Virus genome (UHGV): UHGV-0096816 | Source: a virus | Strand: one strand, 5' to 3' | Length of the DNA stretch: 18,606 bases | Part shown: positions 1-18,606 of the stretch, piece by piece | How positions within the stretch are numbered: the first letter of the stretch is position 1 | Layout of the letters: each line of letters opens with the position of its first letter | Notes under the pieces: model-generated | The model's input: only the letters and a program-made list of their open reading frames with translations | Told to the model about the DNA's origin: nothing | Databases searched by the model: none | Position numbers and translations under genes: made by a program

Positions 1-34
1 GATACTCAGGGTCAAACTTTTATCAACCATATAA

Positions 35-1582
35 ATGAGTGGGATAAAGATGAGATTTAAGGTGCTGCCTGCGGGAAGTATGTGCTCTGTTGAACAATCT
101 AACTGTGCCTATTTAATTACTGATAATTGGGATGACTGGTTTGAATTTTCTACAATGTATACATTGGTTTATATAGATTCAAATAAGGATAAGAATATTA
201 TTGGTTCTACTAAAATTGGCCAATTGAATATGGCGAAAGGTCAAAGTAGACCAAGTATCCCTGAAGCTTTCGAAAAACTAGATGAGAGTTTTTTCTCCGT
301 TGGTCAAGATGATAGTTTTTACGAAGTGTTGAATGAACTAGGAGAAGATATCCGAAATGAAATATTATCATCGCTTAATGATATTGCTCTGAGTGAAGAT
401 ATATATAATAAAGCAATAAATGAGAGGGTCACTAGCATATCTCTTCTGAGATCCGTCAGCCATACATCTATTAAGGGACAGTTTCGTCGACTTGCGAACG
501 GAGGTGCTCGACTTTCAAAATATTCATTTTCATATAACTCACCAGTGATGAAAGGCACTGACTCTGACCGTATTAAGTTAAGTTTTGAAGTGATACCAGA
601 GAGCAATCCCCCAACAAATATTCATGTGCTAATTGGTCGGAATGGTGTTGGGAAAACGCATTTAATGAATAATATGATTAGTTCATTAATTGACGAAAAT
701 ACAACGCCAACAAAAGTCGGTGAATTTTCATCTAAAGATCAACTAGCTGGTGAGCTTTTCTCTAACGTAGTATCAGTCACTTTTAGCGCTTTTGATGAAA
801 CAGAACCTTTATCAGAAAAAAAAGATAAATCTACAGGTATACAGTTTTCATATGTGGGACTAAAAAGAGTAAAAAAAGGTGATGAGAAAAGTCTCCCGCC
901 CAAAAGCCCTGTTATATTGAAAAATGAATTCGTGAAAAGTATGCTTTCTTGTAAGGCAGGAGGGAAAATTGAACGTTGGAAAAGGGCTGTGGATAAGCTG
1001 GAGTCAGATCCAGTATTTGCTGACATTAATGTAGCATCAATATTGAATAGACAAGATGAAGATGAGTTTAAAGATATTGCAGGAAGAGTATTCAAAAATT
1101 TAAGTTCCGGGCACAAAATTGTATTGCTAACTATCACTAGACTTGTCGAGACAATGGAAGAAAGAAGCTTGGTTTTTTTAGATGAACCAGAAGCTCATCT
1201 CCATCCACCATTATTATCAGCTTTTGTAAGGTCTCTTTCTGATTTATTAATTAATAGGAATGCAGTATCTATAATAGCTACCCACTCTCCTGTAGTTCTC
1301 CAGGAAGTTCCTCGAAGCTGTACGTGGAAGTTGTGGCGTAGTGGCTACTTGTCTAAAGTAGAAAGGCTAGAAACAGAATCTTTCGGTGAAAATGTGGGTA
1401 TACTAACGAGGGAGGTATTTGGATTGGAAAATACCGACTCTGGATTCCATAATCTTCTTGACGATGCTGTAAATAAATTCGAAGATTACGATTCAGCTGT
1501 GCAAAATTTCAATGGGCAACTTGGAATTGAAGCTAGAGGTATTTTGCGGGCTTTGTTTTTAATTAAGAGAAACCAATCATGA
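35..1582 (+). CDS. ABC-type (SMC/RecF-like) ATPase with N-terminal extension; candidate defence ATPase (PtuA-like partner of the downstream HNH nuclease)
   Basis: 515-aa ORF. Walker A GRNGVGKT at about residue 201, signature-like LSSGHK at about 357, Walker B/D-loop LVFLDEPEAHLHP at about 379, H-loop-like IATHSP at about 414. About 190 aa of unassigned sequence precede Walker A. Stop overlaps the next start (ATGA). AT-rich. An alternative start at ATG 50 (MRFKV) is possible. Confidence 0.6.
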   Translation: MSGIKMRFKVLPAGSMCSVEQSNCAYLITDNWDDWFEFSTMYTLVYIDSNKDKNIIGSTKIGQLNMAKGQSRPSIPEAFEKLDESFFSVGQDDSFYEVLNELGEDIRNEILSSLNDIALSEDIYNKAINERVTSISLLRSVSHTSIKGQFRRLANGGARLSKYSFSYNSPVMKGTDSDRIKLSFEVIPESNPPTNIHVLIGRNGVGKTHLMNNMISSLIDENTTPTKVGEFSSKDQLAGELFSNVVSVTFSAFDETEPLSEKKDKSTGIQFSYVGLKRVKKGDEKSLPPKSPVILKNEFVKSMLSCKAGGKIERWKRAVDKLESDPVFADINVASILNRQDEDEFKDIAGRVFKNLSSGHKIVLLTITRLVETMEERSLVFLDEPEAHLHPPLLSAFVRSLSDLLINRNAVSIIATHSPVVLQEVPRSCTWKLWRSGYLSKVERLETESFGENVGILTREVFGLENTDSGFHNLLDDAVNKFEDYDSAVQNFNGQLGIEARGILRALFLIKRNQS

Positions 1583-2418
1583 AAAAACTCTTAAAACCGA
1601 ATGATAGTGCGTTGGATGTATTTAATGCATGCATTGATCGAGTTCGCGATGAAGATTTAAAGAGGAGGCTTATAGCATGTTCTCAAGAAATAGAAGATTC
1701 CTCAATAGAATTTGATGCAAAAGTATCAATTGCACAATTACATACAATTTTGCCTAAAGACAATGTTGCCACTGTTGTTACAGTTGACGAAATGAAGGTT
1801 GTCTATACAAGCAGAATGGCTAAGAAATTAGCCCCAGGGCGTATCTATTATGACAAGTTAATGTCACTTCCAGATCATGGAAGATGCCCACTATGTTCTC
1901 AAAGAGTAGTATCGACATTAGATCATCACTTACCTAAAGCACATTTTCCATCATTGGCTGTATCGCCTTTTAATCTTATACCAGCCTGTCAGGATTGTAA
2001 TAAAACAAAGAGCGAAGATATCCCAATTTGCTCAGAAGAAGAAACTTTGCACCCATATTACGATGATGTAGAAGCATTTGTTTGGGTTAAGGCAAAAATA
2101 CGGGAATCTATTCCTGTAGCGATAGAGTTTTATGTAGAGCCACCTGAAGATTGCCCCCCACTTTTAGCTAAACGTATGAAGTATCACTTTAAGGCATTTA
2201 AGTTGTCTGCTCTTTATGCATCACATGCAGCTGAAGAACTAGCGAGCATTGAATATATCGCAAAGAGAATTTACGATGGGGGGGGGAGTATCGAGTTAAA
2301 AAAATACTTGACTGAAACCGCAGCTGGAAAAAAATCGGTAAGCTTAAATTCTTGGCAATCCGCACTCTATAGTTGTCTCTCGGAAAATAACTGGTTTTGT
2401 GAGGTTAGATTTAGATAG
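1579..2418 (+). CDS. HNH-family endonuclease (PtuB-like), translationally coupled to the upstream ATPase
   Basis: 279-aa ORF with an HNH-type motif: CPLC ... DHHLPKAHFP ... NLIPACQDCNKTK (C-x2-C, D-H, N, C-x2-C). 4-nt ATGA overlap with the upstream ATPase. Confidence 0.65.
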   Translation: MKKLLKPNDSALDVFNACIDRVRDEDLKRRLIACSQEIEDSSIEFDAKVSIAQLHTILPKDNVATVVTVDEMKVVYTSRMAKKLAPGRIYYDKLMSLPDHGRCPLCSQRVVSTLDHHLPKAHFPSLAVSPFNLIPACQDCNKTKSEDIPICSEEETLHPYYDDVEAFVWVKAKIRESIPVAIEFYVEPPEDCPPLLAKRMKYHFKAFKLSALYASHAAEELASIEYIAKRIYDGGGSIELKKYLTETAAGKKSVSLNSWQSALYSCLSENNWFCEVRFR

Positions 2419-2423
2419 TAATA

Positions 2424-2475
2424 AAGACATTCAGCCAATATCGGGGAAAAGTCATTGGATGTCTTACTAATTTTC
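2424..2475 (+). terminator. possible weak intrinsic terminator after the ATPase-HNH operon
   Basis: Imperfect hairpin (aagacat/atgtctt 7 bp plus ccaat/attgg 5 bp, 14-nt loop) just after the HNH stop codon, followed by actaattttc. Confidence 0.3.
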
Positions 2476-2707
2476 TAGCTGTGACTGTGCCAAGTCAGTT
2501 TTTCGTTCACTGCGGACATTCAACCCATTTTGAAAGTCAATTTTGTGACGCTAACATTCCTAACAGTAGTCTTGCTGGCAATCTGATATAATCTGAGGTT
2601 TCGTTGGGATATATTTATTAAACACACTACGACTCACAGATTTCATCTATAGTCGGCATAATTAAAATAGCAATCTTAAAAAGTGCAGAAACAAGTCGCT
2701 TTTAACA

Positions 2708-3205
2708 TTAATGGTCAAGCCATAAATTATCTCTATTGAGTAGACTAATCTTTGTTGCATTTTTTGATGCTAGAGTTACACATTCTCCTTTATCAAACTC
2801 ATCCAAACTAACAAATACAAATTTCTTGCCATCTTTTTCTTTTGGAAATACCATGAAAATCACTTCGAACGTAAGTTCGCTATTTTTATTAATTAAAAAT
2901 TGCTTGAGTGCGCGATACTTACCTATTTCACACTCTGTGAGTGTAAAGGAGGTGCAGTTCTCTGTTGAATGATACTTTGCATCCAGAAGAATAAAGGTGT
3001 TACTATCAACTTTAATAATAAAATCGGGGCGTTTTCCCCCATATATTTTTAAACTTTTAGATAGGTCTGTTTTTCCTTGTTCGACATATACAAACTCCCA
3101 TTGGGAGTTTTCTAACCATTTAAGAGCATACTCTTCACCATCCTCGCCTGCGGATGTAGGACATTGTTTCCTTAGCTTTCTGCGAATTTCGTCTAAATGT
3201 GGCAT
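2708..3205 (-). CDS. hypothetical protein with PD-(D/E)xK-like nuclease motif
   Basis: 165-aa ORF. Motif arrangement E (GEEYA) ... RPDFII ... LLDAKY resembles the restriction-endonuclease-like fold signature. Upstream on the minus strand AAAGGGAATATAATTT precedes the ATG (RBS-like plus a TATAAT). AT-rich. Confidence 0.45.
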   Translation of the reverse strand: MPHLDEIRRKLRKQCPTSAGEDGEEYALKWLENSQWEFVYVEQGKTDLSKSLKIYGGKRPDFIIKVDSNTFILLDAKYHSTENCTSFTLTECEIGKYRALKQFLINKNSELTFEVIFMVFPKEKDGKKFVFVSLDEFDKGECVTLASKNATKISLLNRDNLWLDH

Positions 3206-3410
3206 AAATTATATTCCCTTTCATATGGTATATCATTATTATCGACATTATTTGATGATTCTTTAGCAAAATTTCAAAAGATTGGTCTAATATATATTCA
3301 GGCATTGCAGTTCACCATATTAGAAAACTCTGTTCCTGGCTCAAAGCGGACTGTTTGGTTCTTTTCCATAATGTTAAGAAAATCAAGATGGCGTTGAAAC
3401 GCTTAAATTT

Positions 3411-4538
3411 TTACAATGCTACTTTGCTCCAACCTTTCCCTCGGTCATCATGGTAACGATCGGTTTGCTGCTGGGTTTTATGGCCCAGTAACTTTCTGGT
3501 ATCAATCCCTTGTTCTTTGTAAAGACGCTCAGATAAAGATCTTTGTTCATGAAAAGTTGCTGGAGTTCCAGTACCCCAATCAATTTCTGCCAGATCACGT
3601 GCCTTGCTAAAGTTCATCGTTAGTGTATTAGCTTTTACCTGTGCGCCACGTTCAGCCTGTGATGTAGTACGGAAAAAATGCACTAAGTATGGGCTGACTG
3701 CGTAGTCACGGCAGCGAGCTACTACATCACGTAAACACCAGTTGATAGCATTCAAACGTAAAGAAAGAGGGATAGCGATTTTGCTCCCGGTCTTTTCCTG
3801 AATGACGTGAAGATGATCCTCCCAAATATCACTAAATTTCATTTTGGATATATCTCCTAAACGCTGCCCAGTGACCAAAGCTAGGAGCATGGCATTTCCC
3901 ATATAACGATGAGCGGCGTCTGCGATATCGAATATTTTTTTCCATTCTTCTAGGCTGAGGCGTTGACGGCTAATTTTCCTTCTGGGTTGCTTCGTTGCAA
4001 GAGCAGGGTTATACCCTGGTGGAACTTCGCCGTAATGCTGTGCTTCCTTAAACACATCGATCAATACAGACCTTACGACCTGGGCCATTCTAGGCTGTCC
4101 AGCAGAGATATACTCATCAAGTAATTGTGCTATATCTCTGACATCAACGGCTGATATCAACTTCAGTCCTGCTCGTTCCCTGAGCAAGGATACTGGTTTG
4201 GCTTTCTGTTTATAGGTGTTGAGCTTTATATCGCCACTTTTCAGTCTGTCTTCCTGGATTGCTTGATAGCGATCTAACCAGGTTGACGTTGTGATTGCTT
4301 TTCCTTTGCTGGTTGCGATCCTGTCACTGATAGCCAGAATCTGCCGGGTTCTTTGCTCAGCCAGGCGTGAATTTGCCTCAGTGGCAATAGCAATGGCTTC
4401 AGCTTCGTTTGTGCCTAAAGAATGAAACTTCCCGGTCACTGGATGTTTATATCGCCAATAGACTTTATTTACTTTTCTACTATAAAGCGGATACAAGTTC
4501 GGGACTGAAACATTATTTTTACGTGGTCTGGCTGCCAT
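3411..4538 (-). CDS. int: phage tyrosine integrase (lambda Int family)
   Basis: 375-aa ORF. N-terminus (PNLY..., TGK.. LG) and C-terminus LLGHKTQQQTDRYHDDRGKGWSKV parallel lambda Int (LLGHKSDTMASQYRDDRGREW), including the catalytic-Tyr region. 5' end overlaps the xis 3' end as in lambda. Confidence 0.9.
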   Translation of the reverse strand: MAARPRKNNVSVPNLYPLYSRKVNKVYWRYKHPVTGKFHSLGTNEAEAIAIATEANSRLAEQRTRQILAISDRIATSKGKAITTSTWLDRYQAIQEDRLKSGDIKLNTYKQKAKPVSLLRERAGLKLISAVDVRDIAQLLDEYISAGQPRMAQVVRSVLIDVFKEAQHYGEVPPGYNPALATKQPRRKISRQRLSLEEWKKIFDIADAAHRYMGNAMLLALVTGQRLGDISKMKFSDIWEDHLHVIQEKTGSKIAIPLSLRLNAINWCLRDVVARCRDYAVSPYLVHFFRTTSQAERGAQVKANTLTMNFSKARDLAEIDWGTGTPATFHEQRSLSERLYKEQGIDTRKLLGHKTQQQTDRYHDDRGKGWSKVAL

Positions 4539-4764
4539 TACTTAAAATCCTTTGTAGAATAATAGAATCATTTTTCTTGATGACAGGAGTAACTAATTCC
4601 CCAACTAACTCTGCGTCCTCACGCACTCGCCATAGTCGACCTTGTTTCATTGCCGGTGGACAAAATAAATTCTGCTTAGCATAACGACGCAATGTGGACA
4701 CGCTTGGAGGATTACTTCTGTATTTTTCCGCAGCCCATTCCTCAAGTGTCAGCATTTGAAGCAT
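4519..4764 (-). CDS. xis: excisionase (lambda Xis-like)
   Basis: MLQMLTLEEWAAEKYRSNPPSVSTLRRYAKQNLFCPPAMKQGRLW resembles lambda Xis (MYLTLQEWNARQRRPRSLETVRRWVRECRIFPPPVKDGREY). Start chosen at the ATG preceded by GAGG with 9-nt spacing; the ORF track begins 5 codons upstream. Confidence 0.75.
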   Translation of the reverse strand: MLQMLTLEEWAAEKYRSNPPSVSTLRRYAKQNLFCPPAMKQGRLWRVREDAELVGELVTPVIKKNDSIILQRILSNGSQTT

Positions 4765-4807
4765 TTTTGATAACCTCATTTCTTTTGCTACAAAACTATT
4801 TCACTAG

Positions 4808-5356
4808 TTAATTTCGCTGTCTGGATTGTTTATGCATCTTATGCAGCTCTTTAAAGCGTTCCATAAACATCCCGTAGGCATGGCCCGGTGCCAGTGGAAT
4901 CACGTTGAACATCTCTGTTGCCGGGATGCCTTCCAGTACAGGCCAGAAAGAGCCATCATCAAGCCCGAGATCGCGGCGTTCGGTTGCCAGCATGATGAGA
5001 TCGGCATATTTCACGGGCGTACTCATAACCGGGGGTAACCCGTATTTCTCACGGATTACGGCGTCTATTTTTTCTTCCATCTGTTTATAGTCAGGAAGAA
5101 GGCGTTTCAGTGGAGCGGGGATGTCCTGGCAATACACTTCTGTTGCATCATGCATTAACGCTTCAAAAGCAAATTCCTGCGGTACCAGTTGGCTGCAAAG
5201 AACCGCATGTTGGGCGACGCTGTAGAAGTGTGAAAGATGTCCTGCAAAGCGACAGATATTTGAAAGGGAAAACGCGATATCGTTAATAACGATATCGTCT
5301 TTATTTATCCTGTCATAATAAAAATGCTTCCCAGAAAAAGTTTTAATAAATGACAT
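4808..5356 (-). CDS. HD-domain phosphohydrolase (YfdR-like putative 5'-deoxynucleotidase)
   Basis: H...HD metal-binding motifs (HLSHFYSVAQHAVL; ALMHDATEVY). Start set at MSFIKT, preceded by GGAGAACAAA. The length (182 aa) is close to E. coli CPS-53 YfdR as I recall it; the family resemblance is from memory and was not searched. Confidence 0.7.
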   Translation of the reverse strand: MSFIKTFSGKHFYYDRINKDDIVINDIAFSLSNICRFAGHLSHFYSVAQHAVLCSQLVPQEFAFEALMHDATEVYCQDIPAPLKRLLPDYKQMEEKIDAVIREKYGLPPVMSTPVKYADLIMLATERRDLGLDDGSFWPVLEGIPATEMFNVIPLAPGHAYGMFMERFKELHKMHKQSRQRN

Positions 5357-5484
5357 TTTGTTCTCCACGTTATTTGCGCTGCACCGCACTGAATTCTGGT
5401 AAAAGGAAGCCCTCACCATCCGGCGATTATTGAGTTAATTACGTTTCCATAAATGCCCCCGCAGGGGCATTTGCAGTAATCAAA

Positions 5485-6309
5485 TCAGGCGGTGAAAGTA
5501 CCAATAAAGGTTTCTACTTTGCTGTCTTTGAATTTCTCAACAAGCAGATCGCGAAATTCGTTAGCCATTTCTTCCTGCACCGCCTCCAGCTGAATAATGC
5601 GCAGAACAAGTACAGGACGATCGCCAGTGATAATGCTGAGGCGTAATTTAAAAGAACGTTCTTTCAGACCTTCAAACGGAACGCATTTAAATTCAAATGC
5701 CACTGGCATAATGTCTTTGGTCTTCGCTTCGACAGACTCCATCAGGGAGCGTTTGCCGCTGAAGTCATTGTCTTCAAAATCAGCAGTCTGGTTCGCTTCA
5801 ATTGTGATTTTACGGATCGCCGCAGCCGCTTTGGTTGCCTGAATGGCGTCACCATTAGCATCAAAGCCCACAAGGTTGTCGGCCCAGTCTTCAATCCATT
5901 CTGCCAGTGATTTCTGGGAGTTACGCTCGCCGTGAACAGACAACAGAGCAGAGAACGGTGCTGTCTTTTTCAGTTTGAGAGTGGCGGTGTTATCTGCGTG
6001 GCCTGGTTCATCAATAGTACCCAGGTTAAGCACACTGACGGCACGCATATTATCAGCATCGATAAAGCAGCGGGTGCCTTCATCTGCAAGATCTTTAGAA
6101 TAACGGGTAAAGTCATCAATGCTGGCAGTGGAAAGCGCACCACGGAAACGGAAGCGATTTAAATTAAATTTTTCCAGGTCATGAATGCGGAAATTCTCAG
6201 GCAATGCCACAGCATCGGCACCAATCTTACTGATAATTTCATTAACACCCTGAGCAGAAATAAGGGCATGGATTTGATTAATTGCGGTTGCGTCTAAGTT
6301 CTGAGACAT
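5485..6309 (-). CDS. conserved prophage protein of unknown function (YfdQ-like by size and position)
   Basis: 274-aa ORF with a GAGGA RBS 8 nt upstream of the ATG; same strand and operon as the flanking genes. No catalytic motif recognised. Confidence 0.6.
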
Positions 6310-6374
6310 AATAAGTCCTCACTATATAAAGATATTCAGTGATGAGATAAATAATCAGTTAATTAAAAACGATA

Positions 6375-6737
6375 TTAACGACCTGCTGCGCGGAGTTTTC
6401 CGTCAGGTTCACCGGCAAGAGTCAGTAACTGTCCCTGGTCTTCCTGCAGAATAGTCAGGCGACCACCGCGATTGACATACATCGGCGTTTCGGTGGTGTC
6501 TTCTTCGGAAATTTTCCCGCGGTTAGTCGGGCGAACATATGAGAGTTTGTGTTTGATTTTCACACGGTTCTCATCAAATGGTTCGATTTCCAGGTTGAGT
6601 GAGACCTTACCTTTGGTTTTCGTGTTCATCACACCGGAAGCGACTTCACTGAGAACTGCGCCGATTTTGGTTTCAAATACGCCGCCGTCCAGCTCCCCGA
6701 TAAATGCCTGCACATCAGTACTGCGTTCGCTAGCCAT
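6375..6737 (-). CDS. hypothetical early-left protein (120 aa; YfdP-like by size and position)
   Basis: Start set at MASERSTD, preceded by GAGGAG about 8 nt upstream. The longer ORF in the track (to 7055) runs into GC-rich structured non-coding DNA without an RBS. Confidence 0.6.
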   Translation of the reverse strand: MASERSTDVQAFIGELDGGVFETKIGAVLSEVASGVMNTKTKGKVSLNLEIEPFDENRVKIKHKLSYVRPTNRGKISEEDTTETPMYVNRGGRLTILQEDQGQLLTLAGEPDGKLRAAGR

Positions 6738-6786
6738 TTTGCTGCTCCTCATCATATCGACCCTGCAAGGCCGATTAGTTTCTCCA

Positions 6787-6873
6787 CAAAACAGAGAAGA
6801 ACACCTGCGGTGGCAGCCGCCCGGATGGATTGGGTTATGAGCCCGTCGTCCGGTGATGCTCTTCTCTGTTTTG
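6787..6873 (-). ncRNA. structured leader element upstream of the early-left operon (long-range stem enclosing GC hairpins); function unknown
   Basis: caaaacagagaaga (6787-6800) is a perfect inverted repeat of tcttctctgttttg (6860-6873), with inner hairpins gcgg/ccgc and ccgga/tccgg. It lies 50-130 nt upstream of the RBS of the 120-aa gene on the minus-strand transcript. Confidence 0.35.
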
Positions 6874-7138
6874 TAAAAAGGACGGTACCAGCCGGAAGCA
6901 AGGGTACAAACTGGTACCGCCAGGACTACACACAGCATAAAGTTGTAGTGCCGGGTGCCTCCCGGTGCCTGGCGAAGGTTGCACACCAGGCGGGTGGGTA
7001 TCCACAGAAGGTCGACTGTCAGCCTCAACCTTAACCCGCGTGCGCTGAGCCGCATTCACCACAACGCTAAGGATTCTCTCTGGTTGAAAATACTTAGCTG
7101 TTATGTGCCTGCTTTTAGCCACATCAGGCGAGGTGGAC

Positions 7139-7190
7139 CTGGTTATTCCCCAACAACAAGGATTCGGTTAATCTGGTTATCCCCAACAAC
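7139..7190. repeat. two direct repeats CTGGTTAT(T)CCCCAACAAC with 34-bp periodicity, immediately upstream of the 144-aa plus-strand gene
   Basis: Repeat 1 at 7139-7157, repeat 2 at 7173-7190 (one T deleted). The second ends 15 nt before the ATG at 7206. Confidence 0.6.
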
Positions 7191-7205
7191 GCAAAAGGAA
7201 AAGAA

Positions 7206-7640
7206 ATGTCCGGTAATATCTATACGCTGTACAAATCCCACTGTGAAAATGTTGGAAAGTATCGGGGCATTGAAATCAGTGGGGTAGTGTCATCAGTCGA
7301 AATAAGCAAAGTTGAATCAAGGGCAACATTACTTACTCTTCTGGACCTTGTCTTACATGAGCACCGGAAGAAATTCGGCACTCCCTATAATCAGTTGAAT
7401 GGGAAAAAGGCTCTGGTTCACCTTATTCTGATGAAGCATCACTGGATGCCAAAACAGATTAATGAGATGAAATTTGATGAACTTCTTCTTTCAATTCAGG
7501 ATGAACTCACACTTGATAAAATAAGCGTAACCGCCCAGAAATTTTTAGATTATCGAGACTGGAGATCACAAATTCATCACTTTGATGATTTTGACGAAAA
7601 TGAATGGGATCCTAATTTGTCTGCACAATATCTAAAGTAA
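7206..7640 (+). CDS. hypothetical protein (144 aa), opposite-strand moron-like gene inside the early-left region
   Basis: ORF with AAAGGAAAAGAA RBS-like stretch before the ATG; opposite in orientation to the surrounding leftward operon; AT-rich. No recognisable motif. Confidence 0.5.
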   Translation: MSGNIYTLYKSHCENVGKYRGIEISGVVSSVEISKVESRATLLTLLDLVLHEHRKKFGTPYNQLNGKKALVHLILMKHHWMPKQINEMKFDELLLSIQDELTLDKISVTAQKFLDYRDWRSQIHHFDDFDENEWDPNLSAQYLK

Positions 7641-7818
7641 CATCCTGTGATAAAACCGTGATTTCCTGATCCAGTTTTTTTAAGGAGTCTATTGTTTCCT
7701 GTCGATAAGACAGCACTTCACGAAGCTGGTTTATAGCTGCCAGCTTCTTTGTCATCCACTCATAAATTTCCTCATCTGTGTAGCCAGGCGCGACGATTTT
7801 GGGTTCTGTTTTGTGCAT
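7612..7818 (-). CDS. hypothetical small protein (68 aa), first ORF downstream of the OL-like operators
   Basis: Strong RBS GAGGAGG 6 nt upstream of ATG (MHKTEPK...). Its 3' end overlaps the 3' end of the convergent 144-aa gene by 29 nt. Not Arg-rich, so not an obvious N analogue. Confidence 0.4.
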   Translation of the reverse strand: MHKTEPKIVAPGYTDEEIYEWMTKKLAAINQLREVLSYRQETIDSLKKLDQEITVLSQDVTLDIVQTN

Positions 7819-7876
7819 TTCACACCTCCTCAAGTTATCAGTTACTTGTTGATGGGGACCAGATTGTTAAAGAGCT

Positions 7877-7905
7877 AAGCGTCCTGTAGGGCGCTTTTTT
7901 GTTGC
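7877..7905 (+). terminator. intrinsic terminator-like hairpin followed by a T6 tract
   Basis: Stem agcgtcc / ggcgct (7 bp, one G-U pair) with loop tgta, then TTTTTTG; oriented for plus-strand transcripts approaching the immunity region. Confidence 0.45.
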
Positions 7906-8066
7906 TAACGAATCATCCTGGACTTCATATGCCCCAGGCGGCTACTTCGTGGGCGTCCTGCCTGTTCGTTTTTGACATTTACTGACTGCTTACGACACAT
8001 GCACCGTGTTGCAACCAGATTTTGTTGTAATCCTGTAGTTGGTCTGGAATAAAAGATAAAATTAAA

Positions 8067-8103
8067 TTGCGAGATATGCAAGTGATATTTGCGAGATATG
8101 CAA
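8067..8103. promoter_or_regulatory. OL-like operator pair: two exact copies of TTGCGAGATATGCAA, 22 bp centre to centre
   Basis: Exact 15-mers at 8067-8081 and 8089-8103, just downstream of the repressor gene's 3' end. The same half-site pattern recurs in the cI-cro intergenic region. Confidence 0.6.
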
Positions 8104-8157
8104 ATTTATAGGTAATGAAAAGCCACCTTTCGGTGGCCGATGGATGGGATATTGAGG

Positions 8158-8850
8158 TTAATTATGTCTCTTAAGGGTTTGCGACTGACTGATTAAGACC
8201 TTTCCAAAGACCATGAATCGGTGTTCGTTTTCGCTAGTAATTCCCCATTCACGGTAAATCTGGTTATCAGAAATCACCAGCAGTTTGTCAGGAATCATTT
8301 GAAGTCTTTTAACGTATATTTTGTCATCAAAACCAAAGACATATATACCATCACCATCAAACTGATTGATGCTGACATCAACGAAGATGAGATCTCCTGG
8401 CTCAATGGTTGGACACATACTGTCCCCACGAACGTTGATAACTTTGATGTGATTGGCTGGTCGTCCGCCGAACATTGATACAGCATTATCAGTTCTGTAT
8501 TCGATGGCATGAATCACATCAATGACATCACCGCCCTGGATAAGGCCATTTCCCGCACTGGCACTGATATCCAGCATTTCAATACGGAACACATCCTTCA
8601 CCTGCGCAACATCCTCATTATTACTGTTTTTATATACAGTATTACTTTTGTGGGCAGAGGTAAAGAGATCAGCAATATCAACACCTAAGCTCTTGGCAAT
8701 ATTACTCAGTGTTTGTTCGGTAAATTGTTTTTGCTTACCCGTTTCTAAGCGCGAGATGTTCGCCGCATCTACTCCTATCGCTTCAGCGAGATCGGCGATT
8801 TTCATGTTCTTCGCTTGGCGAAGTTGTCTGACTCGGTTTCCTATGTTCAT
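8158..8850 (-). CDS. CI-like prophage repressor (HTH_XRE + S24/LexA-type peptidase domain)
   Basis: N-terminal HTH (LRQAKNMKIADLAEAIGVDAANISRLETGK); C-terminal S24 motifs (VRGDSMCPTIEPGDLIFVD ... YVKRL). Divergent from the cro-like gene. Confidence 0.85.
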   Translation of the reverse strand: MNIGNRVRQLRQAKNMKIADLAEAIGVDAANISRLETGKQKQFTEQTLSNIAKSLGVDIADLFTSAHKSNTVYKNSNNEDVAQVKDVFRIEMLDISASAGNGLIQGGDVIDVIHAIEYRTDNAVSMFGGRPANHIKVINVRGDSMCPTIEPGDLIFVDVSINQFDGDGIYVFGFDDKIYVKRLQMIPDKLLVISDNQIYREWGITSENEHRFMVFGKVLISQSQTLKRHN

Positions 8851-8947
8851 GCGTTTATTACATTTCTTTATTGCGTGATAAGCAAATCAACTTGCGCAAA
8901 ATAATTGCGTGAAATAACATGCATAACGCGCAATATTTGGAGGACGT
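8851..8947. promoter_or_regulatory. OR-like divergent promoter/operator region between repressor and cro-like gene
   Basis: Contains TTGCGTGATAAGCAA (8871-8885), which shares the half-site pattern of the OL 15-mer, plus further TTGCG/CGCAA-containing imperfect sites. Precise -10/-35 elements not resolved. Confidence 0.55.
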
Positions 8948-9208
8948 ATGCAATCACCATTACGAAATGTGCGTAAGGCGCATGGTTTCACTTTGCAGCA
9001 TGTTGCTGCGGGTGTTCAAGTCAATCCAGCGACGTTGAGTCGTATTGAGAGGCTGGAGCAGATTCCATCTATCGAGCTTGCAGAACGTTTAGCCAATTTT
9101 TTTAAGGGTGAAGTCAGCGAAATGCAGATTCTTTATCCGGCACGTTTTCAATCTAGCCAAAACCAGAATGGGTTTAAACCACAGGAACAGGAGGTGAACC
9201 GTGGGTAA
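8948..9208 (+). CDS. Cro-like HTH transcriptional regulator
   Basis: 86-aa ORF divergent from the repressor; HTH-like segment FTLQHVAAGVQVNPATLSRIE. Confidence 0.7.
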   Translation: MQSPLRNVRKAHGFTLQHVAAGVQVNPATLSRIERLEQIPSIELAERLANFFKGEVSEMQILYPARFQSSQNQNGFKPQEQEVNRG

Positions 9209-9752
9209 GCATCACTGGAAAGTAGAAAAACAGCCTGAGTGGTACGTGAAAGCTGTCAGAAAAACTATCGCAGCGTTGCCGGGGGGGTACGCTGAAGCTG
9301 CTGACTGGCTGGATGTAACAGAGAACGCATTATTTAACCGCCTTCGTGCCGATGGCGATCAGATTTTCCCGCTGGGATGGGCAATGATTTTGCAACGTGC
9401 TGGTGGAACTCACTTCATTGCTGACGCTGTGGCGCAGTCTGCAAATGGCGTCTTTGTGTCTCTTCCTGATGTCGAGGATGTGGACAACGCCGATATCAAC
9501 CAACGCCTGCTGGAGGTCATTGAACAGATCGGCAGTTATTCAAAACAGATTCGTTCAGCAATTGAAGACGGTGTAGTGGAACCGCATGAGAAGACAGCAA
9601 TTAACGACGAGCTGTACCTCTCAATTTCGAAGCTGCAGGAGCATGCAGCACTGGTCTACAAAATTTTTTGCATTTCAGAAAGTAATGACGCCCGCGAGTG
9701 TGCAGCTCCGGGCGCCGTGGCGTGTCGTGACTGTGGAGAAACTAACGCATGA
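9201..9752 (+). CDS. early regulatory protein (CII-position; YmfL-like by size and position)
   Basis: GTG start preceded by GGAGG at 7-nt spacing; overlaps the cro-like stop. 183 aa. Function inferred from position only. Confidence 0.5.
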
Positions 9753-10087
9753 ACAGTTTAACAACACACTACCGTCGCTCGCAACTGATTGCACTTCCTG
9801 TACCGGGTGGAAAAGCGAAGGTGGAGTATTGCTATGCAGTGAATGTACCAGGTGACAGGGAAATTGTAACCCACAGCTTTGCAGAGTGGGCTGTGGGTGA
9901 TTTCAACAGGCAAAAGGAGACAGTCCTTTGCGACAAGTTAACCGCTGGTTCAAAGATCACTACGGAGTGCCCGTCAGAGTCATTCATTGGGAACCGGAAA
10001 CACAACGGGTTATCTACCTCCGCGAAGGCTATGAGCATGAGTGCTTCAGCCCGCTCGAACAGTTTCGTCGTAAATTCAGGGAAATAG
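9749..10087 (+). CDS. hypothetical protein (112 aa)
   Basis: ATGA start/stop overlap with the upstream gene suggests translational coupling. A competing ORF in another frame (9586..9855) makes this uncertain. Confidence 0.4.
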
Positions 10088-10096
10088 AGGTCGGTC

Positions 10097-11038
10097 ATGA
10101 GCACTAAATTAACCGGCTATGTATGGGATGGTTGCGCTGCGTCAGGCATGAAGTTATCCAGCGTGGCAATTATGGCCCGCCTGGCTGATTTCAGTAATGA
10201 CGAAGGTGTGTGCTGGCCATCAATTGAAACCATTGCCCGCCAGATTGGCGCGGGGATGAGCACCGTCAGAACGGCTATCGCACGGCTGGAAGCAGAAGGC
10301 TGGTTAACGCGTAAGGCGCGTCGCCAGGGTAACCGCAATGCGTCGAATGTTTATCAGCTTAACGTTGCGAAGCTTCAGGCAGCGGCATTTTCTCAACTGT
10401 CAGATTCTGACCCGTCAAAATCTGACGCATCAAAATCTGACCCGTCAAAATTTGATGCGTCGAAATCTGGCAAAAAAGCGGGTTTTCACCCGTCAGAATC
10501 TGGCGGGGATCCGTCAGTAAAATCAAAACATGATCCGTCAGATAAAAAACCTTCTCGTCCGGACGCTTCGCAACCGGACACGCAGACGGATGAACAGGAT
10601 TTTTTAACTCGCCATCCTGATGCGGTTGTATTCAGCCCTAAAAAGCGCCAGTGGGGAACGCAGGATGATTTGACCTGCGCACAGTGGTTCTGGAAAAAAA
10701 TCATCGCCCTGTACGAGCAGGCTGCCGAATGTGACGGCGAGGTGGTTCGTCCCAAAGAACCGAACTGGACAGCCTGGGCAAACGAAATTCGCCTGATGTG
10801 TGTGCAGGATGGTCGTACTCACAAACAAATCTGCGAGATGTACAGCCGCGTCAGCCGCGATCCGTTCTGGTGCCGTAACGTGCTCAGCCCGTCGAAGCTG
10901 CGGGAAAAATGGGATGAGCTTTCCCTGCGCTTATCACCGTCCGTCAGCACGTACACCGAAAAACGCGAAGACCCGTACTTCAAATCCAGTTACGACAACG
11001 TGGACTACAGCCAGATCCCGGCAGGATTCAGGGGGTGA
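10097..11038 (+). CDS. replication initiator (lambda O-like organiser with N-terminal winged-helix domain)
   Basis: N-terminal region GVCWPSIETIARQIGAGMSTVRTAIARLEAEGWL is typical of phage replication-initiator HTH domains. A repetitive acidic Ser/Asp/Lys linker is encoded by iteron-like DNA repeats. GAGG RBS before the ATG. Confidence 0.65.
   Translation: MSTKLTGYVWDGCAASGMKLSSVAIMARLADFSNDEGVCWPSIETIARQIGAGMSTVRTAIARLEAEGWLTRKARRQGNRNASNVYQLNVAKLQAAAFSQLSDSDPSKSDASKSDPSKFDASKSGKKAGFHPSESGGDPSVKSKHDPSDKKPSRPDASQPDTQTDEQDFLTRHPDAVVFSPKKRQWGTQDDLTCAQWFWKKIIALYEQAAECDGEVVRPKEPNWTAWANEIRLMCVQDGRTHKQICEMYSRVSRDPFWCRNVLSPSKLREKWDELSLRLSPSVSTYTEKREDPYFKSSYDNVDYSQIPAGFRG
10398..10545. repeat. iteron-like direct repeats (about 8 copies of a CGTCAAAATCTGAC-like unit) inside the O-like gene; putative origin of replication
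   Basis: Degenerate repeats of gtcagattctgac / cgtcaaaatctgac / catcaaaatctgac / cgtcaaaatttgatg / cgtcgaaatctgg / cgtcagaatctgg / ccgtcagtaaaatc / ccgtcagataaaaaac, as for ori-lambda within O. Confidence 0.55.
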
Positions 11039-11040
11039 TC

Positions 11041-11529
11041 ATGAGTCTTTTGAATGAAGTTCAGAAATTCATTGAAGCCCATCCGGGATGTACTTCCGGA
11101 GACATTGCGGATGCTTTTGCAGGTTACTCACGGCAGCGCGTTCTGCAGTCAGCAAGCAAGTTACGTCAGAGTGGGCGTGTGGCTCACCGTTGTGAAGGAG
11201 ATACACGCAGACATTTCCCGCGCCTGACTGAGAGAGCGCAGGAACCGGAACCACAACCAGTTCGAGAAACCAGACCTGTGCGCAATTTCTATGTCGGCAC
11301 TAACGATCCACGGGTGATTTTGTGCCTGACCCGCCAGGCTGAAGAACTGGAGTCCAGGGGCTTATACCGTCGTGCTGCAACCGTGTGGATGGCGGCATTC
11401 CGTGAAAGCCACTCCCAGCCAGAACGAAACAATTTTCTGGCGCGTCGTGAGCAGTGTTTACGGAAAAGCAGCAAGCGCGCTGTATCGGGTGATGAGTGGT
11501 ATCTGTCAGGGAATTACGTGGGGGCTTAA
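11041..11529 (+). CDS. hypothetical protein (163 aa)
   Basis: ATG preceded by AGGGGG RBS, 2 nt after the O-like stop. No motif recognised with confidence. Confidence 0.5.
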   Translation: MSLLNEVQKFIEAHPGCTSGDIADAFAGYSRQRVLQSASKLRQSGRVAHRCEGDTRRHFPRLTERAQEPEPQPVRETRPVRNFYVGTNDPRVILCLTRQAEELESRGLYRRAATVWMAAFRESHSQPERNNFLARREQCLRKSSKRAVSGDEWYLSGNYVGA

Positions 11530-12182
11530 TGAGTAATAAATATTACCAGGAGCTGGTGGAACTGCGGAACAAACCAGCCCATGAACTGAAGGAAGTGGGT
11601 GATCAGTGGCGCACGCCGGACAACATTTTCTGGGGAATTAACACCCTGTTTGGCCCGTTTGTTCTGGATCTGTTCACTGACGGTGATAACGCCAAATGTG
11701 CTGCGTATTACACGGCGGAAGACAACGCGCTGGCGCATGACTGGTCAGAACGTCTTGCGGAGCTTAAAGGGGCTGCCTTTGGTAATCCCCCATACAGCCG
11801 CGCCAGTCAGCATGAGGGGCAATACATCACCGGCATGCGTTACATCATGAAACATGCCAGTGCCATGCGTGATAAGGGTGGGCGCTATGTTTTCCTGATC
11901 AAAGCTGCCACCAGCGAAGTGTGGTGGCCGGAAGATGCGGACCATATTGCTTTTATTCGCGGGCGTATTGGTTTTGAACTGCCTGCCTGGTTTATCCCGA
12001 AGGATGAGAAGCAGGTGCCGACAGGCGCTTTCTTCGCTGGTGCTATTGCTGTTTTCGACAAGACCTGGAAGGGACCGGCAATCAGCTACATCGGGCGCGA
12101 TGAACTTGAGGCATGTGGTGAGGCGTTTCTGGTGCAGGTTCGCCAGCAGGCGGAAAAACTGGTCAGGGAGATGGCGGCATGA
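11529..12182 (+). CDS. phage Dam-type N6-adenine DNA methyltransferase
   Basis: Motif IV FGNPPYS (NPPY); size and layout typical of small phage orphan adenine methyltransferases. Start at MSNKYYQ overlapping the upstream stop (TAATG). Confidence 0.7.
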   Translation: MSNKYYQELVELRNKPAHELKEVGDQWRTPDNIFWGINTLFGPFVLDLFTDGDNAKCAAYYTAEDNALAHDWSERLAELKGAAFGNPPYSRASQHEGQYITGMRYIMKHASAMRDKGGRYVFLIKAATSEVWWPEDADHIAFIRGRIGFELPAWFIPKDEKQVPTGAFFAGAIAVFDKTWKGPAISYIGRDELEACGEAFLVQVRQQAEKLVREMAA

Positions 12183-12505
12183 CGACGTTAACTCAATGCC
12201 AGCAGCAGGTGCTGGATATGCTGATTTCTTACCAGAAAGAGCGTGGCTTTCCGCCAACCAATCAGGAGGTGGCAACCATGCTGGGATACCGTTCAGTGAA
12301 TGCAGCGGTAGAGCATCTTCGTGCACTGGAGAAAAAAGGCGTCATCACGATAAAGCGTGGCGTGGCCCGGGGGATAACGCTTCATACCGCGGTGAAGGAC
12401 GACGACAGCGAGGCGGTCGGGATTATCCGCGCACTGCTTGCCGGTGAGGAAAACGCCAGGCTGCGTGCAGCCCACTGGTTACATGAGAGGGGCCTGAAAG
12501 TATGA
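12179..12505 (+). CDS. LexA N-terminal-domain-like DNA-binding protein (no peptidase domain)
   Basis: LTQCQQQVLDMLISYQKERGFPPTNQEVATMLGYRSVNAAVEHLRALEKKGVITIKRGVARGITL aligns closely, by recall, with the E. coli LexA N-terminus ([65 protein letters not shown]). Confidence 0.7.
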   Translation: MTTLTQCQQQVLDMLISYQKERGFPPTNQEVATMLGYRSVNAAVEHLRALEKKGVITIKRGVARGITLHTAVKDDDSEAVGIIRALLAGEENARLRAAHWLHERGLKV

Positions 12506-12891
12506 AGCTGATCCTGCCTTTCCCGCCCAGCGTGAACACGTACTGGCGACACCCCAACAAAGGGGCGTTTGCTGGTAAGAGCCTGATAAGCGCGGCGGGG
12601 CGAAAATTCCAGAGCGCGGCGTGTGCAGCAATAGTTGAGCAGTTACGTCGTCTGCCGAAACCAACGTCGGCACCTGCTTCAGTGGAGATCGTGTTGTTTC
12701 CTCCGGATAAGCGGATCCGCGATCTGGACAACTATAACAAGGCGCTGTTTGACGCCCTGACCCACGCGGGTGTGTGGGAAGACGACAGACAGGTGAAAAG
12801 AATGCTGGTGGAGTGGGGACCGGTTATCCCGAAAGGGAAGGTCGAGATCACTATCAGTAAGTATGAGAAACCGGCGGGTGCAGCCGCCTGA
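12502..12891 (+). CDS. rusA: RusA-family Holliday junction resolvase
   Basis: N-terminal LPFPPSVNTYWRH and catalytic-region RDLDNYNKALFDALT motifs match RusA; 129 aa. Confidence 0.8.
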   Translation: MKLILPFPPSVNTYWRHPNKGAFAGKSLISAAGRKFQSAACAAIVEQLRRLPKPTSAPASVEIVLFPPDKRIRDLDNYNKALFDALTHAGVWEDDRQVKRMLVEWGPVIPKGKVEITISKYEKPAGAAA

Positions 12892-12910
12892 TTAAGAGGA
12901 GAAACGAAGT

Positions 12911-13720
12911 ATGAATAATCTGATGGTCATTGATGGTATTGAAGTTCGTCGTGATGCTTATGGGCGTTACAGCCTGAACGATCTGCATCGCGCAGCAGTA
13001 GCATCTGGTGCAAATGCCAGAACCAAGGAGCCGGGAAAGTTTCTTTCCAGCCAACAAACTGTTGAGCTTGTTCATGAATTGACCAACACCCAGAATTTGG
13101 GTGTTGACCCGGTGAGTGTGATTCATGGGGGAAATGAACGGGGAACTTATGTCTGCAAGGAACTGGTGTATGCCTATGCAATGTGGATCAGCCCGTCATT
13201 CCATCTGAAGGTGATCCGTACTTTCGACATGGTAACCAGCGCACCGGAAAAATTATCCGGACAGGCTGCTGACAAGATGCAGGCTGGTGTGATTCTGCTG
13301 GACTTTATGCGTCGGGAGTTAAACCTGTCTAACTCATCTGTGCTTTGTGCCTGTCAGAAACTCCAGGAGGCTGTTGGCTTACCGAATCTGGCACCGCGCT
13401 ATGCCATTGATGCTCCTGCTGATGCACACGATGGCTCAAGTCGCCCGACACTGTCACTGAGTGCACTGCTGAAACAGTATGGTATCCGCCTGACGGCTAA
13501 TCAGGCATATCACCAGATGGCGAAGCTGGGGATCGTTGAACAACGCGAACGATACAGTCGTACCGCGATTAACAACATCAAAAAATTCTGGTCGCTGACA
13601 GCGAAAGGCTGCATGTTCGGCAAGAACATCACCAGTCCCGCAAATCCGCGCGAGACGCAGCCGCATTTCTTCGAATCCCGATTCCCTGAGCTGTTAAAGC
13701 TGCTCGATACCGTTCATTGA
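12911..13720 (+). CDS. KilA-N domain protein (antirepressor-like)
   Basis: N-terminal pattern IDGIEVRRDAYGRYSLNDLHRAAVASGANARTKEPGKFL is consistent with the KilA-N/APSES-type fold; GGAG RBS. Confidence 0.55.
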   Translation: MNNLMVIDGIEVRRDAYGRYSLNDLHRAAVASGANARTKEPGKFLSSQQTVELVHELTNTQNLGVDPVSVIHGGNERGTYVCKELVYAYAMWISPSFHLKVIRTFDMVTSAPEKLSGQAADKMQAGVILLDFMRRELNLSNSSVLCACQKLQEAVGLPNLAPRYAIDAPADAHDGSSRPTLSLSALLKQYGIRLTANQAYHQMAKLGIVEQRERYSRTAINNIKKFWSLTAKGCMFGKNITSPANPRETQPHFFESRFPELLKLLDTVH

Positions 13721-13721
13721 G

Positions 13722-14717
13722 GTGACCGTGAGAGCACTACTGACCCCTGAAATTGCCCCACGTATGGGGATCGTATTGTTCAGACCAGGTTCAGAGCTGA
13801 TGCCCCTGTTTATGCAGGGGCGTGTCCTGCTGGAGCCTGAGCCGGAACGTTATTCATCTTTTGCCAGTGGTGCCGTTCCGGCGGCATCACAAACGCTGGC
13901 GGATGATCCTGCCGTTCGGGCCGTGTTCCGCAATGAGACAGTGATCCGTCGTGCTGGTGGGGTGGAATGTCTTGAAAGCTGGTTACTTCGTGAAAAAGGC
14001 TGCCAGTGGCCTCATTCCGACTGGCACAGCGAGAACATGACCACAATGCGACACGCTCCGGGCGCAATCCGTCTGTGCTGGCACTGCGATAACCAGCTGC
14101 GCGATCAGTTCACGGAACGGCTGGAATCAATGGCAACGGATAACTGTGCCCGCTGGATGTTGTCTGTTGTGCGTCGGGATCTCGGTTTTGATGATAGTCA
14201 CGTTGTGACAATGCCGGAACTGTGCTGGTGGCTGATTCGTAATGACTTGGCGGATGCCTTACCGGAAAGTGCAGCCCGTAAGGCACTGAGATTACCAAAG
14301 CCTGTTGTGCCGTCTGTCACCCGGGAAAGTGACCTTGTGCCTTCGGTTCCTGCCACCAGCATCATCCAGGATAAGGCAAAAAAGGTGCTGGCGCTGAAAG
14401 TGGATCCGGAGTCGCCGGAGTCTTTTATGTTACGCCCAAAACGTCGCCGCTGGGTTAATGAAAAGTACACGCGCTGGGTTAAGACACAGCCGTGTGCATG
14501 TTGTGGAAAGCCTGCTGATGATCCCCACCACCTGATAGGCCATGGTCAGGGTGGAATGGGTACAAAAGCGCATGACCTCTTTGTGTTGCCTTTGTGCAGA
14601 AAGCATCACGACGAGCTGCATGCGGATACCGTGGCATTTGAAGAGAAGTATGGTTCCCAGTTGGAGCTGATATTTCGTTTTATCGATCGTGCGCTGGCAA
14701 TTGGCGTGCTGGCCTGA
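13722..14717 (+). CDS. nin-region protein with C-terminal Cys/His-rich putative zinc-binding (DUF968-like) domain
   Basis: C-terminus CACCGKPADDPHHL ... LCRKHHDELH. GTG start as in the ORF track; an internal ATG start 14 codons downstream is an alternative. Confidence 0.5.
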   Translation: MTVRALLTPEIAPRMGIVLFRPGSELMPLFMQGRVLLEPEPERYSSFASGAVPAASQTLADDPAVRAVFRNETVIRRAGGVECLESWLLREKGCQWPHSDWHSENMTTMRHAPGAIRLCWHCDNQLRDQFTERLESMATDNCARWMLSVVRRDLGFDDSHVVTMPELCWWLIRNDLADALPESAARKALRLPKPVVPSVTRESDLVPSVPATSIIQDKAKKVLALKVDPESPESFMLRPKRRRWVNEKYTRWVKTQPCACCGKPADDPHHLIGHGQGGMGTKAHDLFVLPLCRKHHDELHADTVAFEEKYGSQLELIFRFIDRALAIGVLA

Positions 14718-14735
14718 TTTTTTCGGAGAAAGTTG

Positions 14736-15122
14736 ATGCGTAATATACAGATGATCCTTGAACGTTGGGGGGCATGGGCAGCGAGTGATAGCTCAGGAGT
14801 TGACTATTCGTCTATAGCTGCTGGGTTTAAGGGGCTTCTTCCATATACCAGAAAGACACGTCTAGCTTGTTCAGATAGTGATGCATTAATTATTGAAGGT
14901 AGCCTTGCTCTTCTTAAGAAGAGAAAACCGTACGAACATTCTTTGATTGTGGCTCATTACCTGTATGGCATCTCGAAAAGAAAGATCGCAAAGGCACGTA
15001 ATAAAGACGAAAAATTGATACGTATCGAGATACAGGTTGCTGAAGGTTTTATCGATGGCTGCCTAAGTATGCTGGATGTGAAACTTGAAATGGATGACTA
15101 CTCTGAGTCTCCTGTAGCATGA
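14736..15122 (+). CDS. late-gene antiterminator Q (phage-82/QuuD-like family)
   Basis: MRNIQMILERWGAWAA ... SSIAAGFKGLLP resembles the N-terminus of enterobacterial Q antiterminators as recalled. GGAGAAAG RBS; located upstream of the lysis genes. Confidence 0.65.
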   Translation: MRNIQMILERWGAWAASDSSGVDYSSIAAGFKGLLPYTRKTRLACSDSDALIIEGSLALLKKRKPYEHSLIVAHYLYGISKRKIAKARNKDEKLIRIEIQVAEGFIDGCLSMLDVKLEMDDYSESPVA

Positions 15123-15733
15123 AATAATGAAACGACCATATGTCTTACATAATATGGTTGATTTGTAGCTGGATGCAATGTTGTACTCATGAATCGCAAG
15201 GGATTATCCTCGTCGGTTGTAATTTTTGCATCAGCTACTTCCTGCTGAAGATGCTTTCGCCAGTCATCAAGTCTCTCGCCAGATTTCTTAATTTTACAGT
15301 AAATGATAATGCCACCATGGTTGTCACGCGCAGTGCCAGTGCCATATCGCTCGTTGAGCTGGTTCCATCCACCTAAGATGTACGCAGGACCTTTCCATAA
15401 TTTAGCTTCGCCAATCCATGCAAATCGGCCGAGCTGATGTTTAACTAATATATCTATATGCCCTCCATGCTGAGTGTCATGTTCAGCGTCATAATTACGG
15501 CCTTTCAAAAAAGCAATAATAACTGATGTGAGCTCATCTTCACCCCACTGCTGTGTTTGATACATATGTTTTTGGGTTTCCAAAACATACATCGCGTCAT
15601 CAAGGTCAACGTAAAGTTGCTTCACGAAATCGTCGTGACTTGCTGCAAATTTTCGCTTAAGAAAACCAGACAATTCAGGGTCAAATTGACTTAAGGTGTC
15701 TAATTGGGCAAGGTTGAAATTACATTCACTCAT
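15098..15733 (-). CDS. cassette gene 3: hypothetical protein with PD-(D/E)xK-like nuclease motif (candidate effector)
   Basis: Segment GEDELTSVIIAF ... GGHIDILVKHQLGRFAWIGEAKLWKG gives an E ... D ... ExK spacing typical of PD-(D/E)xK nucleases. Its 3' end overlaps the Q 3' end convergently by 25 nt. Confidence 0.55.
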   Translation of the reverse strand: MSECNFNLAQLDTLSQFDPELSGFLKRKFAASHDDFVKQLYVDLDDAMYVLETQKHMYQTQQWGEDELTSVIIAFLKGRNYDAEHDTQHGGHIDILVKHQLGRFAWIGEAKLWKGPAYILGGWNQLNERYGTGTARDNHGGIIIYCKIKKSGERLDDWRKHLQQEVADAKITTDEDNPLRFMSTTLHPATNQPYYVRHMVVSLFHATGDSE

Positions 15734-16148
15734 GTAATTCCTCCAAAGCCTCAGTAGGAGTGAAGTATGGGAACAAATAATGATTATAATTATCGACTAA
15801 TTGACCACTGTAAGGATGATAAAACTTACCTGTATGAAGCGCATGAGACACGTCATCATCATCGACGGGAATAGGATCACTATCGTCAGACTCGATATAC
15901 TGGAAATGCATATCTAGCAAGTGCATTCTGTTGCTCGAAAGATAGTCAGTTACTTTGATCAGTAAAACTTTGGCATCGTTATTTTGCACATCAAGCTTAG
16001 TACCATTAACCAAACTTACATATGTTATGTGTTTCAGTGACTTAGCTTCTTTGCTGGTTAAAAAATCAACCACAACACGACATAAATCTCCAACCGGCCC
16101 ATGTAGGTCGTGGTTGATTTTCGAGTATATGTCGTGTTTAGTTAACAT
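15726..16148 (-). CDS. cassette gene 2: hypothetical small acidic protein (about 140 aa)
   Basis: ATG preceded by AAGAG RBS; acidic stretch ESDDSDPIPVDDDD; overlaps gene 3 start by 8 nt. Confidence 0.5.
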   Translation of the reverse strand: MLTKHDIYSKINHDLHGPVGDLCRVVVDFLTSKEAKSLKHITYVSLVNGTKLDVQNNDAKVLLIKVTDYLSSNRMHLLDMHFQYIESDDSDPIPVDDDDVSHALHTGKFYHPYSGQLVDNYNHYLFPYFTPTEALEELHE

Positions 16149-16158
16149 AATCAACTCT

Positions 16159-17256
16159 TTATGCAGCCTCGTCAGTGGCTCGCTTTCTCTGTATGCTTGA
16201 TAGTGACTCTAACATCTTGTTGATTACAAACAAAATATGCTCAATTGAGGAGCAACGATCTATGATTGCATCATAAAGGTGACTGTTCGGTTTATCAATC
16301 ATAGCCCGTTTACCTGGCAGTATTAATTCTACAGGGAAAACTTGAGAAGCTGAATCAGTCAGATCCCAAATTTTACCGAGTTTGTATTTCGTTAGTATGG
16401 GACTTGCCTCTTCGCCCCCATGATGGTAGCTGTCTGAGCGCAAGCAGCTTTCACCCGGACGGAGTTTTAATGAGCTGGTGTTTCCATCTGATGTAAGAAA
16501 TGACATCTGCGAGATTCTACCATCTGTTTGCTCGTACATTTCTTGTACTAATCCAAAGAGGTCAATGGGCGCAGGTAAAGTCAAACCAGTAGTAGTTCTA
16601 ATAAACTGATCAAGCAAAAATTGCTGTCGTTCCGACTCTGAACGAGGCATCACAGATAAATCAACAGTGAGCGCAAGTAAATGCAACTCGGGTAGAATCA
16701 TTATTGTATTAAAGCACTGTGTAACTTCACGTGTTTTACATTTGATTTCACCACCATTGGAGCGAAGAGCTAGCCCAGCATCGCTTAAATGGGTCGCGTC
16801 GAGTTCAATAGTTTCTGTGTAGTATGCTTTCGACGTAAGAATCGTTGTTTCTAAAGAAACTTTGTTTACGACAGAAAATGTAGTTTCTAAAAAATGAAGA
16901 TCTGTATCAGCTGCAAGCAACACATCTTTAGGCAAAGGATATGGATAGCTTTCGCAAAAAACGGATTCGTCTCTTTCTAGGGCATTTATATTCTCCCGTA
17001 GAGTTTGCACTTCTTCCGGTTCTAACTTATACAGCTTAACTAAACGGGTCCCACTCAATAGTAAATTTTGCCATACTTCACCTATATGAGTACTTACAGC
17101 TTCCTGATCTACATCTTCTGTTGCTTGGAGCCTCGCGATAAATGGGTCAAGGCCAACTGATGTGACACCAAGTGGTTCCCCCACAATTTTTTTTGTGAGC
17201 TTCCATCCAACACGTTCGGTGATATCTCTTAAAAGGTTGATCGTTTGCTCATTCAT
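16159..17256 (-). CDS. cassette gene 1: hypothetical protein (about 365 aa), candidate sensor or scaffold component
   Basis: Start set at ATG (MNEQTINLL...); the ORF track extends to a TTG at 17298. No recognisable catalytic motif. AT-rich. Stop is 10 nt from the start of the next gene. Confidence 0.55.
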   Translation of the reverse strand: MNEQTINLLRDITERVGWKLTKKIVGEPLGVTSVGLDPFIARLQATEDVDQEAVSTHIGEVWQNLLLSGTRLVKLYKLEPEEVQTLRENINALERDESVFCESYPYPLPKDVLLAADTDLHFLETTFSVVNKVSLETTILTSKAYYTETIELDATHLSDAGLALRSNGGEIKCKTREVTQCFNTIMILPELHLLALTVDLSVMPRSESERQQFLLDQFIRTTTGLTLPAPIDLFGLVQEMYEQTDGRISQMSFLTSDGNTSSLKLRPGESCLRSDSYHHGGEEASPILTKYKLGKIWDLTDSASQVFPVELILPGKRAMIDKPNSHLYDAIIDRCSSIEHILFVINKMLESLSSIQRKRATDEAA

Positions 17257-17401
17257 AAGAAACCCTTTTTTGTATTTTTTTGTACTTTTTGAAGGCAATT
17301 TAGATAGTCCTTAACATACTAAATTAACGAACATATTTCATTAGCACGGTCCGCAAAAAGTGATGTATCGTGTTAAGAGTGGTTACTTCGCCACACAACT
17401 T

Positions 17402-17430
17402 AAACCCGCCGTCGAGCGGGTTTTGTCATT
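17402..17430 (+). terminator. intrinsic terminator-like hairpin, candidate tR' downstream of a late promoter
   Basis: aaacccgc / gcgggttt 8-bp stem with 6-nt loop cgtcga, followed by TGTCATTTC; oriented for plus-strand (late) transcription, about 150 nt upstream of the holin gene. Confidence 0.45.
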
Positions 17431-17574
17431 TCTAGGCCTTGGTATTCGTTGGGCTTGGTCTATCTGGTACTTATCCATTGGCTCGACTTCTTTTACGTTT
17501 CCGCTTCTGATTTGCGGTACATGATGTTCCCTCAATTTGCACCTCCTGTATTGCGAGGTGAGAGATAACTACAA

Positions 17575-17901
17575 ATGCCTCATAACCCAAATACCTGGCT
17601 GGAGTTGGTCCAGAGCTGGTGGCGTGGAGACACACCGCTGGGCGCAGTGATTATGTCGATTGTTATGGCTGGTTTACGTATCGCCTATTTTGGCGGTGGT
17701 GGCGGCTGGAAGCGAAAAACACTCGAAATTCTACTCTGTGGCGCTCTGACGCTGACTTTTGCATCCGCTCTTGAGTATGTCGGATGGCCTAAATCACTAT
17801 CTGTTGCCATTGGTGGTGGGGTGGGGCTGATCGGTGTCGATGCTATTCGTGGGGCTGCAATGCGAGTAATCGGTAACAAATTTGGTGGCTCTAAGGAGTA
17901 A
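17575..17901 (+). CDS. holin (class I, three predicted transmembrane segments)
   Basis: 108 aa with three hydrophobic segments (LGAVIMSIVMAGLRIAYF; LEILLCGALTLTFASALEYV; LSVAIGGGVGLIGVDAI) and a charged C-terminus; immediately precedes the endolysin. Confidence 0.7.
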   Translation: MPHNPNTWLELVQSWWRGDTPLGAVIMSIVMAGLRIAYFGGGGGWKRKTLEILLCGALTLTFASALEYVGWPKSLSVAIGGGVGLIGVDAIRGAAMRVIGNKFGGSKE

Positions 17902-17904
17902 TTT

Positions 17905-18381
17905 ATGCAGGTACTAAATTCCCAGCGTAAAGCTTTCCTTGATATGGTGGCTTGGTCAGAAGGAACGGATAACGGACGACAACCGACACGTAACCACGGT
18001 TATGACGTTATTGTCGGTGGTGAACTCTTCACTGATTACTCCGATCACCCTCGCAAACTTGTCACGCTAAACCCGAAACTCAAGTCAACAGCCGCCGGAC
18101 GTTATCAGCTTCTTTCACGCTGGTGGGATGCTTACCGTAAACAGCTTGGTTTGAAAGACTTCTCCCCCAAAAGCCAGGACGCAGTGGCATTGCAGCAGAT
18201 TAAAGAGCGTGGCGCTTTACCGATGATTGATCGCGGTGATATTCGTCAGGCAATTGACCGTTGCAGCAATATCTGGGCTTCACTGCCGGGCGCTGGTTAT
18301 GGTCAGTTCGAGCATAAGGCTGACAGCCTGATTGCAAAATTCAAGGAAGCAGGCGGAACTGTCAGAGAGATTGAGGTATGA
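17905..18381 (+). CDS. R: endolysin, lambda R-type lytic transglycosylase
   Basis: 158 aa, nearly identical over its length to lambda R as recalled (…[148 protein letters not shown]). Confidence 0.95.
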
Positions 18382-18606
18382 GCAGAGTAACCGCGATTAT
18401 CTCCGCTCTGGTTATCTGCGTCATCGTCTGCCTGTCATGGGCTGTTAATCATTACCGCGATAACGCGATTACCTACAAAGCCCAGCGCGACAAAAATGCC
18501 AGAGAACTGAAGCTGGCGAACTCGACAATTACTGACATGCAGGTGCGCCAACGTGATGTTGCTGCGCTCGATGCAAAATACACGAAGGAGTTAGCTGATG
18601 CGAAAG
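18378..18606 (+). CDS. Rz: spanin inner-membrane subunit Rz (5' partial, truncated by window end)
   Basis: [72 protein letters not shown] matches lambda Rz as recalled; ATGA overlap with R. Confidence 0.9.

Follow-up and report, generated by a model that had tools for sequence, protein, structure and literature searches.

A prophage-borne ABC ATPase–HNH gene pair related to lambda Ea59/Ea31 and to the PADLOC candidate system PDC-M01

The two overlapping genes at the left end of the viral genome UHGV-0096816, whose stretch of 18,606 nucleotides is referred to as the window throughout, belong, judged by sequence, to the family of lambda Ea59 and Ea31, which appears in PADLOC as candidate system PDC-M01. 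This identity had been missed in the preliminary description of the DNA, where the pair was presented either as a divergent Septu or as a distinct ATPase-nuclease system. We consider it probable that the prophage-borne pair constitutes an ATP-regulated two-protein nuclease, related to Septu in architecture and distantly so in sequence, which acts against phages in the lysogen. What the window adds is a further copy of a two-gene module that is already catalogued and very common.

Results and Discussion

The gene pair and its boundaries

The features on which the analysis is based are the following:

50..1582, plus strand: Ea59-like ABC-type ATPase gene, 510 aa (open reading frame formally possible from 35; PDC-M01A, phrog_8066)
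50..508, plus strand: N-terminal domain, about 153 aa, acidic with a pI of 4.7; its five beta-strands precede five helices
509..1579, plus strand: ABC ATPase head of the AAA_21/AAA_15 type (Pfam, motifs, Foldseek, secondary structure)
635-658, plus strand: Walker A, GRNGVGKT (motif)
1100-1117, plus strand: signature, LSSGHK (motif)
1169-1192, plus strand: Walker B, LVFLDEPE, with catalytic Glu (motif)
1277-1291, plus strand: H-loop, ATHSP (motif)
1579..1582, plus strand: ATGA start/stop overlap of the ATPase and HNH genes, 4 nt; translational coupling
1579..2418, plus strand: Ea31-like HNH nuclease gene, 279 aa (PDC-M01B, phrog_10378)
1885-2001, plus strand: zinc-finger HNH (H-N-N) core, C103-x2-C106...D115-H116...N132...C137-x2-C140-N141
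3411..4538, minus strand: lambda-type tyrosine integrase, intE-like (Pfam Arm-DNA-bind_1 and Phage_integrase), convergent with the pair
4519-4779: xis; this gene and the integrase indicate the left boundary of an e14-like lambdoid prophage

Both open reading frames, 35..1582 and 1579..2418 on the plus strand with the shared ATGA at 1579-1582, are present as originally claimed. The length of 515 aa given for the ATPase, however, is probably to be revised to 510 aa. The ATG at position 35 is not preceded by a Shine-Dalgarno sequence, while GGGAT is found upstream of the ATG at position 50; since, in addition, all homologues in the family alignment as well as RefSeq WP_001211403.1 begin at the latter, it most likely represents the true start. 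The Walker A lysine is thus K202 in the 510-aa numbering and K207 in the 515-aa numbering. Database searches retrieved over 7,800 homologues for the ATPase as well as 876 for the HNH protein, which excludes a chance origin of the two reading frames.

Kinship with lambda Ea59 and Ea31

BLASTP aligns residues 1-504 of the ATPase with residues 2-517 of lambda Ea59 at 40% identity (E 1e-123), and residues 1-273 of the HNH protein with residues 1-292 of lambda Ea31 at 26% identity (E 2e-30), so that homology extends over the full length of both proteins. The PADLOC PDC-M01A model PDLC04235 matches the ATPase at 2.9e-210, covering 1-506 of 510, and lambda Ea59 at 3.9e-201; PDC-M01B matches the HNH protein at 1.7e-106, and the lambda pair, too, scores with PDC-M01A and PDC-M01B. 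Comparable values are obtained with phrog_8066 for the ATPase (3.9e-221) and with phrog_10378 for the HNH protein (1.6e-115, covering 1-295 of 296). In lambda, as here, the ATPase gene precedes the HNH gene with an overlap of 4 nt (25396-25399), Ea59 harbours the same N-terminal domain, the carrier is lambdoid, and the pair is located within about 650-750 bp of the attachment site and reads away from it. The two loci differ in that attP separates the lambda pair from int, and that this pair runs in the direction of int/xis as part of the leftward early operon, whereas the present one occupies the interval from att to int and is transcribed convergently to the latter. Furthermore, ea47, which is found downstream of ea59/ea31 in lambda, has no counterpart here, and the sequence divergence is substantial.

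In lambda, ea59 and ea31 belong to a delayed-early leftward operon ("Ea" early proteins), a location no less compatible with a role in lytic growth than with one in the lysogen. Benchimol, Lucko and Becker reportedly described, in J Biol Chem in 1982, the biochemistry of a lambda-specified ATP-dependent endonuclease which cuts DNA. The annotation of ea59 likewise reads "ATP-dependent endonuclease" (PMC10695390).

Gene linkage and genomic contexts across the family

Linkage of the two genes is obligate: in all 78 genomes with readable sequence downstream of the ATPase gene, the very next gene is Ea31-like and has the same orientation, usually with an overlap. Among 76 related loci the -4 nt junction is the commonest (21), followed by the -1 nt junction (18). 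Nine annotated neighbourhoods contain no conserved third gene, and in particular no conserved methyltransferase or antitoxin-like gene was found beside the pair in the annotated neighbourhoods. The defence-type position which had been proposed for the pair is borne out by the family, whose members reside in mobile or defence contexts, namely islands, prophages and plasmids. In Desulfosporosinus the pair is flanked by GAPS4 and Wadjet, in Vibrio it is part of an smpB-integrase island together with HsdR and GmrSD, and in a genome of the Bacteroidota it lies beside a KAP NTPase and AbiEii.

The frequency with which plasmids and integrative elements carry the pair might also be explained if it were a selfish or addiction module, toxin-antitoxin-like or restriction-like without a modification partner, which stabilises its mobile element and plays no anti-phage role. 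The destruction of one of three copies in E. coli by IS1 agrees with the pair being costly to its host, and a weak similarity of the ATPase to TIGR04435 ("restriction system-associated AAA ATPase", 43 bits) points in the same direction. This score, however, is far under the cut-off of 300 bits; 49 of the 82 plasmid records on which the family occurs are non-mobilizable, many copies are chromosomal, and a conserved third gene of the methyltransferase or antitoxin kind is missing from the annotated neighbourhoods. Hence, we attach very little probability to a purely selfish function.

Position within an e14-like prophage

The pair had been placed in an AT-rich block just beyond the 3' end of the integrase gene. 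The AT-rich block is evident (GC 0.36 over positions 1-3400 versus 0.49 over 3401-15000) and the pair does adjoin the integrase 3' end; it does not, however, lie beyond the integrase but in the part of the prophage delimited by attL and int. Mapping of the att site, which had been suggested as a means to distinguish phage cargo from a host island, places it within an e14-like prophage integrated at icd of E. coli. The order in the RefSeq context is icd, the gene pair, a hypothetical gene, intE and xisE, with attL corresponding to the icd 3' end and situated some 600 bp to the left of window position 1, and with a duplication of the icd 3' end at both prophage ends. In e14 of strain K-12 the same slot between attL and int is occupied by ymfD, ymfE and the abortive-infection peptidase gene lit. 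The pair is moron-like cargo in a variable slot of this prophage. A promoter-like site (TTGACA-16-TATTTT, the -10 element being preceded by TG) is present 88-115 nt before window position 1; as to a promoter of the pair's own, the number of such sites upstream does not exceed the shuffled expectation.

The orientation of the pair bears on the question of whom it serves. Instead of protecting the lysogen, the nuclease might benefit the phage itself during lytic growth or induction, be it by degrading host or competitor DNA, by processing recombination or replication intermediates or by countering host defences; it would then be an accessory early function comparable to those of other lambda genes of the b-region and the early left region. 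Such a role would be in line with the homologous lambda genes being part of a leftward early unit downstream of int and att, and with a Providencia prophage in which kil-erf-ssb-xis-int are followed co-directionally by the pair. Both lambda genes are non-essential and, like accessory early genes, dispensable for plaque formation (PMC10695390, PMC9674246), and after knock-down of ea59 the efficiency of plating exceeded 1 (13- and 17-fold as tabulated in PMC10695390), which hints that the gene is costly to the phage instead of being needed by it. In the present prophage, however, the pair is convergent with int/xis and can therefore not be read from the leftward early promoter. Moreover, most family members are found on chromosomal islands and plasmids without a phage, so that their function cannot hinge on a lytic programme, and their neighbours are often defence genes. 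We thus regard a phage-benefit role as unlikely. As the orientation of the pair bars expression from the leftward early transcript, protection of the lysogen from superinfecting phages is its most plausible role.

The N-terminal domain of the ATPase

Walker A is indeed situated about 200 residues into the protein, as had been pointed out, yet the region preceding it is by no means atypical within the family, of which it is an invariant hallmark, present in lambda Ea59 as well. Nor does all of it represent an addition to the ATPase, since the last approximately 40 of these residues form normal beta-strands of the ABC head, which leaves a true extra domain of about 153 aa. In a structure prediction, a check that had been proposed at the outset, this domain adopts its fold independently, with high confidence, and is thus autonomous. 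No structural relative of it was found among solved structures. In the family alignment its conservation equals that of the ATPase N-lobe, with W27, D29, T35, G52, K55, G85, Y91, D111 and R134 (510-aa numbering) being invariant. Among the best 150 of 1,525 representatives the domain is always located at or near the N-terminus of proteins of about 500-550 aa or shorter, the shorter ones probably being partial sequences. In the PADLOC model PDLC04240 (639 positions) the domain occupies positions 173-285, a layout which hints at a longer variant.

By analogy, a precedent for an N-terminal addition that links such an ATPase to a sensor is provided by the PtuA protein of retron Ec78, whose N-terminal extension contacts the RT-ncRNA, while stand-alone PtuA lacks an extension (PMC12819146). 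It is this analogy, together with the acidity of the domain, that leads us to infer a sensor role for it.

The ATPase head

Walker A, signature and Walker B are located where they had initially been described; the catalytic motifs are all intact and, according to family alignments, invariant across phyla. Within the head there are a short insert of helical structure (residues ~292-354, 515-aa numbering) and conserved C-terminal helices. Clear matches are obtained with Pfam AAA_21 (5.4e-20, 73 bits, cut-off 27) and AAA_15 (1.1e-9, 38.8 bits, cut-off 32.1).

A housekeeping ABC protein, that is a transporter subunit or a member of the RecF/RecN/SMC group, was considered and rejected, as every such NCBIfam match is far below its cut-off; transporter models reach 13-22 bits against cut-offs of 130-700. 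Profile searches, which had been named as a way to disprove the assignment, retrieved no housekeeping ABC family above cut-off, with Pfam ABC_tran at 24.1 (cut-off 25) and SMC_N at 14.4 (cut-off 40). No permease gene lies beside the pair among the ORFs of the window or in the RefSeq context.

PARIS AriA/AriB, Gabija GajA, the OLD family and AbiL share with the present pair an ATPase of the ABC superfamily which controls a nuclease. They differ by their Toprim or DUF4435 nucleases, fused or in trans, with no HNH partner, and by lacking the N-terminal domain described here; their scores are far below those of PDC-M01 and PtuA. The weak PADLOC matches to AriA (8.7e-19) and AbiLi (3.1e-13) extend over the signature and Walker B region.

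The HNH partner

The HNH motif reported for the 279-aa protein is present, Pfam HNH matching above its gathering score (8.7e-5), and the catalytic and zinc residues are invariant in 28 sequences; the catalytic ones, like those of the ATPase, do not vary from phylum to phylum. Outside the core, the flanks (N-terminal 1-95 and C-terminal 153-279) are family-specific: PDC-M01B models are the only ones to match them, and no PtuB model does so, even at E<=10. TIGR02646, the family of the Septu nuclease PtuB with its helical, PtuA-binding C-terminal domain, gives no match to the protein at E<=1. A profile of the HNH protein reaches solved PtuB chains with E-values of 0.23-0.49, the alignment being restricted to some 45 residues in the HNH core.

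Relation to Septu

The resemblance to Septu is real as far as the architecture is concerned. Both are modules of an ABC ATPase gene of the AAA_15/AAA_21 type followed by an HNH gene, both are found on defence islands and mobile elements, and PtuA chains are the nearest solved structures: top Foldseek matches of the ATPase are PtuA of retron Eco7/Ec83 and of E. coli Septu (8EEA/8EE4), at E 3e-9 to 3e-6, TM 0.3-0.4 and about 12% identity, and its profile reaches PtuA in the PDB at 1.8e-9. The originally proposed Septu reading therefore stands with regard to a two-gene, Septu-like ABC-ATPase-plus-HNH architecture and fails with regard to canonical Septu, membership in which was ruled out by the partner protein (no TIGR02646/PtuB) and by the domain layout. 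Of the two options initially offered, a distinct ATPase-nuclease system is the better one. The HMM comparison envisaged at that stage gave a divided answer. The PADLOC PtuA model PDLC00282 matches the entire ATPase, N-terminal domain included, at 5e-195; the remaining PADLOC PtuA models, in contrast, match its C-terminal third only (1e-13 to 1e-22), the NCBIfam PtuA model NF041760 scores 37 bits against a cut-off of 500, and TIGR02646 is absent.

One could nevertheless imagine the pair to be a canonical Septu that has diverged in sequence, with the same substrate and PtuA6:PtuB2 assembly as the E. coli Septu known from structural work, and with the N-terminal domain as passive decoration. The coverage of the whole ATPase by PDLC00282 means that the subfamily is included among the PADLOC PtuA models, the best structural matches are PtuA proteins and another study describes gene sets which PADLOC assigned to Septu and to PDC-M01 alike (PMC11811056). 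Several observations speak against such an equivalence. Partner flanks unmatched by any PtuB model, the lack of TIGR02646, a resemblance to PtuB chains at E ~0.2 and the low NF041760 score are difficult to reconcile with it. In canonical PtuA, moreover, Walker A is located around residue 43 with no N-terminal domain ahead of it, as in Septu Ec-B88 with Walker A K43 and Walker B D316 (PMC13096335), whereas here K202 follows behind the 153-aa domain. The distance from the Walker A lysine to the Walker B aspartate amounts to 176 residues compared to 273 in Ec-B88 (PMC13096335), so that the inter-lobe arm is much shorter than in the latter. Finally, an N-terminal domain as conserved as the catalytic lobe fits poorly to a passive role. 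On these grounds a divergent canonical Septu appears to us quite improbable. Since the likeness to PtuA is confined to the ATPase core and that to PtuB to the HNH core, the Septu mechanism may not transfer.

A possible course of action

The preferred reading, an ATP-regulated nuclease acting against phages in the lysogen, includes complex formation, a trigger, a substrate and an anti-phage phenotype, all of which we infer. By analogy to PtuA-PtuB, the ATPase would oligomerise via its nucleotide-binding heads and C-terminal helices and hold the HNH partner in a complex. Binding and hydrolysis of ATP, for which all motifs are intact, would gate the nuclease. The acidic N-terminal domain may serve as a regulatory or sensing surface, functionally analogous to the PtuA extension which contacts the sensing module in the retron, and its ligand would most likely be a protein or another non-DNA molecule made during infection. 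Once triggered, the HNH subunit would cut nucleic acid, be it DNA or possibly tRNA or single-stranded DNA as in Septu and retron-Septu, and as a result the competing phage would be stopped or the infected cell killed. We would like to note that in the searchable literature no anti-phage phenotype is reported for any family member and that PDC-M01 has the status of a candidate only.

A bolder proposal, which we put forward tentatively and consider doubtful as it stands, extends to all Ea59/Ea31 modules including that of lambda. These would form a distinct and widespread system of anti-phage defence or inter-phage competition in which a PtuA-like ATPase is run neither by the ATP level nor by a retron but by a built-in acidic N-terminal sensor of a new fold. 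A protein or small molecule made by the phage would be sensed and the HNH nuclease released.

Implications

The wider value of the analysis lies in connecting genes of the "non-essential b-region" of lambda with a family of more than 7,800 matches which is Septu-like and a PADLOC candidate. In lambda engineering, ea59 and ea31 are routinely deleted as b-region filler; the ease of lambda genetics makes the function of the genes and the ligand of the domain directly testable. If the sensor proposal holds true, it would reveal what these lambda genes do, after decades without an explanation, and would establish a new sensing domain, one that would be a new sensor for the ATPase-nuclease class of immune systems, and the b-region deletions in lambda vectors would be seen differently.

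Two overlapping genes encoding an ATPase and an HNH protein

Two overlapping open reading frames are present, as stated in the preliminary description, and their translations harbour all of the following motifs, in place and intact.

Features of the gene pair (ORFs from sequence and translation, motifs from the translated proteins)
35-1582, + strand: ATPase ORF (protein 1), likely start at 50
635-658, + strand: Walker A, GRNGVGKT (protein 1)
1100-1117, + strand: signature, LSSGHK (protein 1)
1169-1192, + strand: Walker B, LVFLDEPE (protein 1)
1277-1291, + strand: H-loop, ATHSP (protein 1)
1579-1582, + strand: ATGA common to both ORFs
1579-2418, + strand: HNH ORF (protein 2)
1885-2001, + strand: zinc-finger HNH core, CPLC...DH...N...CQDCN (protein 2)

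The start of the ATPase gene, initially placed at 35, most likely has to be moved to 50. No ribosome-binding site is found before the ATG at 35, and the ATG at 50 is preceded by GGGAT and serves as the start in every homologue and in RefSeq WP_001211403.1, so that the ATPase most likely comprises 510 aa. The AT-rich block said to hold the pair is real, the GC content amounting to 0.36 in window 1-3400 compared to 0.49 in the following 11.6 kb.

The pair belongs to the Ea59/Ea31 family

Pfam recognises in protein 1 only an ABC-type ATPase (AAA_21/AAA_15) spanning its C-terminal two-thirds and in protein 2 only the HNH motif. In the NCBIfam scan nothing comes close to any curated cut-off, which excludes transporters, RecF/RecN/SMC proteins and the curated PtuA equivalog; the ATPase thus falls into no housekeeping ABC family, and its partner does carry an HNH motif. 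In PADLOC, protein 1 matches end to end both the ATPase of the candidate system PDC-M01 (PDC-M01A, 2.9e-210) and the Septu PtuA model PDLC00282 (5e-195), while protein 2 matches PDC-M01B (1.7e-106). This result is decisive for the family of the pair. The key observation comes from a search of sequenced phages, which reveals the ATPase to be a full-length homologue of lambda Ea59 (directly compared, 40% identity, E 1e-123, residues 1-504 aligning with 2-517). Likewise, protein 2 is homologous to lambda Ea31 over its entire length (26% identity, E 2e-30), and both lambda proteins match the same PADLOC models as those of the window. With the window pair, the known family of lambda Ea59/Ea31 and the PADLOC candidate PDC-M01 gains a new member.

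Both proteins are matched end to end by PHROGs, the ATPase by phrog_8066 (“unknown function”, 522 positions) and its partner by phrog_10378 (“HNH endonuclease”, 296 positions). The ATPase family is large (7,888 proteins at E<=1e-5 among 8,000 candidates examined) and uniform, its members measuring about 505-520 aa with 55-60% identity between phyla; the window copy itself is ordinary. We would like to mention that in scans of window 50-1579 two PDC-M01A models show a different layout. In PDLC04240 (639 positions) the N-terminal domain falls at profile positions 173-285, which may imply a subfamily whose members carry about 170 further residues ahead of it or else mis-called starts. PDLC04236 (388 positions) sets in only at the counterpart of residue ~132, lacks the N-terminal domain and may represent a domain-less variant or a mis-called start.

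In lambda (NC_001416.1), ea59 (25396-26973) and ea31 (24509-25399) show the same gene order and the same 4-nt overlap as the window pair, and their distance from the attP core is about 750 bp at the near end. The genes ea47, ea31 and ea59 are non-essential b-region genes swapped out in lambda engineering (PMC9674246) and dispensable in a CRISPRi screen whose table labels ea59 “ATP-dependent endonuclease” (PMC10695390). The same table gives plating efficiencies of 13 and 17, that is above 1, upon ea59 knock-down and of about 1.2 for ea31 (PMC10695390); if these values are real, expression of ea59 is costly to lambda under those conditions. Throughout the searchable literature the three genes appear only as non-essential b-region or dispensable genes, and no link of ea59 to Septu or defence was found there.

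Relation to Septu

A Foldseek search of the full-length ATPase model against the PDB ranks PtuA chains at the top (retron Eco7/Ec78, retron Ec83, E. coli Septu 8EEA/8EE4) with E values of 3e-9 to 3e-6, yet TM scores of only 0.3-0.4 and about 12% identity. The ATPase family profile reaches PtuA at 1.8e-9, exclusively within the region from signature to H-loop. In the window ATPase, Walker A lysine and Walker B aspartate are spaced by 176 residues compared to 273 in Septu Ec-B88 (K43, D316; PMC13096335), so that the arm between the lobes is much shorter here. The curated NCBIfam PtuA equivalog assigns protein 1 no more than 37 bits at a cut-off of 500. Protein 2 aligns with solved PtuB chains (TIGR02646 family) only within the HNH core, along a stretch of about 45 residues (E about 0.2). 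When it was scanned in three pieces with PADLOC, PDC-M01B models alone matched the flanks of the core, PtuB models being absent even at E<=10. A double PADLOC call of some gene pairs, as Septu and as PDC-M01, has been noted by another group (PMC11811056).

Thus, the Septu-like architecture recognised in the preliminary description holds and the ATPase core is of common ancestry with that of Septu, but canonical Septu membership fails on the partner protein and the domain layout. The module is best filed under Ea59/Ea31 (PDC-M01), as Septu-like rather than Septu in the strict sense.

An autonomous N-terminal domain

The AlphaFold model of the full-length ATPase is confident (pLDDT 85.8). Its strands 163-168, 181-186 and 196-200 are the usual beta-strands ahead of the ABC P-loop, so that the true addition is confined to ORF residues 6-158 (1-153 of the 510-aa protein). 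Hence, the atypical extension described before is a real extra domain, though of 153 rather than some 200 residues. Five strands and then five helices make up this domain, which folds with high confidence when modelled alone (pLDDT 93.8, pTM 0.88). There is no Pfam match and no BFVD match at E<=1e-3. Among 1.84 billion cluster representatives, 1,525 proteins contain the domain; in the best 150 of these it is always located at or near the N-terminus, the full-length ones measuring 500-550 aa. Across 79 sequences including lambda, W27, D29, T35, G52, K55, G85, Y91, D111 and R134 are invariant or nearly so, and on average the domain is as conserved (0.47-0.49) as the ATPase N-lobe (0.49). Constraint this strong marks the domain as functional, and its acidity (pI 4.7) speaks against plain DNA binding.

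In retron Ec78, PtuA possesses an N-terminal extension, absent from stand-alone PtuA, which contacts the RT-ncRNA sensor module, its first helix touching RT and ncRNA (PMC12819146). The helix preceding the ABC head in our family (profile positions ~142-161, kGQFrRLAkGGarLSrykF) aligns with residues 2-21 of this PtuA at a non-significant domain score of -1 bit, which may reflect chance or kinship of the retron extension with the end of the N-terminal domain.

Linkage and neighbourhoods in other genomes

The linkage of the two genes is obligate. Eighty related loci were collected from reference genomes of at least ten phyla, and in all 78 with sequence downstream of the ATPase gene an Ea31-like gene follows immediately on the same strand; the remaining two stop at a contig edge. 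Of 76 measurable junctions, 21 are of -4 nt and 18 of -1 nt, the two commonest lengths. No conserved third gene accompanies the pair in the annotated neighbourhoods, which comprise GAPS4 upstream and Wadjet JetABC downstream (Desulfosporosinus), an smpB-integrase island with HsdR and GmrSD (Vibrio parahaemolyticus), another AAA_21 protein, a KAP NTPase and AbiEii (a Bacteroidota genome), a nearby PycTM gene (Lacibacter), an integrase-bounded islet (Marinobacter), a mobile element (Carboxylicivirga) and, in Providencia, the end of a lambda-like early-left operon (kil-erf-ssb-xis-int, then the pair). Furthermore, a homologue is carried on 82 plasmid records. In the Vibrio parahaemolyticus loci (L006/L007), a gene for a 656-aa HATPase_c/HATPase_c_3 protein (7021-8991) ends 10 nt before the Ea59-like gene; as it is not seen beside the pair in other taxa, it may belong to a neighbouring system or constitute a lineage-specific third component.

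A cargo position within an e14-like prophage

Of 5,426 complete E. coli genomes, only 3 contain DNA identical to this. Strain 23CRST035 shows the order icd, pair, hypothetical gene, intE xisE ... pinE mcrA, icd-3' remnant. Since the duplicated icd 3' end begins about 600 bp left of window position 1, the pair is located inside the prophage, between attL and int; it does adjoin the int 3' end, as noted initially. The same slot of K-12 e14 accommodates ymfD, ymfE and the abortive-infection peptidase gene lit, and is therefore a variable cargo position already known for an exclusion gene. In one of the three E. coli carriers (X14-3, NZ_CP084055.1; locus L090, 1550-3858) an IS1 just after the N-terminal domain splits the ATPase, the two parts being annotated as “hypothetical protein” (180 aa) and “AAA family ATPase” (338 aa), and a second IS1 stands in place of the rest of the prophage; this copy is inactivated.

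Otherwise the window consists of a lambdoid early region encoding a CI-like S24 repressor, a CII-like protein, an O-like replication protein and RusA as well as a Q-like antiterminator, holin and endolysin. Further ORFs deserve mention.

Further ORFs
2708-3205, - strand: 165-aa ORF, flanked by the HNH gene and int, part of the same AT-rich block
15098-17298, - strand: three co-directional ORFs (379, 142 and 211 aa), second AT-rich block, GC 0.40

The 165-aa ORF has no Pfam or PADLOC match and matches, over its full length, only phrog_28481 (unknown function); as other taxa do not conserve it beside the pair, it probably constitutes cargo of its own. The three-ORF block is situated between the genes for the Q-like antiterminator (14733-15122) and holin/endolysin (17575.., 17905..), the classic lambdoid moron slot. 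Its ORFs have no Pfam match and belong to PHROGs of unknown function only (phrog_12777, phrog_11490, phrog_9664), the 211-aa protein weakly matching PADLOC PDC-S54 (6.8e-6); the block is a candidate second cargo or defence module.

Unlike in lambda and Providencia, the window pair is convergent with int/xis, so the leftward early transcript of the phage cannot reach it. Upstream of the pair a strong icd terminator is followed by one promoter-like site, the number of such sites being no more than expected by chance. The main rival to a defence function, a role in the lytic cycle that benefits the phage, would fit the early expression of ea59/ea31 in lambda, but both this orientation and the many phage-free copies elsewhere speak against it.

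Proposed mode of action

Benchimol, Lucko and Becker (J Biol Chem, 1982) reportedly purified a lambda-specified ATP-dependent endonuclease which needs both gene products. By analogy to PtuAB, the following mode of action is proposed. The ATPase would oligomerise and carry its HNH partner, ATP binding and hydrolysis would gate the nuclease, and the acidic N-terminal domain would serve as the surface for regulation or sensing. In response to a trigger, the nuclease might cut DNA, as reported for the lambda enzyme, or else ssDNA or tRNA. PtuAB is reported to cut tRNA-Tyr as well as ssDNA (the latter in the review PMC13434031).

The family is a Septu-like defence candidate of PADLOC, whose conserved N-terminal domain without known relative, together with the link to the lambda b region, makes a cheap and decisive experiment possible.

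Follow-up and report, generated by a model that had tools for sequence, protein, structure and literature searches.

A small stand-alone PD-(D/E)xK-type protein on a cargo cassette of an e14-like prophage: a putative single-gene defence nuclease

A 165-codon gene is located between a PtuA/PtuB pair and the integrase gene of an e14-like lambdoid prophage, the integrase-proximal half of which, residing at icd in Escherichia coli, makes up the window (the whole stretch of DNA analysed here, 18,606 nucleotides from UHGV virus genome UHGV-0096816). By predicted fold and conserved motif, the gene product is a stand-alone member of the PD-(D/E)xK superfamily. The gene constitutes an autonomous cargo ("moron") cassette of approximately 0.8 kb that includes a promoter region of its own, in which promoter function is presumed. 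With moderate confidence, the gene product is read as a single-gene exclusion or defence nuclease on this prophage-cargo cassette, independent of the adjoining Septu-type system.

The gene and the predicted fold of its product

An AT-rich ORF of 165 amino acids, convergent with an ATPase–HNH pair, was described in the initial annotation, and both features are borne out: the ORF occupies positions 2708–3205 of the minus strand at 35% GC (34.9% in the gene and 45.3% window-wide), and the pair is encoded on the plus strand. The ATG at position 3205 is backed as the start codon by an N-terminus conserved in all homologues and by the ribosome-binding site AAGGGA. The protein has a near-neutral pI of 6.3 and corresponds to the RefSeq entry WP_001120279.1, in which it is named "hypothetical protein." The peptides that had suggested an E ... 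PD ... DxK arrangement are all found in the translation (GEEYA at residues 23–27, RPDFII at 59–64, and LLDAKY at 73–78) and are conserved in homologues. On the minus strand, the codon of E24, the predicted metal-ligand or catalytic glutamate on helix α1, is located at 3134–3136; the codons of P60 and D61, the "PD" of the motif at the start of β2, at 3023–3028; and the codons of D75, A76, and K77, the "(D/E)xK" of the motif in strand β3, at 2975–2983. Eight residues (E24, P60, D61, D75, K77, H79, E93, and Y97) are invariant in 29 homologues. In a set of 63 homologues with 21–73% identity, no substitution occurs at E24, D61, or K77, and D75, E93, K58, R59, P60, G20, and G23 are conserved in at least 90%. 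Furthermore, comparisons of coding DNA yield 63–76% identity at third codon positions vs. 76–86% for the whole coding sequence; the flank columns of the pairwise identity table are inflated by free end gaps, and the coding-sequence columns alone were used. The motif is not a chance occurrence, because the catalytic residues are conserved across homologues and third codon positions are less conserved.

Structure prediction and a fold search, which had been proposed as the check on a restriction-endonuclease-like fold, both agree with it. The AlphaFold2 model, obtained from an alignment of 29 sequences (pLDDT 87.2; pTM 0.81), comprises a helix carrying E24 (residues 16–32), a strand (residues 37–40), an insert of lower confidence that ends in the conserved GGKRPD (residues 41–60), two strands that carry D61 and D75-x-K77 (residues 62–67 and 70–79), a further strand (residues 86–90), a helix carrying E93 and Y97 (residues 91–107), a strand (residues 112–121), and an uncharacterised β-rich extension (residues 128–165). 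The order of the core, α-β-β-β-α-β, is canonical for PD-(D/E)xK proteins, and the residues that define the superfamily, i.e., a glutamate in helix 1, an aspartate in β2, and (D/E)xK in β3, are conserved. Superfamily membership is thus confirmed at the level of the modelled fold and the motif. The gene product appears to be a catalytically competent minimal PD-(D/E)xK endonuclease, with a nuclease activity that is presumed.

The best structural matches of the model are the Holliday junction resolvases Hjc/Hje and RecU. In Foldseek, Hje is matched with an E-value of 9e-5, and the nuclease-bearing chain of XauSPARDA (6e-4) and HincII are also matched; in the viral structure set, the best named matches are proteins annotated as Hjc or RecU. 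In Hjc, the catalytic glutamate is on helix 1, the aspartate at the start of β2, and (D/E)xK in β3. The 165-residue protein shares this residue order with Hjc/Hje (PDB 2wcw, 1ob8, 1gef, and 1hh1) and belongs to the same minimal single-domain size class, although identity is only 12–14% and there is no match to the Pfam Hjc family. It differs further in an extra 20-residue insert between β1 and β2 with the conserved GGKRPD, an extra C-terminal β extension (residues 128–165), and a short basic N-terminal helix; in addition, unlike the archaeal Hjc/Hje, it is bacterial, is encoded in mobile-element cargo, and has a near-neutral pI. RecU, YraN/UPF0102, and the homing endonuclease I-Ssp6803I (PDB 1y1o, 3fov, and 2ost) are likewise fold neighbours without membership at the sequence level. 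YraN is encoded by a widely conserved chromosomal gene, whereas the present family is rare and mobile; the gene is accompanied by neither an intron nor an intein and has no fixed site of homing.

Family and distribution

Among 5.8 billion proteins, a word-indexed search retrieved 33 clusters that are 40–99% identical; their sources are Escherichia, Citrobacter, Rahnella, Rouxiella, Serratia, Idiomarina, Pseudoalteromonas, and metagenomes. When 1.84 billion representatives were searched in full with an HMM, 215 proteins were retrieved at E ≤1e-3 and 85 at E ≤1e-10, nearly all of which are single-domain proteins of 150–210 amino acids; a second domain was sought in longer relatives (P0034, P0038, P0045, P0152, P0165, and P0170), and none was recognisable. 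The family is rare, unnamed, and gammaproteobacterial. Of 5426 complete E. coli genomes, 16 contain a member; there are records of the exact protein on 211 contigs, and members in IMG/VR are confined to seven contigs, all prophage-like. The family is absent from the 50,697 deposited phage genome records; the gene therefore does not belong to the core replication genes of phages.

The 165-residue protein matches no Pfam or NCBIfam model at its curated threshold: the best Pfam match is RmuC (13.9 bits vs. a cut-off of 26), and the NCBIfam model HYExAFE scores 14.6 vs. a cut-off of 60. Three families with a restriction fold (RmuC, McrBC, and the FokI cleavage domain) are among the sub-threshold Pfam matches, and remote members of the family graze NERD, VRR-NUC, and HSDR_N, all of which are PD-(D/E)xK families. 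These similarities, together with that to McrC (the nuclease subunit of McrBC), are the sole ones in sequence and are centred on the PD...D-A-K-Y core; all of them fall below curated thresholds, and the 165-residue protein differs from these enzymes in having neither a McrB-like GTPase partner nor a DNA-recognition domain. Sequence searches of the PDB returned nothing significant; the best nuclease match of the profile, second overall, is the catalytic motif of McrC (6ut5_G, E 0.068). The sole library match, end to end with E 2e-117, is PHROG 28481, a family of unknown function. In PADLOC-DB 2.0.0 (2023 library), Shedu models included, no family was matched at E ≤0.1. Judged by sequence comparison, the protein belongs to no curated family and no PADLOC-2023 defence system. 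One UniRef entry, a Rahnella member, has been automatically named "PD-(D/E)XK endonuclease-like domain-containing protein," and the other names retrieved are "hypothetical" or "uncharacterized." A literature search found no paper mentioning WP_001120279.1 or the protein, and neither its sequence nor its accession is present in the accessible portion of the supplements of the DefensePredictor paper (PMC13092281). A fold and a probable activity can now be attached to PHROG 28481 and WP_001120279.1.

The cassette, its sites, and the adjoining PtuA/PtuB pair

The gene travels as a unit of approximately 0.8 kb (window positions 2535–3352) with conserved non-coding flanks on both sides, as seen in a comparison of enterobacterial members whose proteins are 65–79% identical and whose surroundings are unrelated. 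The upstream flank (3206–3352, minus strand, approximately 147 nt) is conserved in eight to nine otherwise unrelated loci; mean column identity over its last 128 nt is 67% in nine loci, and conservation ends abruptly near −150. On this side of the ORF, only the stop codon of the integrase gene (3411–4538, minus strand) is found. The purine-rich ribosome-binding site that had been noticed just upstream of the ORF is present as a Shine-Dalgarno-like AAGGGA (3215–3220, minus strand), 9 nt before the ATG, and reads AAAAAGGAA in homologous cassettes. A −10-like GATAAT (3238–3243, minus strand), 32 nt before the ATG, is conserved as ATGCCGATAAT in relatives, and a TTTAAA(G) block is located 17–18 nt upstream of it in the cassettes. 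Promoter function is only presumed, because the −35 match in the window is weak (GCTAAA vs. the consensus TTTAAA); a transcript from it is predicted to begin near position 3231. The TATAAT at 3213–3208, which the initial annotation had taken for a promoter element, was discarded: because it is situated downstream of the ribosome-binding site, just before the ATG, it cannot be the −10 element of an mRNA carrying that site, and it is not conserved at this position in related cassettes and is therefore a chance match. A LexA box in the upstream block was also considered and rejected, the CTG-N10-CAG pattern being intact only in locus L012 when alignments A3 and A6 were inspected by eye.

The downstream flank (2535–2707, minus strand, approximately 170 nt) has a mean column identity of 61% in seven unrelated loci and includes the block TTAGCAAGACTGCnGCTATGAATGTC. 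No conserved RNA structure was found in it (RNAalifold, three pairs, −0.55 kcal/mol), nor a conserved small ORF (stops occur in all frames, and no frame is shared), nor an Rfam match; in the window as a whole, scans for Rfam families and tRNAs likewise found nothing. TAGCAA blocks at the cassette ends were examined as terminal direct or inverted repeats and were rejected, since they score within the shuffled distribution.

Conserved non-coding flanks of approximately 150 and 170 nt that move with a gene are among the arguments for a selfish or addictive element, which could be either a toxin with an RNA or tiny-peptide antitoxin in the flanks or a free-standing homing endonuclease. Its sporadic distribution, its insertion between conserved phage genes (L007 and L030), and disruptions by IS1, which could mean a cost to the host, point in the same direction. 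Nevertheless, this explanation is considered improbable. The 3′ flank has no conserved RNA structure, small ORF, or Rfam match, and no conserved antitoxin-like partner was found in it or among the neighbours in an all-against-all comparison of 13 loci, although an unstructured antitoxin RNA may reside in a flank. Terminal repeats are not above shuffled controls, and each lineage has its own insertion site, contrary to what homing would produce.

In the window, the cassette is located in the cargo slot between icd and intE. The slot also contains a PtuA-like AAA_21 ATPase gene (35–1582, plus strand; PADLOC PDC-M01A, E 2.9e-210; PtuA1, E 5e-195) and the gene of an HNH protein, PtuB (1579–2418, plus strand; PADLOC PDC-M01B, E 1.7e-106), and is followed by intE, which encodes a lambda-type integrase, with xisE next to it. 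The same 4.6 kb is present at 99.7–99.9% identity directly after icd in E. coli 23CRST035 and EC06. In other strains, the icd–intE interval contains genes for hypothetical proteins of 1040 and 156 amino acids (L033), for three hypothetical proteins together with IS elements (L034), or for DarT, an HD protein, and a macro-domain protein (L035); the cargo differs between strains, and the interval is therefore a variable cargo slot. In e14 of K-12, the interval contains ymfD, ymfE, and lit; the 165-codon gene occupies this position in the window and resembles that cargo in location and presumed role only, the proteins being unrelated.

The initial annotation had also raised the possibility that the gene encodes a third component of the ATPase–HNH system, here the adjacent Septu-type PtuA/PtuB system, and had proposed co-occurrence across genomes as the check. 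In favour of this proposal, the gene adjoins the pair and is similarly low in GC, both in the window and in two to three genomes of E. coli/Shigella with the same cargo; GC is 34–39% in the first 3.4 kb of the window vs. 44–57% in the remaining prophage. However, when PtuA, PtuB, and the 165-residue protein were used as tblastn queries on every locus, the trio occurred together nowhere but in the window and its E. coli/Shigella counterparts L001–L003, and PtuA/PtuB was found in none of approximately 19 independent family loci outside this lineage. Conversely, the three closest PtuA–PtuB pairs, with PtuA 90, 88, and 79% identical, are without a family member (loci L036–L039); they are located at a prophage end beside umuDC (L036), on a phage-like contig beside hok, and after a Providencia prophage integrase. 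A search of viral contigs for PtuA found nothing. Relatives of PtuA number at least 7884 (E ≤1e-30) vs. the 33 clusters of the 165-residue family in the same database, a more than 200-fold difference. The gene is in addition convergent with the pair and has its own conserved promoter region, and in PADLOC (models PDC-M01A/B and PtuA1) the system comprises two genes. There is thus no linkage in either direction beyond the E. coli/Shigella lineage; the 165-codon gene is not a third Septu component, and we regard such a role as very improbable.

The other proposal of the initial annotation, an independent single gene, fits the data. Approximately 19 independent genomic contexts were gathered, and the neighbours within 5 kb were compared all-against-all in 13 of them; no partner gene is shared. 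The only recurrent neighbours are umuDC (L004, L009, and L013) and type III Mod-Res (L005 and L019). A neighbour of 203–205 amino acids in L005, L013, and L016 was considered as a shared gene and rejected, the proteins not being homologous at E ≤1e-5.

The contexts are strikingly similar in kind, being largely prophages and islands. In a P2-like genome (L030), a homologue with 62% identity follows an AbiV (HEPN) gene in the interval between gpA and gpQ–gpP. The gpA–gpQ interval is a defence hotspot in P2-like phages (bioRxiv 10.1101/2021.01.21.427644); the 165-residue protein resembles the known cargo of this hotspot (old and tin) in location and presumed role, although the proteins are unrelated. 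The gene directly follows a P2/186-type integrase gene in L006 and L031 (CII, CI, orf, Int, gene), and in a P2-like prophage of Rahnella (L007) it is inserted between gpV and gpS with a gene encoding 329 amino acids that has no Pfam match at threshold. In a Mu-like prophage (L026), the order is Int, a 917-residue SMC/AAA_21-type ATPase ("TrlF family" in RefSeq), the gene, the Pin invertase, and tail fibres; this arrangement is found in IMG/VR contigs and in 13 complete E. coli genomes. L009 and L013 are prophage ends abutting a tRNA-derived att fragment. On a mobilisable island of Acinetobacter (L005), the gene is flanked by type III Mod-Res and the 203-residue protein on one side and by AAA_13 and mob genes on the other, and in L019 AIPR, type III Mod-Res, and a NucS_C-like protein precede it and RadC follows. 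An Idiomarina island (L016) contains SIR2, a resolvase, the HEPN protein ApeA, the gene, and, further along, AbiTii. In other loci, the gene is found near integrases, HipBA, BrxR, and JetD (L022), immediately downstream of a gene for a 613-residue reverse transcriptase (L045/46), upstream of AAA_21 and RloB (L056), upstream of DUF3800 (L011 and L025), or near a gene for an 821-residue DUF4238 protein (L053); in the P2-hotspot study, the DUF4238 domain conferred resistance to T7 (bioRxiv 10.1101/2021.01.21.427644). The contexts of L004, L010, L012, and L055 contain no recognisable defence gene.

Candidate functions

This genomic company strongly suggests defence, and a defence role is the one we infer. 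As a single-gene exclusion or defence nuclease, the protein would be made in the lysogen and, by a putative metal-dependent activity, would act on incoming phage or other foreign DNA via a feature absent from the host chromosome; branched replication or recombination intermediates, in accordance with the Hjc-like fold, or modified bases are the candidate features. The gene is tolerated without a methyltransferase or an antitoxin, and its substrate would therefore have to be something that the host chromosome normally does not present. A narrower version can be advanced only tentatively, namely a new type of one-gene immune nuclease in which a minimal Hjc-like protein of 165 residues, without sensor or partner, is encoded on a promoter-bearing 0.8-kb cassette that moves between prophage hotspots, with the flanks controlling its expression.

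Several observations support the defence reading: conservation of the catalytic residues, the absence of a shared partner, sites in prophages and defence islands, the variable e14 slot, and the gene's own upstream region. In newly identified defence genes of E. coli, PD-(D/E)XK is reported to be the domain found most often, and no class is more frequent than uncharacterised PD-(D/E)xK proteins among predicted and newly validated defence genes or among the unassigned genes of defence islands (PMC13092281); such a protein is therefore expected as a kind. The single-gene PD-(D/E)xK defence proteins already described, i.e., SduA of Shedu and the systems of PMC13092281, would be alike if the defence reading is right, each being one nuclease gene in islands or hotspots, although the present protein is much smaller, has no accessory domain, and has no PADLOC match. 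What sets it apart is its small size, the Hjc-like core, and a cassette-like mobility in which the flanks are conserved. Counting against defence are the lack of a PADLOC match, the several loci without a recognisable defence gene, the disruption of the allele by IS1 in two of three complete E. coli genomes, the near-neutral protein without a recognisable sensor or reader domain, the closest folds being recombination rather than restriction enzymes, and the recurrence nearby of genes for DNA-damage tolerance (umuDC, DinI, SRAP, and RadC).

The last two points are the basis of an alternative in which the product is a structure-specific recombination or repair nuclease, i.e., a Hjc/RecU-like resolvase of Holliday junctions or branches, carried as DNA-damage-tolerance cargo and not as an immune gene. 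The top structural matches are indeed Hjc/Hje and RecU, three independent loci (L004, L009, and L013) have umuDC within approximately 2 kb of the gene, and DinI, SRAP (YedK-like), and RadC are also close by in several loci. However, the prophage of the window already encodes RusA (12502–12891; 95% identical to a RefSeq RusA), and therefore the phage does not need the 165-codon gene as a junction resolvase. The gene is found in cargo slots and not in replication or recombination modules, its absence from 50,697 phage genome records is contrary to such a role, and bona fide defence genes are present in most contexts. Furthermore, umuDC is likewise found beside the closest Septu pair (L036) and therefore resembles generic cargo of prophage ends. 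The resolvase alternative is accordingly rated as unlikely, with an appreciable residual probability.

A special case of defence is a modification-dependent (type IV-like) or solitary restriction endonuclease, comparable with McrA of e14 or with McrC, for which the probability appears fairly small. The gene is tolerated without an adjoining cognate methyltransferase in most loci: a restriction–modification system adjoins it in two lineages only (L005/L054 and L019), in both cases a complete type III Mod-Res, and a test for a type II system found no methyltransferase as a shared neighbour. Prophages of the e14 type carry McrA, a modification-dependent HNH enzyme, and this precedent, together with the near-significant matches, which are only to the PD...DAKY core of McrC/McrBC (Pfam McrBC, E 0.064; 6ut5_G, E 0.068) and to the FokI cleavage domain, is consistent with a type IV-like enzyme. 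All of these matches are nonetheless below threshold; no reader of modified bases (SRA, EVE/YTH, or winged helix) was detected by Pfam, and 165 residues leave little room for such a domain. With regard to the substrate of the proposed defence nuclease, the Hjc/Hje/RecU-like fold would, by analogy, point first to branched DNA, whereas the weak McrC-like motif and the McrA precedent on e14 would point to modified DNA; computation does not separate these two readings.

If the defence reading is right, the protein would be among the smallest self-sufficient anti-phage nucleases, with a catalytic core of the junction-resolvase type rather than that of a classical restriction enzyme, and the question would arise of how 165 residues without a sensor domain discriminate phage from host DNA. 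The locus additionally provides a clean example of a defence-type gene that moves, together with its regulatory DNA, as a sub-kilobase cassette among unrelated hotspots (e14, P2, and Mu-like).

The allele of the window is present in three complete E. coli genomes and is intact only in 23CRST035; in EC06, IS1A is inserted inside the ORF, and in X14-3, the last 39 codons are left after an IS1-bounded deletion. IS1 prefers AT-rich DNA, and the insertions may reflect this preference or a cost of the gene. These disruptions do not amount to general pseudogenisation: in the variant of the Mu-like prophage type (L026), found in 13 E. coli genomes, the two copies inspected are both annotated as intact proteins of 165 amino acids.

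Conserved flanks of the small nuclease gene

The predicted PD-(D/E)xK nuclease gene (window 2708-3205, -) is bordered by non-coding flanks (window 2535-2707 and 3206-3352, -) that are conserved among otherwise unrelated loci, and so the gene moves as a cassette of approximately 0.8 kb. The 3′ conserved block of the cassette has the consensus TTAGCAAGACTGCnGCTATGAATGTC; conserved RNA folds, conserved small ORFs, and terminal repeats were all looked for in this block, and none was found. In one metagenomic contig (L010 1-120; L-numbers denote the genomic loci compared, with coordinates within each locus), the cassette is bordered directly on its upstream side by a tandem array of approximately 15 copies of the heptamer AATGAGC.

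The Septu-type pair and IS1 inactivation

The neighboring genes in the window (35-2418, +), which overlap by 4 nt, encode an AAA_21 ATPase resembling PtuA and an HNH protein resembling PtuB, and this ATPase-HNH pair is a Septu-type system, with PADLOC matches to PDC-M01A (2.9e-210), PtuA1 (5e-195), and PDC-M01B (1.7e-106). Close relatives of the pair (PtuA 79-90% identical) are found at other prophage ends, where the small nuclease gene is absent. In Shigella flexneri SFBU0723 (L003 8919-9626), no more than 236 of the 279 PtuB (HNH) residues are matched, a shortfall suggesting that the HNH gene is truncated at this locus; the small nuclease gene there is intact and 100% identical.

Three complete E. 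coli genomes carry the window's allele of the small nuclease gene, and IS1 has inactivated it in two of them. In E. coli EC06 (L040 1779-2476), IS1A lies inside the small nuclease ORF, and in E. coli X14-3 (L002 9487-10317) an IS1-bounded deletion has left only the last 39 codons of the gene, the remainder of the prophage also being lost and ptuA being split by a second IS1.

Cargo slots in the prophages

The interval between icd and intE, which holds the Septu-type pair and the small nuclease gene in the window, carries wholly different cargo in three related e14-like prophages, namely a 1040-aa protein and a 156-aa protein (L033), three hypothetical proteins (L034), and DarT/HD/macro (L035), and these differing contents indicate that the slot is a cargo hotspot. 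A second AT-rich block of 39-42% GC (window 15098-17298, -) comprises three genes for hypothetical proteins (of 211, 142, and about 366-379 aa) on the opposite strand, flanked by the Q antiterminator and holin genes, an interval that is the classical lambdoid moron site; a PDB sequence search gave no significant match. The RusA resolvase (window 12502-12891, +) is the prophage's own.

In a Rahnella P2-like prophage, the insertion between gpV and gpS holds the small nuclease gene together with a 329-aa gene (L007 6844-7833, +). The latter has no Pfam match at threshold (weak DUF3226, E 0.0016) and was not seen at any other locus of the small nuclease family.

Neighbors of the family at other loci

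In the two most divergent branches of the family (42-44% identity), a complete type III Mod-Res pair (L005 1475-7264, equivalent to L054; L019 1458-8531) is found upstream of the small nuclease gene and in the same orientation, with one or two unknown genes between. The Mod-Res pairs of the two branches are only 25-33% identical, and from this sequence divergence the arrangement may have arisen twice.

The umuD-umuC pair is located within approximately 2 kb of the small nuclease gene in three independent loci (L004 10075-11732, L009 9523-11162, and L013 9679-11369), and it adjoins the closest Septu pair in L036 (8508-10197). This proximity may reflect either generic prophage-end cargo or a real tie to DNA-damage tolerance; DinI and an SRAP (YedK-like) gene are close by in some of the umuD-umuC loci.

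Follow-up and report, generated by a model that had tools for sequence, protein, structure and literature searches.

A reversed ECs1072-family gene and its convergent YdfC-like partner in an exchangeable early-left slot of an SfIV/SfII/SfV-type lambdoid prophage

Genes and exchange of cargo in the early-left slot

The window analyzed here, i.e. the whole stretch of 18,606 nucleotides of the UHGV virus genome UHGV-0096816, is an SfIV/SfII/SfV-type lambdoid prophage (E. coli/Shigella). The region considered resembles phages SfIV and Kati and phages of the SfII/SfV type, where its genes are annotated as hypothetical. A cargo slot lies between PL/OL and a yfdP-like early-left gene (Table 1). The OL-like operators described beside it in an earlier sequence-only reading are present (TTGCGAGATATGCAA at 8067-8081 and 8089-8103), and their motif recurs at OR, with related copies at 8871 and 8919 between cI (8158-8850, minus strand) and cro (8948-9208, plus strand). 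A CII-like protein is encoded at 9201-9752. The PL promoter is an assignment by eye; the promoter scan did not report it.

Table 1. Features of the cargo slot and its surroundings, in positions of the window.
Feature	Position	Strand	Basis or details
Conserved leader/promoter element (GCCTG..CCAC.TCAGGCG.GGTGG..), including DR1	7105-7163	+	Cross-genus alignment
Direct repeat DR1, CTGGTTATTCCCCAACAAC	7139-7157	+	Repeat search
Region of DR2 with -10-like TAATCT (7169-7174), AAGGA RBS and left inverted arm (7170-7190)	7169-7205	+	
Direct repeat DR2, CTGGTTATCCCCAACAAC	7173-7190	+	Start-to-start spacing from DR1 of 34
ECs1072-family gene, 144 aa, cassette cargo	7206-7640	+	ATG ORF, HMM matches, polymorphism
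YdfC-family small ORF, 68 aa, coiled-coil	7818-7612	-	PHROG 1744; ATG 7818-7816, stop 7614-7612
Second hairpin, inside the 68-aa ORF	7722-7747	+	-15.6 kcal/mol, z -4.3
Right inverted arm (third, inverted copy of the repeat, specific to cargo type)	7845-7865	-	Inverted-repeat search
boxA, exact consensus GCTCTTTAACAA	7864-7875	- (leftward PL transcript)	Motif search
Intrinsic terminator (8-bp stem, loop UGUA, U6)	7877-7902	+	Hairpin prediction
PL/OL: two cI operators over leftward promoter TTGCAT-17-TATCTT	8053-8103	-	Operator motif; promoter by eye

The plus-strand ORF of 144 amino acids occurs as previously described. Its product matches the NCBIfam profile NF033230 with 157.8 bits at a cut-off of 70 (residues 4-144 against profile positions 2-142 of 142) and PHROG 5286 over the entire length (1-144 of 144, E 1.5e-90), which assigns it to the ECs1072 family; clustered at 50% identity, this family has 76 representatives. 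In 38 cassette variants this gene has accumulated 21 synonymous and 3 non-synonymous polymorphisms (p 3.5e-12); this pattern rules out a spurious ORF, and the gene is real and under strong purifying selection. An overlapping 110-aa ORF with a GTG start (SfIV_35, 6955-7287) found no support and is treated as an annotation artefact.

The 144-aa protein is predicted to be all-alpha and cytoplasmic, and its AF2 model has a pLDDT of 94.7. Searches for homology and structure, proposed together with the original description, yielded families for both ORFs of the slot but no structural match for the larger one: Foldseek of an earlier four-sequence AF2 model (pLDDT 78.5) against PDB gave no match, and nothing was found for this protein in Pfam, PADLOC or PDB sequence searches. 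HEPN and HD readings were dropped because the defining motifs are absent; in particular, the protein has neither the H...HD...D motif of HD-domain phosphohydrolases nor a significant fold match to them. Inspection of its sequence and its all-helical model showed no obvious membrane segments.

The minus-strand ORF of 68 amino acids, its GAGGAGG ribosome-binding site (7831-7825, 6 nt 5' of ATG) and its convergent 3' overlap with the 144-aa gene (29 nt, 7612-7640) were likewise all found. It matches PHROG 1744 at positions 1-68 of 68 (E 6e-35), and this end-to-end match confirms the ATG start. Being also 40% identical to annotated phage ydfC genes, it is placed by homology in the YdfC family, while Pfam and PADLOC gave nothing for it. 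Purifying selection acts on this ORF as well: it has 10 synonymous polymorphisms against 14 non-synonymous ones, giving an omega of about 0.39 (p 0.02). YdfC of E. coli K-12 (Qin prophage, dicB operon) shares with it a full-length family match and the early-left position downstream of a repressor-controlled promoter; in contrast, Qin-type ydfC follows ydfA and ydfB. An ECs1072 gene was sought in one Qin-type locus and not detected.

The flanks of the slot are conserved, and its contents are not. Homology with SfV and SfII, neither of which has the cassette with the 144-aa gene, is lost at 7136 and returns at 7907. In four other E. coli prophages the flanks are retained up to approximately 7176-7190 and from approximately 7853-7861, and the plus-strand genes between them differ. 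Altogether, among 126 viral loci there are six cargo types between the same flanks (this one and five other plus-strand genes), so that the gene is present in some close relatives and lost or replaced in others, and the position for accessory genes suggested in the sequence-only reading is borne out. None of these 126 loci contains the cassette outside this prophage slot or in the inverted form. The whole cassette is present in 408 of 5426 complete E. coli genomes (about 7.5%), where slot and orientation were judged from match statistics and sampled rows only. The other cargo proteins include one secreted and one membrane protein, and no cargo protein matches any PADLOC defence family. Morons of lambdoid phages are extra genes with their own promoter and terminator, and the 144-aa gene with its signals appears to be a self-contained moron of the ordinary kind, reversed within the early-left operon.

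Exclusion genes expressed in the lysogen, rexAB of lambda and sieB of P22 and lambda, lie near cI, and the 144-aa gene had been compared with them. The comparison holds for the map position, as both adjoin the repressor gene in or beside the PL operon, and for the slot being one for accessory genes. However, the 144-aa protein has no sequence or domain similarity to RexAB or SieB (e.g. PF14163, membrane segments), its model is all-helical, and neither Pfam nor PADLOC matches were found. Moreover, cI and rexAB share a transcript, whereas the 144-aa gene is read from the other strand and has signals of its own. With neither homology to RexAB/SieB nor a PADLOC match, an exclusion role is only a guess. 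In a Yersinia relative, a SieB gene (PF14163) lies directly beside the ECs1072 gene.

The leader unit and the direct repeats

Two direct repeats 34 bp apart do precede the 144-aa gene, as was initially noticed; 0.02 matches of an 18-mer with at most three mismatches are expected in shuffles of the window. The first of them is a part of a leader element that can be aligned in E. coli, Shigella, Yersinia, Pectobacterium, Proteus and Morganella, and also occurs in Serratia, Xenorhabdus, Edwardsiella, Ewingella, Rahnella, Rouxiella, Symbiopectobacterium and Acerihabitans. This unit is thus kept in at least 12 Enterobacterales genera, 5' of at least 15 different ORFs, but what relatives conserve is mostly one copy and not the pair of repeats. 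DR1 and DR2 each align to one ancestral leader unit. The 34-bp direct repeats are best read, from these alignments, as a tandem duplication of the promoter/leader, with DR1 being a decayed copy of the ancestral -10/leader.

Several relatives have a recognizable -10 element in the leader. An extended -10 element (TGnTATCTT) is seen in SfII, Yersinia, Pectobacterium, Proteus and Morganella, and one locus (L009) has a perfect TATAAT at the place equivalent to TAATCT. In the window, TAATCT was assigned as the -10 element by eye and is not accompanied by a -35 element; a scan with the sigma-70 consensus upstream of the 144-aa gene called no promoter. For the upstream palindrome CCACC-N9-GGTGG, strong conservation extends to the sequence itself and not to pairing potential alone. 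A structured-RNA reading of the leader is unsupported, because RNAalifold applied to the conserved leader produced only a 5-bp stem with one compensatory change.

The sequence-only reading implied that the repeats are binding sites. Together with the inverted copy, DR1 and DR2 might bind a regulator that controls the promoter and forms a DNA loop to the PL-proximal end, and the arrangement of the three copies of the 18-19 nt motif, two flanking the predicted -10 element and one inverted 670 bp away, agrees with such control, as does the conservation of the palindrome. On the other hand, DR1 is constant while DR2 and the inverted arm differ from one cargo type to another, the secreted and membrane cargo proteins cannot be the binder, no candidate binding protein was identified, and the unit is single in most genera. 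Hence, the repeats themselves are real, but they look like a duplicated leader, and we consider their role as regulator sites quite improbable.

Terminator, inverted arms and boxA

The plus-strand terminator predicted downstream of the 144-aa gene was recovered. Its stem (7877-7896) is followed by TTTTTT, and the hairpin has -11.5 kcal/mol on the plus strand, compared with -7.5 kcal/mol and no U run on the minus strand. It is conserved with all six cargo types. Judged by its sequence, the cassette has its own strand-asymmetric terminator. Three further elements were not noticed in the sequence-only reading: the third, inverted copy of the repeat, boxA, and the hairpin inside the 68-aa ORF, which has a short U run and may be a first stop for the plus-strand transcript. 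The only Rfam match was a sub-threshold one to STnc100, outside the region of interest.

The arms, another feature which that reading did not notice, are matched within each cargo type and differ between the types. In all six types their pairing is predicted at -16 to -31 kcal/mol, versus -6 to -9 kcal/mol for shuffled arms, and in five of the six the duplex is more stable in the RNA of the minus strand than of the plus strand. True two-sided changes of the arms are seen in two cargo types only. The boxA is the sole match in the window at two or fewer mismatches; all its 12 nucleotides coincide with the rrn consensus (UGCUCUUUAACAA), and it lies directly beside the right arm. It is retained in locus L138 and in variant L196, which has a decayed terminator.

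These observations may be read as an RNA device acting on the leftward PL transcript. In such a device boxA would load NusB/NusE, as in rrn, letting RNA polymerase cross approximately 650 nt of untranslated antisense cargo without Rho termination, and base-pairing of the arm next to boxA with the far arm (DR2) would loop out the antisense segment, which RNase III might excise. The exact boxA next to the arm, its retention even with a decayed terminator, the type-specific matching of the arms and the higher stability of the duplex on the minus strand all point in this direction, and the predicted plus-strand start, placed by eye, leaves half of DR2 outside the plus-strand mRNA. Recruitment of NusB/E by boxA can indeed block Rho-dependent termination (PMC12360218). 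However, boxA can also promote Rho-dependent termination, and the effect could go either way. Moreover, SfV and SfII have neither boxA nor arms, though their downstream operon is the same; in distant modules boxA is absent and no flanking inverted repeats above chance were found. Finally, two-sided changes are limited to the two cargo types, and concerted evolution of inverted repeats could produce the same pattern without any function. We regard the RNA device as unlikely.

Comparison with known systems shows both similarities and differences. As in rrn-type boxA elements, which also occur ahead of CRISPR arrays and suhB, boxA is preceded by a hairpin and followed by a long untranslated RNA. 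The putative element described here differs in lacking boxC and a second, rightward copy, and sister phages whose operon is the same do not have it. A nutL/N system of the lambda type was rejected: boxA is exact, but the conserved hairpin is 5' of it and not 3', the sequence 3' of boxA varies with the cargo, and neither a second boxA nor an N-like ORF was recognised. In SfV, P4-like termination immunity belongs to the rightward orf37/Ash region; this idea was set aside, since the window does not have this region.

The arms could also be terminal inverted repeats or recombination scars of mobile cassettes exchanged between prophages. They bound the cargo exactly in all six types, with conserved sequence outside, and a CCAGATT-TTAA-like motif was seen by eye at several junctions, one of them in SfV. 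Still, no transposase or integrase is encoded, the 126 viral loci show no copy elsewhere and no inverted form, and homologous recombination in the conserved flanks suffices for the exchange, making mobility of this kind very improbable.

The convergent partnership and probable expression in lysogens

The small ORF had been taken as the first leftward gene, overlapping the 144-aa gene. The overlap is real, but the 68-aa ORF, according to the homology data, is a recurrent convergent partner of the ECs1072 family and not an accidental neighbour. A homologous small ORF convergent to the ECs1072 gene, with overlapping 3' ends, is present in 11 of 14 ECs1072 loci; where the cargo is a different one, the figure is 5 of 15 (Fisher p 0.025, the loci not being phylogenetically independent). 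Among the 316 ORFs of the window, the 68-aa ORF is the top match (E 1.1e-6) of an HMM constructed solely from the partners of eight further loci, which confirms the homology. Small convergent ORFs that overlap at the 3' end and have a common motif are found in ST64B, Klebsiella, Yersinia, Pectobacterium, Proteus, Morganella, Pantoea (P2-like prophages), Serratia and E. albertii. Members of the pair, with identities of 22-56%, are seen in three operon contexts unrelated to each other: the PL operon of lambdoid phages, the region between Q and holin, and the early operon of P2-like prophages. The 3' overlap is retained and varies in length from 29 to about 230 nt. The partnership is not exclusive: YdfC-like ORFs also adjoin four or five unrelated cargo genes and stand alone in phage SKA5 and Qin-type prophages, and one ECs1072 locus (L139) has no YdfC-like partner.

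Expression of such a pair has been described for ST64B. Its gene STMMW_20121 is transcribed in lysogeny from its own mapped promoter, antisense to lytic genes (Owen et al. 2020, PMC7067206), at 60-270 TPM, with 0.3-33 TPM for holin and 65-520 TPM for cI in the same table, and the partner small gene is likewise transcribed in lysogens (PMC7067206). The 435-nt gene STMMW_20121 is a neighbour of holin and shares 71 nt with STMMW_20131 (sb50), a geometry that corresponds to positions 2845-3279 of our locus L004. It is homologous to the 144-aa gene (family HMM E 8e-43) and similarly has antisense orientation to lytic genes and a convergent overlapping small ORF. The differences are its position between Q and the holin gene and not beside cI/PL, the identity of about 30%, and the lack of the duplicated leader, inverted arms and boxA.

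We estimate at roughly 65% the probability that the locus is a self-contained plus-strand cassette, comprising a duplicated promoter/leader, RBS, ECs1072 gene and terminator, which is expressed in the lysogen, damped by PL antisense transcription and accompanied by a YdfC partner. Under this model, a weak sigma-70 promoter of its own would drive the 144-aa gene while cI holds PL off, and therefore, by analogy with ST64B, the protein is probably made in the lysogen of this phage. After induction, the PL transcript would cross the cassette in antisense, with the YdfC-like ORF being translated first, and collision together with antisense pairing would then damp the cargo gene. The interference suggested in the sequence-only reading is geometrically plausible, as a plus-strand transcript reaching the terminator spans the whole small ORF and the PL transcript spans the whole 144-aa gene. 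A simple on/off antagonism does not follow, however: since both ST64B genes are transcribed in the lysogen, a strict scheme with the large gene serving lysogeny and the small one the lytic cycle does not fit.

Given the recurrent convergent partnership, ECs1072 and YdfC-like proteins are most likely involved in one common process. The large protein is weakly favoured as a modulator or guard of the small one, since loci with only the small gene exist and a large gene by itself is rare. The best guess for the role of the pair in the lysogen is phage-phage conflict or regulation.

The two ORFs could instead form a toxin-antitoxin-like or "defence plus self-immunity" pair, in which one protein would harm the cell or phage replication and its counterpart would neutralise it, with the ratio set by convergent overlapping transcription. 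The recurrence of diverged pairs in unrelated operons, the conserved overlap and the transcription of both ST64B genes in lysogens would be expected of such a pair. But convergent genes are unlike the co-transcribed type II toxin-antitoxin operons, no recognisable toxin or antitoxin fold was found, the families of toxins, antitoxins and defence proteins searched gave no similarity either, and the small gene is seen by itself and next to unrelated cargo, too. This explanation is possible but not probable.

A combined reading, in our opinion rather doubtful, is that the E. coli/Shigella slot is an engineered-looking "antisense cargo bay". The bidirectional element may be the terminator of cargo mRNA on one strand and an rrn-like hairpin with boxA on the other, where the 5' half of a long-range stem would come next, its arms being specific to the cargo type. 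Such an arrangement could allow the PL transcript of the lytic phase to traverse the antisense cargo and loop it out, perhaps even to excise it. As a separate matter, ECs1072 and YdfC-like proteins may form a two-protein system that is kept together by the convergent overlap and operates in several types of phage.

For the family, these results tie the named but uncharacterised ECs1072 proteins to published lysogen expression, and the recurrent YdfC-like partner provides a concrete two-gene target. The 68-aa ORF is a real gene, so far unannotated, which can be added to SfIV-type genomes. If functional, boxA and the arms would reveal how an insert on the opposite strand can be accommodated in an essential phage operon. 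The conserved leader and flanks common to the six cargo types mark a moron hotspot beside cI, found in SfV/ST64B/e14/CPS-53-like prophages, that can be mined for new lysogen-expressed functions.

The convergent pair in its cargo slot

The lambdoid prophage in the window is of the SfIV/SfII/SfV/ST64B type. All elements that the sequence-only reading listed, including the 144-aa gene, the convergent 68-aa ORF, the repeats and the plus-strand terminator, are present where it placed them. The cI operator motif TTGCG-N5-TGCAA recurs on both sides of cI, and therefore the proposed OL-like operators are real. Under the OL operators, a leftward promoter TTGCAT-17-TATCTT was read by eye, with a predicted start near 8046.

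Features of the window and their coordinates
Feature	Position	Strand
ATPase and HNH genes	35-2418	+
Integrase	3411-4538	-
YfdR-, YfdQ- and YfdP-like early-left genes	4808-7055	-
Leader unit	7105-7163	+
Direct repeat DR1	7139-7157	
Left arm	7170-7190	
Direct repeat DR2	7173-7190	
144-aa ECs1072-family gene	7206-7640	+
68-aa YdfC-family ORF	7818-7612	-
Right arm (inverted copy)	7845-7865	
boxA	7875-7864	-
Terminator stem	7877-7896	+
cI operator motifs, left of cI	8067, 8089	
cI	8158-8850	-
cI operator motifs, between cI and cro	8871, 8919	
cro	8948-9208	+
CII-like (CP76) gene	9201-9752	
Q	14733-15122	
Antisense ORFs between Q and holin gene	15098-17298	-
Holin	17575-17901	

Homology to SfV and SfII ends at 7136 and restarts at 7907, other small genes lying between these points in those phages. 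Four other E. coli prophages, one of them in CFT073, keep the left flank to approximately 7176-7190 and the right flank from approximately 7853-7861, with unrelated plus-strand genes in between. A scan of viral contigs yielded 126 loci with the conserved right flank, which represent six cargo types: the ECs1072 and YdfC-like gene pair of the window, a 170-aa protein carrying a signal peptide, two types of coiled-coil/zinc-ribbon proteins (163-165 aa), a 167-aa protein, and a 159-aa membrane protein. PHROG assigns the other five cargo proteins to families of unknown function, and the four of them that were scanned matched no PADLOC family. In one Yersinia relative, SieB adjoins the ECs1072 gene. 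Given the six cargo types with shared flanks and this SieB neighbour, the reading of the position as a slot for extra genes (morons) is well supported.

Several observations concern the surrounding regions. The PL-leader segment 7907-7973 is 92-98% conserved in the heteroimmune SfV, SfII, SfIV and CFT073 prophage, the immunity region and the cargo on either side being variable. An Rfam hit to the sRNA STnc100 (6873-7095, minus strand; 38.7 bits, E 3e-6), below the gathering score of 47, extends from the 5' UTR of the yfdP-like gene into the beginning of that gene. In ST64B, STMMW_20251, which occupies the position matching the yfdP-like gene, downstream of cI and adjoining the DUF2303-sized STMMW_20261, is transcribed at 17-290 TPM in lysogens, a hint that leftward transcription may start immediately to the left of the cassette. 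The three antisense ORFs between Q and the holin gene (211, 142 and 379 aa), none with a Pfam match, form a second accessory slot, the one where ST64B and Klebsiella phages hold the ECs1072 module. Beyond the integrase end of the prophage, a 515-aa AAA_21/AAA_15 ATPase gene is followed by one for a 279-aa HNH protein, with overlapping stop and start codons; this looks like a Septu-type (PtuA/PtuB) defence pair.

Leader, terminator and inverted arms

The two copies of CTGGTTAT(T)CCCCAACAAC, spaced by 34 bp, are confirmed at 7139 and 7173; that they are a pair of regulator sites is unlikely. An alignment of the upstream regions from E. coli, Shigella, Yersinia, Pectobacterium, Proteus and Morganella reveals a shared, conserved unit of some 60 nt, GCCTG..CCACCTCAGGCGGCGGTGG-TATCTTGG-N14-CCAAGA-RBS-ATG (loci L143-L193). 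A genome-wide pattern scan found the unit, with an extended -10 (TGnTATCTT) inside, also in Serratia, Xenorhabdus, Edwardsiella, Ewingella, Rahnella, Rouxiella, Symbiopectobacterium and Acerihabitans, directly 5' of at least 15 different ORFs; overall it precedes very different small ORFs in at least 12 Enterobacterales genera. Both repeats align to this single unit: DR1 (ACCTGG-TTATTCCCCAACAA-CAAGGA) has lost the -10, and DR2 (TAATCTGG-TTATCCCCAACAAC-..AAAAGGA) keeps a -10-like TAATCT, in place of which another locus (L009) has TATAAT. Judging from these alignments, the simplest reading is a tandem duplication of a promoter/leader. A CCACC-N9-GGTGG palindrome in the leader is strongly conserved, and RNAalifold supports no more than a stem of 5 bp with a single compensatory change. 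A short hairpin before the RBS has the compensatory variants CCTCT/AGAGG and CCTTC/GAAGG.

The plus strand gives the clearly better terminator hairpin: -11.5 kcal/mol, including a G-U pair and ending in a U6 tail (T6 after the stem in the DNA), as against -7.5 kcal/mol on the minus strand, where there is a C-A mismatch and the U run is absent. Two further elements had been missed by the sequence-only reading. One is the third, inverted copy of the repeat, which forms the right arm. Inverted arms bracket the cargo in all six types and are type-specific, matching within each cargo type and differing between types (e.g. AATCTGGATGACT for CFT073-type cargo, AATCTT... for a different type). The predicted arm duplexes have energies of -16 to -31 kcal/mol, compared to -6 to -9 with shuffled arms, and are more stable in minus-strand than in plus-strand RNA in five types of six. 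None of the 126 loci showed the cargo inverted.

The other element is a boxA, GCTCTTTAACAA, immediately adjacent to the right arm and on the leftward strand; it matches the rrn boxA consensus exactly and is the sole match in the window at two or fewer mismatches. One variant prophage retains it despite a sense-oriented cargo and a decayed terminator. SfV, SfII and distant modules lack both boxA and the arms, and NusB/E on boxA may either block or promote Rho-dependent termination (PMC12360218); therefore an RNA-level "read-through and loop-out" device comprised of boxA and the arms is a minority hypothesis.

The ECs1072 gene and its small partner

The 144-aa protein matches NCBIfam NF033230, "ECs1072 family phage-associated protein" (157.8 bits, curated cut-off 70), and is covered end to end by PHROG 5286. 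An exhaustive profile search yielded 76 cluster representatives of the family at 50% identity, mostly stand-alone proteins of approximately 145-155 aa, the remainder being fragment-like. The 68-aa ORF, preceded by GAGGAGG 6 nt upstream of its ATG and overlapping the 144-aa gene by 29 nt at the convergent 3' ends, matches PHROG 1744 over its full 68-position length and shares 40% identity with phage genes that carry the annotation ydfC. Both are real genes. Among 38 distinct copies of the cassette, found whole in 408 of 5426 complete E. coli genomes, the 144-aa gene has 21 synonymous and 3 non-synonymous polymorphisms (265:1031 expected under random mutation; omega ~0.04, p 3.5e-12), while constraint is weaker in the 68-aa ORF (10 and 14, respectively; omega ~0.39, p 0.02). 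In SfIV the large gene is annotated as hypothetical ORF36 and the small one is unannotated. Nothing independent supports SfIV ORF35, a 110-aa GTG ORF (6955-7287, plus strand) that overlaps the first part of the yfdP-like gene, covers the leader completely and extends into the 5' end of the 144-aa gene; it is probably an artefact of annotation.

Full-length ECs1072 genes are also present in ST64B and Klebsiella phage KPP5665-2 (family profile, E about 1e-42), between Q and the holin gene and antisense to their neighbours. In both phages a convergent, overlapping small ORF contains the motif P.[FI][FY]..G....[EQ]L..W[LM], followed by a coiled coil. The same pair occurs in lambdoid prophages of Yersinia, Pectobacterium, Proteus, Morganella, Serratia and E. 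albertii, and also in P2-like prophages of Pantoea, where it lies between cox and the replication gene. An HMM built solely from eight partners in other genomes ranks the 68-aa ORF first among 316 ORFs of the window (E 1.1e-6; 0.071 for the runner-up), and a partner is present at 11 of 14 ECs1072 loci compared to 5 of 15 loci that carry other cargo (Fisher p 0.025, the loci being phylogenetically non-independent). The 68-aa ORF, previously read simply as the first leftward gene, is not there by accident and is a conserved partner. The pairing is not exclusive: YdfC-like ORFs also adjoin unrelated cargo or stand alone, in phage SKA5 (between Q and the holin gene) and Qin-type prophages, and one locus has an ECs1072 gene without a partner. 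This asymmetry, the small gene being often alone and the large one rarely, suggests that the role of the large protein may be tied to the small one.

The 3' overlap in ST64B (locus L004, 3209-3279) and KPP5665-2 (locus L005, 3197-3291) holds a palindrome, TGGGATCCCA, encoding W-D-P in both proteins on opposite strands; the stand-alone ORF of SKA5 has W-E-S there. In an E. albertii locus (L138, 699-1312), the small ORF is near-identical to that of the window over its first 52 codons, while its C-terminus differs and the convergent ECs1072 gene is only 72% identical, which indicates a recombination breakpoint within the cassette.

Lysogenic expression of a homologue

The ST64B homologue STMMW_20121 (2090066-2090500, 435 nt; Owen et al. 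2020, Table S5, PMC7067206) adjoins the holin gene and overlaps STMMW_20131 by 71 nt, which is precisely how the ECs1072 homologue and its small partner sb50 are arranged in ST64B. Owen et al. describe STMMW_20121 as antisense to lytic genes and driven in the lysogen by a promoter of its own, so that lysogenic expression is shown for this homologue. STMMW_20121 is transcribed at 60-270 TPM in 16 of 17 conditions and the partner at 22-258 TPM, along with cI at 65-520, holin at 0.3-33 and the Q-like gene at 1.5-7 TPM (PMC7067206). The sole other expression trace found is a microarray of E. coli O157:H7 Sakai, where ECs1072 is among the genes changing expression during growth transitions (PMC2241611).

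Superinfection exclusion, proposed for the 144-aa gene from its position, is unproven, the protein having no relative in Pfam, PADLOC or PDB sequences. The earlier interpretation is nevertheless right in kind, the gene being a moron in an accessory slot with convergent antisense geometry, and by analogy with its ST64B homologue it is probably expressed during lysogeny.

Follow-up and report, generated by a model that had tools for sequence, protein, structure and literature searches.

The gene and its neighbors

The stretch of DNA analyzed here, referred to as the window, spans 18,606 nucleotides of UHGV virus genome UHGV-0096816. On its plus strand, at 12179..12505 (stop codon included), the list of open reading frames contains one that begins with ATG, ends with TGA and encodes a protein of 108 aa, which we refer to as the LexA-like protein. 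A Shine-Dalgarno-like AGGGAG can be read from the sequence at 12166..12171 on the same strand, 7 nt before the ATG. The upstream neighbor is a phage Dam methyltransferase gene (11496..12182, plus strand; Pfam PF05869, E=1.1e-45), the stop codon of which overlaps the start codon of the LexA-like gene in a 4-nt ATGA, and the downstream neighbor is rusA (12502..12891, plus strand; Pfam PF05866), which begins within the stop of the LexA-like gene in a second 4-nt ATGA. As read from these junctions, the LexA-like gene is translationally coupled to both dam and rusA.

The order of genes identifies the window as an SfII-like lambdoid prophage. It begins with genes for an integrase (3411-4538, minus strand) and an S24-type CI repressor (8158-8850, minus strand), continues through cro, a cII-like gene, a replication protein gene, a PerC-family gene and dam to the LexA-like gene, and proceeds from there through rusA, a gene for a KilA-N protein, a DUF968/HNH gene and Q (14733-15122) to the lysis genes. 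The original prediction, which had been made from the sequence alone, described the protein as encoded by a phage, and this is borne out both by the position of the gene between the cI, cro, cII, replication, PerC and dam genes on one side and the rusA, KilA-N, DUF968 and Q genes on the other, and by its 99.4% identity to SfII_44 of Shigella phage SfII, which is labelled "LexA DNA binding domain protein". From cro to Q, the string of genes is unbroken and all on the same strand, and a scan of the window found no convincing plus-strand promoter or terminator between cro and the LexA-like gene. Judging from this anatomy, the simplest reading of the LexA-like gene is as a delayed-early member of the pR operon. 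Given the unbroken string from cro to Q and the coupling to dam and rusA, the protein would be expected to be produced only after infection or prophage induction.

Domain architecture, DNA contacts and the cleavage region

Residues 1-70 (12179..12388, plus strand) form a LexA-type winged helix-turn-helix. The full Pfam LexA_DNA_bind model (PF01726) is covered by residues 1-65 with E=2.9e-19 and a score of 69 bits, for a cut-off of 23.7 bits, and the best match among PDB sequences in a phmmer search is the DNA-binding domain of E. coli LexA, 1lea (E=6.5e-16, residues 2-70 on 2-70). With an identity to residues 2-70 of E. coli LexA of about 50%, the match is far beyond chance, and the original claim that the first 70 or so residues align with the LexA DNA-binding domain is thus well founded. 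A Pfam search for Peptidase_S24 (PF00717), the domain that had been said to be lacking, gave no match to the 108-aa protein even at E<=1. Against TIGR00498, the NCBIfam equivalog model for LexA, the protein scores 70.5 bits, which is under the cut-off of 110.95, with profile positions 1-91 of 203 aligned; it lies below the threshold for LexA proper and would not be classed as such by this profile.

An AlphaFold2 model built from 16 family sequences (mean pLDDT 84) is consistent with this architecture. The winged helix-turn-helix is modelled as helices 6-22, 28-35 and 40-52 together with strands 56-58 and 66-68, and the recognition helix, residues 39-52 (SVNAAVEHLRALEK), lies within 12179..12388 on the plus strand. 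The best PDB matches found by Foldseek are the LexA-DNA complexes 3jso and 3jsp (rmsd of 0.9 Å over 67-69 columns, about 50% identity), so that the predicted fold of this domain is that of DNA-bound LexA. This domain is followed by an acidic flexible linker of residues 71-74 (AVKD, continuing into DD; 12389..12400, plus strand), where the model falls to a pLDDT of <50 (residues 71-75) and where indels among homologues are located. In place of the S24 domain, residues 75-103 (12401..12487, plus strand) are modelled as a two-helix hairpin with helices 75-88 and 93-103 and a pLDDT of about 90 over the block. The hairpin motif EAxxxIRALLAGxxxARxxAxxWLxxxG is kept in the family down to 40% identity, and two hydrophobic faces can be read from the sequence. 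Because it is conserved, displays these two faces and takes the place of the LexA dimerization domain, the hairpin is probably a module for self-association or dimerization.

When compared to E. coli LexA (1LEA, 1JHH, 3JSO; TIGR00498), the phage protein shares the winged helix-turn-helix described above, whereas the S24 domain with Ser119 and Lys156, the Ala-Gly site and the LexA-type dimer interface are all missing, with the hairpin of ~30 residues in their stead. The genetic settings also differ, as lexA is a self-repressed chromosomal gene and the phage protein is encoded in an early operon. At the DNA-binding surface, one contact residue is substituted. The base-contacting residues of LexA listed by secondary sources are Ser39, Asn41, Ala42, Glu44 and Glu45 (PMC3091678; PMC13416735), and four of the five are the same in the phage protein (S39, N41, A42 and E45), with Val in place of Glu at position 44. 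The wing residues R64-G65-I66 are also retained. S39 is found in every member of the short family and N41 in almost every one; position 44 is occupied by V, A, T, F or L and never by Glu, and position 45 is altered in a few distant members. Overall, resemblance to LexA is no lower in the recognition helix than elsewhere in the domain, and the recognition surface is largely, although not completely, LexA-like.

The C-terminal part of the protein bears on how it might be inactivated. RecA-stimulated cleavage of LexA takes place on the C-terminal domain, which contains the Ser-Lys dyad and the A84-G85 bond, and residues 75-202 are sufficient for it (PMC9926225). In the phage protein, residues 86-90 (LLAGE) align with the VAAGE cleavage region of LexA. 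As a LexA-like Ala-Gly cleavage site, this segment was considered and rejected, given that close homologues have AK, AN or VG in place of the Ala-Gly pair and that the segment is predicted to be helical. The same alignment is what would recommend viewing the protein as a protein-level decoy, which would contact host LexA, RecA* or ClpXP instead of binding DNA. We regard such a decoy as very improbable: Gly89 varies among the homologues, the predicted helix is unlike the strand-loop of the LexA cleavage-site region, the LexA residues 75-202 that engagement of RecA* requires (PMC9926225) are absent here, and purifying selection is strongest on the DNA-binding domain. Having neither the domain with the Ser-Lys dyad nor an Ala-Gly site that is conserved, the phage protein is predicted to be insensitive to RecA*, in agreement with the original proposal that it is not cleavable in the fashion of LexA, and it should not be open to the inactivation that LexA undergoes.

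Removal by proteolysis in a second manner seems no more applicable. The phage protein ends in ...GLKV, unlike the LexA N-terminal cleavage fragment with its exposed ...VAA end, which Neher et al. in 2003 reportedly found to be part of the ClpX recognition signal. Because of this difference, clearance of the phage protein by ClpXP would not be expected. The free N-terminal domain of LexA binds operators with a 10-1000-fold reduction, and its removal by Clp protease is needed for full SOS induction (PMC11442139). Since operator binding is retained even by that free domain, a stable, self-associating LexA head would be expected to act as a super-repressor. In LexA, it is mostly the C-terminal dimer that determines operator spacing, and this region is replaced by the hairpin in the phage protein.

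Distribution, selection and gene order of the family

The LexA-like protein belongs to a widespread and already annotated family. It matches PHROG 362, "transcriptional repressor", over its full length (E=1.6e-59, residues 1-108 on positions 1-106 of 106), and the PHROG 362 members of SfII, SfV, mEp460 and the Stx2a/Stx2c phages, listed as "LexA family transcriptional regulator", are the very same family, with no difference between them and the protein studied here. At 95-100% nucleotide identity, the gene is carried by 50 phage records, including those of Stx2a/Stx2c converting phages, SfII and mEp460, and by 2233 (41%) of the 5426 complete E. coli genomes, where its RefSeq names are "LexA family transcriptional regulator" and "LexA family protein". 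The novelty that the original prediction implied does not hold, as the gene has carried the former name in thousands of genomes. These database labels derive from the Pfam domain. A full-text literature search returned no experimental work on the function of any member of the enterobacterial family and gave annotation-level mentions only, such as a comparative study of Stx phages that lists it merely as pham 237 with pfam01726 (PMC8136144). As the existence of the gene and its domain content are already in public annotation, the value of the present analysis lies only in the question of function. A PADLOC search gave no meaningful defense-system match for the 108-aa protein.

Relatives were gathered by a word-indexed search and an exhaustive HMMER search, which together recovered full-length sequences down to ~40% identity (length 104-135 aa) from Escherichia/Shigella, Citrobacter, Salmonella, Cronobacter, Kosakonia, Enterobacter, Cedecea and Klebsiella. 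A scan of genome contigs with the single protein matched only Shigella flexneri and probable host lexA genes. Beyond the family, structure matches place the same fold in many short viral proteins, including those of uncultured Caudovirales, Mycobacterium phage Wildcat and Tectiviridae, and the LexA-like protein also matches PHROGs 24920, 3502 and 29443. With so many short viral proteins of this fold, spread over several PHROGs, a protein consisting of the LexA head only is an established kind of phage protein.

The gene is under strong purifying selection, which is strongest on the DNA-binding domain. Among 46 distinct alleles from the fetched loci, pN/pS is 0.11 for the whole gene, 0.026 for residues 1-70 and 0.30 for residues 71-108. 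These three values exclude the reading of the gene as a functionless relic in decay, derived from a full-length repressor gene of the LexA or CI type; that reading is effectively refuted. Such a reading could draw on the shortness of the protein relative to LexA, on database copies that are fused or frameshifted (P0001, P0023 and P0030, among others) and on an internal stop in 1 of 26 distinct proteins; against it stand, besides the pN/pS values, the stability of both the length and the non-S24 C-terminal motif across genera, the conserved synteny and translational coupling, and the presence of the gene in such a large share of complete E. coli genomes.

In the window as well as in SfII, Stx2a_1447, PhiR29_1, mEp460 and 569R4, the gene lies just upstream of rusA in the early-right (nin-like) region. 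Four distant homologues on contigs are likewise found in a lambdoid early-right region, directly or almost directly upstream of rusA, which is followed by DUF968 and antiterminator genes. The adjacency to rusA is retained in homologues of 42 to 100% identity, often with overlapping stop and start codons, and it is this arrangement that makes one consider a recombination or replication accessory, that is, a DNA-binding protein that targets or modulates RusA or Dam and is not a transcription factor. The adjacency has exceptions, however. Prophages L030, L038 and L070, which are otherwise near-identical to carriers and have the identical cI allele, lack the LexA-like gene and have dam directly abutting rusA, and in L012 and L010 other genes intervene between the LexA-like gene and rusA. 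A winged helix-turn-helix of the LexA type, moreover, reads sequence-specific operators, and the model has no surface resembling one for binding junctions. On these grounds, we find a role as an accessory of RusA or Dam improbable. The gene is a dispensable cassette.

SOS boxes, candidate operators and the possible role of the protein

Among the sites that the original prediction envisaged for the protein were host SOS boxes and LexA-like operators of phage genes. The window contains one exact SOS box with consensus arms, TACTGTTTTTATATACAGTA, which lies at 8622..8641 inside cI and is a candidate operator. It is the only exact TACTGT-N8-ACAGTA in the window, where 0.0015 are expected from base composition and where 6 of 3000 shuffles gave one. 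The box falls at about codons 70-76, in the part of the gene for the linker that joins the HTH and S24 domains of CI. Its arms are perfectly kept in the cI genes of SfII, Stx2a_1447 and mEp460 and in a 68.5%-identical allele (L007), while its spacer varies among cI alleles and changes the encoded residues (YK, CK or FI). Compared to the L007 allele, the box is identical at 18 of 20 positions, whereas neighboring 20-nt blocks are identical at 5-8 of 20 and contain indels. The cI box is therefore an island of conservation at the DNA level, and because this island persists across diverged cI alleles, the box is very probably functional. With regard to promoters at the box, a scan gave no consensus promoter; a minus-strand TTTACC-17-TACTGT that can be read by hand is weak, and we do not claim it.

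Similar sites occur elsewhere in related phages. In four loci (L002, L003, L005 and L006), TACTGTAAAAATAAACAGTG (in L003, TACTGTAAAAATATCCAGTT) lies within the very beginning of a DNA methylase gene located downstream of Q, and in an Enterobacter/Cedecea-type prophage, the LexA-like gene is preceded, at 440 bp, by a promoter-like TTGCAA-17-AATAAT with ACCTGTACATTCATACAGTA directly behind it. In eight diverse loci totalling 121 kb, there are 11 copies of CTGT-N8-ACAG versus about 1.8 expected, while the counts for all other CTGT/ACAG spacings between 0 and 14 are 0-3. We also scanned seven diverse loci for palindromes with exact 5+5 arms and spacers of 0-12, in which ACTGT-N8-ACAGT was the only 5+5 palindrome to recur at non-homologous positions. 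No other recurring operator palindrome was found with exact 5-nt arms in these seven loci, the recurrences being the SOS box, immunity operators and palindromes at homologous coding positions. As the immunity operators of another cI type were picked up, the scan is able to detect operators. Within 14-16 kb of four carrier loci (L004, L008, L009 and L012), there is no good SOS box.

The main rival to SOS-box binding is provided by a characterized precedent, the gp6 protein (UniProt Q5ILC6) of the betatectivirus GIL01, which, as described, is likewise a truncated LexA homologue with a LexA-type domain. The DNA-binding domain of gp6 is 44% identical to that of host LexA, yet the protein recognizes GaCACAnnTGTGaC instead of the SOS box of its host and serves as an activator of the late promoter P3 (PMC6182141). 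Identity to the LexA domain is thus no guarantee of the same operator or of the same sign of regulation. By analogy, the enterobacterial protein could be a LexA-derived winged helix-turn-helix that has drifted to a private phage operator, where it would act as an activator or a repressor and leave host SOS boxes unaffected. This is in keeping with the change of E44 to a hydrophobic residue throughout the family, with a new C-terminal module that could set a different half-site spacing, and with the commonness of short proteins consisting only of LexA_DNA_bind among unrelated phages. The two proteins are nonetheless distinct in origin and setting: gp6 belongs to a Gram-positive tectivirus, whereas members of the enterobacterial family carry a C-terminal hairpin of their own and are encoded in a lambdoid nin-like region. 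A search for the gp6-type site GACACAnnTGTGTC returned one match with 2 mismatches, located in a coding region, for 0.70 expected by chance, and hence no site beyond chance. Together with the conservation of the recognition helix relative to LexA, which is no lower than that of the rest of the domain, and with the fact that no palindrome other than the SOS box and immunity operators recurs across diverse carriers when exact 5-nt arms are scanned, this leads us to view a private operator as rather unlikely, if still a serious contender.

Whether the cI box is tied to the LexA-like gene can be judged from 59 IMG/VR loci that share the same cI allele and have enough flanking sequence. The gene is found in 52 of them and is absent from the other 7 in spite of the box; of these 7, 3 have dam abutting rusA and 4 have lost longer stretches of the interval from the replication gene to rusA. 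An obligate pairing of box and gene was considered and is rejected, because the box persists without the gene in these 7 loci and because the four carrier loci named above have the gene without a good box. Co-occurrence of the two is also confounded by physical linkage, as they are 3.5 kb apart. SOS boxes are binding sites for host LexA, and prophages are known to make use of host LexA. Since some phages keep the box without the LexA-like gene, host LexA is probably the main ligand of the cI box, which is possibly a candidate operator for the LexA-like protein as well.

Taken with the LexA-like recognition surface, the boxes make the LexA-like protein a plausible occupant of SOS boxes. The best-supported reading, which we put forward tentatively and would place a little short of probable, is that of a LexA surrogate which is insensitive to RecA, is expressed from pR and occupies operators of the SOS type. 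Here, the LexA-like protein would be a small delayed-early DNA-binding regulator of lambdoid phages, composed of a winged helix-turn-helix, a flexible linker and a hairpin, and would be made after infection or induction, when host LexA has already been cleaved. The hairpin would give self-association in place of the S24 protease/dimerization domain, and the protein would bind operators of the CTGT-N8-ACAG type as a non-cleavable surrogate of LexA. Promoters under LexA control would thereby be repressed again, rather than activated, during lytic growth; the putative targets are phage-borne boxes such as that in cI, host SOS genes, or both.

The nearest functional analogues of this proposed mechanism are the LexA N-terminal fragment and LexA(Ind-), in which DNA binding cannot be removed by RecA*. 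The fragment is a transient degradation intermediate, whereas the phage protein has a gene of its own and carries another C-terminal module. The non-cleavable LexA(Ind-) alleles, lexA3 and the like, keep the whole C-terminal domain.

A further reading extends to a commitment lock combined with SOS shut-off, in which, after CI has dropped and pR has fired, the LexA-like protein would take over the operators vacated by cleaved LexA, including the cI box, where it would block transcription of cI, as well as host SOS promoters and the LexA-controlled genes of co-resident prophages. We consider this unlikely. If it were true, induction would be rendered irreversible and competing SOS-induced functions silenced, and ~40% of E. 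coli genomes, including those with Stx2a/Stx2c prophages, would harbor a phage gene that switches the SOS response off. If, on the other hand, the protein recognizes a private operator, it would be one more small phage regulator, with relevance limited to gene regulation in lambdoid phages.

The interest of the LexA-like gene rests on its prevalence among complete E. coli genomes, Stx2 phages included, and on the ease with which its function can be tested. Its carriers include Stx2-converting phages and phages that convert the serotype of Shigella. If the protein binds SOS operators, induced lambdoid prophages would re-silence the very DNA-damage response that triggered them, with possible effects on SOS mutagenesis, cross-induction of other prophages, colicin and toxin expression, and the output of Shiga toxin under antibiotics. 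It would then also represent a natural, compact, non-cleavable variant of LexA, which would be of interest for suppressing the SOS-driven evolution of resistance.

Gene content around the LexA-like gene

The LexA-like gene (12179-12505, + strand) behaves as a removable cassette. In three IMG/VR loci that carry the same cI allele as the window (L030, L038 and L070), the gene is missing and rusA directly abuts dam. In some E. coli genomes (rows H27, H29, H31 and H32), the PerC gene is followed by the LexA-like gene without dam. Some representative proteins, including P0133, P0148, P0151, P0152 and P0154, contain two LexA_DNA_bind stretches in a single chain of 140-350 aa; in these, the LexA head occurs in tandem, as a 'single-chain dimer'.

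Two genes upstream of the LexA-like gene and in the same operon, the window encodes a YfdN-like homologue of the PerC-family transcriptional activators (11035-11529, + strand; Pfam PerC, E = 1e-9; PHROG 1324). Virulence loci of pathogenic E. coli are activated by PerC-type prophage proteins. The intervening dam coding sequence contains a 22-nt hairpin-forming palindrome, GCCACCAGCGAAGTGTGGTGGC, at 11907-11928. The palindrome is conserved in L002, L004, L007 (the locus with a 68.5%-identical cI allele) and the Cronobacter locus L012, where it occupies the homologous position; this may simply be coding conservation.

A Septu-like module near the integrase

Adjoining the prophage integrase (3411-4538) is a Septu-like defence module of two genes, both on the + strand: one for a PtuA-type AAA ATPase (35-1582; PADLOC PDC-M01A/PtuA, E about 1e-210), the other for an HNH nuclease (1579-2418; PADLOC PDC-M01B, E about 1e-106). 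The integrase of the Cronobacter locus L012 is likewise flanked by a similar AAA_15/AAA_21 gene.

An SOS box within cI

An SOS box with consensus arms, TACTGTTTTTATATACAGTA, lies at 8622-8641, within the stretch of the CI repressor gene (8158-8850, minus strand) that encodes the linker. When cI alleles are compared, this box is 18/20 identical, versus 5-8/20 in its flanks, and the arms are constant while the spacer and the encoded residues vary. The box is thus an island of conservation at the DNA level across cI alleles; in one IMG/VR variant (L083), an arm is changed to TGCTGT. Putative LexA binding within cI might, for example, form a roadblock, act on an internal promoter or lead to a C-terminal fragment of CI.

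SOS boxes in related phages

Stx2c and Stx2a phages, mEp460 and 569R4 each have, downstream of Q, a DNA methylase gene with a good SOS box located 8 nt inside its annotated start; the box reads TACTGTAAAAATAAACAGTG in L002 (11597-11616), L005 (11597-11616) and L006 (11987-12006) and TACTGTAAAAATATCCAGTT in L003 (12072-12091). In Stx2a_1447, tRNA genes and stx2A come just downstream of this methylase.

On the Enterobacter sp. Ap-916 contig (L010), a minus-strand moron (an RNase_A_bac/CdiI_2-like pair) is followed by a promoter-like TTGCAA-17-AATAAT and directly thereafter by an SOS box, ACCTGTACATTCATACAGTA (7531-7579 together). A second SOS box, TACTGTTTTTATATACAGTG, occurs at 12164-12183. The promoter-like site and its SOS box are located 440 bp upstream of the LexA-like gene of L010, and this arrangement suggests that in this lineage the gene is under SOS control or autoregulation.
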